In this document: positions 1-64,000 of the stretch, piece after piece
Numbering within the stretch: the first letter of the stretch is position 1
Layout of the letters: every line of letters begins with the position of its first letter
Assembly (NCBI GenBank): GCA_951812955.1
Contig: OX638340.1
Span: 224,001 to 288,000, forward strand
From: an uncultured Gemmatimonadota bacterium
Lineage (GTDB): Bacteria > JAAXHH01
Direction: 5' to 3'
Length of the DNA stretch: 64,000 bases
Program-made: the position numbers and the translations under genes
The notes under the pieces: generated by a model
What the model saw: only the letters and a program-made list of their open reading frames with translations
The model's database searches: none
What the model was told of the DNA's origin: nothing

Positions 1-754
<754 letters not shown>

Positions 755-775
755 CGCCATCCCCGGAAATGGCCC

Positions 776-1735
776 ATGAACAGACTTGAATGCCCTGCCG
801 CGTTGACCGTGCTACAGGCGGTCGACTGGGCAGCCCGCAAGCTGGACGGCCGGGCGAATCCCGCCAGCCGCGTCGAATCCGAAATCCTGCTGGGGGAGGT
901 GTGCGCATCAAGCCGTCTCGCGTTGTACCTCGACCATGCCAGGCGTCTCGACATACTGGAGACTTCCCGGTTTTCGGCGCTGGTCAGCCGAAGAGTGCGC
1001 GGGGAACCAGTCCAGTATCTTACGGGTAGTGCGGAGTTTTACGGCCGTGAGTTCCTGGTATCGCCGGCCGTGCTGATCCCCCGGCCCGAGACCGAGCGGA
1101 TTGTAGACCACGTGCGTCCCTTTCTGAATGGGATTCGGCGCGTGCCCGTAGGAAACCCGGGCATGCGGGCCCGGGCGCGGAATACCGGCGGAACGCCTTC
1201 CGACCGCCCCGTTCATTTCGCGGACGTCGGCACTGGATCAGGGGTCCTCGCGGTCACGCTCGCCCTGGAATGCCCGTCGGTTCGGGGGTATGCAACCGAT
1301 GTCTCCGACGAGGCCCTGGGGATCGCGCGCAGAAATGCGGGCCGCCTGCTCCGGGACCGTAGCCGGATTGCCTTCGCGCGGGGTTCGTTACTGGCGCCGT
1401 TGAACGCGTCATCCATCCCCGCTTTGGACCTCATCGTGTCCAACCCGCCTTATGTCACTTCGCGGGAGATGGACAGCCTGCCGGATGAGATTCGCGCGTT
1501 TGAACCACGGCTGGCCCTCCATGGCGGCGAAGATGGCCTGATATGCTACCGCGAACTCATCGACCAGGCCCCGGCGTACCTGAAAAAAGGCGGGATGATC
1601 GCCCTGGAGATCGGCTCGGAACAGTCCGCGGCGGTGTCTCGTTTATTGACGGACCGCCGTGTATTCGGAAACATGAAGATCGTGAAGGATTACAATGGCC
1701 TGGACCGTATCGTGTCCGCCATCCACGTCGGGTGA
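776..1735 (+). CDS. prmC: release factor glutamine N5-methyltransferase
   Basis: Lies directly downstream of prfA in the conserved prfA-prmC order. It has the NPPY catalytic motif (VSNPPYV) and an AdoMet Rossmann motif (DVGTGSGVLAV). Confidence 0.85.
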   Translation: MNRLECPAALTVLQAVDWAARKLDGRANPASRVESEILLGEVCASSRLALYLDHARRLDILETSRFSALVSRRVRGEPVQYLTGSAEFYGREFLVSPAVLIPRPETERIVDHVRPFLNGIRRVPVGNPGMRARARNTGGTPSDRPVHFADVGTGSGVLAVTLALECPSVRGYATDVSDEALGIARRNAGRLLRDRSRIAFARGSLLAPLNASSIPALDLIVSNPPYVTSREMDSLPDEIRAFEPRLALHGGEDGLICYRELIDQAPAYLKKGGMIALEIGSEQSAAVSRLLTDRRVFGNMKIVKDYNGLDRIVSAIHVG

Positions 1736-1765
1736 TCCCCGGCTTCACCGACCGGAAGGTGCACC

Positions 1766-2584
1766 ATGCTGAACAACCGTCGCATCATGATACTTGGAAC
1801 TGGAAACATGGGATCCTGCCTGCTCGGCGGCATACGCAGAGCAAATCTCGTTCCCCCGGAACAAATCGTGATTACCGGTCTGCGGTCCGATTACCTCAAG
1901 GACCTGGCGGAGCAATGGGATGTTAGCTGGACAACGGACAACCGCAAAGCGGTGCGTGAAGCGGATATCGTCATGATCTGCCTCAAGCCCCAGGCCATAG
2001 AACGCGTGGTGGATCAAGTACGCGACTGTCTCCGTCCCGATCAGCTGCTGATTACGATCGCGGCGGGAATGACGACGACCTCGATTACGGAAATGGCACG
2101 CACCGAGAATCCTGTCGTCCGGGTGATGCCGAATATCGCCTCCCTGGTGGACGAGGGGGCTGCGGCTATTTCGCCGGGCACGTACGCCGGCGAAGAACAT
2201 AAACAGATTGCAGCCCGGATCTTCCAGGCGGTAGGGCGCGTCGTTTTCGTGAACGAGCATCTTCTGGACGCGGTAACCGGTCTCAGCGGCAGCGGCCCCG
2301 CCTATATATATATGGTAATAGAGGCATTGTCAGACGGCGGTGTGAAAATGGGCCTGCCCCGAGATGTCGCCCTGGACCTCGCGGCCCAGACCGTACTTGG
2401 CGCCGCGCGGCTTATTCAGGAGACCGGCAAGCATCCCGCGGTGTTGCGCGACCAGGTACTTACGCCGGGCGGCACCACCATCGCAGCGGTACATGACCTG
2501 GAAATCCGCGGATTGCGAAGCATGTTGATCAGCGCGGTCGAGACCGCCACGCGGCGATCAAGAGAACTCCGAGACGGCAATTAG
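1766..2584 (+). CDS. proC: pyrroline-5-carboxylate reductase
   Basis: N-terminal NADP Rossmann motif (IMILGTGNMGSCLLGG). The C-terminal dimerisation domain shows conserved ...GLSGSGPAYIYMVIEAL...LTPGGTTIAA, typical of P5CR. Confidence 0.85.
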   Translation: MLNNRRIMILGTGNMGSCLLGGIRRANLVPPEQIVITGLRSDYLKDLAEQWDVSWTTDNRKAVREADIVMICLKPQAIERVVDQVRDCLRPDQLLITIAAGMTTTSITEMARTENPVVRVMPNIASLVDEGAAAISPGTYAGEEHKQIAARIFQAVGRVVFVNEHLLDAVTGLSGSGPAYIYMVIEALSDGGVKMGLPRDVALDLAAQTVLGAARLIQETGKHPAVLRDQVLTPGGTTIAAVHDLEIRGLRSMLISAVETATRRSRELRDGN

Positions 2585-2908
2585 ACTCTCCCCGGGTCTT
2601 TTGAGAAACAGGGCCGGATGCTGCCGGCAGGCCGGCGCGCCCTGAAATGAATCGTCCGGATTCGGCAAGACCCCATCGCATTTTAATCCACACAGGCTGA
2701 CAAAAAGGATTTCACGTTCGGGAGGAATCCTCCCGGGGGCGTCTTTGCGCGTGAACGGCGCCATATAGTGCCTGAACCGACGGTATTTCGTAGTATATGG
2801 TGTCAACACCTGATGTGTATCAACACACATATAGTCTTTTGCGCACGTAGGAGTTACGAAGATTCCCTTATCCAAAGGTAAAGAAAATCGATGTAAGTCC
2901 ATTTTTTA

Positions 2909-2937
2909 TTGACAATATGGGGGGTGCTATGTAGTAT
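2909..2937 (+). promoter_or_regulatory. sigma70-type promoter TTGACA-17nt-TAGTAT upstream of mraZ
   Basis: Perfect -35 hexamer (2909-2914), a 17-nt spacer and a TAGTAT -10 (2932-2937). It sits ~125 nt upstream of the mraZ ATG, in the position of Pmra in other bacteria. Confidence 0.6.
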
Positions 2938-2963
2938 AGTGGGTAGAAGTGGGACGAAGTGGG
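2938..2963 (+). promoter_or_regulatory. three direct repeats AGTGGG phased at 10 bp (2938-2943, 2948-2953, 2958-2963): putative MraZ operator
   Basis: The sequence agtgggtagaagtgggacgaagtggg lies immediately after the -10 element. This matches the known architecture of MraZ-binding GTGGG direct repeats with 10-bp periodicity overlapping the mra promoter and transcription start. Confidence 0.55.
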
Positions 2964-3060
2964 TCCCAGAACATCCTGATTACCAAACACTTGTATAGTA
3001 ATCGTAAATAACTACCTCAGGACAGGGTGTTTACTCCTTTGTGTTACAGGGAGATCGTGA

Positions 3061-3501
3061 ATGGTTAACTTCCTGGGTTCATACACCTACACCGTGGACC
3101 ACAAAGGCCGGGTCAATGTCCCTGTGAAGTTTCGCAAGCACATCCGGACCGACGAGGACGACACGCTGATCATCACGCGGGGACTCGATGGATGTCTTTT
3201 CGTCTATCCAATCGACGAATGGGAACAGATCGACACCCGATTGCGAGAACTGCCCGTCACAAGGCAGAACACGCGGATCTTCATCAGGATGCTCTCGTCG
3301 GAGGCCGTGGCAGTCTCCATGGACAAGCAGGGTCGTATCGCCCTTCCCAGGCAGCTGATCGAACGCGCCGGCATTGAAACGGAAGTACTGATCATCGGAA
3401 CGCTTGACCACTTTGAACTCTGGAGTCCCGGGGAGTATGAGAAAGTAATGAACGAATCGGGACATACATACGAAGAGATCGCGGAGTCCCTGTTCGTTTG
3501 A
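3061..3501 (+). CDS. mraZ: transcriptional regulator MraZ
   Basis: Two tandem MraZ/SpoVT-AbrB-like halves, each with the DxxxR signature (TVDHKGRVNVP; SMDKQGRIALP). First gene of the dcw cluster. Confidence 0.9.
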   Translation: MVNFLGSYTYTVDHKGRVNVPVKFRKHIRTDEDDTLIITRGLDGCLFVYPIDEWEQIDTRLRELPVTRQNTRIFIRMLSSEAVAVSMDKQGRIALPRQLIERAGIETEVLIIGTLDHFELWSPGEYEKVMNESGHTYEEIAESLFV

Positions 3502-4511
3502 TGCTTTCCACCCATGCGGCTCCGTTAAATCACGGAATGATCATGGGTCTGGCAGACAAGTACAATCATGTTCCCGTTCTTGCGGGGAAGGTAGCCGAGA
3601 TGCTCGTCTGGAACACTTCCGGCACATATGTAGACGGTACAATCGGCGGAGGCGGTCACGCGCGCGCCATACTGGAGCGGCTTGGCGAATCCGGACGGTT
3701 GATCGGGCTGGACAGGGATTCCGAAGCGGTCGGCGCGGCAGGTGCGCGGCTTGCGCGGGGAAGTACTCCTCGCGTGGAGATCCTGCAACGGGACTATACG
3801 GAGTTGGCGTCCGTGCTGGAAGCGAAACGCATCTCCCGGGTGGACGGACTGATTCTGGACCTTGGCATTTCGTCCTACCAGGTCGATACGCCTGATCGCG
3901 GATTTTCATTCCAGTCCGACGGTCCGCTCGACATGCGCATGGACCGGGGCAAGCCGTTGACCGCGGCTCATATCGTCAACGAAAGTTCCCGGGATGAACT
4001 CGAGCGGATCATACGGGAATACGGCGAGGAACGGCAGGCGCGCGGCGTCGCGAACGCGATCGTCAGAACCCGCGACAGGGCGCCGCTGACTTCCACCGCC
4101 AGGCTGGCTGATACGATCAGGTCCGCGGTCCGCCGCAGATGGGCGGTCAAGTCCTGCGCCCGGGTGTTCCAGGCACTAAGAATCGCCGTCAACCAGGAAC
4201 TGGACAAATTGAAATTGGTTTTGGATACCATGCTTCCCCTCCTGAGCAACCGGGGTCGTTTCGGTATCATATCCTATCATTCACTGGAAGATCGACTGGT
4301 CAAGCGGACATTCGAAACCTGGGCATCGGACTGCATTTGTCCGCCCGGCTTTCCACAGTGCGTCTGCCAGCACAGGCGCGTTGCCGTGCTACATACGAAA
4401 CGGGCCGTCGTGGCCTCCCGTGAAGAAGTCGCGAAAAACCCGCGGGCGCGAAGCGCCAGGTTCCGGATGATTGAACGTTTGCCCGACGATCAACACGCAC
4501 ACTGTAATTAA
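3498..4511 (+). CDS. rsmH: 16S rRNA (cytosine1402-N4)-methyltransferase RsmH/MraW. The start is uncertain: TTG at 3498, ATG at 3501 or at 3537.
   Basis: HVPVL and GTxGGGGH motifs, then SYQVD and DMRMD motifs typical of RsmH. It overlaps the mraZ stop codon. Confidence 0.85.
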   Translation: MMLSTHAAPLNHGMIMGLADKYNHVPVLAGKVAEMLVWNTSGTYVDGTIGGGGHARAILERLGESGRLIGLDRDSEAVGAAGARLARGSTPRVEILQRDYTELASVLEAKRISRVDGLILDLGISSYQVDTPDRGFSFQSDGPLDMRMDRGKPLTAAHIVNESSRDELERIIREYGEERQARGVANAIVRTRDRAPLTSTARLADTIRSAVRRRWAVKSCARVFQALRIAVNQELDKLKLVLDTMLPLLSNRGRFGIISYHSLEDRLVKRTFETWASDCICPPGFPQCVCQHRRVAVLHTKRAVVASREEVAKNPRARSARFRMIERLPDDQHAHCN

Positions 4512-4541
4512 CATCTTTAATTCAGAACGGAGAAGCCCGTC

Positions 4542-4964
4542 ATGAAATCCGCTATCAGATTCCGCAGCGACCACTCGTACATGGGACAATTGATCGGCTG
4601 GATCGGTACGATCGCGCTCGTAACGTCGCTGAGCATGGGTTACATCTGGCACCAGGTGGAAACCACGACGCTGATGCGGGAGATCATCGAACTGAAGGAT
4701 CAGAAAGAAGCCTTGAAAAAGGAAAGCGCCTATTTGCACGTGCGGATCGTTCGGCTCGCGGAACAGCTTCGGAACGAAACAGTGGCCATGAGTCGTTTCG
4801 ATTTGGAACACGCTGCAGTCGGACAGGTTGTGAACATGGATGCGGTAGACACGGCCATGGCTTTGGCCAACACCGAGCCCGATGTAAGGGCGATTGCGGG
4901 TAAGCCGGCGGATGACGCGTTGATCCTTGCCTCGTACCCTGCGGCTCACGTGGATACCCGATGA
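4542..4964 (+). CDS. ftsL: FtsL-like cell division protein (single TM helix plus coiled coil)
   Basis: 140 aa with one N-terminal TM segment (LIGWIGTIALVTSLSMGYIW) followed by a heptad-like coiled coil (REIIELKDQKEALKKESAYLHVRIVRLAEQL). It lies between rsmH and ftsI, where ftsL normally sits. Primary-sequence similarity is weak, as is typical for FtsL. Confidence 0.55.
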   Translation: MKSAIRFRSDHSYMGQLIGWIGTIALVTSLSMGYIWHQVETTTLMREIIELKDQKEALKKESAYLHVRIVRLAEQLRNETVAMSRFDLEHAAVGQVVNMDAVDTAMALANTEPDVRAIAGKPADDALILASYPAAHVDTR

Positions 4965-4976
4965 GGGAATACCGTT

Positions 4977-7040
4977 ATGGTCGCGAAATCCTGTATGCGC
5001 AGACTGACCCTCCTGGCCGTAGTCGGAGTGGTACTGTGTGCAGGTCTCGGGATTCGTATCGCGCTAATTCAGATTCGCGACGGCGAGGCCTACAGGCAGC
5101 GGGCGCGTGACCAACAGCACCGGGTGGTCACCATCGACCCCCGCCGGGGCCGTATCTTCGACCGCAACCGTAACACGCTGGCGCTGAGTGTCGAGTTCGA
5201 CTCCTTCGGTATCCAGGATCTCGACCGGGACCGGTACGGCCCCTCCGATATCGGAAACCTGGCCGTTCAGCTTTCCCAGATCACCGGCGAAGATCCCCAG
5301 CATATCATCGACCGGGTTTCCGAGACCTCCGACTTCAGGTATTTGGTCCGCTGGGTGAATCCCGAAACCAGTGAACGGATTAGAAGCCTCTCCACCTATC
5401 CCTTGTTCGAACCCTATATACGCACGCAAAAGGAAGCCAGGCGGGTCTATCCCTATCGGACCGCGGCCGGCCAGATACTGGGTTTCAGCGTAGATGGTTC
5501 CGGTCGGGCCGGGTTCGAAATGGAACACAACCAGCTGTTATCTGGTTTAGAAGGGTACAGCGTGGTGCAGATAGACGCTCAGCGACGGGCGTATTCGTGG
5601 CTTGATGCCTACCAGAATCCGGCGGAGAACGGCGCGGACGTCGTACTGACGATCGATATCGCTGCCCAGGTTGCCGCGGAAGAGGCGCTGGAGGAGGCGA
5701 TAGCGTGGCACGGGGCGCTCGGCGGTATGGTCATCATGATGGATCCGGCGAACGGCGACATACTGGCCATGGCCAGTTCTCCGGACTTCGATCCGAATAC
5801 ACCGGGACGGTTTCCATTCGAAGCCCAGAAGATCAGGCCGGTGGTGGATATCTACGAACCTGGGTCGACTTTCAAGATCGTAGCAGCGACCGCGGCCCTG
5901 GAGACCGGTGCGTTCTCTCTTGAGGACCGGATCGATACCAGTGCAGGCCGGATCGAGGTGGGCGCGCAGACGATATCAGACCACGAGGTCTACGACGAAC
6001 TGAGCGTACGGGAAGTCATCGAGCGGTCCAGCAACGTGGGTACCGTCAAAATCGCCCTGGCCCTCGGTGAAAAGGAGTTTTTCAAATACACCCGGGCCTT
6101 CGGTTTCGGCATGAAAACGGGCGTGGCCCTCCCGGGCGAGGCAAGAGGTATCCTGCATAAACCGGCCGTTTGGTCCATGTCCACGCTTCCCGCCATGGCC
6201 ATCGGCTACGGGGTTTCCGTCACCGGAGTACAACTCGCGACCGCCTATTGCGCCGTAGCCAACGGAGGCCTGCTCCTGCGACCTCGGATAATCAGATCCA
6301 TCCTGAGAAACGACGGTTCCGTGCAGACCGAACCGCGGTTTGTCGTTCGCAGGGTGATGAAAGAGGAGACCGCCGAAGCCTTACTGGGCGTATTCGCCGG
6401 AGTGGTGGACCAGGGTACGGGCACAAAGGCCGCGGTAACGGGTTTCAAGGTCGCGGGAAAGACCGGCACAGCCTGGAAGACCCGTGAGGACGGCAGGGGA
6501 TACACCAGGAATTACCGGTCGTCGTTTGCCGGGATGTTTCCGGCGAATGACCCGGAAATCGTCGTGCTCGTCATGATCGACGAGCCGAAGAAACGCGGCT
6601 TCTATGGCGGATCCGTGGCCGCGCCGGTTTTCAACAAAATCGTTCGCCGCCTCGTCCATCTGCCGGACGGACCCGTTGAGTCGGTTCCCGAATCCGATGA
6701 CGGCCTGCCCCTTCACCTGGCCTCCATCAAGCCTGGTTCGTCCTCGGGCAGCAGACCGCAGGGTTCTGCTACGGCATCGGGAGGACCGATGACTGGAGAC
6801 TTACTGCAGCTTGGCGGCCACTGGGAAATCGAACGTCCCGGTACCGGGGCGGAACAGGCACCGGTGCCGCTTCCGTCGGTGACAGGCATGAGCGTTAGAG
6901 AAGCCGTAAGGACCCTGGCCGAACAGGGTATTGAAGCAACCATAGTCGGTAAGGGCTACGTCCGACGCCAGATTCCTTCACCGGGCCGCATGGTCTATCC
7001 CGGCGATCGATGCCTCATCGAATGTGGTCCCTACAACTAG
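4977..7040 (+). CDS. ftsI: peptidoglycan D,D-transpeptidase FtsI (class B PBP3) with a C-terminal Ser/Gly-rich linker and one PASTA domain
   Basis: N-terminal TM anchor. Transpeptidase motifs STFK (PGSTFKIV), SxN (SSNVG) and KTGT (AGKTGTA). C-terminal ...PLPSVTGMSVREAVRTLAEQGIEATIVGKGYVRRQIPSPGRMVYPGDRCLIE fits the PASTA fold. Confidence 0.85.
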   Translation: MVAKSCMRRLTLLAVVGVVLCAGLGIRIALIQIRDGEAYRQRARDQQHRVVTIDPRRGRIFDRNRNTLALSVEFDSFGIQDLDRDRYGPSDIGNLAVQLSQITGEDPQHIIDRVSETSDFRYLVRWVNPETSERIRSLSTYPLFEPYIRTQKEARRVYPYRTAAGQILGFSVDGSGRAGFEMEHNQLLSGLEGYSVVQIDAQRRAYSWLDAYQNPAENGADVVLTIDIAAQVAAEEALEEAIAWHGALGGMVIMMDPANGDILAMASSPDFDPNTPGRFPFEAQKIRPVVDIYEPGSTFKIVAATAALETGAFSLEDRIDTSAGRIEVGAQTISDHEVYDELSVREVIERSSNVGTVKIALALGEKEFFKYTRAFGFGMKTGVALPGEARGILHKPAVWSMSTLPAMAIGYGVSVTGVQLATAYCAVANGGLLLRPRIIRSILRNDGSVQTEPRFVVRRVMKEETAEALLGVFAGVVDQGTGTKAAVTGFKVAGKTGTAWKTREDGRGYTRNYRSSFAGMFPANDPEIVVLVMIDEPKKRGFYGGSVAAPVFNKIVRRLVHLPDGPVESVPESDDGLPLHLASIKPGSSSGSRPQGSATASGGPMTGDLLQLGGHWEIERPGTGAEQAPVPLPSVTGMSVREAVRTLAEQGIEATIVGKGYVRRQIPSPGRMVYPGDRCLIECGPYN

Positions 7041-7090
7041 CCGATTCATCGTTCATGAGGGTGAGGACGACGGCATAGAGGGTCAAGGCG

Positions 7091-8635
7091 TTGAAACAGC
7101 TTTCGAAATTGCTGGCCGCGTTACCTCAAAAAAAAGTCATCAGCCGGCTGAATGCCTCGAACCGGGCGGACCGGGCGGACCGGGCAGTCCAGGCGGACTA
7201 TGCGGACCATGCGGACCATGCGGACCAGGAGATTGGAACCATAGTCCATGACTCGAGGTCCGTAGAGCCAGGCGATGTTTTTGTCGCGCTCCGCGAGCCT
7301 TCGGGCCGCGACGGCCGCAGGTACGCCCGCGACGCGGTTGCACGGGGCGCTTCGGTAGTGGTACAGGAAAGCGAGGAGGGCCTGGATGACGCGATCGTGA
7401 TAAGCGTTCCGGACACTTCCAGGGCTCTGGGCTTGATGGCCGCGGCGTACTACGGTCAGCCGGCGACCGACCTTTGTCTGATCGGTATTACGGGGACCAA
7501 CGGAAAGACGACCGTGTCATTGCTGGTCGAGGCTATCCTTCGGGAATGTGGCTGGGCCGTGGGCGGGATCGGCACGCTGGGCAGCCGGTTCATGGGCAAT
7601 GTGCTCGACTGGAAACTGGGCCACACCACGCCCTATCCGATGGAGCTGCACGGCACCCTGAGGAAGATCCGGGACCGGGGAGGCGAATGCGTCGTCATGG
7701 AAGTATCCTCTCACAGCCTGGTCTGGCAACGCCTGTCCGGCCTGCGATTCACCACGGGCGTCTTTACGAATCTCTCCAGGGAACACCTGGACGACCACAA
7801 GACCTTCGACGCTTACAAGGAAGCGAAGATGGTGCTTTTCTCGAAATACCTCGAGGAGAAAGGCAACGCCGTCCTGAACATGGACGATCCGGCCTATGTC
7901 CATTTCAAGGACGCATCGCGCGCACAGGTGCGATCATACGGACTGGACAAGAAGGCTGACGTCCGCAGGGCGGGTCCAATAGGATACTATGCTGACCGGA
8001 CCGTCATGAAAGTGCAGATTCAATCCGGTCCCCCTTTCAACGTGACCTTGCCTCTCCTGGGTCGTTTCAACGCGTACAACGCCCTGGCAGCCATATCCGT
8101 GGGGCTGGGATTCGGCATCGACTGTGAACTGATGAGCCGGGCCATGTCACGAGTCAGGGTACCCGGCCGGCTTGAGCGCGTCGAGGCTGGACAGCCTTTC
8201 AACGTGCTCGTGGATTTCGCCCATACGCCCGACGCACTCGGCGCCGTACTGTCCGCCTGCCGGGAATGGACCCGTGGAAGCCTGACCGTCGTATTCGGTT
8301 GCGGCGGGGACCGTGATCCCGGCAAGCGGCCGCTGATGGCCCGTGCGGCGTCCACCCACGCCGACGTAGTCATCGTGACGACCGACAACCCGAGAACGGA
8401 ACCGCCCGACCGGATCATAAGAGATATCGAGCCGGGTCTCCTGCCCCACGTCCGGTCCCATATAGTCCAGGACCGCGGCGAAGCGATCCATAAGGCCCTC
8501 AGCGATGCCGGCGAAGGAGACACCGTGCTGATCGCCGGAAGAGGAGACACGGCCTACCAGATCGTTGGCGAATCGCAAATCGAGTTCGACGACCGGTTCA
8601 AGGCCAGGGAATGTCTCGAGGCGCACTATGGATAA
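7091..8635 (+). CDS. murE: UDP-MurNAc-L-Ala-D-Glu:meso-DAP ligase MurE. Apparent TTG start; the N-terminus carries an (X-Ala-Asp)7 tandem-repeat insertion.
   Basis: Mur ligase ATP site GITGTNGKTT, the N-terminal DSRSVEPGDVFVAL motif, and a C-terminal region consistent with a DAP-adding MurE. Confidence 0.85.
   Translation: MKQLSKLLAALPQKKVISRLNASNRADRADRAVQADYADHADHADQEIGTIVHDSRSVEPGDVFVALREPSGRDGRRYARDAVARGASVVVQESEEGLDDAIVISVPDTSRALGLMAAAYYGQPATDLCLIGITGTNGKTTVSLLVEAILRECGWAVGGIGTLGSRFMGNVLDWKLGHTTPYPMELHGTLRKIRDRGGECVVMEVSSHSLVWQRLSGLRFTTGVFTNLSREHLDDHKTFDAYKEAKMVLFSKYLEEKGNAVLNMDDPAYVHFKDASRAQVRSYGLDKKADVRRAGPIGYYADRTVMKVQIQSGPPFNVTLPLLGRFNAYNALAAISVGLGFGIDCELMSRAMSRVRVPGRLERVEAGQPFNVLVDFAHTPDALGAVLSACREWTRGSLTVVFGCGGDRDPGKRPLMARAASTHADVVIVTTDNPRTEPPDRIIRDIEPGLLPHVRSHIVQDRGEAIHKALSDAGEGDTVLIAGRGDTAYQIVGESQIEFDDRFKARECLEAHYG
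7163..7225 (+). repeat. in-frame tandem repeat of 7 degenerate 9-bp units (cgggcggac x2, cgggcagtc, caggcggac, tatgcggac, catgcggac x2) inside the murE 5' region
   Basis: Read directly from the sequence. It encodes RAD-RAD-RAV-QAD-YAD-HAD-HAD. The other reading frames of the same stretch give Pro/Gly repeats, as expected for a nucleotide-level repeat. Confidence 0.9.
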
Positions 8636-10049
8636 CCGCAATGGGTCGGCGGCGCCCACGTTGCTGGAAATAGCCGATATCATGGGCGGGAGACTGCATG
8701 TATCCATCCCCGCGCTTGGTCACAGACGGATCACGGGCGTTTGTTCCGATACGCGGCGTATCGCGGAGGGCAACCTGTTCGTCGCGATTGCAGGTGAACG
8801 GTACGACGGTCACGATTTCGTGCCTGAAGCCATGCGCTCGGGAGCGTGTGCGTCGCTGGTTGCGGCCGATTGGCTCGCGGGTCGGCCGGACCGGGAGACT
8901 CCGGATGACGCGCGGATCGTCGTGCCGGAAGTACTTCCGGCCCTGCAGGCATTCGCCGGTTGGCACCGAAGACGATTCGATCTGCCGGTAATCGCGGTTA
9001 CGGGTTCCAGCGGGAAGACCACCACGAAGAACATGATGGCCGCCGTGCTGGGAGAGCGCTACAGGGTTTTCAAAACACCGGGGAACCTGAATAGCCAGCT
9101 GGGAGTCTCCGAATCGCTGTTCTCGCTGCACGAAGGCCACGGCGCGGCGGTACTTGAACTGGGTATGAACCGGGCAGGTGAACTGACCCGGCTGTCCCGA
9201 ATGACCTGTCCATCCGTTGGCGTGATTACCAATGTGGGGCCCGCGCATATCGAGTTTTTCGAATCGATCGAAGGAATCGCCCGGGCCAAGGGCGAAATTC
9301 TCGACAATCTGCCAGGGGCGGGAAGCGCGGTGCTAAACGCCGACGACCCCCTCGTCATGAAGCAGGCCGTTCGCAGTCCGGCGCGAGTCGTTACGTTTGG
9401 ACGCAGCGAGGGAGCCGACGTAAGGCTGGCAAGCGCAACGACCGCACTGACCGGATCGACTTTCGCCTTGTCGGATGGCGCATCCTTTCGAATAAACCTG
9501 TTGGGGGAACACCAGGTCATGAATGCAATGGCCGCCGTGGCGGTGGGCAGGATTTCGGGAATCGACGACCAGGACATCGCTCGCGCGTTGCGAAACTTGG
9601 ATCCCACGCCCATGCGCATGGAATACAGGAAGGTGGGCGCCGTGCACCTGATCGACGACACATACAATGCCAATCCGTCGTCGATGAAGGCGGCCCTGGA
9701 CACGCTGGCGACTGCCGGAGGCCGTAAACTGGTCGTCCTCGGGGATATGCTGGAACTGGGCGAACTGGGCATGGCGGCGCACAGGGAAATCGGAAAACGC
9801 GCCGCGGATGTGGCGGAACGGATCGTCACGGTGGGAGAACTGGCCCGCGAAATCGCCGGAGCCGCGATGCATGCGGGGATGCCGGCGTCGCGCGTCTCGT
9901 CCTGCCTTTCCAACGACGAGGCGGTCGCTGAGGTAATGGCGGGAATCGAAGCCGTCGACGTCATACTCGTCAAGGGATCGCGCGGCATGCGGATGGAAAC
10001 GATCGTTGAATCCCTGGAACTAGCACTGGGCCATACCGAAACGGAGTGA
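8628..10049 (+). CDS. murF: UDP-MurNAc-tripeptide:D-Ala-D-Ala ligase MurF
   Basis: ATG at 8628 overlaps the murE stop within ATGGATAA. Mur ligase P-loop VTGSSGKTTTK; overall MurF-like sequence. Confidence 0.85.
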   Translation: MDNRNGSAAPTLLEIADIMGGRLHVSIPALGHRRITGVCSDTRRIAEGNLFVAIAGERYDGHDFVPEAMRSGACASLVAADWLAGRPDRETPDDARIVVPEVLPALQAFAGWHRRRFDLPVIAVTGSSGKTTTKNMMAAVLGERYRVFKTPGNLNSQLGVSESLFSLHEGHGAAVLELGMNRAGELTRLSRMTCPSVGVITNVGPAHIEFFESIEGIARAKGEILDNLPGAGSAVLNADDPLVMKQAVRSPARVVTFGRSEGADVRLASATTALTGSTFALSDGASFRINLLGEHQVMNAMAAVAVGRISGIDDQDIARALRNLDPTPMRMEYRKVGAVHLIDDTYNANPSSMKAALDTLATAGGRKLVVLGDMLELGELGMAAHREIGKRAADVAERIVTVGELAREIAGAAMHAGMPASRVSSCLSNDEAVAEVMAGIEAVDVILVKGSRGMRMETIVESLELALGHTETE

Positions 10050-10053
10050 TTCC

Positions 10054-11196
10054 GTGTTACATCAGCGAATCGATCTTCCACTGCTGGTTTCATCCCTGCT
10101 CCTCCTGGGCGTGGGATCGGTCATGATTTACAGCGCGAGTTCAGCCGTTGCCGAAGAGATGTTTTCCGGCGACAGTGGTTTCTTCGTCAAACGCTACCTG
10201 GTCAGGTTGATTCTCGGAATCGTCATCCTGGTCCTGTTCGCCAGCCTGAATTACCAGAAACTCGGGAAGTGGTCCCCATTACTGGTTGCCGTCGGCATGG
10301 TGTTTCTCGTGCTCCTCTTTGTTCCCGGTATCGGCCTGACCATCCGGGGCGCGACCCGCACCTTGAGCATGTTCTCCACGACGATTCAGCCCGCGGAAGG
10401 GATCAAGGTCGCCCTGGTCATATACCTGGCCTACTGGCTGGACAGGCGCCAGAACGTCATGGACCGTTTCTTCATCGGATTTCTGCCCGGAATAGCGGTG
10501 GTCGCGGCAGCCTGCCTGCTGATTGTCCTGCAGCCGGATTATGGTACCGCGATCGTGCTTGCCGCAACCTCGTTCGCGATGCTCTACATCGGCCGCGCGC
10601 GGATGCTGCACCTGGCAAGCACCGTGGGAATCATGTTGCCGGTCCTTTTCTACAGACTGTATTCGTCGGCTCACAGCCGGCAGCGTCTCATGGCTTATTT
10701 CGATCGGCTTTTCGGCAATTCCGTCGATCAGTCCGTCAATCTGCAAGGTGCGGACTACCAACTGCAACAAGCGCTGATCAGTCTGGGTACAGGCGGCGTA
10801 TTTGGAAACGGTCTGGGACAAAGCCGTCAGAAGTTTCTGTTCCTTCCCGATCCCCACACTGACTTCGTGTTCGCGGTGATTGGCGAAGAACTCGGTTTTC
10901 TGGGGTCGATGGCGGTGCTGGGCCTCTTTGTCGTATTCGCCTGGAGGGGTTTCAGGGTCGCCCGCATGGCACCTGACACCTTCGGGTTTTTCCTGGCGTC
11001 CGGGCTTACTATTCTTATCACACTGCACGTGCTGGTGAACATCGGTGTGGTGACGGGCATGCTCCCCACCACGGGGCTTCCGCTACCCTTCCTGAGCTAT
11101 GGCGGGTCCTGGCTGCTTTTCTGCATGATGAGCATCGGGATACTGCTGAACATTTCCAGAATGACATACCGGTGCCAGAGACTGAAATATGACTGA
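10054..11196 (+). CDS. ftsW: SEDS-family peptidoglycan glycosyltransferase / lipid II flippase FtsW
   Basis: Ten-TM SEDS protein with the conserved PDPHTDFVFAVIGEELGFLG loop and C-terminal LPLPFLSYGGS. It immediately follows murF, so mraY and murD are absent here. Confidence 0.85.
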   Translation: MLHQRIDLPLLVSSLLLLGVGSVMIYSASSAVAEEMFSGDSGFFVKRYLVRLILGIVILVLFASLNYQKLGKWSPLLVAVGMVFLVLLFVPGIGLTIRGATRTLSMFSTTIQPAEGIKVALVIYLAYWLDRRQNVMDRFFIGFLPGIAVVAAACLLIVLQPDYGTAIVLAATSFAMLYIGRARMLHLASTVGIMLPVLFYRLYSSAHSRQRLMAYFDRLFGNSVDQSVNLQGADYQLQQALISLGTGGVFGNGLGQSRQKFLFLPDPHTDFVFAVIGEELGFLGSMAVLGLFVVFAWRGFRVARMAPDTFGFFLASGLTILITLHVLVNIGVVTGMLPTTGLPLPFLSYGGSWLLFCMMSIGILLNISRMTYRCQRLKYD

Positions 11197-12607
11197 TCGG
11201 CAAAATACGGACATTGCATGCCGTCACGCGCATTTCATCGGCATAGGCGGAATCGGAATGAGCGGTCTGGCTGAACTGATGCTCGAATTTGGTTACGAAG
11301 TGAGCGGATCGGACCTGCGGCGAACACAGCTGACGGACCGGCTCAGCGGTCTCGGAGCGTCCGTCTTCCACAGCCACGACCCGGGCAACGCGGCGGGTGC
11401 GGACCTGATCGTGTACTCTTCCGCAATTCCGGAGGACAATCCCGAACTCGAAGCGGCCCGTAGGCATGGCGTACGTTTGGTCCGCCGCGCCGAACTGCTC
11501 GGTATACTGATGCGCGGGGCACGAAGTATCGCCGTGGCGGGCGCTCACGGCAAGACGTCCACGTCGGCGATGATCGTAAACGTACTGGCCGCCGCGGGCC
11601 TGGATCCGACCGCCGCCATAGGCGGGATCATGACGGAGAACGGATCCAACGTCCGGCACGGCAGCGGATCGTGGATGGTCGCGGAAGCCGATGAATATGA
11701 TCGTTCGTTCCATGCGCTGGCTCCGACTACGGCAGTAATCACATCGGTGGACGCAGACCACCTGGAATACTACGGATCGCAGGAAGCCATAGATGCAGCC
11801 TTCACTACTTTCGCCCATCTCGTACCCGAGGACAGGCCGTTGTTCGTGTGTGCCGACGACCCGGGCATCCGCAGGATCAGTCCCGCGCTGCGCCGACGGC
11901 TGGTGACCTACGGCCTTTCCGGTCACGCCTGCATCCGGGCAGACCGGGTGGCGACCGAAGGCTGGAGCATTTCCGCCGAAGTATTCGTGCGGGACGTTCC
12001 GGCCGGCCGGCTGGTTTTGCCTCAGCCCGGCGAGTGCAACCTGGTCAATGCCCTGGCGGCCATCAGTGTGGCCGACTACCTCGAAATACCCGTCGAGCGG
12101 ACCCTGGCGGCCCTGGCGGATTACCGGGGACTGAGGAGACGTTTCGAAGTACTCGGAAGGATTCAAGGTGTGGAGGTAGTGGACGACTATGCCCACCATC
12201 CCGTCGAAATCGAGGCGGCGTTGCTCGCCCTGTCAAACGCGGGAGCCCGGCGCATGTTCGTCATATTCCAACCCCACCTCTTCAGCCGAACGCAGCATCT
12301 GTGCCGCGAATTCGGGCGCGTACTCGGGCGGTTTCCCGCATATCGGAAGATCGTTACGGACGTGTACCCCTCCAGGGAAACGCCGCGGGAGGGGGTTACG
12401 GGTGAGTTGATCGTCAGGGCGTCGAGCGCATTCGGAGGAGGCGTCGCGTACATGCCGGACAAGAACCGCATCGCGACCACCCTGGTGGACGATCTCGAGA
12501 AAGGGGACATGGTGCTGACGCTCGGCGCGGGGGACATCGACGAAGTAGGACGGCAGGTTTGCGAACTACTTAGGAAACGCGGGGTCAGGTCCCATGCATG
12601 TATATGA
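11189..12607 (+). CDS. murC: UDP-N-acetylmuramate:L-alanine ligase MurC
   Basis: N-terminal HFIGIGGIGMSGLAE (the MurC Rossmann signature) and Mur ligase P-loop AGAHGKTSTS. It overlaps the ftsW stop within ATGACTGA, so there is no murG between ftsW and murC. Confidence 0.9.
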   Translation: MTDRQNTDIACRHAHFIGIGGIGMSGLAELMLEFGYEVSGSDLRRTQLTDRLSGLGASVFHSHDPGNAAGADLIVYSSAIPEDNPELEAARRHGVRLVRRAELLGILMRGARSIAVAGAHGKTSTSAMIVNVLAAAGLDPTAAIGGIMTENGSNVRHGSGSWMVAEADEYDRSFHALAPTTAVITSVDADHLEYYGSQEAIDAAFTTFAHLVPEDRPLFVCADDPGIRRISPALRRRLVTYGLSGHACIRADRVATEGWSISAEVFVRDVPAGRLVLPQPGECNLVNALAAISVADYLEIPVERTLAALADYRGLRRRFEVLGRIQGVEVVDDYAHHPVEIEAALLALSNAGARRMFVIFQPHLFSRTQHLCREFGRVLGRFPAYRKIVTDVYPSRETPREGVTGELIVRASSAFGGGVAYMPDKNRIATTLVDDLEKGDMVLTLGAGDIDEVGRQVCELLRKRGVRSHACI

Positions 12608-13520
12608 AATGCTCAGTGGGTCGATCGCTTCCGAACGGCTGCGGTGCGACGAGGGCCTTGATCGGCATTCTACTTACCGGGTCGGAGGGCCGGCGGACGT
12701 GATGTGCCTGCCTCGAACCCGATCGGAACTGCTGGATGTCGTCACCGCTGCAAGCGTGCGCGGGATACCCTGGCTGGTGGTGGGAAACGGGAGCAATATC
12801 CTCTTCTCGGATGACGGATTCCGCGGTCTGGTGATCAAGATAAGAGGCGCGGTCCCGGTGGAGGGGACGCTGTGGCAATTGGCGCAGGAAGGTGATTTCA
12901 TCCGGGCGGGCGCGGGCGTCAGCCTGCCTCGACTCGCCAGGTCGGCGGCGGCCGCGGGACTGAGCGGACTGGAGTTCTGCACCGGGATACCCGGCGTGGT
13001 TGGCGGATCCATCCGGGGCAACGCCGGCGCTCACGGGAGTGATCTGGGCGCTGTAGTGGAGTCTGTGGAAATGATTCGGCCATCCGGTGACATCGTGACG
13101 ATCAGGGCTTCGGAGGCCGGGTTTTCCTATCGGGAAAGTGAAATTGAGCCGGACAGCATCGTGACCGGGGCGGTGTTCAGGCTGACGCCGGATGAACCGG
13201 AGAACGTGCAAGAACGCATAAGGGTCTTCACCGAATACAGAAAGCGCACGCAGCCGTCCTCCGATCAGAGTGCCGGGTGCATGTTTAAAAACCCGGTGGG
13301 CGACAGTGCCGGAAGGCTGATCGACGCGGCCGGGTGCAAAGGACTTCAGGTCGGCGGATCGAGGGTGTCCGAAATCCACGGTAATTTCGTAATCAACCTG
13401 GGTGGTGCAACGGCGTCGGACGCGTTGCGGTTGATCGACCTGGTTCGCGAACGGGTCTTCGAGCGAACCGGCGTAGCCCTCGAACTCGAGGTGCGCGTGA
13501 TGAAATCGGGCGTGGTATGA
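12594..13520 (+). CDS. murB: UDP-N-acetylenolpyruvoylglucosamine reductase MurB
   Basis: FAD-binding PCMH-type domain (YRVGGPADVM...GNGSNILFSD) and the C-terminal MurB domain (GCMFKNP, RVSEIHGNFVIN). Confidence 0.85.
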   Translation: MHVYEMLSGSIASERLRCDEGLDRHSTYRVGGPADVMCLPRTRSELLDVVTAASVRGIPWLVVGNGSNILFSDDGFRGLVIKIRGAVPVEGTLWQLAQEGDFIRAGAGVSLPRLARSAAAAGLSGLEFCTGIPGVVGGSIRGNAGAHGSDLGAVVESVEMIRPSGDIVTIRASEAGFSYRESEIEPDSIVTGAVFRLTPDEPENVQERIRVFTEYRKRTQPSSDQSAGCMFKNPVGDSAGRLIDAAGCKGLQVGGSRVSEIHGNFVINLGGATASDALRLIDLVRERVFERTGVALELEVRVMKSGVV

Positions 13521-14359
13521 ATTCGAACAGGATGCGTTTCACATTCCGTTTGATGACCGGACTTGCGATTGTCCTGCTCGCCTCAGGTACGACGGCCGGA
13601 CTGGTCATGGGAGGCCTGGCGCTGTCCAGGTGGACTGAGAACTCGCCGGTTTTCAATCTGGACGCCATCGTCGTCGAGGGGAACAGGATCGCTGGCAAGG
13701 AGGACATCATCCGGGTTTCCGGCCTCGAAATGGGCAAGAACATCTGGTCGGCCGACCTCGAGGAGACCGGACGGCGACTCATGCTCGACACGCGGTTCGA
13801 TCGGGTCGCGCTGAGCAGGAGGTTACCCGGTACCGTCGTCGTTCGGGTGAAGGAACTGCAGCCCATCGCCATTGTACAGCTGGATCGCCTCTACGGAGTC
13901 TCCGAACGCGCCGAGCTGATCCCGCTTTCACCGGGAAACGGGTTGCCGGACCTTCCCGTGATTACCATCGACGCTTCAGGTTTCCGGCCGGAGTCAGGCG
14001 CCGCGGAATCGCGGGACCTTCATTTCGAAACGCTCAGGGAAGCCATGCTGGTCGATCCCGAGATGGGCCGCGCCCTCTACCTCATGCGGGTGCTCAGAGC
14101 GATGTCTCCGGGGATGTACGACGAGTTATCCGAGATTCACATGTCCAGACCGAATGACCCGATCGCCTACATGGTGGAAGGCGGATTGGCCATACGGTTC
14201 GGAACGGGACACTACCCCCGGAAGATCGAGATGCTCAGACGAACTGTGGAGCGGTTGGAAGCCGACGCCATCAGGACCCGGTTGATCGATCTGAGGTTCA
14301 AGGACCAGGTTATCGTCCGCCCGGTTGTATCCAGCCGGTCCCTGGACAGGCGTTCGTAG
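13517..14359 (+). CDS. ftsQ: cell division protein FtsQ (TM plus POTRA domain)
   Basis: Single TM helix then a POTRA-like segment (IVVEGNRIAGKEDIIRVSGLEMGKNIWSADLEE) and a FtsQ beta domain. It occupies the position between murB and ftsA and overlaps the murB stop (ATGA), so no ddl is present. Confidence 0.75.
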   Translation: MNSNRMRFTFRLMTGLAIVLLASGTTAGLVMGGLALSRWTENSPVFNLDAIVVEGNRIAGKEDIIRVSGLEMGKNIWSADLEETGRRLMLDTRFDRVALSRRLPGTVVVRVKELQPIAIVQLDRLYGVSERAELIPLSPGNGLPDLPVITIDASGFRPESGAAESRDLHFETLREAMLVDPEMGRALYLMRVLRAMSPGMYDELSEIHMSRPNDPIAYMVEGGLAIRFGTGHYPRKIEMLRRTVERLEADAIRTRLIDLRFKDQVIVRPVVSSRSLDRRS

Positions 14360-14377
14360 CGGTAAAAGGAGTTTCGC

Positions 14378-15598
14378 ATGGCCCGTGAATGTATAGCTGC
14401 ACTCGACCTGGGCACGACCAAAACGGTCGTGTTGATCGGCGAGATGACTGACGCCGGCCTCCGGATCCTGGGCGAGGGTACGTGCCGGTCCCAGGGCCTC
14501 CGGCGAGGCGTCCCGGTCAATATGGACGAAGCTGCCCGTTCGATCGCGGAGACGATTCAGGTCGCGGAACAGGCGGCCGAAGCCAGGATAAGCGAGGTCT
14601 ATGTCGGGTGTTCCGGCGATCACATCGAAAGTGTCAACAGCAGAGGCGTCGTGGCCATTTCGTCCGACGGGGGACGGGGCGTGACGCGTAAGGACGTTGC
14701 TCGCGCCTTCGATTCCGCGACGGCCCTGAGGATTCCCATGGACCGCCAGGTCATCCATGTGCTCGCACAGGACTATATCGTGGACGACCAGTGCGGTATC
14801 CGCGACCCGTGCGGCATGTCCGGCGTCCGGCTTGAAGTGCTGGTGCACATCGTGACCGGGGCGATCACCTCGTTGCGGAATGTACGCAATTGCATCATGC
14901 AGTCCGGAATTCAAGTCCGGGAAATCGTCCTCGATTCGCTCGCCGCGAGCCAGGCGGTGCTCACATCCGACGAAAAAGAGCTGGGTGTCGTTCTCCTCGA
15001 CCTCGGCGGGGGCACCACGAACATCGCGCTGTTCCAAGACGGCAGCATCCGGCATTCGTCGGTTATTCCCGCCGGAGGAATCAACCTTACGAACGATATC
15101 GCGATCGGTCTCCGCACCCCGCATGAAGATGCCGAACGAATAAAGCGGCACTACGCGAGCGCGGTATATGTCCGCTCGGAAAGGGACAACATGATTGAAG
15201 TACCCGGGGTCGGCGGACGCGAGTCGCGTATGGTGACGCGGGAGGAATTGGCGTTCGTGGTCGGCCCACGGATCAAGGAGCTTCTGGTCCTCGCTCGGGA
15301 GACGATCAGGAACAGTGGATTCGAACACCTGGTCCGCACCGGTATCGTTATCACAGGGGGCGGTGCGCTGATGCCGGGTATTGCGAAACTGACGGAACAG
15401 GTCTTCGGCATGTCCGCGAAAATCGGTGCGCCGGAGGAAGTTCACGGCCTGGCCGATGATGGGAACGCCCCCCTGTACGCAACCGGTGTAGGCTTGTTGC
15501 GCCACGCAGCGGACAGCTCGTCAGGAAAAAAGTGGCACCATGATACGGAAGGAGGATGGCTGGATCGTGTGAGAAGCCGGATCGTAGCCATGTTGTAG
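14378..15598 (+). CDS. ftsA: cell division protein FtsA
   Basis: Actin/Hsp70-fold motifs IAALDLGTTKTVVLIGE, DLGGGTTNIALF and VITGGGALMPGI. Lies directly upstream of ftsZ. Confidence 0.9.
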   Translation: MARECIAALDLGTTKTVVLIGEMTDAGLRILGEGTCRSQGLRRGVPVNMDEAARSIAETIQVAEQAAEARISEVYVGCSGDHIESVNSRGVVAISSDGGRGVTRKDVARAFDSATALRIPMDRQVIHVLAQDYIVDDQCGIRDPCGMSGVRLEVLVHIVTGAITSLRNVRNCIMQSGIQVREIVLDSLAASQAVLTSDEKELGVVLLDLGGGTTNIALFQDGSIRHSSVIPAGGINLTNDIAIGLRTPHEDAERIKRHYASAVYVRSERDNMIEVPGVGGRESRMVTREELAFVVGPRIKELLVLARETIRNSGFEHLVRTGIVITGGGALMPGIAKLTEQVFGMSAKIGAPEEVHGLADDGNAPLYATGVGLLRHAADSSSGKKWHHDTEGGWLDRVRSRIVAML

Positions 15599-15666
15599 CA
15601 CACACCATGCGCTATCGTACGGATTCGGCGGTTTGCTAACTCAAACCCCACAGAAGGAGGCAGGAA

Positions 15667-16839
15667 ATGTCTACTTTCGACTTTGATGCGGAACCGGGAT
15701 TGTTTGCCCGCATGAAAATAATCGGCGTAGGCGGCGCAGGAAAGAACGCCGTCAACCACATGGTTGAAATCGGCGTCCCGGGCGTTGATTTTCTAGTCGC
15801 CAACACCGACGCGCAGGACCTGGCGGGTTCCAATGTGAAGTACAAGATACAGCTGGGACAGGAAACTACCCGTGGACTCGGCGCCGGCGCTAATCCCGAC
15901 GTGGGCCGCAAAGCCGCGGAGGAAAGCCGGGACGAAATCGCGGAACACCTGACCGACATCGACATGGTGTTCATCACGGCGGGTATGGGGGGAGGCACGG
16001 GAAGCGGCGCCGCGCCGGTGATTGCCCAGATTGCGAAGGAACTGGGTGTGCTGGCCGTCGGCGTCGTGACCAAGCCGTTCGCGTTCGAGGGACCCAAGCG
16101 TGCGGCGAACGCCGAGACCGGGCTCTCAGCTTTGAAGGAACATGTAGATACGGTGGTCATCATACCAAACCAGAAACTGAAGGAGGCCGTGAGCCGCAAC
16201 ACCACATTCAAAGACGCGCTCAAGGTGGCCGACGAAGTCCTGTTGCAGGCCACGCGCGGCATTTCGGACCTGGTTACACTGCCCGGATTGATCAATGTCG
16301 ATTTCGCCGATATCAGGACGACCATGGAGAACAAGGGCGAAGCCCTGATGGGAACCGGCGAAGCCGATGGCGACAAGCGTGCGCTGGAAGCGGCGGAACG
16401 GGCCATGCGGCACCCGTTGCTGGCGGACATGGACATCGACGGGGCCAAGGATATTCTGCTCAATATATCGGGCGGCCAGGACATGACCCTGTTCGAAGTG
16501 GAAGAGGTGATGACCACGGTTCAGGCGGCCGCGGGACATACCAACATCATCATGGGTACGGTCCTCGACGAAAGCCTCGACGGCAAGGTCCGCGTAACGG
16601 TGATCGCCACGGGGCTGGACCAGTCGATGGCTGCCCCTGACGATATGTTGACGCGTAACATCCTGAAGTTTCAGCCGGACCGCCCTAACGAACTGGAAAC
16701 GCCGGCCTTTCAGCGTGTCAAGCGCAACGGGTTCGATACGGAAGAAGTGACCGTCGGCGACCCTTCTGACGACGCGGTCGACAACAACGGGCTGGACGTG
16801 CCGACCTACATGCGTCGCAGGCGGGCTTTCGGTTCGTAG
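15667..16839 (+). CDS. ftsZ: cell division GTPase FtsZ
   Basis: Tubulin signature GGGTGSG (GMGGGTGSGAAPV), N-terminal KIIGVGGAGKNAVNHM, and a conserved C-terminal tail (DVPTYMRRR). Confidence 0.95.
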   Translation: MSTFDFDAEPGLFARMKIIGVGGAGKNAVNHMVEIGVPGVDFLVANTDAQDLAGSNVKYKIQLGQETTRGLGAGANPDVGRKAAEESRDEIAEHLTDIDMVFITAGMGGGTGSGAAPVIAQIAKELGVLAVGVVTKPFAFEGPKRAANAETGLSALKEHVDTVVIIPNQKLKEAVSRNTTFKDALKVADEVLLQATRGISDLVTLPGLINVDFADIRTTMENKGEALMGTGEADGDKRALEAAERAMRHPLLADMDIDGAKDILLNISGGQDMTLFEVEEVMTTVQAAAGHTNIIMGTVLDESLDGKVRVTVIATGLDQSMAAPDDMLTRNILKFQPDRPNELETPAFQRVKRNGFDTEEVTVGDPSDDAVDNNGLDVPTYMRRRRAFGS

Positions 16840-16902
16840 CATTCCGCATCATTCCGCGCCCGCAAGGGCGATTCGGGTGACTGCCATACAGGGTGAATTT
16901 GA

Positions 16903-16931
16903 TTGACAGACCCGCGTCGGCGCGGTATTTT
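16903..16931 (+). promoter_or_regulatory. TTGACA-17nt-TATTTT element in the ftsZ-valS spacer. It is either a valS promoter or, because the spacer forms a 5-bp GC hairpin (ccgcg/cgcgg) followed by TATTTT, a weak intrinsic terminator for ftsZ.
   Basis: Read from the sequence. The -35 hexamer is perfect and the spacer is 17 nt. Confidence 0.3.
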
Positions 16932-17079
16932 GAGGCAGGCGATTTTCGCGTTGCTGCTTTCAAGATACCGTCCCGATGGAGGGCGTAGTCTTACCTGTTC
17001 CGGTATACAGTCTGATTACGGCCATTCCATAACCTGTTCTATTTAGTAACGCTCGATACGACAGGGAGAAACATCCTAG

Positions 17080-19749
17080 ATGGCCGAGGGCTTGTCCCCG
17101 CAATACGATCCCGGAACCGTCGAACGGAAGTGGTACGCTTTCTGGGAAGAAAACCAGTTCTTTCACGCCGACCCCGACTCCGGCAAGCCGCCCTATTCCA
17201 TCGTTATACCCCCTCCCAACATCACCGGCATACTCCATCTCGGACACGTGCTGAACAACACGATCCAGGACGTGCTTATCCGATTCAAGCGCATGCAGGG
17301 CTTCGAAACCCTCTGGATGCCGGGAACGGATCATGCCGGTATCGCCACGCATGTCGTAGTCGAAAGGATGCTCGCCGAGCGGGGCATCGACCGAGAGGAA
17401 ATAGGTCGAGAGAGATTTGTGGAGGAAGTATGGAAATGGCGGGAGCAGTACGGCGGCACGATCGTCCGCCAGTTGAAGGAACTCGGTTGCTCATGTGACT
17501 GGAAGCGCGAGCGTTTCACCTTGGATGAAGGGCTTTCCAGGGCGGTTGCCACGGTATTCGTCGCGCTTTTCGAAAAGAAGATGATCTATCGGGGCGATCG
17601 CATCATCAACTGGTGCACCCGCTGCAATACAGCCCTGTCCAATGAGGAAGCCGTTCCCCTGGAAGAGCAGGGATCGCTGTGGCAGATCCGATATCCCCTG
17701 GAAAACCGAGATGGAGGGATCAGTATCGCCACGACGAGACCGGAGACCATGCTCGGTGACGCGGCGGTCGCGGTCCATCCGGAGGACGACCGTCACGCAC
17801 ACCTGGTGGGCGAACGGGTGAAGCTGCCTTTGACGGATCGGACCATCCCGGTCATTGCGGACGCGGAACTGGTGGACATGGCATTCGGAACGGGTGCCGT
17901 TAAAGTGACGCCGGCCCATGATTTCAACGATTTCATCATCGGCAACAAACACGATTTACCCCGAGTCGTGGTTATGGACGAGGACGGCGTGATGAACGAT
18001 GCCGCGGGCCTCGTCTACAAGGGACTGGACCGGTTCGACTGCAGGCGCAGGGTCGTGAAAGACCTCGAAGATCTCGGCTTGCTCGAAGGGATCGATGGGC
18101 ACGTCCATGCCGTGCGCCACTGCCAGCGTTGCGACTCGGTCCTCGAACCCCGGCTTTCACGACAGTGGTTTCTGAAGACCCGGCCACTCGCCCTGCGCCT
18201 CCTGCACGCCCTCGAAAAGGACGGATTGCCGGGTTTTACGCCGGAGCACTGGAAAAAGACGTACCGCCACTGGCTGGAGAACATCGAAGACTGGTGTCTT
18301 TCCCGGCAGCTGTGGTGGGGGCACCGCATCCCGGTCTGGTATTGCGAGTCGTGCGAAAGCGCGCACGCGGGCGTCGAAGCGCCCGCCGGTTGCGGCAGTT
18401 GCGGCCACGGCGTCCTGCGTCAGGACGAAGACGTGCTCGACACGTGGTTTTCCTCGGCCCTCTGGCCCTTTTCGACCATGGGCTGGCCGGACCGGACCGG
18501 GGAACTCCGAACCTTCTATCCCACTTCCACACTGGTTACCGGCCACGATATCCTGTTCTTCTGGGTCGTTCGCATGATGATGATGGGTTATGAGTTCATG
18601 GACGACCGGCCCTTCGACGACGTCTATCTGACGAGCCTGGTCCGCGACATTAAGGGACGCAAACTGAGCAAATCGCTCGGTAATTCGCCCGATCCCCTCG
18701 AGGTCATGGACACCTACGGCACCGACGCGCTGCGATACGCGATGATGCTGATCGCGCCGCACGGACAGGACTTGCTCTATTCCAACGAACAGGTTGAGGT
18801 GGGCCGTAATTTCGCGAACAAGATGTGGAACGCCGCACGGCTGGTGCTTATGCATCAAAAGCAGCCCGCACCCCAACACCTGATTCCCGAAAACCTCTGG
18901 GACCGCTGGATTTTGTCACGAATGGCGAGAACCGTCGATCAGGTAACCCAGTCCCTGGAGAGATACGCTTTCCACGAGACGGCGCTGCTGCTATACGATT
19001 TTTTCTGGCACGACTACTGCGATTGGTATCTCGAAACGATAAAGCAACGGGTCTACGACGAATCGAATCTCGATTCCGGGGAACAGGCACGGCGCACGGC
19101 CCTGCTTGTACTGGAACGGACGCTACGCCTGTTTCATCCGTTCATGCCGTTCATCACCGAGGAAATCTGGCAGCAGTTGAGGCCCTATCTGGCGGATGAT
19201 GACGCGGAACCGCCCGGCATCGTCGTAGCTCCCTGGCCGGAGGCGCATCCGGATTGGATTCAAACGGACGCCGAAGGGGACGTTCGCTTCGTACAGGAAT
19301 TGATCGGGGCCATCCGGGGCGTACGAGCCGATTTCCGGGTTCATCCTACCCGGGAAATGACGGTGTACTGCCAGGTCGCGGACACCGGGCTGATTGACGT
19401 GCTGTCCGGCGAGGCCGCGACGGTCCGGTCTCTGGCCAGAAGCGAATTGGTGTTTGTCGACGGCGACGGGGACCGGCCGGCCGGTTGCGCGTCCGGCGTG
19501 CTGCGAGACATGGAGTTCTACATCCCACTTATTGGACTGATCGACCTGGAGATCGAAACGGAACGTCTTTCGAAGGAGAGGAACCGGGTCGAGCAGGAGC
19601 TGGAAAAGGTCCGCAAGCGCCTGTCGAATGGCCAGTTCGTAAACAAGGCGCCAGCGGATGTCGTAGAGAAGGAAAAGAACAAGCAGAACGACTACGAGGA
19701 CATGATCGGCAGACTGAATCGGAATCTCGAAATGATTTGTGCCGGATGA
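17080..19749 (+). CDS. valS: valine--tRNA ligase
   Basis: Class I aaRS HIGH-type motif (PPPNITGILHLGHVLNN) and KMSKS variant (KLSKSLGN). CP1 editing domain present, plus a C-terminal coiled-coil tail typical of ValRS. Length is 889 aa. Confidence 0.95.
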   Translation: MAEGLSPQYDPGTVERKWYAFWEENQFFHADPDSGKPPYSIVIPPPNITGILHLGHVLNNTIQDVLIRFKRMQGFETLWMPGTDHAGIATHVVVERMLAERGIDREEIGRERFVEEVWKWREQYGGTIVRQLKELGCSCDWKRERFTLDEGLSRAVATVFVALFEKKMIYRGDRIINWCTRCNTALSNEEAVPLEEQGSLWQIRYPLENRDGGISIATTRPETMLGDAAVAVHPEDDRHAHLVGERVKLPLTDRTIPVIADAELVDMAFGTGAVKVTPAHDFNDFIIGNKHDLPRVVVMDEDGVMNDAAGLVYKGLDRFDCRRRVVKDLEDLGLLEGIDGHVHAVRHCQRCDSVLEPRLSRQWFLKTRPLALRLLHALEKDGLPGFTPEHWKKTYRHWLENIEDWCLSRQLWWGHRIPVWYCESCESAHAGVEAPAGCGSCGHGVLRQDEDVLDTWFSSALWPFSTMGWPDRTGELRTFYPTSTLVTGHDILFFWVVRMMMMGYEFMDDRPFDDVYLTSLVRDIKGRKLSKSLGNSPDPLEVMDTYGTDALRYAMMLIAPHGQDLLYSNEQVEVGRNFANKMWNAARLVLMHQKQPAPQHLIPENLWDRWILSRMARTVDQVTQSLERYAFHETALLLYDFFWHDYCDWYLETIKQRVYDESNLDSGEQARRTALLVLERTLRLFHPFMPFITEEIWQQLRPYLADDDAEPPGIVVAPWPEAHPDWIQTDAEGDVRFVQELIGAIRGVRADFRVHPTREMTVYCQVADTGLIDVLSGEAATVRSLARSELVFVDGDGDRPAGCASGVLRDMEFYIPLIGLIDLEIETERLSKERNRVEQELEKVRKRLSNGQFVNKAPADVVEKEKNKQNDYEDMIGRLNRNLEMICAG

Positions 19750-20573
19750 GCGTCGAACGCTATATTGATTTACACGCCCACAGCGACTGTTCGGATGGCG
19801 TCGATACCCCCGAAGAGCTCGTTGCCAAGGCCCGCGCCGCCGGTTTGCACGCACTGGCGATCACTGACCACGACGCGGTGGACGGCGTTGAGCGGGCGCG
19901 TCGCGTTTCTCCCGGGGACCTGGAGATCGTGTCCGGCGTGGAACTCAGTGCGAGGGAAGGCGCTTCCGACGTGCATGTGCTGGGTTATTGCTTCGATCCG
20001 GCCAACCCGGAGTTGCTTGCTTATCTGGAAACCTTCAGGTCAAACCGGTTGAGCCGGGCGGAAGGAATCGTACAGAAGCTCAATGACCTGGGCGTGACGC
20101 TCGAACTGGAATCGGTCTTCGCCCACGCGCGGGACGCCAAAGCCAGCATTGGCAGACCGCATATCGCCCGGGCGTTGGTGGAAAGCCGCCAGGTCGGTTC
20201 CATGCAGGACGCCTTTACGAAGTACCTCGGCAATCATGCCCCCGCCTATGTGCCCAAGATGCTGTTCACTGTCGGGAATGCGGTTCAGATCATTCACGAC
20301 GCGGGCGGCGTGGCGGTGCTGGCCCACCCGGGTTCCCTTCGGCGGGACGAGTTGATTCCCGGATTCATCGAATCCGGATTGGACGGCCTGGAGGTCATCC
20401 ACCCGGACCACTCGTCAACGGTCCGTCGTTATTACGGACAACTGGCGTCAAAGAACAGGCTGGTTACAACGGGTGGATCGGACTACCACGGACCGCGGCC
20501 GGACCGATGCGGCCTGGGTGGAATGAAGGTTCCTTATCGACATCTGGCCGACTTGAAACGGATTTCGGACTGA
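19746..20573 (+). CDS. PHP-domain metal-dependent phosphoesterase (TrpH/YciV, RNase AM-like)
   Basis: N-terminal YIDLHAHSDCSDG (the PHP His/Asp metal-binding motif) and a C-terminal GGSDYHG. The ATG overlaps the valS stop (ATGA). The long upstream extension of the ORF call (from 19485) is rejected. Confidence 0.8.
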   Translation: MSVERYIDLHAHSDCSDGVDTPEELVAKARAAGLHALAITDHDAVDGVERARRVSPGDLEIVSGVELSAREGASDVHVLGYCFDPANPELLAYLETFRSNRLSRAEGIVQKLNDLGVTLELESVFAHARDAKASIGRPHIARALVESRQVGSMQDAFTKYLGNHAPAYVPKMLFTVGNAVQIIHDAGGVAVLAHPGSLRRDELIPGFIESGLDGLEVIHPDHSSTVRRYYGQLASKNRLVTTGGSDYHGPRPDRCGLGGMKVPYRHLADLKRISD

Positions 20574-20633
20574 ATCCAGCTGACTTGCCGCGCTTTCGGT
20601 CTAGGGTTTCAGAAGGAATCAAGGAGACGAAAT

Positions 20634-21668
20634 ATGCGTTTTATCCTGCCGGACTTCTTTTCTAATGATATCGGCATCGATCTGGGTACGGCCAATACGC
20701 TCGTATATGTCCGTGGCAGAGGCATTGTGATCAACGAGCCATCCGTGGTGGCCGTCAATACCAAGTCCGGGAAAGTCGTCGCCGTCGGTGCCGAGGCTAA
20801 AGTCATGCTCGGAAGGGAGCCGCCCGATCTCAAGGCGCACCGGCCGTTGCGCGATGGCGTGATTGCCGACTTCGAGTATACGGAAGCGATGATTCGATAC
20901 TTCATCCGCAAGGTCCTCAAGAATTCATTCTTCATTCGGCCACGCGTCGTGGCATGTATTCCCTCGGGAGTGACCGACGTTGAAATGAGGGCGGTCCGGG
21001 ATTCGGCGGAGCGAGCGGGCGCCAAGGAAGTGATGTTGATATCCGAGCCCATGGCGGCCGCTATCGGTTGTTCGTTGCCCGTGGATGAACCGGTGGGCAG
21101 CATGATCATCGATATCGGCGGCGGGACGTCGGAGATCGCCGTGATCTCCCTTGGCGGCATCGTGACGGCAAAGTCGGTACGCATCGGCGGCGATGAAATG
21201 GACGAGGCAATCATCAACCACATGAAGAACGACTGCAACCTTCAGATCGGCTACAATATGGCCGAACAGATCAAGTGGAATCTCGGGTCGGCCTATCCGG
21301 TGTTCGACAAGGAACTGGATATGACGGTAAAGGGGCTCGATCTGATCGACAGGATACCACGTTCTGTAGTTGTCGATTCCCTGGCGATTCGCAGGGTACT
21401 TTCCCAGCCGCTCGACGGGGTGATCATGGCAGTGCGGCAAACCCTGGAATTGACACCGGCGGAACTGGCGGCCGATATTATCGATCGCGGTATCATCATA
21501 AGCGGAGGCGGGTCCCGGCTGCCCGGCCTGGACAGGCAGATCACGAAGGAGACCAAGCTGCCGGTAAGGCTCGATGAGGAGCCTATGACGTCCGTTGTTC
21601 GGGGAGCGGGAAAGATCATAGAGAACTTTGCCGCTTACGAGACTATGCTGAGCGTCCTGAAGGACTAG
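20634..21668 (+). CDS. mreB: rod-shape determining actin homolog MreB
   Basis: Motifs IGIDLGTANTLVYV and DIGGGTSEIAV; 344 aa; followed by mreC and mreD. Confidence 0.95.
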   Translation: MRFILPDFFSNDIGIDLGTANTLVYVRGRGIVINEPSVVAVNTKSGKVVAVGAEAKVMLGREPPDLKAHRPLRDGVIADFEYTEAMIRYFIRKVLKNSFFIRPRVVACIPSGVTDVEMRAVRDSAERAGAKEVMLISEPMAAAIGCSLPVDEPVGSMIIDIGGGTSEIAVISLGGIVTAKSVRIGGDEMDEAIINHMKNDCNLQIGYNMAEQIKWNLGSAYPVFDKELDMTVKGLDLIDRIPRSVVVDSLAIRRVLSQPLDGVIMAVRQTLELTPAELAADIIDRGIIISGGGSRLPGLDRQITKETKLPVRLDEEPMTSVVRGAGKIIENFAAYETMLSVLKD

Positions 21669-21669
21669 C

Positions 21670-22485
21670 ATGTTCCGGTTCTTTTACGTTCTGTATCACC
21701 AACGCCAGTACACAGCTTTCGCGCTCGCCATGGTCATCTCGATCCTGCTTCTGACGGCGTCCCCGCAGCGGCAGATCGGTGTCATGCGGATCGTCTGGTT
21801 GACTGTGCTGACGCCTTTTCAGGAAGCGTTCGCCTTCATTCCGTCGTATTTCAACCTCAAATCCGAAAACCAGCTGCTGCGACAGAAACTCGTCCAGATG
21901 CAATTGCAGACCGCCGATCTCGAGGAACGAAGATTTGAAAACCAGCGGCTGCGCGGGCTCCTCAGTCTGAAGGACAGAAAGAAGTATACCTATGTGCCCG
22001 CCGAAGTCGTCGGCTGGAATACCGATCAGAGGCTGAACACCATTATCATCGATGTCGGTCGTTTCGATCAGATCCGCAAGTACATGGCCGTAGTGATGGA
22101 AGACGGTGTCCTGGGTAGAATCATCGAAGTCGGCCTGACTTCGTCCTACGTGCAATTGCTTTCCGACAGAAACTGCCGTATCAGCGGCCTGGTCCAGCGA
22201 AGCCGGGAACAGGGAATCATCCGCTACCAGAATGAAGCGTTGTATATGCAGTTGCCATTACGGGCAGACGTCCGTCTAGGCGACCGCGTGGTGACATCCG
22301 GCCTGGGGGAGACCTTTCCTTCGGGATTGCCCGTTGGCAGTATAAGCCGGATCGCACTCGGAAGCCGGAACCTTTTCAAGCAGGTAACGATCACTCCCGC
22401 GGTGGAACTGAATCGTCTGGAGGAGGTGTTTGTGATCGCGGGTGAAGAAACACCTGCCGCGGCCGATTCGCTCCAGGTCGAGTAA
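21670..22485 (+). CDS. mreC: rod-shape determining protein MreC
   Basis: N-terminal TM, a coiled coil, then a beta-rich C-terminal domain (VVTSGLGETFPSGLPVG). Positioned between mreB and mreD. Confidence 0.8.
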   Translation: MFRFFYVLYHQRQYTAFALAMVISILLLTASPQRQIGVMRIVWLTVLTPFQEAFAFIPSYFNLKSENQLLRQKLVQMQLQTADLEERRFENQRLRGLLSLKDRKKYTYVPAEVVGWNTDQRLNTIIIDVGRFDQIRKYMAVVMEDGVLGRIIEVGLTSSYVQLLSDRNCRISGLVQRSREQGIIRYQNEALYMQLPLRADVRLGDRVVTSGLGETFPSGLPVGSISRIALGSRNLFKQVTITPAVELNRLEEVFVIAGEETPAAADSLQVE

Positions 22486-22526
22486 TCTCGGGTTCGACGA
22501 GCCGGTTTTTATGATCCAGCTATTCC

Positions 22527-23027
22527 ATGCACTTAAAACACGCTATCCTACTGTTCCTGGCATTTGTAATCGACAGTACCTGGGGACACGAAATCGCCAT
22601 ACGGACTATCAGGCCGGATTTCGTACTGATGATCCTGATCTTTGGCGCGATGGGATCGGGCGCCTTCTGGGGGACCATCCTGGGCTTCAGCGTAGGGCTC
22701 ATGGAGGATTTCAACAGCACGCCTGTGAACCTGGGACTCAATGCCATGTGCAATACGCTGATCGCATACGGCGTGGGAATTGCCGGAAAAACGCTCTACA
22801 GGGACAGTCTCTCTACCCTGCTGCTCACGCTGCTTGCCGCCAGCCTGGTCCACGCCGTCATTTACTGGCTGGTATTCACCCGGTTCCAACTGGCTGAATC
22901 TGTATTCATGCTGGCAACGGTCTCATTGCCCACGATGCTTTACACCGTCTCCGTAGCCCTGTTGCTCGTGCTCGGATTGACCTATCGACAGGGACAGATC
23001 AATGTCCGGTGGCTTTTCCCAGAATGA
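22527..23027 (+). CDS. mreD: rod-shape determining protein MreD
   Basis: Small 166-aa polytopic membrane protein lying between mreC and mrdA. Confidence 0.7.
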   Translation: MHLKHAILLFLAFVIDSTWGHEIAIRTIRPDFVLMILIFGAMGSGAFWGTILGFSVGLMEDFNSTPVNLGLNAMCNTLIAYGVGIAGKTLYRDSLSTLLLTLLAASLVHAVIYWLVFTRFQLAESVFMLATVSLPTMLYTVSVALLLVLGLTYRQGQINVRWLFPE

Positions 23028-24822
23028 CAATTCCTCGCACAGGGGCCAGTTGTACCTGTTTATGGGCATCGTAACGGCACTCTTTCTGCTACTGGCCGTT
23101 CGCCTGTTTTATTTTCAGGTCATTTCGGGCGAGGAGTACCGGGCGCATTCGGAACGGAACCGGATTCGGCCGGTCGTGCTCGAAGCGCTGCGTGGATTGA
23201 TCCTGGACCGCTACGGGGTCGTCCTGGCGGAGAACAGTCCATCCTATACCATTGACGCCGTTCCTTTCGAGACCTCCGACGAAACAGTGGACTACTTGGG
23301 GGAACTCACCGGGCAGGATGTCCAGGCTATTCGAAGGCGTATTCGCGATCCGTCCGTGAACCGGTTCAATCCCATACCCGTTCAGCGGAACGTTTCCTTT
23401 AATATCGCGTCCCAGGTCGAAGAACACTTGCTGGACCTTCCCGGTGTATTCGTTCAGATAACCCCCGGCCGGATGTACGGCAAGGGAACGCTGGCGAGCC
23501 ACGTGCTCGGTTACGTTTCCGAAATAAGCCGTGCGGAACTCGATGGACTGGCCGACGAAGGATATCGATCCGGCGACATCATCGGAAAACTGGGGGTAGA
23601 AAAGTCCTTTGAACAACACCTTCGCGGCCAGAACGGCCTGGAGTTCATGGAAGTCAACGCGCGCGGCGAGGAACTCGGACCACTGCCCGGCATGCCGGTC
23701 CTTCTGCCGGAGACGGGAAACAACGTTTATCTGACCCTGGATACCCGGATTCAGTCCGTAGCCGAGGAGGCGGTTCCCGACAGCCTGGCCGGAGCGCTGG
23801 TCGCGGTGGAACCCAGGACAGGCGCGGTCATCGCGATCGTCAGCAGGCCCGGATACGACCCGAACCTGTTCACGGAGTGGATTCCCCAGGAGACGTGGGA
23901 TACGCTTCGCAATCATCCACTGAAGCCGCTGTTGGACCGGACCCGGGACGGGCAGTATCCGCCGGCTTCGACGATGAAAATCGTAACAGCCAGCGCCGCG
24001 CTGGAAGAAGATCTGGTCACGCCGAACTCGGTATTCCGTTCCTGTAACCGAGGTTACCAATTTGGCAATCGCTGGGCGGGTTGCTGGACCTCCGGTCACG
24101 GTTCCATGTCATTCAGGGATGCTATGACCAATTCCTGCGATGTCTATTTCTACCAGGTGGGACACCTGCTTGGATTGGATCGATGGGGCAGGTACGCGCG
24201 GGGCTTCGGCTTCGGAGTCCCTTCCGGTATCGACGCGGGCGTCGAACAGGCCGGACTGGTACCCGATGCCGACTATTACGATCCGGCGAAGAACCGTGTC
24301 TGGACTCCCGGCAAGATTCTCAACCTGGCGATCGGCCAGGGCGAGCTGCTCGTTACTCCCCTGCAGATGGCAATGATGACAGCCGCGGTGGCGAATGGAG
24401 GCGTGCTGTACAAGCCATACATACTCGACCGGGTTGAATCGGCCGACGGAGAAACGGTGACAACCGGCGAGCCGAGGATCAGGGACTGGCTGCCTGTTTC
24501 CGTCGAAACACTGCGTCTGATCCAGGATTCCATGATCGCTGTGGTGAACGAAGGAACCGCGAGGTCGGCGCAACTGCCCTACGCGCAATTGGCGGGGAAG
24601 ACGGGCACGGCGGAGAATCCGCACGGCCTGGATCATTCGTGGTTTATCGCGTACGCTCCGGCGGAAGCGCCCCGTATAGCCGTTGCTGCGGTCATGGAGA
24701 ACGCGCCTTCGGGCTCTGCCGTACCCGTCGTACGGAAGGTAATCGACGCCTATCTCTCCCTGGAGAACCGACCTGTTGCCGGCCGCATCGACGAAGATTC
24801 CGCGGATTACGCCATACCCTAG
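23002..24822 (+). CDS. mrdA: peptidoglycan D,D-transpeptidase PBP2 (MrdA)
   Basis: TM anchor, a PBP dimerisation domain, and transpeptidase motifs STMK (PASTMKIVTA), SCD (NSCDVYF) and KTGT (AGKTGTAE). Paired with rodA. An alternative ATG lies at 23062. Confidence 0.85.
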   Translation: MSGGFSQNDNSSHRGQLYLFMGIVTALFLLLAVRLFYFQVISGEEYRAHSERNRIRPVVLEALRGLILDRYGVVLAENSPSYTIDAVPFETSDETVDYLGELTGQDVQAIRRRIRDPSVNRFNPIPVQRNVSFNIASQVEEHLLDLPGVFVQITPGRMYGKGTLASHVLGYVSEISRAELDGLADEGYRSGDIIGKLGVEKSFEQHLRGQNGLEFMEVNARGEELGPLPGMPVLLPETGNNVYLTLDTRIQSVAEEAVPDSLAGALVAVEPRTGAVIAIVSRPGYDPNLFTEWIPQETWDTLRNHPLKPLLDRTRDGQYPPASTMKIVTASAALEEDLVTPNSVFRSCNRGYQFGNRWAGCWTSGHGSMSFRDAMTNSCDVYFYQVGHLLGLDRWGRYARGFGFGVPSGIDAGVEQAGLVPDADYYDPAKNRVWTPGKILNLAIGQGELLVTPLQMAMMTAAVANGGVLYKPYILDRVESADGETVTTGEPRIRDWLPVSVETLRLIQDSMIAVVNEGTARSAQLPYAQLAGKTGTAENPHGLDHSWFIAYAPAEAPRIAVAAVMENAPSGSAVPVVRKVIDAYLSLENRPVAGRIDEDSADYAIP

Positions 24823-24841
24823 GAAATACGCCTGAAATCCC

Positions 24842-26059
24842 ATGGAAATCCACTTAAACCGCACACTCGTCATCATATCCCTCCTGTTGTCCGTGATCGG
24901 CATTATCGTGATCTACAGCGCCACGCGGGACGTAACCGGTCTGGGCATGTCCCGTTTCATGCTGCAGTCCATGTGGTTCCTGACCGGTATCGGGGTCATG
25001 TACGTGACTTCGGTGTTGCCGACCCGGTTCCTTCAGGCCATTACCATCCCGGTATTCGTGCTGGTGATGGTCCTGCTGGTCATCGTTCTGACCACCGAGA
25101 CAGTCAAGGGGTCCAGCCGGTGGATCAGATTCGGCTTTATCGGCATACAGCCTTCCGAGCTGGCGAAAATCGCCGTCATCATGGCGCTCGCACTGTATCT
25201 TTCCCAGGTGCGGTCCAACATTCACCGGCCATCGGTTATAGCCACCTGCGGGTTTATCGTGGCGCTGCCCGTTTTCCTGATTCTGTCGCAGCCCGACCTG
25301 GGCACTTCCATCGTTTTTGGAGCGATCCTATGCGGCGTGCTGCTCTGGGCGGGGTTGAGCGTCCTCGAACTGATTCTCATGGTTTCTCCCCTGATCGGTG
25401 TCGTTATCGGCGTCGTGAGCGGGTTCGACTGGGTAATCTGGTCGGTATTCATTCTGAGCGTGGCCGGGATCATGTATCTGAAGCGGCCTCCCCGGTTCGT
25501 CACCATATTCCTGATCGTGGCTCATCTGGGCGTTGGCCTGGGCGCCGAACCGCTCTGGGATTCGCTGCACGACTATCAGCAGCAGCGCGTCGAAACCTTT
25601 CTGAATCCTCAGGTCGATCCCAAAGGCGCGGGTTACCAGATCATCCAATCCAAAATCGCCATCGGATCAGGCGGATTGACCGGGCGTGGGTTTCTGCAGG
25701 GATCTCAAACCCACCTTGCGTTCCTCCCCGAACAGCACACTGATTTCATCTTCTCCGTCATCGCCGAGGAATTCGGGTTCTTGGGCTCGATCGCCGTCCT
25801 CGGGCTGTACTACGTCTTCATACTCATCGGCATCAATATCGCCATGAACGTCAAGAGCCGGTACCAGGCCATGCTGGCGGCCGGTTGCGTTTCCGTTTTC
25901 ACTTTTCACGTGGTCATGAACATTGGGATGGCCGTCGGTGTGCTGCCGATCGCCGGCGTACCCCTTCCTTTTCTCAGCTACGGCGGCTCTTTTTTAATGT
26001 CCAGCCTGATACTGTGCGGCCTGTTGTTGAATGTCTGGCGTCATCGATTTGACTACTGA
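24842..26059 (+). CDS. rodA: SEDS-family peptidoglycan glycosyltransferase RodA
   Basis: PEQHTDFIFSVIAEEFGFLG loop and C-terminal VPLPFLSYGGS. Lies directly downstream of mrdA. Confidence 0.85.
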   Translation: MEIHLNRTLVIISLLLSVIGIIVIYSATRDVTGLGMSRFMLQSMWFLTGIGVMYVTSVLPTRFLQAITIPVFVLVMVLLVIVLTTETVKGSSRWIRFGFIGIQPSELAKIAVIMALALYLSQVRSNIHRPSVIATCGFIVALPVFLILSQPDLGTSIVFGAILCGVLLWAGLSVLELILMVSPLIGVVIGVVSGFDWVIWSVFILSVAGIMYLKRPPRFVTIFLIVAHLGVGLGAEPLWDSLHDYQQQRVETFLNPQVDPKGAGYQIIQSKIAIGSGGLTGRGFLQGSQTHLAFLPEQHTDFIFSVIAEEFGFLGSIAVLGLYYVFILIGINIAMNVKSRYQAMLAAGCVSVFTFHVVMNIGMAVGVLPIAGVPLPFLSYGGSFLMSSLILCGLLLNVWRHRFDY

Positions 26060-26091
26060 ATCCCATCTCCCGTCGCGAACAAGGATATAAA

Positions 26092-26925
26092 ATGCATCCC
26101 ATACTTTTTGAGATCGGCCCACTGACTGTACGAACCTACGGCCTTTTGCTTGCCGTATCCTTCATGGTTGGGATTCTCCTGGCGCTTAGACGATCCAGGG
26201 CCCGTGGCTTGAACCAGAACAAGATGGTCAACATGAGCCTGCTCATCATGCTCACGGGCATCGTCGGCGCCAGGATCATGTATGTCATACCCCACTGGAA
26301 CGAGTTCAGTGCGAACCCCCTCGATATCATCAGTCCCTTTCAAAGCTCCGGTTCGATCGGTCTGACCGGATTGACCCTGTACGGCGGATTCATCGCGGCG
26401 GTCCTGGCATCCATACTGTACCTTCGCATGAACAGGCTGTCGGTATGGAAGGCCTGCGACGCCTTTGCACCGAGTATCGCCCTCGGTATCGGGATCAGCC
26501 GCGTCGGTTGCTTTATGAACGGCTGCTGTTTCGGACTTCCCACCGAGTCGGCCCTGGGTGTAGTCTTCCCGGCGTTCAGCGCGGCGGGCTCTTTCTATCC
26601 GGACGTCTCGCTTCATCCCGCCCAGCTGTACAACGCCGTACTGGGCTTCAGCCTCTTCGGCCTGTTGATGTGGCTGGACCGTAAGCCTCGATTCGACGGA
26701 TTCCTCTTTGCCATGCTGCTGATTACAGAACCCATCACTCGGTTTTTCGTCGATCTGTTCAGGTACTATGAATCCAGCATGACGCTGGGCAACCTGGGCG
26801 GCGCGGTCCTTTCGGTAAACCAGGGGATCAGTATCGTTTTGTGCGGCGTTGGGTTCCTCCTCCTGGGGTGGCTCAGAAACCGCGCCCGGCGACGTTCGGA
26901 TCGGAGTCGGCCCCGTCGTGCGTGA
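26092..26925 (+). CDS. lgt: prolipoprotein diacylglyceryl transferase
   Basis: N-terminal FEIGPLTVRTYGLLLAVSFMVG, and the Lgt signature region with conserved G and H residues (MYVIPHW...RVGCFMNGCCFG). Confidence 0.85.
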   Translation: MHPILFEIGPLTVRTYGLLLAVSFMVGILLALRRSRARGLNQNKMVNMSLLIMLTGIVGARIMYVIPHWNEFSANPLDIISPFQSSGSIGLTGLTLYGGFIAAVLASILYLRMNRLSVWKACDAFAPSIALGIGISRVGCFMNGCCFGLPTESALGVVFPAFSAAGSFYPDVSLHPAQLYNAVLGFSLFGLLMWLDRKPRFDGFLFAMLLITEPITRFFVDLFRYYESSMTLGNLGGAVLSVNQGISIVLCGVGFLLLGWLRNRARRRSDRSRPRRA

Positions 26926-26958
26926 CGTAATCCGGTACGGCGGTCCATTTTCTTTCGC

Positions 26959-27062
26959 GCTTCAGTCCAGCCATCATCCGTGCTGACGCGGGCCGATGAT
27001 CCGCCGGAACGCTTCAGTCCAGCCATCATCCTTGCTGACGCGGGCCGTTGATCCGCCGGAAC
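26959..27062. repeat. perfectly tandem 2 x 52-bp direct repeat (2 mismatches) in the lgt-comF intergenic region
   Basis: Unit gcttcagtccagccatcatccgtgctgacgcgggccgatgatccgccggaac spans 26959-27010, and the second copy spans 27011-27062. A perfect 7-bp/5-nt-loop hairpin, tctcgca-caata-tgcgaga, follows at 27076-27094. Confidence 0.9.
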
Positions 27063-27204
27063 GATTACGCCGGTATCTCGCACAATATGCGAGAAACGGG
27101 CTGCGGTTATAGACTGATATAAGAAAGGAACCGCTGGAAACAGGTTTCGCTTCGACGGACGCGCCGGTCTTCGGTGATCCCCTTCCTATACGAATCGATC
27201 GTGC

Positions 27205-27966
27205 ATGCTTCGTTCAGCATCGATCGGACAGAGTCCCAAAGCCCAATTAACCAACATGTTACGTACGGTAGGCAGCGCGGTAATGGACCTGGTCTATCCC
27301 CCATGCTGCGTGTCCTGCCGGGTCCGGGTTTTCGATGGCTGCCGCGTAATCTGCAGGGTCTGCGAATCGGGACTGCTGCCGATTGATGCGCCATTCTGCG
27401 AACGATGCGGCAATCCGCTGGACACACCGGTAGTCCCCTGTCCGGCCTGCCCGGGCCGTACGTTCTATTTCGACGGCGCAATTTCCGGGTTCGAGTTCAA
27501 CCGGCCGCTACAGGATCTAATCCATCAGCTCAAGTACCGGAACCGGCCCGGCATCGGGTTGTTCCTGGGATCCTTACTGGCAAAAAGGGTTGAACAGGAA
27601 CCGGGGATGCCGCATATTACGGGCGTTATGCCCGTGCCCCTGCATCCCTTGAGAAACCGGGAAAGGGGGTATAACCAGAGCGCGTACATCGCGCGGGGTA
27701 TATCGGATGTAATGGGGATTCCGGTATTGGAAAACGTGCTTGCCCGGACCCGTAACACCCCGACGCAGACCTCGTTGAGTCCCGAAGAACGAATGGCCAA
27801 TGTCGAGGGCGTATTCGAAATCTGCGATGTCGAGGCCGTGCGTGACGCCACGATATCGCTTGTAGACGATATATTCACGACTGGGGCAACGATTAACAGT
27901 TGCGCCCGAGCTTTGCTTCAGGCCGGCGCCGAAAGGGTATTCGCCCTGACCGTTGCGCGCGCCTGA
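27205..27966 (+). CDS. comF: ComF-family protein (double zinc-ribbon plus phosphoribosyltransferase domain). Start uncertain: 27205, 27256 or 27283.
   Basis: Cys-rich N-terminus (CCVSCRVR...CRVC...CERCGNPL) and a C-terminal PRTase motif (ISLVDDIFTTGATINSCARAL). Confidence 0.75.
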   Translation: MLRSASIGQSPKAQLTNMLRTVGSAVMDLVYPPCCVSCRVRVFDGCRVICRVCESGLLPIDAPFCERCGNPLDTPVVPCPACPGRTFYFDGAISGFEFNRPLQDLIHQLKYRNRPGIGLFLGSLLAKRVEQEPGMPHITGVMPVPLHPLRNRERGYNQSAYIARGISDVMGIPVLENVLARTRNTPTQTSLSPEERMANVEGVFEICDVEAVRDATISLVDDIFTTGATINSCARALLQAGAERVFALTVARA

Positions 27967-27995
27967 AACCCCTCCGTTTCACATTCAGGCGGGAG

Positions 27996-29039
27996 ATGAA
28001 ATCACAAATGCAAATCGGCATATTGACGGGTGGCGGCGATTGTCCGGGATTGAACGCCGCGATCCGGGCGGTGACAAGGCGCTCGATCAAGACCTATGGA
28101 TCGACGGTCCTGGGTATACGTAATGGATGGGCTGGATTGATAAACAACAATACCAGTCCACTCGACCTGGTTTCCGTATCGGGTATCCTTCACAGGGGCG
28201 GCACCATCCTGGGCACTTCCAGGACCAACCCGTTGAAGAACGAAGGAGATATCGATCGAATCCAGGAGAACGTCGGGAAACTGGGCCTGGACGCGGTGGT
28301 CGCCATAGGCGGCGAGGATACACTTGGCGCCGCGGCTGCCTTGAACGAAGCCGGCATACCCATGGTGGGCCTGCCGAAGACGATCGACAATGACATCGTC
28401 GGAACGGACATGACATTCGGTTTCGACACGGCGGTGACGATTGCCACAGACGCCATAGACCGCCTGCATACTACCGCGGAGTCCCACCACCGTGTGATGG
28501 TCATCGAGGTGATGGGGAGGCATACCGGCTGGATAGCGATCAAGTCGGGTATCGCCGGTGGAGCAGACTGCATCCTGATCCCGGAGGTGCCCATGACTCT
28601 GGACGAGGTCTGCGCACTCGTCAAACAGCGCATTGACCGGGGCAAGACCTTCAGCCTCGTCGTGGTAGCCGAAGGCTTCACGATGAAGGATTCCCAGGGC
28701 CACGTGACCCAGGATGACCAGGTAGATGAATTTGGACACGTGCGCCTGGGCGGTATCGGTGAAGTGATCGGCGCCGAGATCGAACGGCGGGCGCGGATAG
28801 AAACCCGTGTGACCACACTGGGATACACTCAGCGCGGAGGATCTCCGACGCCCTACGACCGGGTCCTGGCGACGAGATACGGAGTCACCGCGGCCGACCT
28901 GGTTCACAGCGGCGATTTTGGCAAGATGGTGGCACTGAAGGGCTCGAAGATCGGAACGGTGCCGCTCGCCGAAGTGACCGGCAGGATACGCACCGTCGAC
29001 ATGGAACTGTATGACATTGCCCAGGTATTTTTCGGTTAG
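27996..29039 (+). CDS. pfp: 6-phosphofructokinase, probably pyrophosphate-dependent (PPi-PFK)
   Basis: Core PFK motifs GILTGGGDCPGLNAAIRAV and PKTIDNDI. At the positions equivalent to E. coli Gly104/Gly124 it has GGEDT (Asp) and GLPKTIDND (Lys), the residue pair associated with PPi-dependence. Start ATG 27996 is preceded by GGGAG. Confidence 0.8.
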   Translation: MKSQMQIGILTGGGDCPGLNAAIRAVTRRSIKTYGSTVLGIRNGWAGLINNNTSPLDLVSVSGILHRGGTILGTSRTNPLKNEGDIDRIQENVGKLGLDAVVAIGGEDTLGAAAALNEAGIPMVGLPKTIDNDIVGTDMTFGFDTAVTIATDAIDRLHTTAESHHRVMVIEVMGRHTGWIAIKSGIAGGADCILIPEVPMTLDEVCALVKQRIDRGKTFSLVVVAEGFTMKDSQGHVTQDDQVDEFGHVRLGGIGEVIGAEIERRARIETRVTTLGYTQRGGSPTPYDRVLATRYGVTAADLVHSGDFGKMVALKGSKIGTVPLAEVTGRIRTVDMELYDIAQVFFG

Positions 29040-29051
29040 TAAAACAACGGA

Positions 29052-29843
29052 GTGGATTTGAGTACGGCGTCGCGCCGGTTGATTATCGCCGGCAATTGGA
29101 AAATGCATACCGACGTGGTCGACGGCGCTTCGCTGGTCGCCGAGGTGGTCGAGTGCACGGCATCGCTTGCACTGGCCGCGGACCTTGTGCTGTGCCCTCC
29201 TTTTACCCATCTTGCCGTGGCCGCCACGCAGTTGTCACGCAGTTCGATTTCACTGGGCGCCCAGAACATGCACCAGGCGCCGGAAGGCGCGTACACGGGG
29301 GAAGTGTCGGCCAGAATGCTGTTGACTTCGGGGTGCAGGTACGTTATATTGGGGCACTCTGAAAGGCGGACGTATTTCGACGAAACGAATCACTCCGTCA
29401 ACGAAAAAGTGAAATCGGCCATTGCGGCGGGTCTAACCCCGATCCTCTGCGTCGGCGAGACGCTTCAGGACCGCGAAGCCGGCCGTACCGAACAGGTTGT
29501 CGACGAGCAGGTACGACAGGGTCTGTCGGATACGAAGCCGGAAAGTGCCGAAGATCTCGTCCTGGCTTACGAGCCGGTCTGGGCGATCGGGACCGGAAGG
29601 GTAGCCACGCCCGATCAGGCGGACCGGGTGCATGGTCACCTGAGGACGGTGATCGCGGATATGTATGACGACGATTTCGCCAGTCGGATCCGAATTCAGT
29701 ACGGGGGAAGTGTCAAACCTGAAAACGCGGGCGCGTTGATGTCCCGTCCGCACATTGATGGAGCACTTGTGGGTGGAGCCAGCCTGGACGCCTCGTCTTT
29801 CGAGGCCATTGTCCGGGCCGGACTGGGATTTGACGGCGGCTAA
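29052..29843 (+). CDS. tpiA: triosephosphate isomerase
   Basis: Motifs AGNWKMH, ILGHSERR and a catalytic-Glu region (AYEPVWAIGTG). Confidence 0.9.
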   Translation: MDLSTASRRLIIAGNWKMHTDVVDGASLVAEVVECTASLALAADLVLCPPFTHLAVAATQLSRSSISLGAQNMHQAPEGAYTGEVSARMLLTSGCRYVILGHSERRTYFDETNHSVNEKVKSAIAAGLTPILCVGETLQDREAGRTEQVVDEQVRQGLSDTKPESAEDLVLAYEPVWAIGTGRVATPDQADRVHGHLRTVIADMYDDDFASRIRIQYGGSVKPENAGALMSRPHIDGALVGGASLDASSFEAIVRAGLGFDGG

Positions 29844-29890
29844 CGAATCCTGATCCGCTGCCGCCTTTCGCCAATCGAAGGATACATACC

Positions 29891-30262
29891 GTGTTTACCA
29901 CCGCAGTTGCAATACACGTCGTGGTCTGTCTCGTTTTGATCCTGTCTGTCCTGTTGCAGTCGGGCAAGGGCGGTGGCTTGTCCAGCGCTTTCGGAGCGGG
30001 TGGCCCAACCGGCGGCATGGCCGGCCAGATGTTCGGCGGCCGGGGCGCCGCGACTTTCCTGGGTAAGGTGACGACCATATTGGCGACGCTTTACATGCTG
30101 ATCGTCATCGGTCTGAACCTGTTGCCCGACGATGCGCAACGCACACGCAGCATTATCCAGGAAGAAGCCCTGAGAAACCAGCAGGCGTCTCCCGCCCAGG
30201 GATTGCCCGACGCGGAATCGGGACTGCCCGCCGCTCCAGCGGACCAAGGGACCACGCCCTGA
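29891..30262 (+). CDS. secG: preprotein translocase subunit SecG
   Basis: N-terminal TM followed by the Gly-rich LLQSGKGGGLSSAFGAGG motif. The position tpiA-secG-tRNALeu matches E. coli secG-leuU. Confidence 0.85.
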   Translation: MFTTAVAIHVVVCLVLILSVLLQSGKGGGLSSAFGAGGPTGGMAGQMFGGRGAATFLGKVTTILATLYMLIVIGLNLLPDDAQRTRSIIQEEALRNQQASPAQGLPDAESGLPAAPADQGTTP

Positions 30263-30310
30263 CCCGTCGACCATCTCGCGGCGGTCCTTCCGCCGGGAAA
30301 TCGACGTGAC

Positions 30311-30394
30311 GCCGAAGTGGTGGAATTGGTAGACACGCTGTCTTGAGGGGGCAGTGGGAGAAATCCCGTCGCGGTTCGAATCCGCGCTTCGGCA
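30311..30394 (+). tRNA. leuU: tRNA-Leu(GAG), class II with long variable arm; CCA not encoded
   Basis: Manual fold: acceptor gccgaag/cttcggc, 3-bp D-stem, anticodon stem ctgtc/gggcag with loop ttGAGgg, long variable arm tgggagaaatccc, T-arm gcggttcgaatccgc. The 5' half is nearly identical to E. coli leuU. Confidence 0.85.
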
Positions 30395-30455
30395 TCCTTA
30401 CCTTTACCTTTACACGCGTCTAACTTACCAGTCCACGTCATCCGGAAGGCGTCCT

Positions 30456-32114
30456 ATGCGTCCGGTGCGTCCATTGGTTCGCATGATCGCAGGCCTTGCG
30501 ACCCTCGCGATCGTCTCCACGTCCCCCGGCCAAAGCCAGCGGACGAATTCGGTAGGCAAGATCATGCCTCCGGATGCCGCTCCCCTGTCCCGTCAAATCA
30601 TCCGCGTGATGAACATGGAGCCGCGCGGCCTCGATTCCGGCATCCATCCCTACGACGACGAAGGGCTGGTCCTGAGACCCTTCGAAATGCTGATGTGGCG
30701 GGACGAATTCATGCGTCCGATACCGGGCGCGGCCGAACGTTACGAGCGTTCCGAAGATGGACTGACGTGGACGTTCCACCTGCGGCCCGGCGCCCGGTGG
30801 AGCGACGGCCGCCCGGTCACCGCGCACGACTTCGTCTATACGTTCAGGCGCAACATCGATCCTGCGTCGGGAAACATCTACGCGAACTTCTATTACGATT
30901 TCAAGAATGCGCGGGCGATAAACCAGGGTTGGATCGAGGACATCGAACAGCTGGGCGTACGTGCGCTGGACGACCTGACTCTGGTGATCGAGACCGAACA
31001 GCCGACGCCCTACCTACTATACATCATCTCATTTCCGGACACCTTTCCTGCGCCGCGCTGGGCCGTGGAAAAGTATGGGCGCAAATGGACAGAACAGGGC
31101 AACATCGTCACCAACAGCGGCTTCAAGATGGCCGAGTGGGCGCCCGGCAGCCACATCAAATACGTGCCGGATCCCATGTATAACGGTCCCCACAAGCCCT
31201 TTCTGGAACAGGTCGTCCAGTTGTTCCGCGAGGCCGCGGTGGCCAACATACTGCCCTATGAGAATGACGAGGTGGACATGGAAGCCGTCGATCTCGCGGA
31301 GCTCCACCGCATAGAAAACGACCCCCGCCTGGGGAAGGAGATCGTCCGTTCGCCGAGTTACCAGACCTGGTACTTTATCTTCCGAACCCGGGAACCGCCC
31401 TTTGATGACGTCCGGGTCCGGGAAGCTTTCACCCGGGCCATCGACCGCGAGTCGATCTGCCGCGTTATTCTCCAGGGTGCTGGCATCCCGGCTTACTCGA
31501 TGATTCCGCCTGGTTTCGACGCCTACGCGGGGCCGGAATACAAGCTGTATCAGGGTTATGATCCGGGACGGGCCCGGCAGCTCATGGCAGAGGCCGGCTA
31601 CCCGAGGGGGCGGGGGTTCCCAACCGTAGAAACCTGGCTCAGGGCGCCCAATCCCATCACCCGCCGTATCGCCGAGGCGATTCAGGGGATGTTGCGAACA
31701 GATCTCGGGGTGAATATCACTTTCCGCAGCAGCGATATGGGTTCCTACATGAGCGCACTCTTCGACTGGCAGATACCCCTCGGTTTCATTGCCTGGGGAG
31801 CGGATTATCTCGACCCGAGGAACATGCTGGACATGACCTGGCATTCGCGGCCGCGCGGGGCGCAGCGGCAGGATTGGACCCATCCGGCCTTCGACGATCT
31901 CGTGGACCGGGCGATCGCGGAGCCCGATCCCGCCCGGCGCACGGAGATGTACCGGCAGGCCGAACGGATCCTCGTATCCGACTACGGCGGCGCCTTCATC
32001 TACCATCCGATCGGTTACGGACTCCGAAAACCCTGGGTGAAGGGATATGCCACGCGTCCCGACGGCACGGTAGGCAGCATGGTGTGGGACAAGGTTTATA
32101 TCGGTGAACACTGA
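30456..32114 (+). CDS. ABC-transporter family-5 (OppA/DppA-type) substrate-binding protein, orphan copy 1
   Basis: Signal peptide (MRPVRPLVRMIAGLATLAIVSTSPG); SBP_bac_5-like sequence; start ATG 30456 is preceded by GGAAGG. The longer ORF call from 30354 overlaps the tRNA and is rejected. Confidence 0.75.
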   Translation: MRPVRPLVRMIAGLATLAIVSTSPGQSQRTNSVGKIMPPDAAPLSRQIIRVMNMEPRGLDSGIHPYDDEGLVLRPFEMLMWRDEFMRPIPGAAERYERSEDGLTWTFHLRPGARWSDGRPVTAHDFVYTFRRNIDPASGNIYANFYYDFKNARAINQGWIEDIEQLGVRALDDLTLVIETEQPTPYLLYIISFPDTFPAPRWAVEKYGRKWTEQGNIVTNSGFKMAEWAPGSHIKYVPDPMYNGPHKPFLEQVVQLFREAAVANILPYENDEVDMEAVDLAELHRIENDPRLGKEIVRSPSYQTWYFIFRTREPPFDDVRVREAFTRAIDRESICRVILQGAGIPAYSMIPPGFDAYAGPEYKLYQGYDPGRARQLMAEAGYPRGRGFPTVETWLRAPNPITRRIAEAIQGMLRTDLGVNITFRSSDMGSYMSALFDWQIPLGFIAWGADYLDPRNMLDMTWHSRPRGAQRQDWTHPAFDDLVDRAIAEPDPARRTEMYRQAERILVSDYGGAFIYHPIGYGLRKPWVKGYATRPDGTVGSMVWDKVYIGEH

Positions 32115-32133
32115 CCGAAGAGAGGGCGGGGAC

Positions 32134-33432
32134 ATGGCCAGCGATCTCACTTCCGCGCCGGCGAATCAGCGTATCAACATGAGTTGCGGGCAGACGCCCC
32201 TCTCACCTGCCTGCCTCGCGGCCATCGGGGAGCAGCTCGTGGAACCGGTCTATTATGCTCATTACCCCGAGGTCGAAAAAGAAACCTGTCTCCTGCTCAA
32301 GCGGTTGATGCATACCAAAAACGGTCCCATGCTCATGCCGGGATCCGCCGTTTACGGCCTCGAAGCGGCCATGCTAAGCACCGTCGAGTCCGGTGACCAT
32401 GTGCTGACAGTCCAGACCGGCGTCTTCGGCCGGCTGCTGACGGAATTGGCCCGGTTCGCGGGCGGTAATACGACTGAGATCGCCCTCGAGGAAGGACAGG
32501 CTGTCGACCCGGAAACGATCCGTGGATATCTGCTCGACGACCCGGAAATCAGGCAGGTTGCACTGGTTCACTGCGAGACCACGACGGGCACCCTGAATCC
32601 CATCGAGGCAATCGGGCGAATGCTGAAGATGGAGTTTCCCCACGTGATCTACATGGTAGACTGCGTGTCGTCCTTCGGAGGGATCGAAGTGCGTGTCGAC
32701 GACTGGGGCATCGATCTGATGGTCACCACGACGCAGAAGTGCCTGAACGCGCCGCAGGGCCTGGCGTTAGTCGTAGCCAGTGAAAAGGCCTGGGACAAGA
32801 TCGAAAACCTACGTAGCGCGCCGCGCGCCATGTGCCTCGATCTCCACTCCTGGCGCCGCTACGGCATGGACGGAGGCGCCGCGCTGGGGTACGACACGTT
32901 CGACAGGGCGGGCGTTCCGCGTGCGCAAAGACCACATCCACGGGACTGGCCCGTTCACGGCCCCCATCCGTCCTACACCCTGGTCGTGGGACTGCACGCG
33001 TCGCTGAAGGCCATCATGGACGAGGGGCCGAAACGCGTCTACCGCCGCCAGTACGTCGCGTCCAGGGCGGTGCACGCGGCGTTGAGCGCCATGGGTCTCA
33101 GCATCGTAGCCGCGACAGAGAAGTCGGCCGCGCCTGTGGCGACGCGTATCGCGCAGCCCGCATCGCCGGACCAGCTCGACATGACCGAATTGCACCGGAT
33201 CCTCTTCGAAGATCACGGCATCGCGATCAGCAGCCTTGCCCGTATAGGGACCATGGGCTTTATGGCCGAACCCGGGCCGGTGCTTCGCACCATGTCTGCG
33301 TTGGAGCATACCCTGAACACATTGGGATGGGATGTGGAAGTAGGCACGGGCGTAACGGCGGCCAGGGAGGTATTCGAGCGCTCGGAGGTTTTTTACGGCC
33401 GGGCAGTCGGAAGCCAGGACGTATCCCCATGA
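32134..33432 (+). CDS. class-V (AGXT/serine-pyruvate type) PLP-dependent aminotransferase. Start is 32134 or 32179.
   Basis: PLP-lysine context TTQKCLNAPQG, a small-domain motif DxH...YLDL-like (MCLDLHSW), and overall AGXT-family N-terminus (TPLSP..L.A...........E). Confidence 0.6.
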   Translation: MASDLTSAPANQRINMSCGQTPLSPACLAAIGEQLVEPVYYAHYPEVEKETCLLLKRLMHTKNGPMLMPGSAVYGLEAAMLSTVESGDHVLTVQTGVFGRLLTELARFAGGNTTEIALEEGQAVDPETIRGYLLDDPEIRQVALVHCETTTGTLNPIEAIGRMLKMEFPHVIYMVDCVSSFGGIEVRVDDWGIDLMVTTTQKCLNAPQGLALVVASEKAWDKIENLRSAPRAMCLDLHSWRRYGMDGGAALGYDTFDRAGVPRAQRPHPRDWPVHGPHPSYTLVVGLHASLKAIMDEGPKRVYRRQYVASRAVHAALSAMGLSIVAATEKSAAPVATRIAQPASPDQLDMTELHRILFEDHGIAISSLARIGTMGFMAEPGPVLRTMSALEHTLNTLGWDVEVGTGVTAAREVFERSEVFYGRAVGSQDVSP

Positions 33433-33437
33433 CCGCG

Positions 33438-33460
33438 CTCCGACAGGCCTGCTGTCGGAG
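33438..33460. terminator. perfect 9-bp stem / 5-nt loop hairpin (ctccgacag-gcctg-ctgtcggag) between convergent genes
   Basis: Read from the sequence. It lies between the aminotransferase stop (33432) and the minus-strand SBP stop (33481). No U-tract, so it may act as a bidirectional or Rho-assisted terminator. Confidence 0.4.
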
Positions 33461-33480
33461 TCCTGGCTCCATCCCCGTCG

Positions 33481-35250
33481 CTACTGATCGTCCTCAGGAC
33501 CGCTGGATCCGAACAGCCACTGCCACATATTCATGCTTCGGTCCTCAGCTGCACCGTCCTTCACGACGTCCTCGGTGACGTACAGCGTTGTAGACAGGTT
33601 CAGATGCTTGTCGACGCGTAACGCGAAACCGCCCAGGTCGTTACGCTCCAGCGCCTCGGTCCGCAGGTAGGGCTTCCACAGTTCGTTATGCTGACTGTGC
33701 CACAGGAACACGCCGGCCACGTCTTCGACCAATACGCGTTCTGCCTCGCGGTACAGCGCCATGCGACGGGACGGATCTCCAATCAGGTGATTGGCGATCT
33801 CCATGATGGATTCGAAACGTTCGTTGTACCAGGCATGGCGGCCCGTCGAAAGCCAGATACCAAGTAGATTGCTGGGATCCAGGTAGTCGTATCCATAGGG
33901 GATCATGGCGAAGGCGATGTTGCCTTCGTACATGGATTCCATGAAGAGTTTGGCCTCGGTGTTCTGCACGCCGATGTCGATGTTCAGATTCTGCTTGAGC
34001 ATAGCCTGTACCGCCTGGGGAGCCTGCCCCCCTTGCAGGTTGGTCCCCCTGATCCACATAATGGTCGGCGGAAACCCCTTGCCGTTCGGATAGCCGGCTT
34101 CCGCAAGCCGTTGACGTGCCAGGACAGGGTCGTATCGCTGTATGGGGGCGAGTTTCCCGGGATTCGCCGCGGGGAAACCTTCGGGCAACATCGACGTTGC
34201 GGGTACGGCAACCCCCCGAAGAGCGGAGTCGACCATCGCGTCGTTGTCTATGGCATGGCTGAAGGCCTGCCGCACCCGCAGGTCGTTGAATGGCGGCTTG
34301 AAGGTGTCCATCATCAGGTAGGTGGTACCGAAGGCCATGTAGGTGTCTAACTGGTCCCTTAGCCGGGGATCCGCCCTGACGCGGTTGATTTCCGCCTGGT
34401 TGGACAGCACGACGTGGTCCACGTCCCCGGTTTCGTAGGAGGAAAGCATGGGTGGCTGGGCCGCCACGTTGAACAGCCTGTTGACCACCCGCTCAAGATA
34501 GGGTTTGTGGGGCCCCCGGTAGTGGGGATTCGGCTCCAGCACGATGCGGTCAAGCTTCGACCATTCCACCAGCCTGAAGGGTCCGCTTCCCATCAGTGTT
34601 TCCGGCTTTGTAGACCAGCCCGCACCATATTTATCGAAAAGATGAGTGGGCGTCACCCAGCTGAAGGCCAGGATCAGGGGCAGGTAGGGAGTGGGATCTT
34701 CGGTTGTTATTGCCAGGGTGTGATCGTCCAGCGCTTTGACACCCAGGGAGTCGAGAGGCTGCTTGCCGGCAACGACCGCGCCCCAGTTCGTGATCGAACG
34801 GTAGTACCATTCGAGATCAAACCCCGTATTGGGGTCCGCCCACCGCTTGAAGGTGTCTTCGAAGTCATGCGCCGTAAGGGGATGACCGTCGGCGAAGATC
34901 AGGTTGGACTGGAGGTAAAAGGTCCAGGCGAGCCCGTCGTCCGATACAACCCACCGCGTCGCCGCGGCCGGCAGCAGGTTGTAGTTCCGATCCATGCGCA
35001 CAAGCGGTTCGTTGACCAGCGCATAGTCGTGTCCGACCACCTGGTAGTGGGAGGTGGCCATGTCAAGGTAGCGGTTCTCGGCCTTGAAACTGGTGAAGAC
35101 CTGGTACTCGGGCGGGGCCGCGTCGGGAGGAAGTGGTATGCCGATGGAGTTGATGTAGGGAGCGGGCGGGTCCGCGTCCTGCCAGGCCAATGCGGCCGTG
35201 CAGGCAATGCACGTCGCGGAGAGGAGCGCGACTATGAACCGGACTCTCAC
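33481..35250 (-). CDS. ABC-transporter family-5 substrate-binding protein, orphan copy 2
   Basis: Signal or lipoprotein-like N-terminus (MRVRFIVALLSATCIAC). Paralogous to copies 1 and 3; for example PLTAHDFEDTFKRW in this copy compares with PVTAHDFVYTFRRN in copy 1. Confidence 0.75.
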   Translation of the reverse strand: MRVRFIVALLSATCIACTAALAWQDADPPAPYINSIGIPLPPDAAPPEYQVFTSFKAENRYLDMATSHYQVVGHDYALVNEPLVRMDRNYNLLPAAATRWVVSDDGLAWTFYLQSNLIFADGHPLTAHDFEDTFKRWADPNTGFDLEWYYRSITNWGAVVAGKQPLDSLGVKALDDHTLAITTEDPTPYLPLILAFSWVTPTHLFDKYGAGWSTKPETLMGSGPFRLVEWSKLDRIVLEPNPHYRGPHKPYLERVVNRLFNVAAQPPMLSSYETGDVDHVVLSNQAEINRVRADPRLRDQLDTYMAFGTTYLMMDTFKPPFNDLRVRQAFSHAIDNDAMVDSALRGVAVPATSMLPEGFPAANPGKLAPIQRYDPVLARQRLAEAGYPNGKGFPPTIMWIRGTNLQGGQAPQAVQAMLKQNLNIDIGVQNTEAKLFMESMYEGNIAFAMIPYGYDYLDPSNLLGIWLSTGRHAWYNERFESIMEIANHLIGDPSRRMALYREAERVLVEDVAGVFLWHSQHNELWKPYLRTEALERNDLGGFALRVDKHLNLSTTLYVTEDVVKDGAAEDRSMNMWQWLFGSSGPEDDQ

Positions 35251-35285
35251 GGCAAATCCCCTTCTTCCCCGTCGGGTGATTCCGG

Positions 35286-35642
35286 TTACTCCAGGTACAG
35301 GATCACCTTGCCCGCTTCAATCTCCACCCGGTAGGTCTTGACCCGCATGCGGGGATCGTAGAGCGCCTGGCCGGTGGCGAGGTCGAACTCCCACTGGTGC
35401 CACGCGCACTTCAGGACCTGCTTCTCGTGGTGATCGACCGAGTATACTTCATCGGCCGTGACATAGGGTCTCAGTCGGCCGAGGCAGAGCGGTCCGCCCT
35501 TGTGTGGACAACGGTTCCTCAGGGCGTAGTACCGGCCGTCGACGTTGAACACGCCGATCCCGCCGCGCCCGCCCGCGGGGACGATCCGCCGCTCTCCGGG
35601 GGGCAGGTCATCCACGGCGGCGACCTCGTATCGCTCGCTCAT
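35286..35642 (-). CDS. Rieske [2Fe-2S] ferredoxin-like protein
   Basis: 118 aa with the Rieske ligands CPHKGGPL...CAWHQWEF (CxH...CxxH). Its start overlaps the upstream amidohydrolase stop (ATGA). Confidence 0.8.
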   Translation of the reverse strand: MSERYEVAAVDDLPPGERRIVPAGGRGGIGVFNVDGRYYALRNRCPHKGGPLCLGRLRPYVTADEVYSVDHHEKQVLKCAWHQWEFDLATGQALYDPRMRVKTYRVEIEAGKVILYLE

Positions 35643-36748
35643 CTGGTGGGGCTTCCCTGTTCGTCCAGGCCGTATAGATCCCGCGCGGTTTCCACGAATA
35701 CCTTTCGCTTCAGTCCCGAGTCAATCCCGGGCAGCACCGAATCGGGTGATTCCCAGTCCCAGTGAGGATAGTCGCTGGCGTAAACGAGGATCTCGTCCGC
35801 GTGAAGCCAGTCCAGGAAAGTACTGAGATCCCGGCGGGTCGGCGGCTGTTCCATGGGCTGGCATCCAAACCGGATGTGGCCGCGTATGTATTCACTGGGC
35901 AGGCGCTTGACCCAGGGCGTGTAGTCGCGTACCGCCTTCCAGTCCGCGTCCATATGCCACATCAGGCCCGGTACCCAGAAGGTGTCGTGTTCAATGAAAA
36001 GGAATTTGAGATCGGGGAATTTCTCGAAGGTCCCTTCGCAGATCAGGCTAACGACGTGGGCCATGGCGATCTGGGGACGGGCCATGCGCATTTCCAGGTA
36101 GTATGAAGGGTACCCGGCCGCCGTGGGGGCGTTGGCTATCCCGGCGCCCTCGACACCGAAGTGCACGCACATGGGAAGACGGCACGCCTGCGCGGCCTCG
36201 TAGATCGGGTCGTAGAACCGGTTGCCGAAGGGCATCCGTCCGCCGGCGGGCATGATGACCTGCAATACCTCGGGACGGTCGCCGATGCGCCGGATTTCCG
36301 CGGCCGCCTGCTGCGGATCCGTCGGCGCCACCGCCACCGACGCGCGGAAACGGCCGTCCGCCTTGATCCAGGTCTCCAGGGTCCAGTCGTTGAAAGCCCG
36401 GCACATGGCGGCGCCATAATCCGCGTTCGGGTGCACCGCCGCGCCGTACACGGTCACGCCCGTCAGTAGAGCCACGTCAATGCCGTACTCGTCGAGATGA
36501 TGCTCACGCGCCAGGTCGATGTTGCTGCTGGGGTGGGTCTCGGTGTGTTCCCATAATTCGGCGCGGCATCCGCCTTTCGGGAGGTTGGTGTACCCGACGC
36601 CGGGCATCATGGACCCGAAGTCCTTCACGTATTCCACGTAATGATCGGGGAGATAGGGGAACAGGTCTTCGATTTCCACCACACCGTGGTGCAGGTCGCA
36701 GTCGATGAGATTTAACTTCGAAGCGGACTTTCGTGCGACCTCGGCCAT
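35639..36748 (-). CDS. amidohydrolase-2 family (PF04909-type TIM-barrel metal-dependent hydrolase/decarboxylase)
   Basis: N-terminal LIDCDLHHG metal-binding motif, overall Amidohydro_2 pattern, and a conserved C-terminal Asp region (SDYPHWD). ATG at 36748 is preceded by GGAAGG; the TTG at 36820 is rejected. Confidence 0.7.
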   Translation of the reverse strand: MAEVARKSASKLNLIDCDLHHGVVEIEDLFPYLPDHYVEYVKDFGSMMPGVGYTNLPKGGCRAELWEHTETHPSSNIDLAREHHLDEYGIDVALLTGVTVYGAAVHPNADYGAAMCRAFNDWTLETWIKADGRFRASVAVAPTDPQQAAAEIRRIGDRPEVLQVIMPAGGRMPFGNRFYDPIYEAAQACRLPMCVHFGVEGAGIANAPTAAGYPSYYLEMRMARPQIAMAHVVSLICEGTFEKFPDLKFLFIEHDTFWVPGLMWHMDADWKAVRDYTPWVKRLPSEYIRGHIRFGCQPMEQPPTRRDLSTFLDWLHADEILVYASDYPHWDWESPDSVLPGIDSGLKRKVFVETARDLYGLDEQGSPTR

Positions 36749-37068
36749 GGTCTGAGAAAACCTTCCAGAAGCTCCGCGTAACAGGTGGGAATGGTGTTTC
36801 TGCCATAAACACGCAATCAAGCGGTCCTGTCAAGCTGATTCAGTGATTCCGCGCCTCGGGCCGATGCCGGGGTTGCCAGATACGCGGAAGACGCTCAATT
36901 TAAAGCATGGCCCGGTATCGCGGCGAGCCTGCGGGACCGGCTCTGCCGGCGAACGAGGCGACCCGGTGAAATTTGTACTTTTCATTTATCGGCCAGACAC
37001 TAAATTTCCATACCGTTTCGTACTTGCGCCTTAAATCGACCGCGTAGCCAAATCTGCATTGGACGCCT

Positions 37069-37791
37069 ATGATATCCTGGATTTACGACCCCGAGGCATG
37101 GGTCGCCCTCGTCACGCTTACGACCCTTGAGATTGTGCTGGGCATCGACAACATCGTCGTGCTCTCGATTCTCGTAGGGCGTCTGCCGGCCCACCAACGG
37201 CAACGCGCACGCATCATAGGACTCGGGCTGGCCATGATCATGCGGCTGGGGCTGCTGCTCACGCTGGCCTGGATAATGACCCTGACGGCAACACTGTTCA
37301 CCGTGTTCAGCGAAGCTATTTCGGGCCGGGACCTCATTCTGATATTAGGAGGACTGTTCCTGCTCGTAAAGAGTACGACCGAGATCCATGGCACGTTCGA
37401 GGAACATCGCAAGACCGAAACTACCCCCAAAGTGAGCTCCTATGCAGGCGTGTTGATACAGATCGCGCTGATCGACATCATTTTCTCGCTGGATTCGGTC
37501 ATTACCGCGGTCGGTATGGCGGAACACGTACCCGTGATGATGCTCGCGATCATCATCGCCGTACTCTTCATGATGATGGCCGCCAGATCGATCGGGGATT
37601 TTGTCGATACCAATCCTACGGTGAAAATGCTGGCGCTGAGTTTTCTCGTGTTGATAGGCGTAGCGCTTATCGCCGACGGACTCGATCTTCATATTCCCAA
37701 GGGTTACATCTACTTCGCCATGGCCTTTTCGGTCGGCGTGGAGATGCTGAACATGCGCCTGCGGCGCCACCAGGACGGTTCCGGCAGTTAG
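37069..37791 (+). CDS. TerC-family integral membrane protein
   Basis: Hallmark TerC motifs LEIVLGIDNIVVLSIL and SLDSVITAVGM; roughly 7 TM helices. Confidence 0.85.
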   Translation: MISWIYDPEAWVALVTLTTLEIVLGIDNIVVLSILVGRLPAHQRQRARIIGLGLAMIMRLGLLLTLAWIMTLTATLFTVFSEAISGRDLILILGGLFLLVKSTTEIHGTFEEHRKTETTPKVSSYAGVLIQIALIDIIFSLDSVITAVGMAEHVPVMMLAIIIAVLFMMMAARSIGDFVDTNPTVKMLALSFLVLIGVALIADGLDLHIPKGYIYFAMAFSVGVEMLNMRLRRHQDGSGS

Positions 37792-37825
37792 CAGGTACAG
37801 AAACACCGAAACTGGAGATGACCAC

Positions 37826-38806
37826 ATGGAATACCGGCAACTCGGCCGTTTCGGCGTGCGCGTGTCTCCCATCTGCCTCGGCACGGCGTTCCGGGGCTTC
37901 TGGGCCGGCCGGACAAACGAGAAGACCTGCATCCGGACGATAGAAACGGCGGTGGATCTTGGGATCAACTTCATCGACTGCGCGAACTTCTACTTCGGCG
38001 GCAGGTGCGAGGAAGTGCTGGGCAAGGCCCTGGCCGGCATGAAGGACAAACGGGACAACCTGGTGATCACCAGCAAGGTCTGGAGCGAGATCGGGCCGGG
38101 CCCTAACGACAGGGGCACCTCGCGCTACCATATCATGCGGGAGATCGACCGTTCGTTGAGACGCCTGGGCCTGGACCATATCGATCTCTATCTACTGCAC
38201 CACTTCGATCCCGACACCCCCCTGGACGAAACAATGGACGCCATGAACGATTTGGTCAGGCAGGGCAAGGCCAGGTATGTCGGCATGTGCAACTACACGG
38301 CCGCGCAGGTCGTCGAGGCGTTGTGGGTAGCCGACAAACACGGCTTTGCCAGGCCGGTCTGCCTCCAGAATCACTACAACCTGATCCATCGTTCCGCCGT
38401 GGAGACCGAACTCCTCGACCGGTGCCGTCGGCACGGGCTGGGGATGATGACGTACAGTCCCATCGCCGTAGGCCTGCTTACGGGCCGGTGCCGGCGGGGC
38501 GAGGATCCGCCCGAGGGCTCGATCTGGACGAAAGATATCGAGCGGTACAGGAAAACCATGACGCCAGCCGTCGATCAACTCATCGCCACGTTGATCGACG
38601 TGGCCGCGGAGCTTGACAGAACCCCCGCGCAGGTCGCTTTCGCGTGGATCCTGGATCATCCCGATGTAACGGCCGCGATGACCGGTCCGGACCAGCCGGA
38701 ACACGTGGAAGAGGTCTGCGGCGGGACGGGCTGGAAACTGCCTGCCGAGATCCGAAGTAAGCTGGACGAGGCTTCCGCCCCGGAACGCCTCGGTCAGTCT
38801 GCGTAG
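37826..38806 (+). CDS. aldo/keto reductase
   Basis: AKR N-terminus MEYRQLGRFGVRVSPICLGT and the catalytic tetrad context (D...Y...K...H: IDCANFYF, LVITSKV, LQNHYNL). Confidence 0.85.
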   Translation: MEYRQLGRFGVRVSPICLGTAFRGFWAGRTNEKTCIRTIETAVDLGINFIDCANFYFGGRCEEVLGKALAGMKDKRDNLVITSKVWSEIGPGPNDRGTSRYHIMREIDRSLRRLGLDHIDLYLLHHFDPDTPLDETMDAMNDLVRQGKARYVGMCNYTAAQVVEALWVADKHGFARPVCLQNHYNLIHRSAVETELLDRCRRHGLGMMTYSPIAVGLLTGRCRRGEDPPEGSIWTKDIERYRKTMTPAVDQLIATLIDVAAELDRTPAQVAFAWILDHPDVTAAMTGPDQPEHVEEVCGGTGWKLPAEIRSKLDEASAPERLGQSA

Positions 38807-38858
38807 CAAGATTTCCTGCCGGGCCGTTGTGCTCCGCTGGTCCGCGGCTCATTGCCAT

Positions 38859-38885
38859 CCCCGGCACGGTCCTGCGGGGTTTTAT
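38859..38885 (+). terminator. hairpin ccccg-N11-cgggg followed by TTTTAT: putative intrinsic terminator of the AKR gene
   Basis: Read from the sequence, in the convergent gap between the AKR gene (+) and the CorC gene (-). Confidence 0.35.
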
Positions 38886-38887
38886 CC

Positions 38888-40204
38888 CTATCCGTCTCCC
38901 GTATCCTGCTCATCCATATCGGCCATCCGATCGATCCTGAGCCGTTGGACACGGGTAGGCAAAACGCGCAGCGCCGTCATCAGATGTGCTCCGGTACGGA
39001 CCTGTTCCCCCTGCTTGGGAATGTGACCCAGCAGTTCGATCATGACCCCGCCCGTGGTATCCGAGGTCAGTTCATCGGGAAGTTGCAGCCCGCAGGCGCG
39101 GATGACCTGGTCGACGGGACAACTGGCTTCGACCTCGAAACGGTGGGGTCCGGTCCGCACGATGAGCGGCGCCTCACTGTCGAATTCGTCTTGAATTGGA
39201 CCTACCAGTTCCTCGAGTACGTTTTCCAATGTAATCATACCGGAAACCGTGCCGAACTCGTCCACCAGGACGGCAAGCATGGTATTTCGGCGCTGGAATT
39301 CCAGGAGCAGCGCGTCCAGCTTGATGGTCTCGGGCAGGAACAACGGATCCCGTGCGATTCCTTCCAGACTGGAGGAGCCCTGTTCGTCGAACAGGATCCG
39401 GAACAGGTCCTTGACGTGTACAATCCCGACGATCTGATCCAGGTCCTCGTCGCACAGCGGGAAACGCGTATGTCCCGATTCGGCTACCACGCGCAGTTTC
39501 GTTTCCCGTTCGTCGTGCTGGTTCAGGTACACGATCTGGTTGCGGGGCAGCATGTAACGGCGCGCGACTTTTTCTTCCAGGTCGAGCACGTTTTCCATGA
39601 TCCTTCGCTCCCGCCTGGTGACGTGGCCTCCGGCTACCATGGTGACCAGGGTCATCCGCAATTCAGGTTCCGTGATGGATTCGCCCTGTTCGTTCATGAT
39701 ACGTATACCCAGGCACCTCAGCATGAGGTTGGCGCTGATGTTCAGCAACCAGATGAATGGCCGGAATATCCGGTAGAAGACGACGAGCGGAATCCCAATG
39801 GCGAGGGCCACCTGCCGGCACTTCTGCAGTGCGACGAACTTGGGGACAAGCTCTCCCGCGGTGATCAGCAGGAAGGTCATGACCGCAAAGGCAACTGGAA
39901 TCGCAATGAGATGGGAGGTCTCCGCGGAGAAACCCAGGGTGATTACGAGCGGTTCGAGCAGCGCGGCCATGGTCCGTTCGCTGAACCAACCGAGACCAAG
40001 GCTGCCGAGCGTGACGCCAAGTTGGCACGAAGAAAGGTAGGTGTCGAGGCTGTACAGGATGTTACGAACGGTCTGCGCGGTTCTGCTGCCGTCCTTCGCC
40101 AGCACTTCGATTTCAGACAGGCGTATCTTCACCAGCGCGAATTCCGCAGCTACGAAGAAGCCGTTGAACGCGACCAGCAGCAGGACGATGATTAGGTCAT
40201 TCAT
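38888..40204 (-). CDS. HlyC/CorC (CNNM) family transporter: DUF21 TM domain, CBS pair, CorC_HlyC C-terminal domain
   Basis: N-terminal DUF21 (LLLVAFNGFFVAAEFALVKIR), a central CBS pair, and a C-terminal transporter-associated domain. Confidence 0.85.
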   Translation of the reverse strand: MNDLIIVLLLVAFNGFFVAAEFALVKIRLSEIEVLAKDGSRTAQTVRNILYSLDTYLSSCQLGVTLGSLGLGWFSERTMAALLEPLVITLGFSAETSHLIAIPVAFAVMTFLLITAGELVPKFVALQKCRQVALAIGIPLVVFYRIFRPFIWLLNISANLMLRCLGIRIMNEQGESITEPELRMTLVTMVAGGHVTRRERRIMENVLDLEEKVARRYMLPRNQIVYLNQHDERETKLRVVAESGHTRFPLCDEDLDQIVGIVHVKDLFRILFDEQGSSSLEGIARDPLFLPETIKLDALLLEFQRRNTMLAVLVDEFGTVSGMITLENVLEELVGPIQDEFDSEAPLIVRTGPHRFEVEASCPVDQVIRACGLQLPDELTSDTTGGVMIELLGHIPKQGEQVRTGAHLMTALRVLPTRVQRLRIDRMADMDEQDTGDG

Positions 40205-40263
40205 GGTTCAGGGGGATGATCGGAGCGTACCCGTCGCGGTTGAAGTTAGTGAACCAGGGGAAT

Positions 40264-40731
40264 TCAGCGAACGGAACCACCGAATTTATCGGTCAGCACT
40301 TCACGACGGTAATCGAAAATCGCGTTGAGCTGGTTCTTGACGATCGCTGCATGTACCATACGGCCCAGGAATCCAAATGGCAAGGCATAATGGATCAGGT
40401 CGACCATTTCCACGCCGTGCTCTGTAGACCGCAATCGGTGTTCATGGTGCCAGAATCTGTATGGTCCGGATCTCTGCTCGTCAATAAAATACCTAAGTGG
40501 TTCTGCCTGAGTAATTTCCGTGACCCAGTTAAAGCAGAACATTTTGTATAGCGCGAGCCTGTAGGTGATGATGAGGCCCGGGTATACGCAGTCGGGCAGT
40601 TCGGAAGTAACGGTCAGTCCGACCCCCGGCGGAGTCAGATTGCGAAGATGCTCGGGGCGGCACAGGAAATCCCAGGCGGCGTCCAGGGATACGGGCAGAA
40701 TCTGCGTACGCTGCAACCGGTAGACATGCAT
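40264..40731 (-). CDS. SRPBCC (START/Bet v1-like, polyketide_cyc2-type) domain protein
   Basis: ~155 aa with a START-like pattern. The ATG at 40731 gives a typical domain-sized product; the upstream-extended ORF is rejected. Confidence 0.55.
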   Translation of the reverse strand: MHVYRLQRTQILPVSLDAAWDFLCRPEHLRNLTPPGVGLTVTSELPDCVYPGLIITYRLALYKMFCFNWVTEITQAEPLRYFIDEQRSGPYRFWHHEHRLRSTEHGVEMVDLIHYALPFGFLGRMVHAAIVKNQLNAIFDYRREVLTDKFGGSVR

Positions 40732-40939
40732 GGAATCCGGATCTCCTGTTCGAATTATCCGACTAACCGGGGTCTGCCCCGTCGCAATGCCGACAGGTGT
40801 GCCCCTCCAGTCCGAAGCCGCTATTCCGGATACTACGGGAATCCTCAATGCGAGTCAATCCACATTGGCCGGGTGGGGGAATCGCGCGTGCGCACCGACC
40901 TTGACATTGCGTGGTCCCGGTCTTAACTTTCGCCACACT

Positions 40940-41848
40940 ATGGTCATACTCGTTACTGGCGGATCGGGGTTGATCGGCCGCCGGCTGATCCCATACCTCG
41001 AGACGCGCGGCCACCGGGTCGTTCGCTTGGTCAGATCCAGAGACAAGGTCGGCGAGAATGCGATCTTCTGGTCCTCCTCCGAAGGCCGCGTTTATTGGGA
41101 CGAATCCGGTGGAATAGACGCCATCGTGCACCTGGCGGGCGAGTCGATCCTGGGCCGATGGACCAGGGCCAAGAAGGCCCGGATACGCGACAGCCGCGTC
41201 GACCCCACCCGCAACCTCTGTGCGTTTCTCGCAGGGATGGAGGCACCGCCCAGGGTCCTGGTGGCCGCGTCGGCCACCGGATTTTACGGCAACCGCGGCA
41301 AAGAACCGCTCGTCGAGGAGTCCCAGTCAGGTAACGGCTTTCTTCCCGGGGTATGCAGGCAGTGGGAAGCGGCGACGGGACCGGCCCGCGACGCAGGGAT
41401 CCGGGTCGCGAATCTGCGCATCGGTATGGTACTGACTCCCGAAGGAGGCGCGCTGGCCGCCATGCGCATGCCCTTCCGGCTGGCGCTGGGCGGAAGAGTC
41501 GGGGACGGTAGACAGTACATGAGCTGGATTACCCGGGACGACCTGGTTGCCGCAATCCGTTTCATCCTGGAATCGGACGAACTGGACGGACCCATAAACG
41601 CCGTTGCCCCCGGGTCCGTTGACAATGCGGAGTTTACGCGGGTTCTGGGTCTTGCGCTGCATCGTCCGACCCCCTTTTCGGTACCCGCCTTCGCAGTCCG
41701 CCTGTTGTTCGGCCAAATGGGAAACGACCTGCTTCTCGCGAGCGCGAAAGTCATACCCGAACGTCTTCAGCAAGCGGGTTTTCAATTCGAGCACGCGGAT
41801 CTGAAGTCTGCGCTGAACGACCTGTTGCAGACGAGACCTTCGACATGA
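40940..41848 (+). CDS. TIGR01777-family (YfcH-like) NAD-dependent epimerase/dehydratase with C-terminal DUF1731
   Basis: N-terminal VTGGSGLIGRRL Rossmann motif; C-terminal region matches the DUF1731 tail (PAFAVRLLFGQMGNDLLLASAKVIPERLQQAGFQF). A TTGACA-17-TAACTT element lies at 40901-40929. Confidence 0.75.
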   Translation: MVILVTGGSGLIGRRLIPYLETRGHRVVRLVRSRDKVGENAIFWSSSEGRVYWDESGGIDAIVHLAGESILGRWTRAKKARIRDSRVDPTRNLCAFLAGMEAPPRVLVAASATGFYGNRGKEPLVEESQSGNGFLPGVCRQWEAATGPARDAGIRVANLRIGMVLTPEGGALAAMRMPFRLALGGRVGDGRQYMSWITRDDLVAAIRFILESDELDGPINAVAPGSVDNAEFTRVLGLALHRPTPFSVPAFAVRLLFGQMGNDLLLASAKVIPERLQQAGFQFEHADLKSALNDLLQTRPST

Positions 41849-41909
41849 ACAGGAAGGACCGGTTCTCCACGAATGCGGCGCCTCATGCCGCGTCGATCCC
41901 TATGCAACG

Positions 41910-43528
41910 ATGGTCATGAACTCCGATAACCCGCATCAGCCGGCACAAACAAGGCCATCAGCTTCGGGTGGATTCCTGGACGCCATAGAGCGGATCGGAA
42001 ATCGCCTGCCTGACCCCACGACGCTCTTCCTGGTCGGTGCACTGTTCATCGTCTTCCTCTCAGACATCGCGGCCCGCGGGGAGTGGACCGTAGTGCAGCG
42101 CCTGCCGGAACAGGTTATCCTGCAAGATGGATCGGCCGGTGTGGCGTGGCGCGAGACCGGGGAGACCTTCACGTCCACCAGCCTGCTCACCCGGGACGGG
42201 CTCTTCTGGGTCGTCGGCAACATGGTTGAGAATTTCATGCGCTTCCCGCCCCTCGGCGTTGTCCTCGTGGGCATGCTGGGCATCGGAGTGGCGGAACGGA
42301 CGGGGATGATCGCCACCGTGCTCAAGGCGTTCATGCTGGCGGTCCCGGGGAGGTTGCTGACTCCGGCCATGGTCTTCATCGGAATTATGTCGTCCCTTAC
42401 ACTGGACGCCGGATACGTCATACTTCCGCCCCTCGCGGCGGCGCTGTACAAGGCCGTGGGCCGGTCTCCGCTGGCCGGACTGGCCGCCGTATTCGCCGGC
42501 GTATCCGCGGGATTCAACGCCAATCTGTTCGTGACCGGGCTGGACCCCCTCCTGGCCGGTCTGTCCACGGCCGGGGCACAGACGATCGACGCGGCATACC
42601 AGGTTGCCGCCACGTGCAACTGGTATTTCATGATTGCGTCGACAGTAGTCATGACGCTGGTAGGGTGGCTCGTTACGGCCTGGTTCGTCGAAAGGCGCCT
42701 GGCGGGCAAGTCACCCGAGGAAGGCGGTCCGGCGCCCGCGACGTCGGCCGGACCGGAAGAACACGCTATGACGGCGGTGGAGAAGCGGGGCATGGTCCGG
42801 GCGTCCCTGGCGTTCTGCGTGGTGCTTTCGGCCATCGTGTTCCTGATTCTGTGGCCGGGCGCACCGCTGTACGGGACGGGCAGGTTGTTCGACCGCTGGG
42901 TGGAGGCCATCGTGCCCCTGCTTCTTTTCTGCTTCATCCTGCCCGGCATCGTGTATGGCATCTCGGTGGGCGCCATTAAGAACGACAAGGATGCGGCCCG
43001 CCTGCTCATAGAAACGATCGCCACCATGGCCCCGATCATCGTGCTTGCCTTCTTCGCCGCCCAGTTCATCGCCTACTTCCAGTATTCGGGTCTGGGCCGG
43101 ATGCTGGCGATGGCTGGCGGCCAGGCCCTCGGCCAGGCGCAGATGCCGGCGTGGATGCTGATCATCGCCTTCATCCTGGTCACCCTGGTGTTCAACCTGC
43201 TCATCGGGTCCATGTCGGCCAAGTACGCGCTCTTCGCGCCAATCTTCATACCCATGTTCATGATGGTGGGCATAAGCCCCGAACTGACGCAGGCGGCCTA
43301 CCGGATCGGCGACTCCGTGAGCAACACCATCACGCCGCTGAATCCCTACCTGGTGATCATCCTGGTCTTCATGCGCCAGTTTGTGCCCAGGGGGGCATGG
43401 GCACGCTGATTTCCACGATGCTCCCCTATACCGTGGTGTTTGCCGTCATCTGGACCCTTGTCCTCGTGATCTGGATGGCGATGGGCATCCCCCTCGGGCC
43501 GGCGGGCGGCCTGGTCTATGTCCCCTGA
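41910..43528 (+). CDS. AbgT-family (p-aminobenzoyl-glutamate-type) transporter with an apparent 1-nt deletion in a G6 run (43390-43395), which makes it a pseudogene or a homopolymer sequencing error
   Basis: Frame 0 (41910-43409) reads ...IILVFMRQFVPRG and then stops. The conserved AbgT C-terminus GMGTLISTMLPYTVVFAVIW... continues in a second frame up to 43528. One extra G would restore ...FVPRGGMGTLIS... Confidence 0.7.
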
Positions 43529-43594
43529 ACAGGCGTATACGTCGGATTTTAGGCGCCGTTCGAGCGCTGAACGGCCGTTGAGGCAGCGTGATGG

Positions 43595-45019
43595 TCACGG
43601 ATTTTCTGTCTTCGCCGCCGCATTCGAGCGCCGGCGCAGGTACAGGTAGGCAGGGATGCCGAGGGCAATCAGGGCGAGGCCCGATATGGACTCAACGGGG
43701 GTTTCGAAGAGCATGTTGGCGAGAATGCCGGCGGAACCGGCGATGAACAGCAGGGGAACGGCCGGGTAGCCCCAGGCTTTGTAGGGCCTGGGCAGGTCGG
43801 GCTGTTTCCTGCGCAGGGTGAATACCGCGGCCGCCCCGGCGATCCACAGCATGAGATTGGCGAAGGTGACAAAGGTAATCAGGTCTTCGAACGTACCGCT
43901 GAGGGTGAGCACGCATGCCCATGCGGCCTGAAAAATCACTGCCTGACCCGGTGTGCGGTACCTCGGATGTACCGTGCCCGCCCGTTTGAAGAACAGCCCG
44001 TCCCGCGCCATGGCGAAATAGACACGGGGTCCCACCAGGATGCTGGCGTTCAGCGCGCCGACGATGGACACGATGACGGCAGCCGAGATCAGTACGGCGC
44101 CCGTTTCTCCGAAGAGGGCGTTGGCAGCCACTTCACCGACCCGGACGATCCCGGCCATTTCCCCTACCGGCATGGCCTTCAGGTAGATGTAGTTCACCAG
44201 CAGATAGACCACGGTGACGCTCGCGGTGCCCACGACGAGAGCCCGGGGCAGGTTTCGCGCCGGGTCCCTGACCTCTCCCGCTACGAAGGTAACTTCCTCC
44301 CATCCGGCGAAGGCCCAGGCGACGGCGATAAGGGCGACGCCGAAAGCGACCACCAGTTGCCCGAAGTCAATATCCTGCGGGTTGATCCTGAAGTCGATGG
44401 GCTGTGTGGACCCGCTCCAGAGTCCGAACAGGATGAACAAACCGAGCGCGGCGACCTTGATCACCGAGGACACGTTGGTGATGTGCTTGCTGAAGGTGAC
44501 GCCCCGGTAATTTACGACCGTAAGCAGGACGACCAGGGCCAGTGCCGTGACGTGGCCGGCGGAAAGGGAATACTGAAACGTCCAGCCTGGAAGGGCGATT
44601 TCGGTTTCGAAGAATACGTTGGCCATCCCGAAGGAGGGGATGAAGTACCCGGCGTATTCTGCGAATCCCACGGCGAGCGCGGCGATGATTCCGGTCAGGT
44701 ACATGGTGAAGGACACCCAGCCGAAGAGGAATCCGCAGAACGGACCGTAAGCTTCCCGGAGATATACGTACTGGCCGCCGGCCCTGGGCATGGCGGCTCC
44801 GAGCTCGGAGTAGGCCAGCGCGCCGGCGAGGGCGTGCAGTCCGCCGAACAGCCAGGCAAGGAGTATGAGCGAGGCCGAGGGTATGCCCCGGGCCATCAGG
44901 CCGGTGGTGAGGAAAATCCCCGAACCGATCACGATGCCGATAATGATCATCGTGGTGTCGAAAAGACCGAGCTGGCGGACCAGGCCAGTCTTTTCTTTTT
45001 GATCGCTCGGAATTGCCAT
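43595..45019 (-). CDS. APC-superfamily amino acid/polyamine permease
   Basis: 12-TM protein with the APC N-terminal signature (TTMIIIGIVIGSGIF) and an overall amino-acid permease pattern. Confidence 0.8.
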   Translation of the reverse strand: MAIPSDQKEKTGLVRQLGLFDTTMIIIGIVIGSGIFLTTGLMARGIPSASLILLAWLFGGLHALAGALAYSELGAAMPRAGGQYVYLREAYGPFCGFLFGWVSFTMYLTGIIAALAVGFAEYAGYFIPSFGMANVFFETEIALPGWTFQYSLSAGHVTALALVVLLTVVNYRGVTFSKHITNVSSVIKVAALGLFILFGLWSGSTQPIDFRINPQDIDFGQLVVAFGVALIAVAWAFAGWEEVTFVAGEVRDPARNLPRALVVGTASVTVVYLLVNYIYLKAMPVGEMAGIVRVGEVAANALFGETGAVLISAAVIVSIVGALNASILVGPRVYFAMARDGLFFKRAGTVHPRYRTPGQAVIFQAAWACVLTLSGTFEDLITFVTFANLMLWIAGAAAVFTLRRKQPDLPRPYKAWGYPAVPLLFIAGSAGILANMLFETPVESISGLALIALGIPAYLYLRRRSNAAAKTENP

Positions 45020-45057
45020 ATATTGAGAATAGGGGACGTTCCGCGGGGTGGCCGCAC

Positions 45058-45969
45058 ATGGATGCGATCACGGCCCAGGCGGGCATATGGAAGTGGAAAG
45101 CGAACCTCCATGTTACGGGGACGGTTCGCCTAAGTCAAGGTGGGATTGCTGCAGGAAGGAAACCTCGATTGAACGATACGGCGCTGGACCTCATCGACTC
45201 GACGACCTACCCCATTCACCGGCCAGGATCGGCCACGTACAGCGCACTTGTCGCAAGGTGCAGGGATGATCTGGCGGACCGAAGCGCCTGCCTGTTGCCC
45301 GGATTCGTCACGGAGGAGGCCAGGGTACGGATGGTGGCCGAGGTGGACCGTGCCGCGCCCAGCGCTTTTCCTTGCCGGAACGCCCATAACGTATACCTCG
45401 AGGAGCACGACGGCGCCTTTCCGCCCGACCACCCCCGGCGAAGGCTCCAGGCAACGGACCTGGACTCGGTCGCCTTCGATCAGATGCGTCCCACAGACGG
45501 TCTGCACCAGTTGTATTCCTGGGATCCGCTCCTTTCCTTCATAGCCGACGTCCTCAACAAGGAACACTATTACAGGATGGCCGACCCCTTTGCCGCGCTG
45601 ACGGTTAACGTCATGCGAGAGGGACAGAACCACGGCTGGCATTTCGACGAGTCCGAGGCTACGACTACCCTGATGGTACAGGCGCCCGAAGAAGGCGGCG
45701 CATTTGAGTACGCACCGAACGTCCGTCCGGAGGAAGGCGGGTCATACGATACCGTGGAACGGGTGCTGCGCGGCAGCTATCCGGACGTACGTACACTCGC
45801 CGTGAAGCCCGGTACGCTGATCCTCTTCGTCGGCTACCATTCCATGCACCAGGTGACACCGGTCAAGGGTCCGGTTACCCGGTATGTCGCCACGCTCTGC
45901 TATAAGGACCGGCCCAATGTCTGCAACAGCCCCGAGGTACAGAAGCTGTTCTACGGTCGGACGGCATGA
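45058..45969 (+). CDS. putative Fe(II)/2-oxoglutarate-dependent oxygenase-like protein (cupin/DSBH fold), family unassigned
   Basis: Candidate facial triad HxD...H (HGWHFDESE ... VGYHSMHQV) with a downstream Arg (VTRYVATL). No closer family could be assigned by eye. Confidence 0.4.
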   Translation: MDAITAQAGIWKWKANLHVTGTVRLSQGGIAAGRKPRLNDTALDLIDSTTYPIHRPGSATYSALVARCRDDLADRSACLLPGFVTEEARVRMVAEVDRAAPSAFPCRNAHNVYLEEHDGAFPPDHPRRRLQATDLDSVAFDQMRPTDGLHQLYSWDPLLSFIADVLNKEHYYRMADPFAALTVNVMREGQNHGWHFDESEATTTLMVQAPEEGGAFEYAPNVRPEEGGSYDTVERVLRGSYPDVRTLAVKPGTLILFVGYHSMHQVTPVKGPVTRYVATLCYKDRPNVCNSPEVQKLFYGRTA

Positions 45970-46032
45970 CGAAGGGAGTTTACGGGAAGAAGGTCGTTTT
46001 TGGAGATCGCTCAAGGACCAGGAGGTGGACCA

Positions 46033-47307
46033 TTGCACGCAGTGATCATTGGGAACGGCGTAACAGGGGTAACAGCCGCCACGCGGCTCCGGCAGCTTCA
46101 GCCCGACTGGAAGGTCACGCTGGTATCGGGTGAATCGGCCTTCCACTATTCCCGCCCCGCACTCATGTACATCTTCATGGGGCACATGACCTACGAGGCG
46201 ACGAAACCCTTCGAGGACAGTTTCTGGCGAGACCAGCGGCTGGACCTGGTCCGAGACTGGGTCACCGCCATCGATATCGACGACAGGCAACTGGTTCTAC
46301 ACCGGAACGGACGCCTGCCCTACGACCGTCTGCTGATCGCCACCGGCGCCAAATCGAACAAGTTCGGATGGCCGGGCCAGGACCTCGATGGCGTCCAGGG
46401 CCTGTACAACCTGAAAGACCTGCATCAACTGTATAAAAACGCCGAACGGGCCAGTCACGCGGTCATCGTCGGCGGCGGGCTGATCGGCATCGAACTCGCC
46501 GAGATGCTGCATTCGAGGCATATCCACGTCACGTTTCTCATACGCGAGCCCTCCTACTGGCGCAACATCCTGCCCATGGAAGAATCGGGCATGCTGAACC
46601 GGCTGATCGAGGAGCAGGGCATCGGCCTGATCAAGGAGACCAACCTGAAGGAAATCGTGGACGACGGCACAGGAAAGGTCGAAGCGGTCATTACCGAGTT
46701 CGACGACCGGATCGACTGCCAGCTGGTCGGTCTGACGCCGGGTGTTTCGCCCAACACGGACCTGGTCAAGTCGACGCCCATCGAAACGGGGCGGGGCGTC
46801 CTGGTCGACAACGCGTTCCGTACGAACATACCCGACATCTACGCCGCCGGGGACTGTGCGGAAATCGTCAGCCGGAACGGGGGACGCAACCTGATCCAGC
46901 AGGTCTGGTACACGGGCAAGAAGCAGGGCAAGGTCGCCGGTGAGGTGCTGGCCGGACAGGATACGGAGTACGACCCTGGGATCTGGTACAATTCGGCCAA
47001 GTTCTTCGACCTGGAGTACCAGACCTACGGCATGATTCTGAATACGCCCCAGCCCGGAGAGCGCCACCTTTTCTGGGAACATCCATCCCATCGCCACGCC
47101 GTCCGCATCGTCGGCGTCGACGGGTGCATCAAGGCATTCAATTTCATGGGGATCAGGGCCCGCCACGAAGTATGTGAGCGGTGGATTGCCGAGCGGCGTA
47201 CCGTGGAGTACGTCCTGGACCACCTGGAAGAAGCCAACTTCGATCCGGAGTTTTTCGTCCGCCACGAGTCGGAGATCGTTCGCTCATTAAAGGAGCAACT
47301 CGCATGA
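46033..47307 (+). CDS. FAD/NAD(P)-binding pyridine nucleotide-disulfide oxidoreductase family reductase (ferredoxin/rubredoxin-reductase-like, with no redox-active CxxxxC pair)
   Basis: Two Rossmann motifs (AVIIGNGVTGVTAA and AVIVGGGLIGIELAE) and a C-terminal dimerisation-like domain. The TTG at 46033 is preceded by AGGAGGTG at a 5-nt spacing. Confidence 0.75.
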   Translation: MHAVIIGNGVTGVTAATRLRQLQPDWKVTLVSGESAFHYSRPALMYIFMGHMTYEATKPFEDSFWRDQRLDLVRDWVTAIDIDDRQLVLHRNGRLPYDRLLIATGAKSNKFGWPGQDLDGVQGLYNLKDLHQLYKNAERASHAVIVGGGLIGIELAEMLHSRHIHVTFLIREPSYWRNILPMEESGMLNRLIEEQGIGLIKETNLKEIVDDGTGKVEAVITEFDDRIDCQLVGLTPGVSPNTDLVKSTPIETGRGVLVDNAFRTNIPDIYAAGDCAEIVSRNGGRNLIQQVWYTGKKQGKVAGEVLAGQDTEYDPGIWYNSAKFFDLEYQTYGMILNTPQPGERHLFWEHPSHRHAVRIVGVDGCIKAFNFMGIRARHEVCERWIAERRTVEYVLDHLEEANFDPEFFVRHESEIVRSLKEQLA

Positions 47308-48758
47308 GCACACCGCCCGCTGCACCGACGTTGATCGATCCGGAATCCATTTCGTACTTCTACGACGAGGAGGCCGAAGGGTTCGGCGAGCCCGAGTCCG
47401 CGGCGGAGGCGCCCAGGAACCCGGGCATGATGGTCTCCGCCGGCGTGATCGGGCTGGGTTTCCTCGCGCTCGTCGTATCCCTGCTCGGTATGCCGCTCTC
47501 AGGCGCCTGGACGCCCTTCCTGCTGTCCTTCGGCCTGCTGTCTGCCGGAACCATCGGTTACGTCTGGTTCACGTACAGGGACACGGTGCCCGGTATCAAG
47601 CACGACGGCATCATGTTCGGAAACACGACACACCGCGGCGCCATCGCCTGGGCGCTGGGCATCGCGCTCACCGGGTTCTACGTCGTACTGTACTGGTGGC
47701 CCGAATACCTGTCGCGTGCCATCGCGCTCGTTGAGCCGCTGTCGCAGGTCCTGGCGGGGCAGCCGGCGAACCAGTGGTTTCTATACGGGTTTCTCTACAC
47801 GATGGCCGTGGTGCTCTTCGGATTCCGCATGTTCATGCGTTACCGCCACAACCGTTATCACATCATCCGAACGATTTCGGTCATGTTCTTTCAACTGGTC
47901 CTGGCCTTCGTCCTTCCCCAGTTCCTCCGCGCGCTGAACGAACCGGAGTTCTACTTCAGCTACTTCTGGCCCCTGAAGTACGACTACCTGTTCCCCGGTA
48001 CCGTGGATTACCTGGTCAACAGCCCGGGCGCCCTGGGTTCGTTCATGGTGTTCTGGGGGGTGGCCTGCACGTTTATCGCCACGCCCGTGCTGACCTATTT
48101 CTACGGCAAGCGGTGGTACTGTTCCTGGGTATGCGGCTGCGGCGGGCTCGCCGAAACCCTCGGCGACCCCTGGCGGCACCTGACGCCCAAATCGACCGTA
48201 TCGTGGAAAATCGAACGGGCGATCATTTACGCGGTGCTCCTGCTCATCATCGCGACGACGGCCGTGCTCTGGGTGAGCAGCACGTCCGAAGGCGCGCTGA
48301 GCGCCATTTCCGCTCCGTTGAAACAGTGGTACGGTTTCTACATCGGCGCGGTCTTCGCCGGGGTCATCGGAGTAGGGTTCTATCCCATACTCGGCAATCG
48401 GGTCTGGTGCCGCTTCGGGTGCCCGATGGCCGCGGTGCTGGGCATCATCCAGCGCTTCTTCTCCCGGTTCCGAATCACAACCAACGGCGGGCAGTGCATG
48501 TCCTGCGGTAACTGCACGACCTATTGCGAAATGGGCATCGACGTGCGGGCCTATGCGGAGCGCGGCGAGAATATCGTCCGGTCTTCCTGCGTGGGATGCG
48601 GGGTCTGTTCGGCCGTGTGTCCCCGGGGCGTGCTCAAGCTCGAGAACGGCATGTCCCACGGAGACCGCTACCCGGGGTCCGACAAACCGCTGAGCGCTTT
48701 CTCCGAGGCCGTCAGCAAGGGCGCCAGGGTCTACGGCGACCGCGATGGCTACGTATAG
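47304..48758 (+). CDS. NapH/MauN-like membrane-bound polyferredoxin (multi-TM, CxxxCP motifs plus two C-terminal 4Fe-4S clusters)
   Basis: About 8 predicted TM helices. Cytoplasmic motifs are CSWVCGCGG and CRFGCP (NapH-type Cx3CP). C-terminal CMSCGNCTTYCEM and CVGCGVCSAVCP are 4Fe-4S ferredoxin signatures. Its ATG overlaps the stop of the upstream reductase (ATGA) and is preceded by AAGGAG. Confidence 0.75.
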   Translation: MSTPPAAPTLIDPESISYFYDEEAEGFGEPESAAEAPRNPGMMVSAGVIGLGFLALVVSLLGMPLSGAWTPFLLSFGLLSAGTIGYVWFTYRDTVPGIKHDGIMFGNTTHRGAIAWALGIALTGFYVVLYWWPEYLSRAIALVEPLSQVLAGQPANQWFLYGFLYTMAVVLFGFRMFMRYRHNRYHIIRTISVMFFQLVLAFVLPQFLRALNEPEFYFSYFWPLKYDYLFPGTVDYLVNSPGALGSFMVFWGVACTFIATPVLTYFYGKRWYCSWVCGCGGLAETLGDPWRHLTPKSTVSWKIERAIIYAVLLLIIATTAVLWVSSTSEGALSAISAPLKQWYGFYIGAVFAGVIGVGFYPILGNRVWCRFGCPMAAVLGIIQRFFSRFRITTNGGQCMSCGNCTTYCEMGIDVRAYAERGENIVRSSCVGCGVCSAVCPRGVLKLENGMSHGDRYPGSDKPLSAFSEAVSKGARVYGDRDGYV

Positions 48759-48767
48759 TGGCCTTGC

Positions 48768-48790
48768 AGTACAGGGCGCCACCCTGTACT
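48768..48790. terminator. perfect 9-bp stem / 5-nt loop hairpin (agtacaggg-cgcca-ccctgtact) between convergent genes
   Basis: Read from the sequence, between the polyferredoxin stop (48758) and the AEC permease stop (48789-48791). Confidence 0.4.
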
Positions 48791-49694
48791 ACCTGACCAG
48801 GAAAATAACCACCGCGACCGTGACGATGCTGCAGATGGTGGACAGGAACACGGCGTTGGCCGCGAAATCCTCCCGGCTGCCGAATTCCATCGCGATCAGC
48901 ACGGTATTGATCGCGGTTGGATAACTGGTGGATACAACCAGGATCGGGGCGATTCTGGGATCGATGTCCAGCAGGAGCACGAGGCCGTAGCCGATCAGGG
49001 GAGAGACCAGCAGACGGCAGACCAGGGACGCCAGGCTGGCTTTCCACTCCAGCGTGATGGGGGTCCGGGCCAGCTGCATGCCCAGGGTGACCAGAGCCAT
49101 GGGAACGAGCGCTTCGGCCAGGTACTCGATCGGAAGCCAGATAAAGCCCGGGAGCTGCAGGCCGTAGTTCCGGATCGCGAAGGCCAGGATCAGCGCATAG
49201 ACGAATGGCATCTTGAAGGACTGCAGGAAGGCTCTCCGGGCGGACAGGCGTCCAATCGAAACGAAGAACAACCCCAGGGTGAAAACCAGAAAGTTCTGGA
49301 CGGCCAGGACGATGGACTGGACGGCCAGGCCCAGGGAGGGAAAAGACAGTTCACTGGCCGGAAAGCCGTAATTCCCGCTGTTGTAATACATGACGGACAG
49401 GCTGAAGGCCTGTTTCATGTCATTCCGGTACCGCATGACCAGGGATCCGATCACACTGAGCACGTAAAGCGCGACCAGCATGAGCAGGCAGAATACGGCG
49501 GTGTCCCATACGAATTCGGAGGAAAGCTCAGACTGGGTGAGGGATACGACGAGCGTAGCGGGCATGACTAGGTACAGCAGTATCCGCGTCAGGGCCTGCA
49601 GGTCGAACCGCCATTTTTTCTGGAACAGGTACCCGAGCGAAATGAGAACGAAAATCGGGGCGATGATGTCGATCAGGATGTTCAGAAATGGCAT
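48789..49694 (-). CDS. AEC-family (auxin efflux carrier / malate-permease-like) transporter
   Basis: 10-TM membrane protein with an AEC N-terminus (MPFLNILIDIIAPIFVLISLGYL) and an internally repeated architecture. Confidence 0.75.
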   Translation of the reverse strand: MPFLNILIDIIAPIFVLISLGYLFQKKWRFDLQALTRILLYLVMPATLVVSLTQSELSSEFVWDTAVFCLLMLVALYVLSVIGSLVMRYRNDMKQAFSLSVMYYNSGNYGFPASELSFPSLGLAVQSIVLAVQNFLVFTLGLFFVSIGRLSARRAFLQSFKMPFVYALILAFAIRNYGLQLPGFIWLPIEYLAEALVPMALVTLGMQLARTPITLEWKASLASLVCRLLVSPLIGYGLVLLLDIDPRIAPILVVSTSYPTAINTVLIAMEFGSREDFAANAVFLSTICSIVTVAVVIFLVR

Positions 49695-49755
49695 CGGATC
49701 GCCAGGGAAGGGGTCAGGACAGGTTAAGGTGGAGAGCTCGCGCCGATGTCAGCTT

Positions 49756-50538
49756 TCACGCAAAAGGATCGAAGCGGCCGTCCGCCGCCGTCCACCCCCC
49801 GTCGACGAACATGACGGAACCCGTGGTGTATGAGCTGGCGTCAGAGGCCAGGTAGAGGACGGCCCCCGCGATTTCCTCCGGTTTGGCCCATCGCCGGAGC
49901 ATGGTCTTGTCGGCGTATGCGCCGTACCAGTCCGGCTGCCGTTTGATCTGGGCCGTCAGCGGCGTATCCACGACGCCGGGGGCGATTGCGTTGGCCCGTA
50001 CGCCCTTGTCGGCGAGTTCGGCCGCCAACGCGCGGATCATGAGGACCACGCCGGACTTGGTCGCTGCGTAGACGCCCTGTCCGGGCTCCACCACCTGGGA
50101 CCGGATACTCGAGAAAACGATGATGCTGCCTCCGCCGTTTTCAGACATGGACCGTGCAGTTTCACGTACGAGGCGGAAGGTTCCCTTCAGGTTGAGATCG
50201 ACGACCCGGTCGTATTCCTCGTCCGTGTAGTCGAGAAGCTTTTTTCGAATGTTGACGCCAGGCGTGCTGACGAGGGCGTCGGGGGGAGAAATCCGATCAA
50301 GCACCTGCTGGATCTGTCCGGTATCCCGCATATCGAGCGCGACCGCTTCGGCCGATTCACCGTGTGCGCGAATCTCGTCGGATACGGAGTCCGCCGCCTC
50401 CTCCCGCACGTCCGCGCAGACCACGTGTGCGCCGAACTGGGCGAGGCACATGGCAGAGCACCGGCCGATGCCGCTGCCGGCGCCGACGACCAGCGCGTTT
50501 CGGCCCGTCATATCGAAGAGGTTCTTGTAGTCGGCCAT
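49756..50538 (-). CDS. SDR-family short-chain dehydrogenase/reductase
   Basis: TGxxxGIG motif (VVGAGSGIGR), the NAG region, and the catalytic YxxxK (VYAATKSGV). Confidence 0.85.
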   Translation of the reverse strand: MADYKNLFDMTGRNALVVGAGSGIGRCSAMCLAQFGAHVVCADVREEAADSVSDEIRAHGESAEAVALDMRDTGQIQQVLDRISPPDALVSTPGVNIRKKLLDYTDEEYDRVVDLNLKGTFRLVRETARSMSENGGGSIIVFSSIRSQVVEPGQGVYAATKSGVVLMIRALAAELADKGVRANAIAPGVVDTPLTAQIKRQPDWYGAYADKTMLRRWAKPEEIAGAVLYLASDASSYTTGSVMFVDGGWTAADGRFDPFA

Positions 50539-50753
50539 GTAGGGTCTCGGGTTATCGATGATTACGTCCTGCCGTGCGTCATGTTGGCCGGTCGATCCGG
50601 GATCCGGTGGACCAGCGGAACGGCCACTATCTTAGAGTGAGGGTCCGCCCCTGTCAAGAGGTTCGGTCCCGAACGGGTTGGGCGTTTAGTGTCGAATGAA
50701 GCAAGTATGCTCCAATGGAACCAGGGGCACGGAACTGCCTGGGGAGGAAGGTA

Positions 50754-51644
50754 ATGACCGGGAAAACGCTCATTGTCGCGAATCCGAAATCGGGGTGCGG
50801 GCGTGGCGTGACCTACGCGGAGCGGGTACGGGAATTGTTGGCTGCGAACCAGGTGTCCGCCGAAATCCGCCACACATCGACCCGGGGCGAGGCGGAGACC
50901 ATCGCGGCGGAAGCCGTGCGCACCGGGTATTCCTGCGTCGCCGCGTGCGGCGGCGACGGGACCGTGCACGAAGTAGTGAACGCACTGGCTGGAACGGATG
51001 TCAACCTCTGCATCCTTCCCTGCGGGCGCGGAAACGATTTCGCCCGGGCGATCGGTATCCCTGCCTCACCCGAAAAGGCGGCATCCATTCTACTTCAGAG
51101 CCATGTCAGGCCCTTCGACCTGGGAAAGGTGAACAACCGGTACTTCGCGACAGTGGTGACGCTGGGATTCGATTCGGAGGTGGCCAGGCTGGTCTATGAC
51201 GGCGAAGTGCCGCTCAAGGGCATGGCAGCCTACCTCTGGGGCCTGGCGCGTATGCTGCGTATTTACCGGGGCGTGGATCTGCGCATGTCCGGCGATTTCG
51301 GTACGATTAATCAAACGGTCCTGCTGGCGGCCACCGGGAACACCAGCACTTACGGCGGCGGGATAAAGATCGTGCCGAATGCCAGTCCGACGGACGGGGA
51401 ACTCGATGTCTGCCTCGTGCGCATGATGAGCCCGAGCCGTGTCCTGCGCATATTTCCAAGGGTCTACTGGGGCGGCCACCTGAATCACCCCAGCATCTTC
51501 TCGTACAGGACGGGTAGTTTGAAAATGGAAACGGAACAGCCGGTTGTGCTGTTCGCCGACGGCGAACCCATTGGCGAGACGCCCGCGGAGATCAGGTCCG
51601 CGCCCGGCGCGCTGCGGGTAGTGTGCCCGGACCCTGCGGCCTGA
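50754..51644 (+). CDS. diacylglycerol-kinase-family lipid kinase (YegS/DagK-like)
   Basis: DAGK_cat N-terminus (KTLIVANPKSGCGRG) and the GGDGT motif (VAACGGDGTVHEV). ATG 50754 is preceded by GGAGGAAGG. Confidence 0.8.
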   Translation: MTGKTLIVANPKSGCGRGVTYAERVRELLAANQVSAEIRHTSTRGEAETIAAEAVRTGYSCVAACGGDGTVHEVVNALAGTDVNLCILPCGRGNDFARAIGIPASPEKAASILLQSHVRPFDLGKVNNRYFATVVTLGFDSEVARLVYDGEVPLKGMAAYLWGLARMLRIYRGVDLRMSGDFGTINQTVLLAATGNTSTYGGGIKIVPNASPTDGELDVCLVRMMSPSRVLRIFPRVYWGGHLNHPSIFSYRTGSLKMETEQPVVLFADGEPIGETPAEIRSAPGALRVVCPDPAA

Positions 51645-51667
51645 ACGGCGTACTGGATTCTACTGCG

Positions 51668-53311
51668 TTATTTCCGGCTTTTGTATAGCCGTGAATACAT
51701 GAGGCCGCCTACGGTGCCGTCGGGGTACCTGGTATAACCCTTCAGGTTCGATTTGCGAAGCTGCATCGTGAGGGGATGGAACACGAAGGCGGCGGCGTAG
51801 TCCCCCACGAGAATCTCCTCCGCCTGCCTGTAGAGACTCGTGCGCCTTACCGGGTCCAGTTCCGCACCGGCGCTTTCCACCAGCGCATCGAATTCGGAAT
51901 CCGCCCAGTCGTGCCGCCCCGCGCCTTTCGGCTGGGAGTGCCAGGTCATGTCGAGCATGTTGCGGGGGTCCATGTAATCGGCGACGAACCGCAGAAAGCC
52001 GAAGTCCATTTCCCAGTTGTACAGTTTGCTCATGTAGGCCGTCCGGTCCAGGGTCCGGATGGAGACTTTAACCCCGAGGTGCTCCAGCAGCATGCTCTGA
52101 ATAGCGACGCCCGCCATCTGCATGGAAGGCGTCGGCGCCCGAATCCACATTTCCTGCCTGGGAAACCCTCTTCCGTTCGGATAGCCGGCCTCCCGCATCA
52201 GCGTTTTCGCCCGCTCGGGATCGAAAGCCTGGTACGGTTTCATGGCATCGCCGTTGTACTCCTTGAAGTCCGGGGGCATCATGGAATAGGCCGGTGCAGC
52301 AGCCCCTCTCAGGACCACCTGGCTGATAGCCTCCCTATTCAGCGCACGTGCAAAGGCCTCCCTTACTCGTATGTCATTGAAGGGCGGATCGGACGTGTTG
52401 AAGAACAGGTACCAGGTCGTTCTTCCGGGAGATCTGACGAGTTCCCGGCTGAGCACCGGGTGCCGTTCGATTCGATCCAGGTCGTTGATGTCTACCGTTT
52501 CCACGTCCACTTCGTTGTTTTCGTAGGCCAGGACGGTCTGCGCCGCCGCGTAGCGGAAGGGATGAATGACCTTCTCCAGCAAAGGTTTGTGGGGACCGTT
52601 GTACATGGGATCGGGCACGAAGGTCATGTGGCTGCCGGTCGCCCATTCGGCCATCCGGAAGCCGGAATTCGACACGATGTTTTCGACTTCGGTCCATCTC
52701 CGGCCATGTTTCTCGACGGCCCATCGCGGCGTGGGGTACGCCAGGCCGAAGGACACGACGTGGGGAAAATGGGGCGCGCCGCGCTCCAGAAGCACCTGCA
52801 GCGTTAGATCGTCCACGGCCCTGACGCCCAGTTGAGCCAGATCCTCGATATCTCCGAGACTGATTTCCTTCGCGTTCATGATGTCATAATAGAAGAAGGC
52901 GTAGGGATTGGCGTTGGCGGGATCGAGCATGCGTCTGAAAGCGTAGACGAAATCGTGGGCCGTAACGGGCCTGCCATCGTTCCAACGCGCGCCGGGACGC
53001 AGATGGAACGTCCATTCCCGGGCGTCGTCGGAGACGTCGTAACCGGTGGCGGCGGCCGGGATGGGCTGCCACAACTCGTCTCTGATGAGCAGGGTCTCGA
53101 AGGGCAGCAGCGTGGACTCGCCGTCGTACAGGTTGATCTGGATGTCGAGGCTGCGCGGTTCGGGACTCATCACGCGGAAAACCTGCTGGTCCGGCGGCGC
53201 CGCGTCGGCGGGCAAGGCGACACCGACCGAATTGGAGTGTTGACCATGGATAAGACAAGCCGGCGACAGAGTAGCCGCGGCCAGAAGCAAGACGGAGCGT
53301 ATCCTGAACAT
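51668..53311 (-). CDS. ABC-transporter family-5 substrate-binding protein, orphan copy 3
   Basis: Signal or lipoprotein-like N-terminus (MFRIRSVLLLAAATLSPAC). About 60% identical over long stretches to copy 1 (for example WTFHLRPGARWNDGRPVTAHDFVYAFRR versus WTFHLRPGARWSDGRPVTAHDFVYTFRR). Confidence 0.8.
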   Translation of the reverse strand: MFRIRSVLLLAAATLSPACLIHGQHSNSVGVALPADAAPPDQQVFRVMSPEPRSLDIQINLYDGESTLLPFETLLIRDELWQPIPAAATGYDVSDDAREWTFHLRPGARWNDGRPVTAHDFVYAFRRMLDPANANPYAFFYYDIMNAKEISLGDIEDLAQLGVRAVDDLTLQVLLERGAPHFPHVVSFGLAYPTPRWAVEKHGRRWTEVENIVSNSGFRMAEWATGSHMTFVPDPMYNGPHKPLLEKVIHPFRYAAAQTVLAYENNEVDVETVDINDLDRIERHPVLSRELVRSPGRTTWYLFFNTSDPPFNDIRVREAFARALNREAISQVVLRGAAAPAYSMMPPDFKEYNGDAMKPYQAFDPERAKTLMREAGYPNGRGFPRQEMWIRAPTPSMQMAGVAIQSMLLEHLGVKVSIRTLDRTAYMSKLYNWEMDFGFLRFVADYMDPRNMLDMTWHSQPKGAGRHDWADSEFDALVESAGAELDPVRRTSLYRQAEEILVGDYAAAFVFHPLTMQLRKSNLKGYTRYPDGTVGGLMYSRLYKSRK

Positions 53312-53459
53312 ACTGTTTCCCGGGTTGGTTGGAACTGGACCGTTTGTACCGTTGATGCGCGGTCAATATAGACCCGCCGGCGAAGGAAGGTCAAGAGATA
53401 GTCCATCGTCTTGTATTTGCTTGACATCCTCCATCCCGGTGACTACTTGATTACACTGT

Positions 53460-54611
53460 TTGTCAGTCACTATCCATGCGCTGTTCCCGGTCATGCCCAT
53501 AATGTCCGAAAACACCTTTACCTTCGACCGCGTCGTCCGGATCGCAATCGCCGCGGCAGTGATCTGGCTGCTGATTGCCTTTATCGCCTACGTGAGCGAC
53601 ATTCTCATCCCTTTCGCGGTCGCGCTGCTGCTCGCCTACCTGATTAACCCACTGACTTCATGGCTGCAGCGAAAGCTGCCGTTCAAACAGCGGATCGTCT
53701 CCGTACTGCTGAGCCTGACGGTTATCCTGGGCGGCGTGGTCCTTTTTCTGGCGATTCTGATCCCCATGGTCGTTTCCGAGGTCGTGCATATGCAAAATCT
53801 GCTGACCGGAGTGGTGAACACGGATCAGTGGCAGGCGGCTCTGCAGGACTACGTGCCCGAGGAAATCCGGGTCTACATCACGGATCTCGTCGCGTTTGAA
53901 GAACTCGTCCACCTGCTGAACTTCGAAAACATCAGGGTTTTCTTCCAGCAGATCCTGCCAGGCATCTGGGGTGTGTTCTCGGGTACAGTCAGCTTCGTGA
54001 TCGGGTTGGCGGTCGTGATCATCATATTGCTCTACCTGGTCTTCATTCTGCTGGATTATGATGAGATCACCGAGGGATGGAAGGAATTGATCCCCGATCG
54101 GTACAGGCAGGTGGTGCTGGACGTTGTATGCGACTTCACTACGGCCATGAGAGTGTATTTCCGTGCCCAGGCCCTCATAGCCTTTATCGTGGGACTGCTC
54201 TTCGCGCTGGGATTCTGGTTGATCGGGCTGCCGATGGGTATTCTGCTGGGCCTTTTTATCGGCCTGCTCAACATGGTGCCCTACCTGCAGGTCGTGGGGC
54301 TCATTCCGTCCGTGCTGTTTGCAGTTGTGGCGGCGTTGGGCGCGGGCGAGAGTATCTGGATCATGCTGGGTCTCGTGCTTGCCGTGTTCGCCGTCGTGCA
54401 GATAATCCAGGACGCCATACTGGTTCCCCGGATCATGGGAAAGGTGACCGGGTTCAATCCGGCCGTCATCCTGCTCTCCCTGTCCGTCTGGGGCAAGCTG
54501 CTGGGCATTCTGGGACTGCTGATCGCGCTTCCGGCGACGTTCCTGATCCATTCGTACTACAAGAGATACCTGAAAGGCGCTCTTACGGAGGAGAAGCCGG
54601 TTCAGCCTTGA
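53460..54611 (+). CDS. AI-2E family (PerM/UPF0118) transporter. Start may be 53460 or 53502.
   Basis: 8-TM protein with an AI-2E architecture and a conserved C-terminal region (GLLNMVPYLQ...). Confidence 0.75.
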   Translation: MSVTIHALFPVMPIMSENTFTFDRVVRIAIAAAVIWLLIAFIAYVSDILIPFAVALLLAYLINPLTSWLQRKLPFKQRIVSVLLSLTVILGGVVLFLAILIPMVVSEVVHMQNLLTGVVNTDQWQAALQDYVPEEIRVYITDLVAFEELVHLLNFENIRVFFQQILPGIWGVFSGTVSFVIGLAVVIIILLYLVFILLDYDEITEGWKELIPDRYRQVVLDVVCDFTTAMRVYFRAQALIAFIVGLLFALGFWLIGLPMGILLGLFIGLLNMVPYLQVVGLIPSVLFAVVAALGAGESIWIMLGLVLAVFAVVQIIQDAILVPRIMGKVTGFNPAVILLSLSVWGKLLGILGLLIALPATFLIHSYYKRYLKGALTEEKPVQP

Positions 54612-54695
54612 TTGGACCATGACGACGAAGCGCCGTAACATTCCGTTCAATAGCCGACACAACCTGGGAAGCAGACGACGAATAAGGAGCGGTAA

Positions 54696-55190
54696 ATGGA
54701 AAGAATCTCATGGGACGAGTATTTCCTTCGCATCGCATATGCCGTTTCGGCGCGTTCGAATTGCATTCGCAGGCATGTCGGCGCCGTGATCGTGAACGAC
54801 AAGATCATTACCAGCACGGGCTACAACGGTACCCCCATGGGCATACCCAACTGCTTCGACGGTGGATGTAAACGATGCAACTCGGACGGGCCGTCCGGGG
54901 CGAACCTCGACGAATGTGTCTGCATGCACGCCGAGGAAAACGCCATCCTTTTTGCCGCGCGCCACGGTTCGTCCACGAGCGGCGCAACGCTTTACGCCAC
55001 CAACAAACCCTGCCTGGGCTGTCTTAAAAAGTCCATTCAGGCGGGGATTCGCCGGGTTGTTTATGCGGAGCAGTACACCTACACGAAATCCATTGAGGAA
55101 GTGTATGACTGGCTGGTGGAAGAATCCGGTATCGAGATGGTCGAATTGAAATTGGACGCGAGTCCTGAAGCGGTCGTGAATACCGCCTGA
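54696..55190 (+). CDS. dCMP deaminase (ComEB-type zinc deaminase)
   Basis: Zinc-binding motifs HAEENAI and PCLGCLK; overall dCMP_cyt_deam_1 pattern; 164 aa. Confidence 0.85.
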   Translation: MERISWDEYFLRIAYAVSARSNCIRRHVGAVIVNDKIITSTGYNGTPMGIPNCFDGGCKRCNSDGPSGANLDECVCMHAEENAILFAARHGSSTSGATLYATNKPCLGCLKKSIQAGIRRVVYAEQYTYTKSIEEVYDWLVEESGIEMVELKLDASPEAVVNTA

Positions 55191-55284
55191 GGTTGGTGAG
55201 ATTCTGCTTGACGCATGAATCGGAAGCACGGAAATTACGCGGCGACTCCTCCATCGATTCTGTACCCCTGTTACGGGGGGCGTA

Positions 55285-56022
55285 TTGCATACCAGCGATC
55301 GCATAACGCAATCGGATTTCGAGTATCTCCGGCTGCAGGATACCGGGCCGGTGGGCATATCATTTTCCGATGTGTATCCCGATTACCATCCACAGGATCG
55401 CGTGGGGTTTGTTTGCCCCCGGCTGGAAGACGGTGTGCTCGGGCTGTGCGCTGCCGTCCTGGGCCTGGCGACCGGGTTCTACGATCGCCTCCGGTCGAAA
55501 GGGAACGAATTCTTCGACTATCCACTGCACCATGCCTTCATCGGAGGGAGTGAGGCGCGGGTACGCACGCGAAGCGGAGATCTGGACCTGTCCACCTGGG
55601 AGATGGGAAGCGCCTGGGGATGGCTGGACGTCTGGCCGGAGACCAACTGGCATCTCTGCCCGGCGACTCCGGAATGTATGCTCGAAGCGTTGTTTAGACA
55701 CCAGGTCAACCGGGTATGTTGGCCGGCTTCGTTCATGCCGGGTTCCGTAGAGAAACCGCTTTCGCATTACGCGTATAAGCTGTTGAGCGGCAGGCTGAAA
55801 TCAGTCTGGTATTACGACTGCGGGGACGGGAACCTGGAAGTCCGTGCATCGGGTTCCGCGGCGGACGTCATCCGGGAGAGCCTGGAACGTCTTCCCCAGG
55901 GTGCAGCGGTTAGGGACCACGCGTCGGAAATATCATTCGGTCCATGGATTGGTAACCATTTCAAAACAGTGAAACCCCAGGCATTTCTAGAAGATATGGC
56001 GGTCTGCTTCACTGATGATTGA
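55285..56022 (+). CDS. hypothetical protein, family not recognised
   Basis: 245-aa ORF with good coding periodicity, Trp- and Cys-containing, codirectional with its neighbours. No motif was identified by eye. Confidence 0.5.
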   Translation: MHTSDRITQSDFEYLRLQDTGPVGISFSDVYPDYHPQDRVGFVCPRLEDGVLGLCAAVLGLATGFYDRLRSKGNEFFDYPLHHAFIGGSEARVRTRSGDLDLSTWEMGSAWGWLDVWPETNWHLCPATPECMLEALFRHQVNRVCWPASFMPGSVEKPLSHYAYKLLSGRLKSVWYYDCGDGNLEVRASGSAADVIRESLERLPQGAAVRDHASEISFGPWIGNHFKTVKPQAFLEDMAVCFTDD

Positions 56023-56122
56023 ACCAGTGGCAGGACCTGAAATCAGATTTCGAACGAACTACAGAAGGCCTGTCATGATGACCGTCAGGACCGGCCGCTG
56101 TGCAAGAAAGGAGAAGTGATTC

Positions 56123-57523
56123 ATGGTGGACAGATCCTTCCTGTTCGATGACGACGCCATGCGCGACTTTATCGTAAACGGCTACCACGTGATCAACGTG
56201 GATCAGCCGGTTGCGCTCCACGACGGGATTTACGAGAAGACGAAGGCGATCATCGACGATGACGGGAATCCGGGAAACAACCTGTTGCCGCGTGTGCCCG
56301 AGATCCAACAGGTCTACGACGATCCTGCTGTTCAAGGCGCACTGACGAGCCTGCTCGGACCGGACTACGTCATGCACGCTCACCGCCACCCGCACGTAAA
56401 CCCGCCGAACAGCCGTGGAGGCAGCTGGCACAAGGACAGTTACTGGGGTTACACCAAGGTGCGGGATCACCATCCGCGGTGGATCATGGCCATGTACTAC
56501 CCCCAGGACACCCCGGTTGAAATCGGACCGACGGGGGTAATACCCGGCAGCCACTACTTCGAGTCCCGCGAAGAGACCGTAGGAGGGAACGGGTCGGTCC
56601 CAGATGGATTCCCCGCGAGCGGCAAGGCGGGAACCATTACCATCATACACTTCGACCTCTGGCACCGGGCGTTTCCGAACGCAACGGACAAGGTCCGCTA
56701 TATGATGAAATTCCAGTTTACGAGAATGTCAGAGCCGAACCGCCCCTGCTGGAACAATCAACGAGATGAAATCGACCTGGGCGACCTGTCGGACGATCCC
56801 CGGAGCGCCATGTGGCGGAACATGTGGCACTGGCTTGCCGGAAACGGCTCGGCGGGAGCCAGGCGGGAAGGCGAGGAACACGTCGAGGCGCTTGCCCGGG
56901 ACCTGACGCATGAACTCGAACAGAAGCGTTTGCACGCGGCCTATAACCTGGCCGAGTGCGGAGAATCCGCGCTTCCGCATTTCCTCGAAGCACTGCAACA
57001 CGAAAGGGATGAAGTCCGGCGTGAAGCGTGTTATGGACTAAGCGCGCTGGGTACCGCCGCCGTAGATCCGTTGGTCTCTCTGCTCGGACACGAGAACGAA
57101 CGCGTCAGGGGATACGCGGTTTACGCCCTTGGAGACATCCGGCACCACAACCCATCGGTTACGGGGCACCTCGCGGGTCATACAGACGACCCATCGCCTT
57201 TTGTCCGGCAGAACGTGGCCGATGCACTGGGCCAGATCAGGCTGGCTGCGGATTCGTCCGTTCCCGCGCTGATCGGTATGATGAAGGACGAGGATGAGCA
57301 GGTTCGGTCCAGAACCGCCTATGCGCTGGCCCGATTCGGAGTCGAGGCTCAGACGGCCGTTCAAGACCTTGCGGATGCGTGCTACGATGAAAACCGGTAT
57401 GTACAGGGGCATGCCGCCGTTGCCCTCGAACAGATCGGCACGCCAGAAGCCCTGCGCACGCTGCTGCACTGGCTGCAGGCCTCGCGGTGGTGTCCACTGA
57501 CGACGGCGAAGAGCACGTTTTAG
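56123..57523 (+). CDS. PhyH-like Fe(II)/2OG dioxygenase domain fused to a C-terminal HEAT (PBS-lyase-type) repeat domain
   Basis: N-terminal ~230 aa carry a PhyH-type facial triad (HKDSY ... HFDLWHRAF). The C-terminal ~200 aa contain at least five ~31-aa HEAT-like repeats (for example DEVRREACYGLSALG, NERVRGYAVYALGDI, SPFVRQNVADALGQI, DEQVRSRTAYALARFG, NRYVQGHAAVALEQIG). Confidence 0.7.
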   Translation: MVDRSFLFDDDAMRDFIVNGYHVINVDQPVALHDGIYEKTKAIIDDDGNPGNNLLPRVPEIQQVYDDPAVQGALTSLLGPDYVMHAHRHPHVNPPNSRGGSWHKDSYWGYTKVRDHHPRWIMAMYYPQDTPVEIGPTGVIPGSHYFESREETVGGNGSVPDGFPASGKAGTITIIHFDLWHRAFPNATDKVRYMMKFQFTRMSEPNRPCWNNQRDEIDLGDLSDDPRSAMWRNMWHWLAGNGSAGARREGEEHVEALARDLTHELEQKRLHAAYNLAECGESALPHFLEALQHERDEVRREACYGLSALGTAAVDPLVSLLGHENERVRGYAVYALGDIRHHNPSVTGHLAGHTDDPSPFVRQNVADALGQIRLAADSSVPALIGMMKDEDEQVRSRTAYALARFGVEAQTAVQDLADACYDENRYVQGHAAVALEQIGTPEALRTLLHWLQASRWCPLTTAKSTF

Positions 57524-57617
57524 CGGTCGGCACACCCCGATTTAATCCGTGGTCTTGCGCTGTCCATGCGGTCCGCCAGCCCATGCGGTCCGCCAGGTAC
57601 GAGTTCACTCCCGCCTG

Positions 57618-59588
57618 CTACCAGTCGTGTATCATGTGGCCCTGTCCGGGATAGAACAAGGCATCCACAAAGAACGACAGAACGATACCCAGCGTGTAAC
57701 CGAGCAGGACGCCAAGGAAGAACCGCTGACCCGTGCGGTAGGTGCTGGTCCCGACCTTCAGCAGAATGAACTTGGCGAGCCATGCGAGGAAGACGGACAG
57801 GATCGAGTCCCGGATATTGCTGGCGAAACAAATGGCGAAACCCACCGGGGCGAGGGGCCACCAGACCAGCCAGTGCCGGAGTTTCAGCAGCAACAGGAAG
57901 GTCGCCGCGCCAGCCGCCATGAACCAGGGCTCGTTCTGACCCAGGGACAGCGGGTTCTTCATCCAGGTTACGATCTCGTCGTAGTAGTTCTTGTTGAGCC
58001 CGTCGAACGCCCCGCCTCCGAAGTTATATGCTCCGATCGCATAGCCCGACTGTATCGAGTAAGCCAACGCCGTGACCATGCTGACGAGAAAGGTGGCGGC
58101 GAGTACGAGCAGCAACCCTTTCTTCCTCGGCCAGAATCCGTCCGCCAGGCGATCTGCCAGCACGACCGAACCCATACCCAGCCCGCGCCAGTTCCGCGCA
58201 TACGCGCTGGCCAGGCCCAGTGCCGTAAGACTTGGCGCCGATACGTTCCCTGAACCCAGGGACAGCACCGTGATCTGGTGCGCGTTCACGGGCAAATCGA
58301 GGAACACCACCCCTGTTTCGGCGATTACCTTTGTCGTGCCGAAGTATAGAATGAACAGAAATGCCAGGAACACCGCCATCACCGAAAACGCCAGGCCGGA
58401 CTGGTACAGCCATGCGCAGATAAATACGGATCCAAGCAGGAATCCGATCACGGCGGTCCTGTAGGACACGAGTTCCTTTGTATCGTCCAGTCCGGAGTCC
58501 CGCCCAATCGCTTTCTTGACTACGCCCGCCAGGTGCCGCCTGGCGGCCCAGAGACTGTAACCCACGTACACCAGGAATCCGCCGAAAAACTGTGCGTTGA
58601 CGCCGCCGCTGCCGCCGGGACCGCTGCTGGCCGTGTTGAGTCCTATGTAATTCAGTGCGCCGATTTCGAGCAGCCCCAGCATGAAGAAGACCCAGATGCT
58701 CAGCAGGATATCTACGTTGATAAAGTAGCCGAAGCCGAGCATGTAGGGGCTGATACGCAGGGGAATGGAGGGGAACATCGGACTCAATTGGAGCGGAGTC
58801 TCGAAGAAGGTGCCGACGGGGAGCTGCGGCACGATATGGGCGAAGGACACGATATTCCAGAGTGCGATGGCCAGCGCGAGGATGAACCCGATCTGGAACA
58901 GGCGGTCGTAGACGAGTCCTGGCCAGCGGCCGGGAGACTGGTCCCCGGCTATGAGTTCGAGGGGTACCTGGACGAGGGGAAAAGTTAGCCGCTCGTACTC
59001 CACCCACTGTTTTCTGAATATGGTAGCCACGCAGGCGCCGACGACGAATATCGCGACGAAAAAGCTCATCCACCAGGCGACGGGGATGATCCACGGGGAC
59101 CAGGGTATGGCGCCTCCCGGAGGCAGTCCTTCGTAAAACCACCCCATGGCGTTGTTCTGGTTGCTCGCCACGAGCCATTCCGGCAGAAAGGGGTGGAAGA
59201 GCTCCACCCACTGGTTTTCCGGCTGGGCGAAGTAAAAGGGCGTCGATATGATGGTCAGGAAGTACGACACGAAGGCCTTGCCGGGTATGAGGCTCGAAAT
59301 CAGCAGGATGCAGAAGATCAGCGCGAGTTCTCTGCCGGTGAATGCGGCCCGTTGGGACATACCGCGTACCAGGGGATTGTACACGAAGGTGACGAGCAGA
59401 AAGAGCGCCAGGGCGGAAATGGGCAGGTGGGCCACCGACATGCGGGACGTGTGCAGGATATAGGTCCCGTACGTCACCCAGATGTTGAGGATGATGGCCA
59501 GGACCAGTCCCGTGGCGAGTGACCTCGACGTGATCACGGAGGCTGGCGGGGATTCCCTTGTCGGTATATGCTTGGTTGTGTCAGTCAA
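57618..59588 (-). CDS. large polytopic membrane protein (656 aa, about 14 or more TM helices), family unknown. TTG start.
   Basis: Hydrophobic segments throughout, aromatic-rich, with a Gly-rich loop SSGPGGSGG. No transporter signature recognised. Confidence 0.6.
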   Translation of the reverse strand: MTDTTKHIPTRESPPASVITSRSLATGLVLAIILNIWVTYGTYILHTSRMSVAHLPISALALFLLVTFVYNPLVRGMSQRAAFTGRELALIFCILLISSLIPGKAFVSYFLTIISTPFYFAQPENQWVELFHPFLPEWLVASNQNNAMGWFYEGLPPGGAIPWSPWIIPVAWWMSFFVAIFVVGACVATIFRKQWVEYERLTFPLVQVPLELIAGDQSPGRWPGLVYDRLFQIGFILALAIALWNIVSFAHIVPQLPVGTFFETPLQLSPMFPSIPLRISPYMLGFGYFINVDILLSIWVFFMLGLLEIGALNYIGLNTASSGPGGSGGVNAQFFGGFLVYVGYSLWAARRHLAGVVKKAIGRDSGLDDTKELVSYRTAVIGFLLGSVFICAWLYQSGLAFSVMAVFLAFLFILYFGTTKVIAETGVVFLDLPVNAHQITVLSLGSGNVSAPSLTALGLASAYARNWRGLGMGSVVLADRLADGFWPRKKGLLLVLAATFLVSMVTALAYSIQSGYAIGAYNFGGGAFDGLNKNYYDEIVTWMKNPLSLGQNEPWFMAAGAATFLLLLKLRHWLVWWPLAPVGFAICFASNIRDSILSVFLAWLAKFILLKVGTSTYRTGQRFFLGVLLGYTLGIVLSFFVDALFYPGQGHMIHDW

Positions 59589-59620
59589 TCAGGTCTCGCA
59601 TCGGTCTATGGATACCGGAT

Positions 59621-59686
59621 CAGCAGGCCGTCGCGGCGTATGTCCTTGCGTCAGCAGGCCGTCGCGGCGTATGTCCTTGCGTCAGG
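59621..59686. repeat. tandem 2.1 x 31-bp direct repeat (cagcaggccgtcgcggcgtatgtccttgcgt)
   Basis: Copies at 59621-59651 and 59652-59682 are identical, and a partial third copy follows. The repeat abuts the sulfatase stop codon and lies upstream of the membrane-protein start. Confidence 0.9.
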
Positions 59687-61031
59687 CAGACTGGCGTTCC
59701 CGCCATTCGACCTCCATGGGATCGGGGATGGCGTAGGGTTTGACGCGTTGTTCGTGCAGCCACTCCGACAGGTAGTGATCCATGCGTTGCTGGATTTCCG
59801 GCCGTTCCAGGGCCAGGTTGTACGTCTGATTCGGGTCGTTACGCATATCATACAAGGCCACTGGATCGAACCGGTAACCGAAGTCGTCGTACGTCCTGAC
59901 CATGAGATGGCCGGGTGTCCGCACCGCCCGTTGCAACGTGTACAGGCCGTGACCCCAGACCAGGAAGTCGTGCAGGTGGCAGCGTCCGGTCGCGAGTCCT
60001 TCCGCGAAAGACCGGCCGTCATAGTATTCCGGTACTTCCCCGCCAATCAGGTCGATCAGCGTGGCGCTGAAATCTACATTGTATAGCAGGTCGTCACAAG
60101 AGGATCCTGGCGGCGTAGTCCCCGGCCACTTGATGATCAGCGGGACCCGGTGTATGCATTCGTCGGCGCAGACGTGATCCCCGTAGATGCCGTGCTCTCC
60201 CATGGCCTCGCCGTGATCCGCCGAGACGATGACCGCCGTGTCGTCCAGGCTGCCCAGGGCGTCCAGCACCTGCTCCACGTGATGGTCGGCGTACCGGATC
60301 TCCGCGTCGTATCCGGTCACCAGGTGATTCAGGTCGTCCGTGTTCCGGATGGCGTCCGGCATATTCGGCGTGGGACTGGGCCGGTTCTGGGGAAAGAGGT
60401 GGGACGCGGTGAACCAACCGTCGATGTCCTGGTGGCCGCGGATCGCTTCGTTGTCCGGCCAGCTCACCGCCGGCGGATGGGCCGTCATACGTTCGAACCG
60501 GTCGCGGGGGGCTTCGTAAACCCGGTGCGGGTCCCAGTAGTTGATGTACAGGAAGTAATCGTCCCGGTCGCCGTTCGCGGCGATCCATTTCAGTACGGCT
60601 TCGTTGACCTCGTCCGCCGTCTCGTCCCCCGTCTTCAGGTTGGGCGAATGGAACTCCGACCAGCCCAGCCCGAACCAGGTCGCGCAGTGCCGGGTGGGGA
60701 AGTTGGAGAAGCAGACCGTGTCGTAGCCGTGCTGGCGCAGCCGTCTTTGCACCAACTGGTTCCGCTCGTCGGGCCCGCCGTAGCGCTGCTCCAGGATGTG
60801 AAGCCTGGAAGCGGGACCGCCGTGGGTCACCACGCCGTTGTTGATCCCGAAACGGCCGGTTATCCAGCCGTGCCGCGAAGGCATGCAGGGAGAGTCTGCG
60901 CAGTAGTACCGGTCGAACCGCATCCCCTGCGCGGCGATTTCATCGATGGCGGGCGAGGTGGGCCGGCCGTAGCCGTAGCAACCCAGGTGGTCGGGCCTCA
61001 GACTGTCGATGTCGAAATAGACGATGCGCAA
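59682..61031 (-). CDS. Cys-type sulfatase (arylsulfatase family) without a signal peptide. TTG start.
   Basis: N-terminal sulfatase domain begins at residue 2 (RIVYFDIDSLRPDHLGCYG). The formylglycine motif is C-x-P-S-R-xxx-[LI]TGR (SPCMPSRHGWITGR). Confidence 0.8.
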   Translation of the reverse strand: MRIVYFDIDSLRPDHLGCYGYGRPTSPAIDEIAAQGMRFDRYYCADSPCMPSRHGWITGRFGINNGVVTHGGPASRLHILEQRYGGPDERNQLVQRRLRQHGYDTVCFSNFPTRHCATWFGLGWSEFHSPNLKTGDETADEVNEAVLKWIAANGDRDDYFLYINYWDPHRVYEAPRDRFERMTAHPPAVSWPDNEAIRGHQDIDGWFTASHLFPQNRPSPTPNMPDAIRNTDDLNHLVTGYDAEIRYADHHVEQVLDALGSLDDTAVIVSADHGEAMGEHGIYGDHVCADECIHRVPLIIKWPGTTPPGSSCDDLLYNVDFSATLIDLIGGEVPEYYDGRSFAEGLATGRCHLHDFLVWGHGLYTLQRAVRTPGHLMVRTYDDFGYRFDPVALYDMRNDPNQTYNLALERPEIQQRMDHYLSEWLHEQRVKPYAIPDPMEVEWRERQSA

Positions 61032-61070
61032 GGAGGATTACCGGAATCCTGTGTATATTGAGGGAGACCG

Positions 61071-62351
61071 CTACGCCGCAACGGCCTTGTCGATGATTAC
61101 CTTCATCTTGTCGCCGTGTTTGTGTCGGCTGGCGGCTTCGATGAGGGCTTCGATGGGCAGAAACCCGTTGTCCTGGAGCCAGTGGGCGATGGCGGCCAGT
61201 GCGGCGCCTTTCGGTCCGCCCGTCTTTCTGAAATCCCCGGTCACCACGTTGGACGGACCGGACTGATCGGGCGGATCGAGCGGACCGGGACTCCCTCCAA
61301 GCTCGGTACCAAGCTTCTCGTCCGCGATCACAAGGGTGTGGCCGCCGATGCGGGACTGCACCTTGTCCAGCCCATCCTGCGATATGACGATCATGATGTC
61401 GGGACAGTCGATCCCGGTGTAATGGATGGGGTCCCTGGAGAGGATGACTTCCGCGACGGAAAACCCCGTGCCGATCGTGATGGGGTAATCGCCCTTCTTG
61501 GTGGCGGACAGGCCGGCCGTAATGCCCGCGGTGGACAGCAGGTCACCCGCGGACTGAATGGCCTCACCGGCCGAACCGGCGACGATGATCTCCAGGCGGC
61601 CGTCCAGCGGCGCATCGCATGTGCGTTCGATTGGTTTCAATCCATCCAGCAGGGAGCGGCCGGTAGCCCGGTGCGGCATGCCAACCGCGCGACTGTTCCG
61701 CGTTACTACGCTCTCGTAGTCCGCCGTATCATGGAGTTCCTGTACTTTCCTCAATCCGTACGCAGGACACATCTCCACGATTTCGATGAGGGAGAATCCG
61801 GAGGTGGACAGGGCCTCCTTCCAAAGCTCTGACGTGTCCTTGCCGATGAACGTCCGTGCGGTGTACGCCGCGCCGGCGTTGTGCGCCAGGGCGCAGATGT
61901 CGTATCCTGGCACGGCCGATTCCGGGCGCTCCGGTTCTTTGAACTCGGTGGAGGACAGTCCACTGGTCTGTCCGCCCGTCATCCCGTATACCATGTTGTT
62001 CTGAACCACGAGGGTGAGATCCAGATTGTGCCGTGCCGCTTCGAGCAGGTGCTGCAGGCCGATCGTGGCGCCACCGTCGCCCTGCAGGGCGATGATCTTC
62101 TTCTCCGGATGCTCCAGTCCCATGCGGATGCCCATGGCCAGGGCGACCGCCCGGCCGTGGAGCCCGTGAATGGTGTGGCAGGTCAGGAGCGGATCAACGA
62201 GCCCCGTGCAGCCGATGTCGCTTACCACGATGACGTCGAGCGGGTCCACGTCCATGTCCGCGATCGCCTTGCTCATGGATTTGTTGGCGACGGTATGACC
62301 ACAGCCCGGGCAGTAGGGCATTTTCAGGTCATTCAGGATGGTTTCCTGCAT
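61071..62351 (-). CDS. 2-oxoacid:ferredoxin oxidoreductase beta (TPP-binding) subunit fused to a C-terminal gamma-like domain
   Basis: N-terminus matches KorB/PorB (YCPGCGH..., TPP motif GDGGATIGLQHL...NNMVYGMTGGQ). The C-terminal ~170 aa resemble the POR gamma-domain (PF01558-like: LEIIVAGSAGEAIQSAGDLL...). Confidence 0.7.
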   Translation of the reverse strand: MQETILNDLKMPYCPGCGHTVANKSMSKAIADMDVDPLDVIVVSDIGCTGLVDPLLTCHTIHGLHGRAVALAMGIRMGLEHPEKKIIALQGDGGATIGLQHLLEAARHNLDLTLVVQNNMVYGMTGGQTSGLSSTEFKEPERPESAVPGYDICALAHNAGAAYTARTFIGKDTSELWKEALSTSGFSLIEIVEMCPAYGLRKVQELHDTADYESVVTRNSRAVGMPHRATGRSLLDGLKPIERTCDAPLDGRLEIIVAGSAGEAIQSAGDLLSTAGITAGLSATKKGDYPITIGTGFSVAEVILSRDPIHYTGIDCPDIMIVISQDGLDKVQSRIGGHTLVIADEKLGTELGGSPGPLDPPDQSGPSNVVTGDFRKTGGPKGAALAAIAHWLQDNGFLPIEALIEAASRHKHGDKMKVIIDKAVAA

Positions 62352-63466
62352 TGCCTTACTCCTTCCGCGATCTCCTGCGGGGTGATCATATTGCCGATTT
62401 TGTTGACGCCGAATACCCGGCCGTCCTGACGGTTGCCAAAGAGCAGTTCCCGTAGCAGGCCGGAGATATTTTCTTCCACGACGACGATGTGCTCGTATGC
62501 ATCAAGCAACTCGTAGATACGCGGCGGTACCGGCAGCAGCGTTTTCATGACCAGGAGCGAAACGGAGTCGCCGCCCGAGCGGAGTGAACCGACCGCTTCC
62601 CTCGCGGCTTCCGCCGAGATGCCGTAGGTCAGGATGACCGTGTCGGCGTCCTCGGCCCGATCATGGTCGTAAAAGGTGTAATCATCGATACGCTGTTCGA
62701 TCTTGTTCTTGAGCCGTTCGGTATTGCCGAGGGCTTCGGGGCTGTTCTTCTGCGTAATACCTTCCATGTCATGGGTAGATGAATTCAGCCGGACCTGGTG
62801 CAGGTCGTTGCCCAGTGGCAGGAATGGCGGCGCCAGGTTCCCGTTGACCCCGTAAGTCTTGTACTCCCCATTTCCTTCGAACACGTGGCGTTCCGCCCGC
62901 TGCACTTCCCTCAAGCTGGAAATGTTCATGTTCTGGTTGGTCATGACCATTTCCTTCGAGGTCAATAACACCACCGGTGTGCGGAGGTTTACCGACGTAT
63001 GCACGCTGGCGGCCGCCATGTCCCAGCAATCGTTCAGGTTCGAGGGACAGAACACCGGAATCGAATACCCTCCGGAGATGCAACCCCTTAGGAGGAGCAG
63101 ATCCCCCTGGCCGCCCGTGGTGGCCGAACCGGTACTCGGCCCGAGGCGCTGGGCGAGGATAATGACCATGGGCAGTTCCATCATGAAGGACATGTTGATG
63201 GATTCGATCATCAGGGCGAAGCCTGGAAAGGCGGAGGCGGTGACAGGAAACACGCCCGAAGACGAAAAACCTGCGGACCACTGTAGCGCGGTGATCTCGT
63301 CCGGTGCTTCCAGGGCAATGGGGATGCGCTGTTTGGCGCCCGCGAAGAGCCAGTTGACGGGGGTGATGGGGTATCCGATGTAAGCGCCCACCCCGGCCCG
63401 GGCCATCGCTTCGATGATCAGTCTGGATCCGTCCAGAAAGACCATGCGTTCACCGTCAGCAGTCAT
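62333..63466 (-). CDS. 2-oxoacid:ferredoxin oxidoreductase alpha subunit
   Basis: Por-A domains I and II (LIIEAMARAGVGAYIGYPITP..., GFALMIESINMS, ILAQRLGPSTG). Its stop overlaps the start of the beta-gamma gene. Confidence 0.8.
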   Translation of the reverse strand: MTADGERMVFLDGSRLIIEAMARAGVGAYIGYPITPVNWLFAGAKQRIPIALEAPDEITALQWSAGFSSSGVFPVTASAFPGFALMIESINMSFMMELPMVIILAQRLGPSTGSATTGGQGDLLLLRGCISGGYSIPVFCPSNLNDCWDMAAASVHTSVNLRTPVVLLTSKEMVMTNQNMNISSLREVQRAERHVFEGNGEYKTYGVNGNLAPPFLPLGNDLHQVRLNSSTHDMEGITQKNSPEALGNTERLKNKIEQRIDDYTFYDHDRAEDADTVILTYGISAEAAREAVGSLRSGGDSVSLLVMKTLLPVPPRIYELLDAYEHIVVVEENISGLLRELLFGNRQDGRVFGVNKIGNMITPQEIAEGVRQCRKPS

Positions 63467-63481
63467 CGTCGTGTTCTCCGG

Positions 63482-64000
63482 TTATTCCTGCATGGATTCC
63501 GCCACGATCTCGGCGATATCCCGGACCCGCATGGGTTCGCCGGCCCGCTTGTTGGCGTCGTTCATCATCCTGGCACAAAAGGGACAACCCACGGCCAGGG
63601 TATCAGCCCCGGTTTCTCTGGCCTCCCGGAAGCGATTATCGCTGACCGCTTCCCTGCCTTCTTCTTCTTCTTTCCAGACCTGGGCGCCGCCCGCTCCGCA
63701 GCAGAATGACCGGTTCCTGCTCCGGGCCATCTCCACCAGGTTTGGCCCGGCGGCCGCCAGCGCTTCCCGAGGCGCTTCGTACTCGCCGCCGTGGCGTCCC
63801 AGATAACACGGGTCGTGATAGGTTGCCCGCGTCCCTTCCTCTCCGTTTACCGCGATCCTGCCGTCGTTCCTGAGATCGGCGATGAGCTGCGTGTGGTGCA
63901 TGACCTCGTAACGCCCACCCAGCGCGCCGTACTCGTTCTTCAGGGTATGGAGGCAGTGGGGGCAACCCGTGACGATGCGTTTGCGGTCGGCGCCCGCCGC
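63482..64000 (-). CDS. CCG-domain (Cys-rich, HdrD/GlcF/LutA-like) Fe-S protein, C-terminal part; the 5' end lies beyond the window
   Basis: Two CCG-type motifs (HDPCYLGRHGG and FCCGAGGAQ) followed by GCPFCARMM. Confidence 0.6.
   Translation of the reverse strand, partial: AAGADRKRIVTGCPHCLHTLKNEYGALGGRYEVMHHTQLIADLRNDGRIAVNGEEGTRATYHDPCYLGRHGGEYEAPREALAAAGPNLVEMARSRNRSFCCGAGGAQVWKEEEEGREAVSDNRFREARETGADTLAVGCPFCARMMNDANKRAGEPMRVRDIAEIVAESMQE

Follow-up and report, generated by a model that had tools for sequence, protein, structure and literature searches.

Three phased AGTGGG boxes form a predicted MraZ operator at the putative mra promoter of an uncultured Gemmatimonadota bacterium

Introduction

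The arrangement considered here, a promoter followed by phased direct repeats upstream of mraZ, is already known in Escherichia coli, Bacillus, Burkholderia and Mycoplasma. Binding of MraZ to repeats located upstream of mraZ represses the promoter Pmra of E. coli (Eraso et al. 2014, cited by PMC7761207 and PMC12957436), and the transcription start of this promoter is given as 38 bp upstream of mraZ (PMC7761207). The B. subtilis genome contains a single triple repeat of this kind, three GTGG[A/T]G boxes separated by 4-nt spacers; repression requires these boxes as well as both DXXXR motifs of the protein (bioRxiv 10.1101/2022.02.09.479790). The PmraBc promoter of B. cenocepacia carries four 7-nt repeats with 3-nt spacers, situated 3' of the -10; they overlap the start site, which was mapped 100 bp upstream of mraZ, and MraZ shifts the promoter-proximal fragment (PMC7761207).

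A structural description comes from M. genitalium, where the start lies inside the first of four AAAGTG(T/G) boxes; repression depends on the boxes and rises stepwise with their number (PMC12957436). In the cryo-EM structure, an opened octamer ring reads the boxes with four neighbouring subunits, through residues K13, R15 and R86 (PMC12957436). Finally, an extended dcw 5' leader with the sRNA UpsM is reported for Rhodobacter sphaeroides in the available part of PMC5089854.

For the comparison with CHARACTERISED operators, we read the E. coli Pmra sequence from NC_000913.3 and took the functions from the literature. The K-12 promoter consists of TTGACA, 18 nt, TAAACT, cctttc and then AGTGGGaaatTGTGGGgcaaAGTGGG, with the mraZ ATG shortly after. 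Its boxes, AGTGGG-4-TGTGGG-4-AGTGGG, start 6 nt past the -10.

Results

The locus examined here lies in a 64-kb stretch of DNA (the window), where the sequence around the promoter and the boxes, read directly, is cattttttaTTGACAatatggggggtgctatgTAGTATAGTGGGtagaAGTGGGacgaAGTGGGtccc. On the forward strand, a -35 hexamer TTGACA (2909-2914), a 17-nt spacer (2915-2931) with a run of six Gs at 2919-2924 and a -10 hexamer TAGTAT (2932-2937) are directly followed by three AGTGGG boxes in direct orientation (2938-2943, 2948-2953 and 2958-2963), which make up the predicted MraZ operator (2938-2963). The 4-nt spacers between the boxes give a period of exactly 10 bp, and box 1 is situated about 122-123 nt from the mraZ ATG, on the same strand as mraZ. 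The promoter elements and the three boxes are placed exactly as the sequence-only reading had claimed. The triple repeat is singular in its surroundings: AGTGGG-N4-AGTGGG-N4-AGTGGG with at most two mismatches has a single match in the 64-kb window and none in 100 dinucleotide shuffles, and the relaxed pattern GTGG-N6-GTGG-N6-GTGG with one mismatch again finds 2938-2963 as its sole match in the window. A comparison of GTGGG coordinates revealed no further pair 10 bp apart on one strand in the window.

TTGACA-17-TAGTAT has the composition of a sigma-70-type promoter, with -35 and -10 hexamers at a spacing within 16-18 nt, and scores 10/12 in a promoter scan that detected both hexamers. Six sites of at least 10/12 are present on the two strands of the window vs 2.1 +/- 1.5 in composition-preserving block shuffles; since such a match is not rare alone, the promoter call is based on its position, context and conservation. 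The -10 had been called near-consensus, which is generous: TAGTAT agrees with TATAAT at four of six positions, although the critical ones, A2 and T6, are among them. From the geometry of the -10, the transcription start is predicted at 2943-2946 (6-9 nt after the hexamer), in or beside box 1, and relative to it the boxes cover approximately -7 to +19. The intergenic region between proC, the upstream neighbour, which ends at 2584, and mraZ is 476 nt long, and its last 300 nt have about 40% G+C vs about 60% in the surroundings. Adjoining the -35, an A/T-rich region (2877-2908, forward strand; GGTAAAGAAAA ... TTTTTT) resembles an UP element and, from its sequence, may act as one.

The gene behind this promoter is a true mraZ (3061-3501, forward strand, 146 aa). 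The open reading frame matches Pfam PF02381 at 1.4e-31 and NCBIfam TIGR00242, 'division/cell wall cluster transcriptional repressor MraZ', with 136 bits (cutoff 98). It opens a dcw cluster which continues on the forward strand (3498-16839) with rsmH, a small ORF, ftsI, murE, murF, ftsW, murC, murB, ftsQ, ftsA and ftsZ, and is followed by valS. The small ORF between rsmH and ftsI, at the position of ftsL, has no family match and, by its position, is possibly ftsL. The protein carries the two DXXXR motifs, D13-R17 and D88-R92, both of which are invariant in a MraZ alignment including E. coli MraZ. It aligns with the M. genitalium MraZ structures (PDB 9QLR, 9SX6 and 9QLG) at E = 1e-20, and its residues K15, R17 and R92 fall on the base-contacting K13, R15 and R86 of the M. 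genitalium protein.

Scanning one genome per species, we found 23 close relatives of the local MraZ (63-100% identity), with upstream DNA for 22, as well as two distant loci, in Anaerospora and in a Solibacteraceae metagenome-assembled genome (MAG). All 23 close relatives are MAGs labelled Latescibacterota, Gemmatimonadetes/Gemmatimonadota or just 'bacterium'. The sequence-only reading had proposed an alignment of mraZ upstream regions as a check on the conservation of the repeats and of their 10-bp phasing, and both are preserved: TTGACA, a 17-nt spacer, a -10-like hexamer and, abutting it, three (N)GTGGG boxes with a 10-bp period occur in 22/22 relatives with upstream sequence (spacer lengths of L021 and L017 were read by eye). 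The -10 is TAGTAT in 15 of them, TAGAAT in four, and TACCAT, TACTAT, TATTAT and TTTCAT in one each, the last being a poor hexamer at the equivalent place in L017. The sole deviation within the boxes is AATGGG as box 2 of L006. Even in L023, whose MraZ is 63% identical, this layout is kept though the other intergenic sequence is mostly unalignable. Four further relatives found via a protein database, L107-L110 (66-68%), show TTGACA, 17 nt, TAATTT or TACTTT, one base and then three GTGGG boxes; L111, a 62% relative whose contig ends within the leader, was left out of the box comparison.

The pattern of substitution distinguishes the boxes from the bases between them. In a comparison of 19 genomes, the box cores are invariant at 14 of 15 positions (93%) and the -35 at 6/6 vs 18% in the inter-box spacers, and only 5% of 42 four-fold degenerate mraZ sites are invariant in the same genomes. 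Purifying selection acts strongly on the box cores, and the spacers are free to drift. Conservation also extends to other elements around the promoter, and fully dissolves upstream of about 2760. For instance, GGTAAAGAAAAnCG..GTAA with its T-run is kept in the clade relatives and in the 63-68% relatives L023 and L107-L110, and the G6 run of the spacer is kept in the clade and resembles the GTGGGGG runs found in the spacers of the distant loci L037, L045, L059 and L073. The existence of several such conserved blocks suggests that regulation probably does not proceed through MraZ alone. The promoter spacer may hold an extra in-phase box, though its phasing is inconsistent: the G-run of the window (2919-2924) places GGGGG at -20 bp, and the TGGG nearest to box 1 is 12 bp away in L023 and 32 bp away in L073.

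To place these boxes in a broader context, metagenomes were scanned with an alignment of MraZ sequences, which supplied 80 distant loci (35-44% identity), 75 of them with at least 150 nt upstream. GTGG-N6-GTGG-N6-GTGG occurs with at least 11/12 matches, within 250 nt upstream and on the sense strand, in 61 of the 75 (30 perfect). On the antisense strand, the score in these regions stays at or below 9/12, and only one of 70 downstream coding controls of equal length reaches 10. The profile of 43 non-redundant distant operators reads AAAGTGG(T/G)(G)(G/A), and the window units ATAGTGGGTA, GAAGTGGGAC and GAAGTGGGTC match it. The A-rich 5' flank, which played no part in selecting the 43 operators, has A frequencies of 0.81/0.72/0.84. 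A promoter could be recognised in 40 of the distant loci. In 14 of these, as in the window, box 1 directly adjoins the -10 or overlaps it (gap -2 to +1); the other position for box 1 is 12-21 nt past the -10. From box 1 to the start codon, the distant loci span 27-176 nt, with a median of 50 nt; the 122-123 nt of the window is long but not unique.

The shape of these distant boxes bears on a different interpretation, in which the G-rich repeats would act as a G-quadruplex, on the non-template strand or at the mRNA 5' end, instead of or besides a protein operator. Such an element has been proposed for the S. aureus mraZ promoter PmraZ (PMC11796246), and four G-tracts are indeed available in the window, G6 at 2919-2924 and GGG at 2941, 2951 and 2961. 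However, there is no canonical arrangement of four G3+ tracts with N1-7 loops: three tracts are joined by 7-nt loops and the fourth lies 16 nt off. G4Hunter gives 1.14 over 2917-2965 (49 nt), with a maximum of 1.44 per 25-nt window, against a threshold of 1.5. Neither four tracts of at least three Gs with short loops nor a G4Hunter score of at least 1.5 is therefore found at 2917-2965. Moreover, the GT preceding GG and the A-rich 5' flank are conserved, though a quadruplex could dispense with them, and many distant operators are GTGGT or GTGGA with two Gs only. We consider a quadruplex element very improbable here.

Downstream of the boxes, the predicted mraZ 5' leader extends over about 116 nt (2945-3060, forward strand). 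The sequence-only reading had described a long leader of about 100 nt; long it is, but its predicted length is greater, with the -10 ending 123 nt before the ATG at 3061. The corresponding distance is 122-125 nt in 21 clade relatives. Within the leader, a 19-nt invariant block CCAAACACTTGTATAGTAA (2983-3001, forward strand) is as conserved as the boxes, with 12 consecutive invariant positions in 21 clade leaders. Its core CCAAACACTT is kept in L114 (84%), L110 (66%) and L023 (63%), and L107-L109 have TCAAATACTT; in all these leaders, the block is located 18-21 nt past box 3. The block is unique in the 64-kb window, and the exact core AAACACTTGTA is confined to these mraZ leaders among 106 loci searched. 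Its reverse complement, AAGTGTTTGG, looks similar to a Mycoplasma-type MraZ box in inverted orientation.

Two potential RNA structures accompany the block. In helix 1, the 5' arm 2970-2980 pairs with the 3' arm 3021-3031 (both forward strand), and in the close clade the block sits in the loop of this helix. There, 89.6% of cells are paired, compared with 35-55% for versions slid by 1-3 columns, and the pair 2976:3025 is CG in 11, UA in 7 and UG in 3 sequences. This covariation is modest to weak, and the covarying changes may correspond to one to three events among close relatives. Helix 1 is not evident in the minimum free energy folds of L107, L110 and L023 (63-68% relatives), which marks it as clade-specific. 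A covarying arm at 2970-2980 implies that transcription passes through this region, and it indirectly supports a start upstream of 2970, in line with the sequence-only reading. The second structure is a hairpin predicted by folding (3034-3053, forward strand), in which CUCCUU (3034-3039) pairs with AGGGAG (3048-3053) and would sequester the Shine-Dalgarno sequence GGGAG (3049-3053). Over 21 sequences, the hairpin has 96.8% of its cells paired; its changes are one-sided only (U-G/U-A), so the pairing is not proven by covariation.

Several other readings of the leader were examined. An unusually stable structure was rejected (z = -0.19 vs shuffles); as the leader is no more stable than shuffled sequences, the claim of structure is based only on the modest covariation of helix 1. 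A known RNA family was likewise rejected, the covariance models of Rfam 15 giving no match at E <= 1 over 2500-3200 on both strands. A leader peptide over the block, translated by eye, was discarded, there being no conserved start or Shine-Dalgarno sequence and the stop not being conserved in L010; in L023, the frame across the block meets a stop after 4 codons. RNAalifold, for its part, proposes a pairing of the transcribed boxes (AAGUGGG) with the block (CC..CACUU), whose columns are all invariant and thus uninformative either way. The block could constitute a new cis-regulatory RNA element for the translation of mraZ and the dcw genes, or else a downstream operator. That the long leader carries a second, undescribed regulatory layer composed of the block, the clade helix and the hairpin sequestering the Shine-Dalgarno sequence, with the block as a new regulatory element, is a tentative suggestion that we hold to be rather doubtful.

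The block also contains TATAGT (2994-2999), which could be taken for the -10 of a second promoter with the boxes centred at about -45, -55 and -65; driving it would be one way for MraZ to activate instead of repressing. An activator role of MraZ has been reported in M. gallisepticum, as cited in PMC12957436 and PMC7761207, and the hexamer falls in an invariant part of the leader. On the other hand, ACATCC, 16-18 nt upstream of 2994, does not resemble a -35, the promoter scan did not detect this site, and TATAGT is lost where the rest of the block is kept (ACGAGT in L110, CATATT in L107), on which grounds a second promoter at 2994-2999 was rejected. In addition, the covarying helix arm 2970-2980 implies transcription from upstream, and the box array overlaps both the -10 and the start of a strong consensus promoter, the repressor geometry of E. 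coli and B. cenocepacia. Activation by MraZ is highly unlikely at this locus, and repression is preferred; given the M. gallisepticum report, the sign of regulation is not guaranteed.

Discussion

The repeats downstream of TTGACA-17-TAGTAT carry the features that characterize a MraZ operator: at least three GTG(G/T) repeats, a 10-bp period, a location upstream of mraZ, a cognate MraZ and conservation among orthologues, all of these being read from sequence. The proposal of the sequence-only reading that MraZ regulates this dcw cluster is accordingly well supported on computational grounds, by a true mraZ, conserved boxes, the identity of the operator and the retained K/R/R residues. We estimate at roughly 85% the probability that this site is a MraZ operator on Pmra through which mraZ and the dcw genes are negatively autoregulated. 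That the repeats would instead be the operator of another regulator, or a tandem repeat made by slippage that has no regulatory role and merely looks like MraZ boxes, is very improbable, as the motif accompanies mraZ in different phyla and does so only on the sense strand, its cores are strongly selected while the spacers drift, and the box-reading residues are kept in the local MraZ.

For the predicted MraZ operator, the following sequence of events can be envisaged. RNA polymerase would recognise TTGACA-17-TAGTAT and initiate at about 2943-2946. MraZ would form an oligomeric ring of double SpoVT/AbrB-like domains, whose subunits may each contact one GTGG(G) box, one box per 10 bp, through consecutive major grooves on the same face of the helix. 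Such an oligomer would cover the edge of the -10, the start site and the first transcribed bases, and, once bound, should block open-complex formation or promoter escape. The expected outcome would be negative autoregulation of mraZ and of the downstream dcw genes. MraZ binding, repression as its direction and the exact start site are what we infer here. Since the boxes extend from the edge of the -10 to about +19, which is the geometry of a repressor, negative autoregulation is the best-supported reading. As for the ring itself, the dodecamer that the sequence-only reading had assigned to E. coli and other bacteria holds as a proposal for E. coli, but does not extend to Mycoplasma, whose MraZ is described in PMC12957436 as an octamer or nonamer ring, opening so that four subunits read four boxes.

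These data extend the predicted autoregulatory architecture of MraZ and Pmra to an uncultured lineage, with a box sequence essentially equal to that of E. coli. They add one more data point to the view that MraZ follows a nearly universal code, in which each helical turn carries one GTGG box and the boxes lie on the -10 or just past it. In practical terms, the predicted start of the dcw operon is anchored for annotation, and a defined DNA fragment becomes available for the MraZ of an unculturable lineage. The understanding of MraZ itself is unchanged, and the conserved leader block is the only potentially instructive new part.

Comparison with the known systems reveals both shared and specific traits. 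As in R. sphaeroides, according to the available part of PMC5089854, the dcw cluster stands behind an unusually long 5' leader; in contrast to the UpsM case, neither a terminator nor an sRNA-like unit was found in the mraZ leader of the window. The locus shares with M. genitalium direct repeats of 10-bp period, but has three AGTGGG boxes instead of four AAAGTG(T/G). B. subtilis likewise has three boxes with 4-nt spacers; their fifth base is A or T there and G in the window (GTGGG), and the triple repeat is unique genome-wide in B. subtilis and within 64 kb for the window. B. cenocepacia resembles the window in having its repeats past the -10 and a leader of comparable length, but there are four repeats rather than three. 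The resemblance with E. coli Pmra comprises the TTGACA -35 and three (A/T)GTGGG boxes with 4-nt spacers, 3' of the -10 and on the strand of mraZ. The two differ in that the boxes of the window abut the -10 and its leader of about 116 nt carries extra conserved elements, whereas the E. coli leader is short.

Conserved elements of the mraZ leader

The predicted 5' leader of mraZ carries an invariant block, CCAAACACTTGTATAGTAA, at positions 2983-3001, which occurs only once within the window. In every relative, even where MraZ identity falls to about 63%, the block follows box 3, the last AGTGGG repeat of the predicted MraZ operator, at a distance of 18-21 nt. Rfam gave no match to the block. Its reverse complement, AAGTGTTTGG, appears to resemble an inverted MraZ box.

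The invariant block lies in the loop of a leader helix, in which 2970-2980 pairs with 3021-3031, and one pair of this helix, 2976:3025, shows covariation (CG/UG/UA). A hairpin located 3' of the helix (3034-3039 pairing with 3048-3053), is predicted to sequester the Shine-Dalgarno sequence GGGAG. Taken as a whole, the leader fold is not more stable than those of shuffled sequences (z = -0.19).

Conserved blocks around the promoter

Blocks of strong conservation are also present upstream of the -35 element, in the region 2790-2905. They comprise a direct repeat, GTGTCAAC/GTGTATCAAC, flanked by TATATG...CATATA, and the block CCTTATCCAAAGG, which includes TTATCCAAA (2868-2876), an 8/9 match to the DnaA box consensus TTATCCACA. 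The adjacent block GGTAAAGAAAA (2877-2887) is retained as far as the 63% relatives, and a weak promoter-like site is found on the minus strand (2819-2792).

The hexamer TATAGT is present four times on the plus strand inside 240 nt (2764, 2830, 2935 and 2994; region 2764-2999), out of nine copies in the whole window when both strands are counted. All four fall within blocks conserved in the clade of close relatives, and further relatives with 66-68% MraZ identity (L107-L110) also carry TATAGT about 115-150 nt upstream of their -35 element. These copies could be additional -10 elements or the motif of some factor.

The promoter spacer contains a clade-conserved run of six G (2919-2924), and several distant mraZ promoters (L037, L045, L059 and L073) likewise have GTGGGGG-like runs between their -35 and -10 elements. 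This run could provide an additional MraZ contact, but the phasing of the spacer G-runs relative to the boxes is inconsistent. Across the window, GTGGG is rarer than expected: it occurs 110 times on the two strands together, whereas each of 100 dinucleotide shuffles contained more copies (188 +/- 13); this depletion may come from k-mer bias or from avoidance of stray MraZ boxes.

Content of the dcw cluster

The dcw cluster (3061-16839) is devoid of mraY, murD, murG and ddl, and murF is directly followed by ftsW, murC and murB. When the four corresponding E. coli proteins were compared with the whole 64-kb window by tblastn, none was found, murD giving only a weak cross-match on murF. The window also carries a second FtsW/RodA-family gene (~25100-25999). 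The ftsL position is occupied by a 140-aa ORF (4542-4964) without a match in Pfam or NCBIfam.

Comparison with distant mraZ loci

In one distant locus, L081, an RNase P RNA (positions 1-255; Rfam RF00010, 88 bits), incomplete at the contig end, lies directly upstream of the mraZ promoter. Two others, L037 (~1035-1200) and L073 (~705-877), have mraZ leaders of 167-176 nt, each including one long near-perfect hairpin, AGGTTGTGGGTTCC...GGAACCCACAACCT, that encloses a conserved G/A-rich interior; neither gave a match in Rfam. Structured mraZ leaders may have more than one origin.

Follow-up and report, generated by a model that had tools for sequence, protein, structure and literature searches.

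A dcw cluster with mraY-murD, murG and ddl missing from their canonical slots is conserved across an uncultured marine bacterial clade

The dcw cluster of the E. coli type runs in the order mraZ-rsmH-ftsL-ftsI-murE-murF-mraY-murD-ftsW-murG-murC-ddlB-ftsQ-ftsA-ftsZ. The mraY-murD-ftsW-murG block within it is among the most stable of bacterial gene orders, and its stability has been used as an argument for the co-translational assembly, or the fixed stoichiometry, of the encoded products. The history of the cluster has been described as one of gene loss and delocalisation starting from a complete ancestral cluster, from which ddlB, murB and murC have often escaped (PMC8871954). Here, we describe a 12-gene dcw cluster in which this block is broken around ftsW, and consider where the missing genes are likely to have gone.

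The cluster occupies positions 3061-16839 of the window, by which we mean the whole 64-kb stretch of DNA that was analysed. Pfam and NCBIfam assignments give the order mraZ-rsmH-ftsL-ftsI-murE-murF-ftsW-murC-murB-ftsQ-ftsA-ftsZ, with every gene on the + strand. At the 5' end, mraZ (3061..3501; PF02381, E 1e-31; TIGR00242, 136 bits against a cut-off of 98) is followed by rsmH, also called mraW (3498..4511; TIGR00006, 316 bits against a cut-off of 154). The true start of rsmH may lie a few codons 3' of the TTG at 3498; the alignment with its relatives begins only at about residue 9-13. A putative ftsL (4542..4964) comes next, the assignment being suggested by its position between rsmH and ftsI together with a sub-threshold match to TIGR02209 (E 2e-5), and its ortholog in L080 gives weak FtsL/DivIC matches in Pfam. 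It is followed by ftsI, encoding a class B PBP (4977..7040; Pfam PBP_dimer, Transpeptidase and a C-terminal PASTA domain). Five genes then stand in canonical relative order between ftsI and ftsQ, namely murE of the meso-DAP type (7091..8635; NF001126, 477 bits against a cut-off of 373), murF (8628..10049; TIGR01143, 407 bits against 289), ftsW for a SEDS glycosyltransferase (10054..11196; TIGR02614, 347 bits against 337.5; PF01098), murC (11189..12607; TIGR01082, 442 bits against 335) and murB (12594..13520; NF010480, 324 bits against 259). The longest murF ORF runs from a TTG at 8565; we have revised the start to the ATG at 8628, most likely the correct one, where murF and the murE stop codon overlap (ATGGATAA). 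The 3' end is made up of ftsQ (13517..14359; POTRA_1, E 6e-12), ftsA (14378..15598; Pfam FtsA and SHS2_FTSA) and ftsZ (15667..16839; Pfam Tubulin and FtsZ_C), all sharing the strand of the genes before them.

What separates this cluster from a complete canonical one of 15-17 genes is that mraY-murD, murG and ddl are not in their slots. The canonical mraY-murD slot is a 4-nt spacer (10050..10053, + strand) between the murF TGA, which ends at 10049, and the ftsW GTG, which starts at 10054. At the canonical murG slot, ftsW and murC overlap by 8 nt (ATGACTGA, 11189..11196, + strand), with the murC ATG at 11189 and the ftsW TGA at 11194-11196. Finally, at the place held by ddl in many clusters, murB and ftsQ overlap by 4 nt (ATGA, 13517..13520, + strand), the ftsQ ATG starting at 13517 and the murB TGA occupying 13518-13520. 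An earlier note on this DNA had proposed this order, described all three junctions and reported that the four genes are absent from their slots. The order agrees with the Pfam and NCBIfam assignments, the 4-nt gap and the two overlaps are borne out when the sequence is read directly, and the absence is confirmed by a Pfam search of every sizeable ORF in the window combined with six-frame tblastn using verified MraY, MurD, MurG and Ddl baits. Pfam detected no domains of the four enzymes among the window ORFs; the MraY, MurG and Ddl baits gave zero tblastn matches at E<1 in the six frames of the 64-kb window, and the MurD bait matched only the paralogs MurC, MurF and MurE there, at 25-30% identity. 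Three long ORFs that have no Pfam match and are close in size to MurG, MurD and Ddl (28002-29210 on the - strand, 38852-40195 on the + strand and 46297-47265 on the - strand) were considered and rejected, being antisense shadows of pfkA, a CNNM/CorC transporter gene and a pyridine-nucleotide oxidoreductase gene.

The relatives of this locus belong to an uncultured marine lineage, with many members sampled in sponge and coral metagenomes; submitters have labelled them Gemmatimonadetes, Ca. Latescibacterota or Zixibacteria. The order and the tight junctions of the window recur unchanged in each of the 20 related loci that were retrieved. Where the junctions could be scored, murF is followed directly by ftsW in 18/18 clade loci, ftsW by murC in 18/18, and murB by ftsQ in 16/16. 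The order is unchanged in 13 GTDB species representatives with MurC identities of 76-97%, four of which are single chromosome records of 3.8-4.0 Mb, and also in contigs of a wider clade, where identity falls to 47-56% for MurC and 55-64% for FtsW. Complete chromosomes of the clade include OY762445.1, whose MurC is 97% identical to that of the window, as well as OZ220749.1, OZ241838.1, OY843748.1 and ERZ25068633 ctg160181. Two further relatives, L171 and L172, have the same order as far as their loci extend, into ftsW. Independent short-read MAGs and long-read single-contig chromosomes (3.7-4.2 Mb) alike carry the layout. The suggestion that the absences are clean, and not assembly gaps, has thus held up: the layout repeats across projects, assemblers and relatives down to 55% FtsW identity, and it is not an assembly artefact.

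Loci outside the clade, from other phyla, look different. There, murF is followed by mraY in 43 of 44 loci and by ftsW in none of the 44, while ftsW is followed by murG in 47/49 and by murC in only 2/49. The nearest outgroups (L166 and L167) are canonical, as is a complete Ca. Latescibacterota genome (L170), and the reduced state found in every clade locus is therefore derived. The ddl slot behaves otherwise, since ddl lies after murB in 18 of 29 non-clade loci and is absent from that place in the remaining 11/29. The earlier note's description of the arrangement as possibly lineage-diagnostic, and as an unusual dispersal, accordingly applies to the mraY-murD and murG gaps but not to ddl, because a gap between murB and ftsQ is common elsewhere.

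Partial erosion of the same region can be seen in more distant bacteria. L022 (MAG 'bacterium SKW228', JAOADG01) reads murF-murD-ftsW-murC-murB-ftsQ, without mraY, murG and ddl and with tight junctions. L168, which like L169 is a Ca. Latescibacteria-labelled metagenome contig (JGI, ENA), reads murF-mraY-ftsW-murG, without murD and again with tight junctions. By sequence, L022 (40% MurC identity) and L168/L169 are not close kin of the window clade and, in contrast to it, L022 and L168 each lack only a subset of the genes, with murF never directly beside ftsW. Clusters thus differ in how far they have eroded, and the clade is not alone in this.

The sequences flanking the cluster suggest how it might be expressed. 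A sigma-70-like promoter, likely the equivalent of Pmra, is predicted 5' of mraZ (2909..2937, + strand; TTGACA, 17 nt, TAGTAT; 10/12 consensus positions in a promoter scan). It lies immediately 5' of a putative MraZ operator (2939..2963, + strand) made up of three direct GTGGG repeats with a 10-bp period (GTGGGtagaaGTGGGacgaaGTGGG), which we take to be MraZ sites by analogy with the E. coli and Bacillus operators. The promoter and these predicted boxes are conserved across the clade, a three-repeat GTGGG box being present 106-122 nt (mostly 122) 5' of the mraZ ATG in 16 of the 18 clade loci checked; similar boxes also occur in the outgroups L167 and L168. On the other side of the cluster, a terminator-like GC hairpin with a T-rich tail, found 3' of ftsZ as a consensus match in a pattern scan (16912..16935, + strand), is likely the 3' end of the operon, in a region where the count of such sites is not above that of shuffled sequence. 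Promoter, operator and terminator are all predicted elements, identified by pattern matching. Spacing between the genes is at most 68 nt, with four or five start/stop overlaps, and it is this spacing and the terminator-like site that point to the 12 genes being transcribed as one polycistronic unit.

All 12 genes of the cluster, murB, murC, murE, murF, ftsW and ftsI among them, are under purifying selection (dN/dS 0.05-0.45 in three pairwise comparisons, with rsmH and murC scored in at least one pair). The elongation set mreBCD-pbp2-rodA is also intact, at 20634-26059, so that peptidoglycan synthesis is evidently in use. Considering that selection acts on all 12 genes, which shows the wall pathway to be in use, mraY, murD, murG and ddl are almost certainly encoded elsewhere in the genome.

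How, then, did the cluster come by its present form? The best explanation, to which we give a probability of roughly 85%, is that it is a genuine dcw operon from which four genes were removed in the ancestor of the clade, leaving 12 as one unit and the other four elsewhere. In that ancestor, mraY-murD, murG and ddl would have been taken out of their ancestral slots, and the genes flanking each slot would then have been re-joined as translationally coupled pairs. The 12 retained genes would act as one co-directional unit under the conserved promoter and the three-repeat GTGGG putative MraZ operator, encoding the divisome core (FtsL, FtsI, FtsW, FtsQ, FtsA and FtsZ) along with MurB and three of the four Mur ligases. 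The genes for MurD, for the D-Ala-D-Ala ligase and for MraY and MurG, which catalyse the two lipid-linked steps, would lie at one or more separate loci, over 10 kb upstream or over 47 kb downstream, and at such a distance their expression would be uncoupled from the mraZ promoter. We infer both the relocation, as opposed to loss, and this regulatory consequence.

A specific sub-case of this explanation places the four genes together at a single second locus, in the ancestral order mraY-murD-murG-ddl, following either duplication of the dcw cluster with reciprocal loss or transposition of a block. Such an origin would account for three slots emptied without scars or leftover fragments; a single duplication with reciprocal loss is more economical than three independent excisions, and both lipid-linked steps are among those missing. 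However, no second locus was found in the ~74 kb examined, and erosion elsewhere looks stepwise, with L168 having lost murD only and L022 having lost mraY, murG and ddl while keeping murD. Since independent single-gene escapes would account for this stepwise pattern at least equally well, we consider a common second locus possible but on balance rather unlikely.

The four genes might instead be truly lost, so that the genome as a whole would encode no canonical MraY, MurD, MurG or Ddl. The cell would then make no normal lipid II, or would use non-homologous or very divergent enzymes, or would supply a different precursor to the retained Mur and SEDS/PBP enzymes. What speaks for this idea is negative evidence. 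None of mraY, murD, murG and ddl was found in the 47 kb of the window downstream of the cluster, nor within 10 kb upstream of prfA in the relatives L171 and L172, an upstream walk that covered one 3.93-Mb clade chromosome and one wider-clade contig. Those 10 kb 5' of prfA hold GT2 and GT9 glycosyltransferases, RNase G, rplU, rpmA, a PGM/PMM enzyme, a SurA-like protein and rpmE. Nor did any clade contig appear among the 120 top matches listed for the MraY of outgroup L167, all of which have at least 65% identity to the bait and are labelled KSB1, Calditrichota, Latescibacteria or Zixibacteria (FCB-group: Fibrobacterota-Chlorobiota-Bacteroidota). Two of these, labelled 'Latescibacteria', were candidates for stand-alone mraY loci and were rejected, both lying inside the dcw clusters of other lineages (L168, without murD, and the canonical L170). 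A partial PrfA used as a metagenome query for upstream extension returned, among the matches listed, RF-1 genes of other phyla at no more than 71% identity and no clade contig. A literature search on Latescibacteria and peptidoglycan yielded nothing relevant, and no publication mentioning the clade MAG names was found.

Several points nevertheless count against true loss. The ~74 kb examined around the cluster amount to about 2% of a 3.9-Mb genome, and the MraY search could not reach clade sequence below 65% identity. The genes murB, murC, murE, murF, ftsW, ftsI, pbp2 and rodA are intact and under purifying selection, which makes no sense without MurD, MraY and MurG activities, and we regard true loss as highly improbable. 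Least credible of all is an assembly or binning artefact in which the contig was collapsed or wrongly joined at each of the three junctions while the four genes truly lie in the cluster, because the same start/stop overlaps, in frame-consistent ORFs, recur in 20 loci assembled independently, by different projects with different assemblers, including single-contig chromosomes and species at ~50% protein identity. That every assembly should carry the same three mis-joins is not to be believed.

With removal of the four genes in the clade ancestor as the preferred reading, the locus is an ancient, clade-diagnostic gene-order variant of the known dcw cluster and not a new kind of system, and it reveals no new mechanism. 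Its significance lies in the fact that ftsW has stayed in place with all three of its usual neighbours gone, in a new order that is stable over deep divergence. The clade thereby offers a natural counter-example to the arguments drawn from the stability of the block, in that adjacency is not required. The layout also serves as a simple rare-genomic-change marker, setting the bounds of a marine and sponge-associated lineage that is poorly classified and filed under three phylum names. The pattern may already be contained in the supplementary data of broad dcw synteny surveys.

Compared with the canonical type, seen here in L034, L166, L167 and L170, the window cluster has the same end genes, strand and relative order of all 12 retained genes, the same kind of promoter and MraZ-type repeat box 5' of mraZ, and similarly tight or overlapping junctions. 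It differs in that murF abuts ftsW, ftsW abuts murC and murB abuts ftsQ; murB itself lies inside the cluster, as in many non-enterobacterial clusters. The dcw cluster of Bacillus subtilis is also reduced, with murF, murC and ddl elsewhere and the divisome genes retained, but it keeps mraY-murD-spoVE-murG as one block. The set of genes that escaped in Bacillus is thus complementary to that in the window, and the block kept in Bacillus is the block broken here. In Gram-positives more generally, dcw order is not conserved (PMC10214165), while dcw genes are dispersed in Cyanobacteria and fall into sub-clusters in Chloroflexi and Planctomycetes (PMC8871954). The window cluster resembles these last three groups in its delocalisation from an ancestrally complete cluster, but whereas their clusters are largely shattered, it keeps 12 genes in one tight operon from which four have been removed.

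Listing of open reading frames (ORFs) followed by Pfam and NCBIfam scans resolved 12 co-directional genes on the + strand at 3061-16839 of the window. mraZ and rsmH come first, followed by a short ORF placed where ftsL is expected (a candidate, with a sub-threshold FtsL match), ftsI with a PASTA domain, a DAP-type murE, then murF, ftsW, murC and murB, and at the 3' end ftsQ (POTRA), ftsA and ftsZ. The earlier note had described tight junctions at the three places where mraY-murD, murG and ddl would normally sit, and direct reading matches all three exactly: the murF TGA ends at 10049 and ftsW opens with GTG at 10054, murC starts with ATG at 11189 in an overlap with the ftsW TGA (ATGACTGA), and the murB TGA overlaps the ftsQ ATG at 13517 as ATGA. 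The sole correction to that description concerns the murF start, which is most likely the ATG at 8628, overlapping the murE stop as ATGGATAA, rather than the TTG at 8565, the start of the longest form of the ORF.

Is this reduced order real? When the window MurC was used as query against one genome per GTDB species, 13 relatives matched at 76-97% identity and the next best at no more than 47%; four of the 13 are records titled 'chromosome: 1' (3.8-4.0 Mb). Gene order and tight junctions are identical to those of the window in all 13. An FtsW protein search found a wider clade, down to 55% identity, in which three contigs (FtsW 55-63%, MurC only 47-56%) carry the window layout, prfA-prmC-proC-mraZ-...-murF-ftsW-murC-murB-ftsQ-ftsA-ftsZ-valS, up to each contig's limits; two more loci of the clade, L171 and L172, are consistent with it. 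The reduced order is thus not an assembly artefact, and the absences are clean, as first proposed. The clade member CBDAUD010000002.1 (contig of 1.4 Mb; L012:12330-14700) lacks ftsA, with ftsQ ending at 13172 and ftsZ starting at 13298, and its ftsZ is broken into a pair of ORFs that overlap (13298-14038 and 14035-14469), reflecting either long-read indel error or real decay in that genome.

Counts of neighbouring genes show how unusual the gaps are. ftsW directly follows murF in 18/18 scored clade loci and in 0/44 from other phyla, where mraY follows murF in 43/44 (clade 0/18). Likewise, murC follows ftsW in 18/18 clade loci and 2/49 others, and murG does so in 0/18 and 47/49. ftsQ follows murB in 16/16 clade loci and 4/29 others, and ddl in 0/16 and 18/29. 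The suggestion that the absences are lineage-diagnostic therefore holds for mraY-murD and murG, whose gaps are distinctive of the clade, but not for ddl, whose gap is commonplace, in agreement with the literature (PMC8871954). As a rare genomic change, the reduced order cleanly marks a lineage labelled inconsistently, and the clade is a natural counter-example to the indispensability of mraY-murD-ftsW-murG adjacency. The deposited phylum labels are Gemmatimonadetes, Ca. Latescibacterota and candidate division Zixibacteria, with other members called just 'bacterium'.

A promoter scan predicted a sigma-70-type promoter upstream of mraZ (2909-2937; TTGACA, 17 nt, TAGTAT; a good match), and three GTGGG repeats with a 10-bp period can be read directly 3' of it (2939-2963). 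The GTGGG box lies 106-122 nt (mostly 122 nt) 5' of the mraZ ATG in 16 of the 18 clade loci checked, and similar boxes are present in outgroups. MraZ operators of E. coli and Firmicutes have this layout. Intergenic spacing is at most 68 nt throughout the cluster, with four or five start/stop overlaps, and a pattern match places a terminator-like hairpin 3' of ftsZ. In three pairwise comparisons, dN/dS was 0.05-0.45 for every gene scored (rsmH and murC gave no value in some pairs, each being scored at least once). These low ratios, together with intact elongation machinery nearby, indicate that peptidoglycan synthesis is in use.

Where, then, are mraY, murD, murG and ddl? A Pfam scan of every substantial ORF in the 64-kb window found none of them. 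The corresponding proteins of a canonical cluster (L034), with identities confirmed by NCBIfam equivalog models, served as tblastn baits against the window in six frames; MraY, MurG and Ddl gave no match at E<1, and the sole matches to MurD, at 25-30% identity, were the paralogous MurC, MurF and MurE. Three Pfam-negative long ORFs sized like MurG, MurD and Ddl were rejected as antisense shadows of real genes on the opposite strand: 28002-29210 (-) shadows pfkA (27900-29039, +), 38852-40195 (+) a CNNM/CorC gene (38888-40204, -), and 46297-47265 (-) a pyridine-nucleotide disulphide oxidoreductase gene (46000-47307, +). Their translations (322-447 aa) are rich in arginine, histidine and aspartate; the longest-ORF criterion is misleading in this DNA of 60% G+C.

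ftsZ is followed by valS, a PHP-domain gene and, only 3.8 kb away, the complete elongation set mreB-mreC-mreD-pbp2-rodA with lgt (20634-26925), a dcw-valS-mre linkage conserved across the clade; beyond these come pfkA, tpiA, secG, and then transporters and redox enzymes. The window also holds three paralogous SBP_bac_5 (family-5 solute-binding protein) genes (30354-35250 and 51668-53311), a PhyH-dioxygenase/HEAT-repeat fusion (56123-57523, +), a DUF6785/DUF6784 large membrane protein gene (57618-59588, -) and a sulfatase gene (59682-61031, -). A tRNA-Leu(GAG) (30311-30394) overlaps the longest-ORF start of the first SBP_bac_5 gene, whose true start must therefore be a later one. Across the window, no match to an Rfam family attained the gathering score.

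None of the four genes turned up either in the 10-kb stretch preceding prfA in two members of the clade (L171:1-9904 and L172:1-9967), a region syntenic across the clade. It encodes a GT2 glycosyltransferase, one or two GT9 (heptosyltransferase-family) proteins, RNase G, rplU, rpmA, a 740-aa PGM/PMM protein, a SurA-like PPIase (chaperone) and rpmE. Of these, GT9 and SurA are suggestive of a diderm envelope with LPS. Around the cluster, then, about 10 kb on the upstream side and 47 kb on the downstream side are free of the four genes. A metagenome scan for clade contigs listed matches from other phyla only, and the matches listed for a nearest-outgroup MraY bait, all at 65% identity or more, came from other FCB-group (Fibrobacterota-Chlorobiota-Bacteroidota) lineages.

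Active peptidoglycan synthesis needs MurD to act between MurC and MurE, a supply of D-Ala-D-Ala for MurF, and MraY and MurG to provide FtsW and RodA with lipid II. Most likely, the four genes are expressed at some other chromosomal site or sites, independently of the cluster promoter. They may lie together as one complementary mini-cluster or be scattered; the former arrangement would point to reciprocal loss after a duplication, or to the move of a block. True absence of the canonical enzymes from the clade is very unlikely, and is the sole reading of high interest, if true.

No protein from elsewhere is more than 47% identical to a clade dcw protein. The two outgroups that rank nearest by FtsW still do so when all dcw proteins are compared (mean 45% identity), and both have the canonical murF-mraY-murD-ftsW-murG-murC-murB-ftsQ, an order also present in the complete Ca. 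Latescibacterota-labelled genome CP070677. Published reconstructions give the last bacterial common ancestor a complete cluster, from which genes were later lost or delocalised (PMC8871954). The reduced order is therefore a derived state that predates the radiation of the clade.

The locus shows every dcw-defining feature amenable to testing and departs from the complete canonical form at the three slots. It represents a variant of the dcw cluster, not a new system. Partial versions elsewhere indicate that cluster erosion is recurrent. The unrelated MAG 'bacterium SKW228' (JAOADG01; L022:5955-13076) has murF-murD-ftsW-murC-murB-ftsQ with overlapping junctions, independently lacking mraY, murG and ddl in the cluster but, unlike the clade, keeping murD. 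A lineage seen on JGI and ENA metagenome contigs (L168:8051-13322 and L169), whose MraY is labelled Ca. Latescibacteria (MAG TPA) at NCBI, has murF, a 570-nt gap and mraY-ftsW-murG, with only murD gone. In a Pseudomonadota-labelled MAG (L053:8761-12248), murG, murB and ddl are missing between ftsW and ftsQ (ftsW, 106-nt gap, murC, 196-nt gap, ftsQ), such that ftsW adjoins murC as in the clade. Among the lineages sampled here, the clade, with all four genes gone from the cluster, is the most extreme case of such erosion.

Follow-up and report, generated by a model that had tools for sequence, protein, structure and literature searches.

An uncultured marine, host-associated bacterium carries an in-frame VNTR built of 9-bp units in its murE gene. 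The repeat lies in the window, as we call the whole 64,000-nucleotide (64 kb) stretch of DNA analysed here, and in our judgement it is probably a slippage-prone tract that grew from one turn-coding unit and is tolerated by the enzyme. Coding VNTRs are known, as is their origin by slippage, and what is new is a hypervariable in-frame loop in MurE that occurs clade-wide. The nearest relatives are metagenome-assembled genomes carrying the label Gemmatimonadota or Latescibacterota. One of these (JAAXHH01...) is the namesake of the GTDB placeholder phylum JAAXHH01, known from sponge tissue and from marine metagenomes (PMC11382960, PMC13200403); at 84-85% identity, the window probably belongs to this group.

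The murE gene and its neighbourhood

The gene sits between ftsI and murF in the division and cell-wall (dcw) cluster, where the upstream ftsI places it (Table 1). The likely ATG of murF, at 8628, gives an overlap of 8 nt with the murE stop, and gene calls in relatives likewise show a murF of 473 aa overlapping murE by 8 nt.

Sequence and model together identify the ORF as MurE (UDP-MurNAc-L-Ala-D-Glu : meso-diaminopimelate ligase), its activity and essentiality being predicted. The protein has the three-domain architecture of Mur ligases, with an N-terminal, a middle ATP-binding and a C-terminal domain, which Pfam recognizes as Mur_ligase (PF01225, residues 48-121), Mur_ligase_M (PF08245, residues 133-337) and Mur_ligase_C (PF02875, residues 359-485). 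Sequence searches matched it to MurE chains in the PDB with E ~1e-80, the best named matches being DAP ligases, and its AlphaFold model superposes on solved MurE structures (2XJA, 4C13, 1E8C) with TM scores of 0.82-0.92 in Foldseek. An alignment of 85 sequences revealed that the GxxGKT P-loop (G132, T134, G135, T136, N137, G138, K139, T140), the conserved middle-domain lysine K246 and the DNPR motif (D432, N433, P434, R435) are invariant. We take the last of these to be tied to meso-DAP specificity, as in the E. coli enzyme.

Translation initiation is equally well conserved. A Shine-Dalgarno-like GAGGG at 7078-7082 precedes the TTG start by 8 nt, and this core, its spacing and the TTG are kept in the related loci L001-L009, L016, L018 and L019; in L017 the start at this codon position is GTG. 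Further upstream of the GAGGG block the sequence diverges among relatives. The N-terminal helix (M-x-Q-L-S-x-L-L) is kept even in 45%-identical homologues, and the window sequence has no in-frame ATG, GTG or TTG between the repeat and the DSR motif. Given the conserved start and helix and the lack of a downstream start, the murE repeat appears to lie inside the translated region. The orthologue P0141, a candidate for N-terminal truncation inside the tract, was discarded as such: its DNA holds an intact ORF with GTG at the usual codon, and the start had been miscalled.

Table 1. Features of the window around murE, in order of position
Feature	Positions	Strand	Sequence	Reading
mraZ	3061-3501			dcw cluster
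rsmH	3498-4511			dcw cluster
ftsI	4977-7040	+		class B penicillin-binding protein with PASTA domain (Pfam), upstream of murE
Translation-initiation block	7075-7093	+	ATAGAGGGTCAAGGCG, then TTG start	conserved core
murE CDS	7091-8635	+	TTG start, TAA stop	514 aa; intact meso-DAP-type Mur ligase
A8 homopolymer	7128-7135	+	CAA AAA AAA	Q13 K14 K15; 37 nt after start codon
Two putative degenerate older units	7145-7162	+	CGG CTG AAT, GCC TCG AAC	RLN, ASN; by codon alignment
Unit 1	7163-7171	+	CGGGCGGAC	RAD
Unit 2	7172-7180	+	CGGGCGGAC	RAD
Unit 3	7181-7189	+	CGGGCAGTC	RAV
Unit 4	7190-7198	+	CAGGCGGAC	QAD
Unit 5	7199-7207	+	TATGCGGAC	YAD
Unit 6	7208-7216	+	CATGCGGAC	HAD
Unit 7	7217-7225	+	CATGCGGAC	HAD
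Partial eighth unit	7226-7229	+	CAGG	start of the ancestral Gln-Glu codons closing the tract
murF	8628-10049	+		downstream of murE (Pfam)
ftsW	10054-11196			dcw cluster
murC	11189-12607			dcw cluster
murB	12594-13520			dcw cluster
ftsQ	13517-14359			dcw cluster
ftsA	14378-15598			dcw cluster
ftsZ	15667-16839			dcw cluster

The 9-bp array

Seven contiguous, codon-aligned units of 9 bp occupy positions 7163-7225 of the plus strand and correspond to residues 25-45 of the 514-aa murE ORF. An earlier, sequence-only reading of this DNA had described seven perfectly tandem copies coding for seven x-A-D triplets. The seven tandem units are confirmed by the sequence, by Tandem Repeats Finder (TRF) and by shuffles. 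Their head-to-tail arrangement is indeed perfect, but the units are not identical save for the pairs 1-2 and 6-7, and six of the seven are x-A-D whereas the third is R-A-V. These two pairs are the only identical neighbours in the array and look like recent duplications.

TRF reports the array at 7161-7229 with period 9, 7.7 copies, 85% matches and a score of 75, and it is the sole array with at least five copies in the window. In 100 dinucleotide-preserving shuffles of the window the top TRF score was 69 and never 75; none of the 100 contained at least five copies of any period of at least 6, and none an array comparable to that in murE, so the repeat is more than a product of chance. A further array at 61254-61289 was considered as a related repeat and set aside: it has 74% matches, lies in the linker of an unrelated minus-strand ORF and does not follow the x-A-D pattern.

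TCG AAC precedes unit 1 and CAG GAG ATT follows unit 7. The tract is closed by CAG GA(A/G) in L001, L013, L002, L003, L004 and L008 as well; other tract ends among relatives are CAG GCA, GAG GCA, CAG GTA and CAT GAA, with CTG GAA in L016. Codon alignment with the unexpanded L016 (GGC CGG CCG GAC CTG GAA) and with other relatives suggests that the stretch just upstream of unit 1 consists of two degenerate older units, of which RLN would align with the ancestral CGG CCG GAC (RPD).

Variation among orthologues

The alignment of MurE orthologues that had been proposed along with the sequence-only reading places the repeat tract at the same codon throughout the clade and finds it extremely variable there. 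Among 81 MurE sequences of this uncultured clade we count 53 distinct tracts of 14-50 residues, and 51 of them can be written as a ground state of 14 residues to which a multiple of 3 aa is added; the remaining two are also in frame. The ground state contains one unit (TVIG-RPD-QEIRT-IVHDSR; DNA GGC CGG CCG GAC CTG/CAG GAA), which at the DNA level is followed by a C-G-G-like start of a second. The window tract stands 8 triplets (24 aa) above it. The N-terminus had been estimated as about 24 aa longer than usual, a figure that proves exact against unexpanded orthologues (514 vs 490 aa).

Across eight 90%-identity protein clusters the N-terminal helix has a fixed length and 458 aa follow IVHDSR in all full-length members, the exception being three members with shorter C-terminal parts; the length differences therefore lie in the tract. 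They come in 3-residue steps with very few exceptions, which strongly supports the suggestion of a length-variable linker at a slippage hotspot. The units seen across relatives are of the types RAD, QAD, HAD, YAD, RTD, QAG and RPD, and also HTD and RAA. A occupies position 2 in 67% of units and D occupies position 3 in 58%, and the composition stays hydrophilic throughout. The tract is present in nearly every lineage of the clade, over roughly 77-98% protein identity. A metagenome scan for the locus yielded no more than three loci, among them one distant homologue.

Comparisons between close relatives locate the change very precisely. The window and L002 share ~95.8% DNA identity over 7.5 kb, and their sole indel is one of 36 bp in the tract; L018 and L019, at 97.5-98.8% identity, have as their sole gap one of 90 bp, again in the tract. 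L001 is 97.7% identical to the window with zero gaps and has as many units, arranged in another order. No other 63-bp stretch of this alignment is as divergent as the array, where 9 of 63 positions differ against 1.4 expected (P ~1e-5), and the altered order would fit the gain of one unit, the loss of another and a point change. Among the ten MurE members listed for the 90% cluster that contains the window protein, nine different tracts occur. A neighbour-joining tree built from the MurE core shows nearest neighbours that differ by up to 10 units (for instance 50 residues in P0167 vs 20 in P0166), and every outgroup in it is unexpanded.

The single-unit sister lineage is invariant: all 14 of its 14 members are 490 aa long, with CGG CCG GAC CTG GAA at the DNA level. 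This stability is as expected if instability needs two or more copies. Judged from these alignments, turnover is extreme between near-identical strains and the single-unit lineage is stable. The murE array thus has the attributes of an in-frame coding VNTR: short units lie head to tail beyond chance, the unit is a multiple of three and would be translated, and copy number varies among close genomes with conserved flanks.

Predicted structural setting of the loop

The AlphaFold model of the unexpanded protein P0012 has a strand at residues 15-17, a five-residue turn (GRPDL) and a second strand at 23-24, all with pLDDT 95-96. In the model of the window MurE the same strands are found at 15-17 and 47-48, with a 29-residue excursion between them. 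Residues 21-40 have pLDDT 50-55 and form the sole weak segment of a model with a mean of 92.4. Solved MurE chains mostly align from residue 44-46 onward, and one M. tuberculosis chain from residue 24. The expansion is predicted to sit at the tip of a surface turn before the first conserved strand of the UDP-binding domain (IVHDSR), a position that can plausibly accept extra residues. The product of the tract is probably a hydrophilic disordered loop of variable length, made of (R/Q/H/Y)-(A/T/S/P)-(D/G/N) triplets.

A probable route to the repeat

The ancestral state would have been a single unit, CGG CCG GAC followed by CAG G, coding for the tight turn G-R-P-D-Q between two N-terminal strands of domain 1. 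An initial duplication of this 9-bp turn-coding unit would have created the substrate for further change. Once present, the copies could misalign in replication or recombination, so that units are gained and lost quickly in a self-perpetuating manner, and point mutations would diversify them. The unit is three codons long, so the frame would be kept at every change of copy number. Changes that are not a multiple of three would be lethal or strongly deleterious in murE, leaving only in-frame alleles to be seen. Owing to the place of the tract in a surface turn ahead of IVHDSR, the enzyme would tolerate arrays of any size between a single unit and 13 or more. We infer slippage as the mutational mechanism, and the loop itself is most likely neutral and without a specific function.

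Alternative explanations

The wide persistence of the tract, together with its hydrophilic composition, makes some selection possible, and such selection may keep or shape the loop. That the loop is functional and selected, its length or charge tuning MurE activity, access of the UDP substrate in domain 1 or contacts with partners (MurF, other cell-wall synthesis proteins), seems unlikely to us. Under such selection a change in copy number might amount to heritable graded variation. Retention of the tract in almost all lineages of the clade, a composition that is consistently hydrophilic and rich in small residues, a position that precedes the conserved DSR strand of the UDP-binding domain by ~10 residues and the MurE-MurF assemblies in the PDB (8f5d) are all in keeping with a role. 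However, strains with near-identical cores range from 1 to 13 units, the unit sequence is unconserved (RAD, QAG, HTD, RPD, RAA) and the tract is the sole low-confidence part of the model, while the single-unit lineage and all outgroups manage without any expansion. We regard it as decidedly improbable that the repeat has been selected as a tunable element, with the length and charge of the loop by the UDP-binding domain shifting with copy number. If it were so, strains would differ heritably and in a quickly reversible manner in peptidoglycan-precursor flux or in assembly with partner enzymes, and host-associated bacteria would have a graded contingency mechanism in an essential cytoplasmic enzyme. 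A role of the repeat as DNA or RNA, be it through regulator binding sites in the 5' end of murE or through mRNA structure controlling translation, is very unlikely. The region folds no better than its shuffles (7150-7240, z = -0.65; 7041-7260, z = -0.45), a promoter-like site was not found in or near the repeat, and the sole terminator-like site lies well downstream at 7453-7469. Unit sequences vary by lineage with the codon register always kept, copy number is unconstrained, and the period is 9 as opposed to the helical 10-11. What points the other way is the proximity of the repeat to the start codon (<140 nt) and a mild enrichment of the heptamer GCGGACC, found 36 times in the window vs 21.5 expected, the array itself contributing 5 of the 36.

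The sequence-only reading had further suggested that the site modulates MurE start or expression, and we found no support for this. It is hardly credible that the A8 run or the repeat toggles murE or shifts its start by slippage. Homopolymers of at least eight can slip, and the run is present inside the murE ORF, though not at 7130-7137, where it had been placed, but two bases further upstream, as given in Table 1. Yet it occurs at chance level (one match vs 0.45 expected per window, and at least one also in 32 of 100 shuffles). In L001, L013 and L002, which are among the nearest relatives, it reads A7G, a synonymous and strain-specific AAG/AAA difference, and the more distant loci read at that position have runs of A3-A5. 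The run is incidental, and we rejected it as a significant or conserved slippery site. The 9-bp unit never alters the frame, and with no promoter-like site found it offers no shift of promoter spacing; murE is moreover a single essential-type gene within the dcw cluster. Every allele examined as DNA is in frame, with TTG or GTG at the same codon, and neither frameshifted nor off alleles occur among the 16 orthologous loci read as DNA. Protein databases under-sample broken genes, and full-length protein calls would miss frameshifted alleles, so that their absence counts for less than it might seem. An assembly artefact or chimera, a possibility that had been raised at the outset, we reject for the window as very improbable. 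A typical short read spans ~150 bp, and the window array measures 63-67 bp. The exact window protein is recorded on a 3.81-Mb contig, a related allele recurs in two separate records (L001 and L013), and dozens of assemblies, including chromosomes of 3.9 Mb, carry in-frame tracts at the same codon. Errors caused by repeats are nevertheless known in assemblies (PMC6868369), and in L005, a related short-read assembly, a scaffold gap of 100 N falls exactly inside the tract, flanked by identical RPD units. From this gap it follows that long homogeneous arrays are an assembly hazard; the window is unaffected.

Implications

The slippage-prone, tolerated VNTR that we favour leaves existing knowledge of how MurE works unchanged and reveals no new mechanism. 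It illustrates that a core, presumably essential cell-wall enzyme can host a fast-evolving in-frame repeat if this lies in a permissive surface turn, and the fully stable single-unit sister lineage provides a clean natural experiment. The tract is a ready strain marker for the clade, accessible through a short amplicon between the conserved flanks ATAGAGGGTCAAGGCGTTGA and ATAGTCCATGACTCGAGG, and it marks a position in MurE that tolerates insertions and is useful for tagging. Gene calls of murE and short-read assemblies in the clade err at the tract, with miscalled starts and the 100-N gap as examples.

Comparison with known systems

Our literature search did not find a report of a repeat in MurE. 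Phase-variable contingency loci of Haemophilus, Neisseria and Campylobacter rely on homopolymers or on repeats of 2-7 nt in genes for surface or restriction functions. The murE tract resembles them in that a repeat drives hypermutation at one defined place close to the 5' end of the gene. It differs in its 9-bp unit, which does not switch the frame, in residing in a housekeeping enzyme instead of a gene for surface or host-interaction functions, and in that we saw no off alleles.

In-frame VNTRs in coding regions are well established, as is their origin by slippage (PMC10174486, PMC12817950, PMC6868369). With the bacterial examples, for which slipped-strand mispairing is the accepted cause, the murE tract shares short head-to-tail units, a unit length that, inside genes, is a multiple of three and differences in copy number between close strains. 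Unlike these examples, it lies in a presumably essential cytoplasmic peptidoglycan ligase and is a variable site common to a whole uncultured clade as opposed to a single species. Bacterial VNTR or minisatellite loci serve in MLVA typing, as in the case of Xanthomonas minisatellites (PMC10174486), whereas the murE tract has neither a typing scheme nor a phenotype attached to it. Copy-number variants of tandem repeats have also been described in M. tuberculosis, where the cases stressed are promoter repeats that change expression (PMC12817950). In yeast cell-wall genes, intragenic tandem repeats give functional variability (Verstrepen et al. 2005, as cited in PMC6868369). As far as that account goes, in-frame changes in repeat number lead to graded protein length just as in MurE, but the yeast repeats belong to surface adhesins with measured phenotypes and MurE is intracellular.

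Also comparable are the fixed N-terminal extensions of M. tuberculosis MurE (2WTZ/2XJA, 535 aa) and of the plastid MurE-like PAP11 (~770 aa). To our knowledge these are neither repetitive nor length-polymorphic. They show that the region before the DSR strand tolerates extra residues; these extensions are located at the extreme N-terminus, whereas the tract in the window is internal, repetitive and polymorphic, and lies in a turn.

Murein ligase gene calls and assemblies in relatives

The start of murE is often miscalled in the public annotation of this clade, as seen in the related MurE proteins P0003, P0008, P0125, P0132, P0135-P0138, P0141 and P0143. The called starts are either ATG codons upstream or a TTG downstream within the repeat tract, while the true start in these relatives is TTG or GTG. 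Assembly also affects the tract. In the orthologous locus L005 (CAZZNP010000021.1), which comes from a short-read MAG, a scaffold gap of exactly 100 N lies within the MurE repeats at positions 1815-1914, with identical CGGCCTGAC units, each encoding the tripeptide RPD, at either edge. Because of this gap, the public protein from the same contig (P0014, 425 aa) is truncated. At 90% identity, protein cluster 7 groups the window's MurE with 687-aa FtsI proteins, the product of the neighbouring gene, which suggests either that two ORFs have somewhere been called as one or that the clustering itself is at fault.

Other tandem repeats in the window

Three further repeats were observed (see table). 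Each copy of the perfect 31-bp duplication opens with a GCG-TCA junction, the same as at the end of the upstream ORF, and each 52-bp copy carries the short inverted segments CATCATCC ... GATGATCC. The weak 9-bp array, considered as possible kin of the murE tract, proved unrelated at the protein level.

Features of the window
Feature	Position	Description	Setting
-35-like element	2909-2914	TTGACA; 17-nt spacer follows	near-consensus promoter, within 2909-2963
-10-like element	2932-2937	TAGTAT	same promoter
GTGGG x3	2939, 2949, 2959	period 10	downstream of TAGTAT
murF, ftsW, murC	8628-12607	in this order, ftsW directly after murF	dcw cluster
52-bp repeat	26958-27063	2 copies, 96% identical	intergenic gap past ORF 26092-26925
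31-bp repeat	59620-59685	2.1 copies, unit TCAGCAGGCCGTCGCGGCGTATGTCCTTGCG	between minus-strand ORFs 57618-59588 and 59682-61031
9-bp array	61254-61289	4 copies, 74% matches, CGGACCGGG-like	Pro/Gly/Asp-rich linker, minus-strand ORF 61071-62351

Organization of the division and cell-wall cluster

mraY, murD and murG usually reside at this position of dcw clusters. None of them occurs within the murF-ftsW-murC stretch, and they must be located elsewhere. The promoter and the GTGGG motifs lie about 100 nt 5' of mraZ (3061-3501). MraZ binds a direct-repeat operator at the head of dcw clusters, and the GTGGG repeats look like such an operator.

Follow-up and report, generated by a model that had tools for sequence, protein, structure and literature searches.

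The 64-kb stretch of DNA analysed here (the window) encodes three family-5 substrate-binding proteins (SBPs) with no permease or ATPase gene beside them. With what partner, and on what substrates, do such receptors work? Taken alone, the observation is ordinary, since orphan receptors of the OppA type are well known. What adds interest to a fairly ordinary arrangement is that one of the three, SBP2, lies at the end of an operon for an SfbO-like oxygenase.

Three intact OppA-like proteins

All three family-5 SBP genes called in the first-pass annotation are full-length and intact (Table 1), and tblastn found exactly these three copies within the window. Each protein matched PF00496 (SBP_bac_5) in Pfam, with E-values of 1.8e-83 for SBP1, 1.6e-82 for SBP2 and 5.9e-84 for SBP3, and with scores of 278–283 bits against a gathering cutoff of 32.4. 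The ATG of SBP1 at 30456 agrees with the starts of its orthologues. Residues 55–534 of SBP1 align with OppA 22–501, the OppA structure 1b05 was matched at E 1.1e-73 (residues 67–534), and MppA structures matched SBP1 at E ~1e-52. Residues 90–529 of SBP2 align with OppA 54–495 (E 1.5e-54), and Borrelia OppAIV (4gl8) was among the solved-structure matches of the SBPs. The alignments cover both lobes and the extra domain of solved OppA; these matches settle the predicted fold as that of OppA. Against the NCBIfam OppA equivalog model the SBPs scored 200–246 bits, below the cutoff of 947.

Table 1. Features of the SBP loci, with positions in the window.
Feature	Position	Strand	Description or basis
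SBP1	30456..32114	+	OppA-like family-5 periplasmic binding protein, 552 aa, orthogroup A
Class-V aminotransferase	32104..33432 (longest ORF; exact start uncertain)	+	PF00266
SBP2	33481..35250	-	Divergent family-5 binding protein, 589 aa, orthogroup B
Rieske [2Fe-2S] ferredoxin, 118 aa	35286..35642	-	PF00355, E 2e-15
SfbO-like amidohydrolase-related dinuclear (Mn/Fe) oxygenase	35639..36820	-	PDB 8SM6
SBP3	51668..53311	-	OppA-like family-5 binding protein, 547 aa, orthogroup C, apparently monocistronic
Sigma-70-like promoter match TTGACC-18-TATATT	53365..53394	-	Consensus scan, 10/12
AI-2E family (PerM-like) membrane transporter	53460..54611	+	PF01594, E 2.4e-47

SBP1 and SBP3 are 57% identical, while SBP2 is the outlier (37% identity to SBP1 and 36% to SBP3) and carries a C-terminal extension of ~40 aa relative to the other two. 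The long identical blocks described at first as common to all three copies (WTFHLRPGARW.DGRPVTAHDFVY.FRR, DPMYNGPHKP and DY[LM]DPRNMLDMTWHS) are indeed shared by SBP1 and SBP3, but SBP2 lacks them. Comparison with orthologues gave dN/dS values of 0.07–0.10 for SBP1, 0.17–0.19 for SBP2 and 0.08–0.11 for SBP3, indicating that the genes are under purifying selection.

Secretion signals had been proposed for all three proteins, two of which were thought to be lipoproteins. A basic N-terminus, a hydrophobic core and an AxA-like site are present in each SBP and kept in its orthologues; read from sequence, these features show each paralogue to be exported through a Sec-type leader. Judged by cysteine in the leader across orthologues, the lipoprotein assignment is weak; it lacks support for SBP1 and SBP3 and is doubtful for SBP2. 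The SBP1 leader has no Cys and is followed by a conserved NSVGK.MPPDAAP motif. Cys occurs in only 3 of 13 SBP3 orthologues, the remaining ones ending in SHA|Q-type signal-peptidase-I sites. For SBP2, 10 of 13 orthologues carry it, but within the hydrophobic core and ahead of a conserved A-L-A|W site.

The orphan state belongs to the whole family

Pfam searches of all 52 likely genes of the window returned neither BPD_transp_1 nor ABC_tran, and tblastn with E. coli OppB, OppC, OppD and OppF and with Chloroflexota Dpp-type permeases and ATPases gave no match in the window, in line with the lack of adjacent transporter genes described in the initial reading of the locus. We compared the window with 83 related loci, later with 90 totalling 1.7 Mb, each taken with ±10 kb of flanking sequence. 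These come from metagenome-assembled genomes (MAGs) labelled Latescibacterota or Gemmatimonadota, many of them apparently from sponges or corals. At these ~90 loci there was no match to OppB, OppC or the Chloroflexota Dpp-type permeases, and the window and the ~90 loci together yielded no Opp/Dpp-type permease or OppD/F-type ATPase from the clade. A permease was absent beside all of the ~100 family members looked at, the more distant members being orphans too.

The SBP genes form a lineage-specific, OppA-like (cluster C, family 5) periplasmic family with at least five conserved paralogues per genome, and the orphan state is a trait of this whole family in an uncultured clade of the FCB group. 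Five orthogroups with fixed synteny were distinguished. Gene order is identical across independent assemblies, among them closed chromosomes of 3.7–3.97 Mb, and the paralogues hold fixed chromosomal positions beside cytoplasmic catabolic enzymes, without transporter genes; SBP3 stands alone.

ABC parts are scattered in this clade, as seen from a solitary MalK-type importer ATPase that lies between unrelated genes at two loci (L045 and L075) near orthogroup E. We considered this ATPase as an Opp component and rejected it, since it carries OB_MalK and TOBE_2 domains. Its flanking genes encode OCD and LptD_N proteins.

Neighbours of the three receptors

Directly 3′ of SBP1 and co-directional with it lies a class-V aminotransferase gene, the longest ORF of which overlaps the SBP1 stop codon. 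Among solved structures it is closest to 2z9u, PucG, AGXT-type enzymes and 2-aminoethylphosphonate-pyruvate transaminases, and at 17 of 19 orthologous loci a class-V aminotransferase gene likewise comes after SBP1.

SBP2 had been described as the last gene of an operon with a Rieske protein and an amidohydrolase. The gene order stands; the enzyme does not. The product of the first gene does match PF04909 (Amidohydro_2), but it is a homologue of the oxygenase SfbO (PDB 8SM6; E 1.4e-167, ~72% identity), and we reject its identity as a hydrolase. SfbO residues N67, R232, R235, W341 and W343 are conserved in the window homologue; Y280 was not placed. The small Rieske ferredoxin occupies the SfbR position, and the solved structures related to it are ferredoxin components from oxygenase systems. 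The oxygenase and Rieske genes overlap by 4 bp, and a gap of 35 bp separates the Rieske gene from SBP2 on the same strand. This order, with SBP2 last, is kept in all 19 orthologous loci.

SfbO, a Mn/Fe oxygenase described only recently, has no known natural substrate (PMC10811679). It receives electrons from SfbR and releases sulfoacetaldehyde from aminoethylsulfonates (PMC10811679, PMC13154177). The earlier suggestion that SBP2 captures the substrate of a catabolic pathway is thus supported and sharpened, both by this operon and by the presence of the same gene pair beside SBP-dependent importers elsewhere. In Litorilinea (Chloroflexota), the sfbO-Rieske pair directly adjoins a complete Dpp-type ABC importer; after the pair come two ABC_tran/oligo_HPY genes, two BPD_transp_1 genes, a luciferase-like gene, SBP_bac_5 and a TPP enzyme, in that order. 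In a 7-Mb genome, SBP_bac_5 and two permease genes lie 3 kb from the sfbO-Rieske pair. As in the window, an SfbO-type oxygenase and a Rieske ferredoxin in Litorilinea are followed by a family-5 SBP. However, Litorilinea has a full ABC set between the oxygenase genes and the SBP, whereas in the window the SBP alone remains, and the two SBPs, at 25% identity, are not orthologous. We rejected SBP2 as an orthologue of the sfbO-linked SBPs of Litorilinea and the 7-Mb genome, as its identity to them (25–28%) is below that to E. coli OppA. The link from SBP2 to ABC import is therefore one of analogy, not orthology.

SBP3 is fixed, in 17 loci, between a gene for an AI-2E transporter and a DAGK/YegS gene. 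The AI-2E gene is divergent from SBP3, adjoins it in the orthologous loci and is two genes off in a distant locus (L028); it encodes the only membrane protein conserved beside any SBP copy. Scans for promoters and terminators gave no more than expected by chance and were uninformative, bar one promoter-like site 54 bp ahead of the SBP3 start codon, which is weak evidence because the site count is within chance expectation.

A retained ammonium anchor in a divergent pocket

In OppA and MppA, an Asp (D419) anchors the ammonium group of the ligand (PMC3173086). This residue is invariant in all 97 family members compared. At the OppA carboxylate-binding positions R404, R413 and K307, every one of the 97 is hydrophobic (L/M at R404 and F/M/L at R413), and for this reason the ligand class is not readable from OppA. 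At H371, a further residue that binds peptide carboxylates in OppA, the orthogroups have T, G, M, I or D. Along with H371, positions E32, W397, C417 and T438 are fixed within orthogroups and differ between them, a pattern that fits one specificity per paralogue.

Probable receptors for a distal, shared translocator

We consider it probable that the SBPs are substrate-specific periplasmic receptors which feed a distal, shared ABC translocator. In the periplasm, each paralogue would bind a solute of its own, either a small amine-bearing molecule or an unusual peptide. The solute would then pass to an Opp/Dpp-type ABC translocator of two permeases and two ATPases encoded elsewhere. A single translocator may be common to all paralogues, much as E. 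coli MppA uses OppBCDF. The solute of SBP2 is probably the natural SfbO substrate. A taurine-like compound of the N-substituted 2-aminoethylsulfonate type, derived from the animal host, is likely; in sponges, taurine is known to serve as a currency between host and symbiont (PMC10356861).

The proximity of the sfbO-Rieske pair to family-5 SBP ABC importers in Litorilinea and the 7-Mb genome favours a shared translocator, as do the scattered ABC parts of this clade and the paralogue-specific pocket residues. Literature on PAUC34f and Latescibacteria yielded phylum-level statements only on peptide ABC transporters, in that single-cell genomes of Latescibacteria are reported to encode oligo- and dipeptide ABC transporters (PMC4454575). 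Several results count against a shared translocator. The window and the ~90 loci contain no Opp/Dpp-type permease or OppD/F-type ATPase, none of the ~100 family members adjoins a permease, and the connection of SBP2 to the sfbO-linked importers is by analogy. The OppA carboxylate-binding positions have become hydrophobic. The known orphans are close paralogues of an operon-encoded SBP, which is not so here, and the solitary ATPase is of the MalK type, not the OppD/F type expected for family-5 systems.

Two other roles for the SBPs, both of them doubtful, have to be weighed. Under the first, which we regard as unlikely, the SBPs sense ligands in the periplasm on behalf of chemoreceptors, kinases or other signalling proteins, or else act there as chaperones or sequestering proteins, and import is secondary. 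Chemoreceptors and sensor kinases are known to take input from SBPs, DppA-type proteins among them (PMC8050422), and the conserved orphan state would agree with such a role. However, no homologue of Tar, Tap (MCP), CheW or CheR was found within ±10 kb of the SBP genes at 90 loci (1.7 Mb), and the chemoreception role raised in the first-pass annotation thus gains no support; genomic linkage of an MCP or sensor kinase to an SBP is a hint, not a requirement. A crude motif scan detected only two kinase-like ORFs, which were non-recurrent. Moreover, the neighbouring cytoplasmic catabolic enzymes need their substrate inside the cell, and the orthogroup-specific pocket residues fit nutrient specificity.

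Under the second, to which we assign a low probability, the family has become uncoupled from ABC transport and feeds a secondary or uncharacterised membrane transporter. The candidates are the AI-2E neighbour of SBP3 and a multicopy 13-TM protein, DUF6785/DUF6784, either of which would give an analogue of TRAP/TTT systems with a cluster-C SBP. Such a partner would account for a family in which no permease is found near any of its ~100 members, and the AI-2E gene is conserved divergent from SBP3 and recurs near an SBP at the distant locus. The distance from SBP3 to DUF6785 is 4.3 kb, and at another locus (L038) DUF6785 is two genes away from an SBP; it is multicopy in the same genomes, co-operonic once with Peptidase_M32 and once with GH4, which suggests an importer. 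Against this, four of the five DUF6785 contexts lack an SBP within 8 kb (L090, L091 and L096 among them), and for this reason we keep DUF6785/DUF6784 as a low-probability rival only. Our literature search found nothing on DUF6785. Orthogroups A, B, D and E lack a conserved membrane neighbour, and in other phyla the sfbO module is tied to a classical Dpp-type ABC system. To our knowledge, family-5 SBPs act only with ABC translocators or sensors, which also counts against such a partner. We hold it very improbable that the clade has an OppA-fold SBP family without any ABC translocator, its five or more paralogues all feeding a secondary or uncharacterised transporter. If true, the arrangement would define a new class of SBP-dependent, non-ABC uptake.

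One might suspect a misassembled metagenomic contig, or pseudogenes left after loss of a transporter, as the source organism is uncultured and exact-sequence look-ups of SBP1 and SBP3 returned no record; we give this practically no credence, because synteny in ~90 loci, with the same gene order in independent assemblies and closed chromosomes, together with intact reading frames and dN/dS of 0.07–0.19, excludes the assembly error or decay that was named at the outset as what would refute the orphan state.

Comparison with known orphan receptors

A shared translocator has precedents. E. coli MppA and YgiS are orphan OppA paralogues that act on the OppBCDF translocator. Similar to MppA, the SBPs of the window are family-5 proteins encoded away from ABC membrane and ATPase genes, with the OppA fold and the ammonium-anchoring Asp (PMC3173086). 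They differ in several respects. MppA is closely related to its operon-encoded paralogue OppA, whereas an operon-encoded relative of the window family was not found in the window and ~90 loci. MppA keeps Arg402 and Arg411, while both Arg positions are hydrophobic in the window family. Finally, unlike MppA, the window family comprises at least five paralogues, each beside catabolic enzymes (SBP3 excepted).

In Borrelia burgdorferi, five OppA proteins work on one translocator (PMC5736914), a multiplicity thought to widen the substrate range (PMC5736914, PMC7822543). Like Borrelia OppA1–5, some of which are encoded away from the permease genes, the window family consists of several OppA paralogues. 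In Borrelia, however, oppBCDF is identifiable and three OppA genes lie in that operon, whereas no translocator was seen in the window and the ~90 related loci.

With ~100 orphan loci and at least five paralogues per genome, these symbiont-like bacteria offer a clean case for the question of how many receptors one translocator serves, and the same family is a test bed for a family-5 SBP working without a translocator. Because catabolic modules and pocket residues are paralogue-specific, the family may also serve as a map of the host-derived amine compounds that are taken up. Identifying what SBP2, or the SBP of the Litorilinea operon, binds would lead directly to the natural substrate of SfbO.

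Mycobacterial LpqW is an orphan lipoprotein with the family-5 SBP fold that acts in the biosynthesis of cell-envelope glycolipids and has no adjacent transporter genes. Unlike LpqW, as it is described, the SBPs of the window keep the ammonium-anchoring Asp and adjoin catabolic genes.

Three intact, conserved family-5 receptors

The first-pass annotation had proposed three paralogous family-5 substrate-binding proteins (SBP1, SBP2 and SBP3), and this is borne out: tblastn found exactly three copies in the window, their coordinates are intact, and each matches SBP_bac_5 (PF00496) at E ~1e-83 over the entire model. All three proteins belong to family 5 (cluster C). Copies 1 and 3 (57% pairwise identity) share the long identical blocks described for all copies; copy 2, which is 37% identical to SBP1 and 36% to SBP3, lacks them. 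The closest solved structures are Salmonella and E. coli OppA, followed by Borrelia OppAIV and MppA; SBP1 matches the OppA structure at E 1.1e-73 (residues 55-534 over OppA 22-501) and SBP2 at E 1.5e-54. OppA is also the top NCBIfam match of all three, at 200-246 bits against an equivalog cutoff of 947.

Features of the window and gene order of the orthogroups
Feature	Location	Strand	Details
SBP1 ORF	30456-32114	+	552 aa, uninterrupted
SBP2 ORF	33481-35250	-	589 aa, uninterrupted
SBP3 ORF	51668-53311	-	547 aa, uninterrupted
SfbO-like gene + Rieske ferredoxin	35286-36820	-	SfbO-like product homologous to 8SM6
SBP1 + class-V aminotransferase	window		face convergent operon Amidohydro_2 > Rieske > SBP2; Pfam
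prfA-prmC-proC	window		Pfam
dcw cluster, then valS	window		Pfam
mraZ-rsmH-ftsL-ftsI-murE-(murF-like)-ftsW-murC-murB-ftsQ-ftsA-ftsZ	3061-16839	+	division/cell-wall cluster
mreBCD-PBP2-rodA-lgt-comF-pfk-tpiA-secG	window		Pfam
TerC, aldo-keto reductase, CNNM/CorC, epimerase, AbgT, amino-acid permease	window		Pfam
HalD-like 2OG oxygenase, Pyr_redox_2, membrane 4Fe-4S protein, Mem_trans, SDR, DAGK/YegS	window		Pfam; first three at 45013-48758 (+)
SBP3, AI-2E transporter, deaminase, PhyH-HEAT fusion, DUF6785/6784	window		Pfam
PhyH-HEAT fusion	56123-57523	+	also L085 8381-9721, L086 6088-7428
DUF6785 + DUF6784 protein	57618-59588	-	656 aa, about 13 TM helices
Sulfatase, oxoacid:ferredoxin oxidoreductase subunits	window, after DUF6785/6784		Pfam
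Orthogroup A (SBP1)			secG > SBP1 > Aminotran_5
Orthogroup B (SBP2)			Amidohydro_2 > Rieske > SBP2
Orthogroup C (SBP3)			AI-2E (divergent), SBP3, DAGK
Orthogroup D			GFO_IDH_MocA > AP_endonuc_2 > Aminotran_3 > SBP; Pfam
Orthogroup E			HtpG > SBP > phytase-like > APH/RapZ_C > NTP_transferase; Pfam

MAGs that carry the label Latescibacterota, Gemmatimonadota or Zixibacteria contain homologues of 47-98% identity. Scanning one genome per species yielded 80 loci with ±10 kb flanks, several of them carried on closed chromosomes of 3.7-3.97 Mb; the closest is that of "Gemmatimonadetes bacterium APA_bin_41", with SBP1 98% identical. Judged only by the names APA, IRC1, SB0665, Plut and ROBB21, the sources suggest sponge and coral metagenomes. 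Neighbour-ORF clustering resolved five or more orthogroups in every genome, all with fixed synteny, D and E being paralogues without a window copy. Orthogroups A, C, D and E share 57-62% mutual identity; B stands apart at 36-39%. The orphan state extends to more distant members, whose neighbours are PhyH-HEAT, sulfatase, GH95, Amidohydro_2 or GH172 genes. The window genes show dN/dS of 0.07-0.19 against their orthologues, which excludes pseudogenes and misassembly; given this and the fixed synteny across related loci, artefact or decay can be dismissed as an explanation of the orphan state.

In orthogroup D loci (L036-L070, e.g. L046 6000-14200) the SBP precedes a cupin gene and an FA_desaturase-like membrane protein. 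We take this gene set to resemble rhizopine (moc) catabolic genes. The aminotransferase following SBP1 is nearest to pyridoxamine-pyruvate, PucG, AGXT and 2-aminoethylphosphonate transaminases.

Export signals and binding pocket

Secretion signals had been noted in all three copies and are confirmed, with conservation in orthologues: each N-terminus has a basic stretch and a hydrophobic core, followed by a conserved NS[VI]G..[LM]P.DAAP motif. This motif lies right behind the signal peptide in all family members (window 30456-30560, 35150-35250 and 53210-53311), and in SBP1 orthologues a variable number of PGQ-type repeats separates it from the leader. The proposal that two copies are lipoproteins fares less well. 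No leader Cys is found in SBP1 or its orthologues, and that of SBP3 is kept in 3/13 orthologues, the remainder ending in SHA|Q-type sites. The SBP2 Cys is kept in 10/13 but sits within the hydrophobic core, with a conserved A-L-A|W site after it. All three read as signal-peptidase-I substrates and hence putative soluble periplasmic proteins, SBP2 less certainly.

For the pocket, 97 family members were aligned with E. coli OppA. [quoted passage not shown] The residues with which OppA binds the peptide carboxylate are hydrophobic in every member (R413 to F/M/L, R404 to L/M, K307 to L). Because the three proteins score below the OppA equivalog cutoff and lack the Arg residues that bind carboxylate, they are, judged by sequence, not conventional OppA proteins. 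Equivalents of E32, H371, W397, C417 and T438 vary between orthogroups and are fixed inside each; at position 397, for instance, A has M, B has A, C and D have R, and E has L. From this alignment we infer ligands that bear a protonated amine without being conventional peptides, and a separate specificity for each paralogue.

SBP2 is linked to an SfbO-type oxygenase

Copy 2 was said to end an operon with a Rieske protein and an amidohydrolase. The gene order stands, SfbO-like > Rieske > SBP2 being found in 19/19 orthologous loci, but the "amidohydrolase" is a homologue of SfbO from Litorilinea aerophila (PDB 8SM6; E 1.4e-167, about 72% identity), an amidohydrolase-related dinuclear oxygenase. 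SfbO prefers an Mn/Fe cofactor, receives electrons from SfbR, an adjacent small Rieske ferredoxin, and hydroxylates 2-aminoethylsulfonate compounds at the N-alpha C-H with release of sulfoacetaldehyde; its natural substrate is unknown (PMC10811679, PMC13154177). The window protein keeps the sulfate (or sulfonate) pocket residues N67, R232, R235 and W341, together with W343, a proposed ferredoxin-interface residue. The SfbO-like gene and that of the Rieske ferredoxin (118 aa) have a 4-bp overlap, and SBP2 follows 35 bp further on.

A Litorilinea MAG (L092) reads sfbO > Rieske > two ABC_tran/oligo_HPY > two BPD_transp_1 > luciferase-like monooxygenase > SBP_bac_5 > TPP enzyme, and in a 7-Mb genome SBP_bac_5 and two permease genes lie 3 kb from sfbO-Rieske, divergently transcribed. 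A third context has no SBP, with sulfatases and a PhyH gene nearby. Since the SBPs of these other sfbO loci are only 25-28% identical to SBP2, the association of the oxygenase pair with family-5 SBP import is recurrent, not inherited. The Litorilinea operon indicates that the SfbO substrate enters via a classical Dpp-type system. Its TPP enzyme (590 aa) is, as a guess, a candidate sulfoacetaldehyde acetyltransferase. Most of the interest lies in the conserved SBP2-SfbO link, which offers an experimental handle on the natural substrate because taurine serves as a currency between sponge hosts and their symbionts (PMC10356861).

Transporter genes and candidate partners

As first described, no permease or ATPase genes lie beside the SBPs. 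Fifty-two likely window genes were chosen by codon-position GC content and all were scanned against Pfam, with no match to BPD_transp_1 or ABC_tran. Six-frame tblastn of the window with E. coli OppB, OppC, OppD and OppF (NC_000913), or with the Dpp-type permeases and ATPases of the Litorilinea locus, was also empty. OppB/OppC homologues were absent across the window and 83 loci (±10 kb), permease queries from two other phyla found nothing in 90 loci (1.7 Mb), and no PepT-type permease from the clade was seen in the loci examined (±10 kb flanks). In two clade genomes an importer ATPase of the MalK type stands alone (domains ABC_tran, OB_MalK and TOBE_2; L075 19818-20918 (+), L045 about 20290-20950). 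Because it lies between ornithine cyclodeaminase (OCD) and LptD_N genes, with no adjoining permease, ABC importer parts appear dispersed in the clade.

The SBPs are secreted, intact and conserved OppA-fold receptors beside cytoplasmic catabolic enzymes, with no transporter genes near. Probably, each would capture one specific amine-bearing solute and hand it to an Opp/Dpp-type translocator encoded at a distant site. The Litorilinea Dpp-type operon and the solitary MalK-type ATPase support a distal translocator indirectly. MppA and YgiS, which use OppBCDF (PMC3173086), are a precedent, and Borrelia OppA1-5 a second (PMC5736914). Orphan OppA-type receptors are thus already known, and the window SBPs are further family-5 members. 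They behave like MppA-type orphans but differ from MppA and the Borrelia proteins in having no known operon-encoded close relative, the entire family being orphan.

A signalling or other non-transport role is unlikely, as no MCP, CheW or CheR gene lies near (±10 kb) any of the 90 loci. Slightly less likely still is a partner in the membrane outside the ABC class, for instance AI-2E or DUF6785, the latter being unlinked to SBPs in 4/5 contexts. Hand-over to a distant Opp/Dpp-type translocator is the preferred reading.

Other genes of the window

The DUF6785/DUF6784 protein looks like a member of an uncharacterised importer family, and no mention of it was found in the literature. Multiple copies occur in the same genomes; in L090 two tandem copies overlap a gene for Peptidase_M32, and in L091 one copy is directly upstream of a GH4 gene. 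The fusion of PhyH (Fe/2OG dioxygenase) and HEAT recurs beside family-5 SBPs and sulfatases in non-orthologous arrangements. The division/cell-wall cluster lacks mraY, a third Mur ligase (murD), murG and ddl, so those genes must be elsewhere. The run at 45013-48758, whose last product has 8 TM helices and a C-terminal 4Fe-4S dicluster domain, is kept in L002; its flavoprotein might, as a guess, be a candidate reductase for the Rieske/SfbO system.
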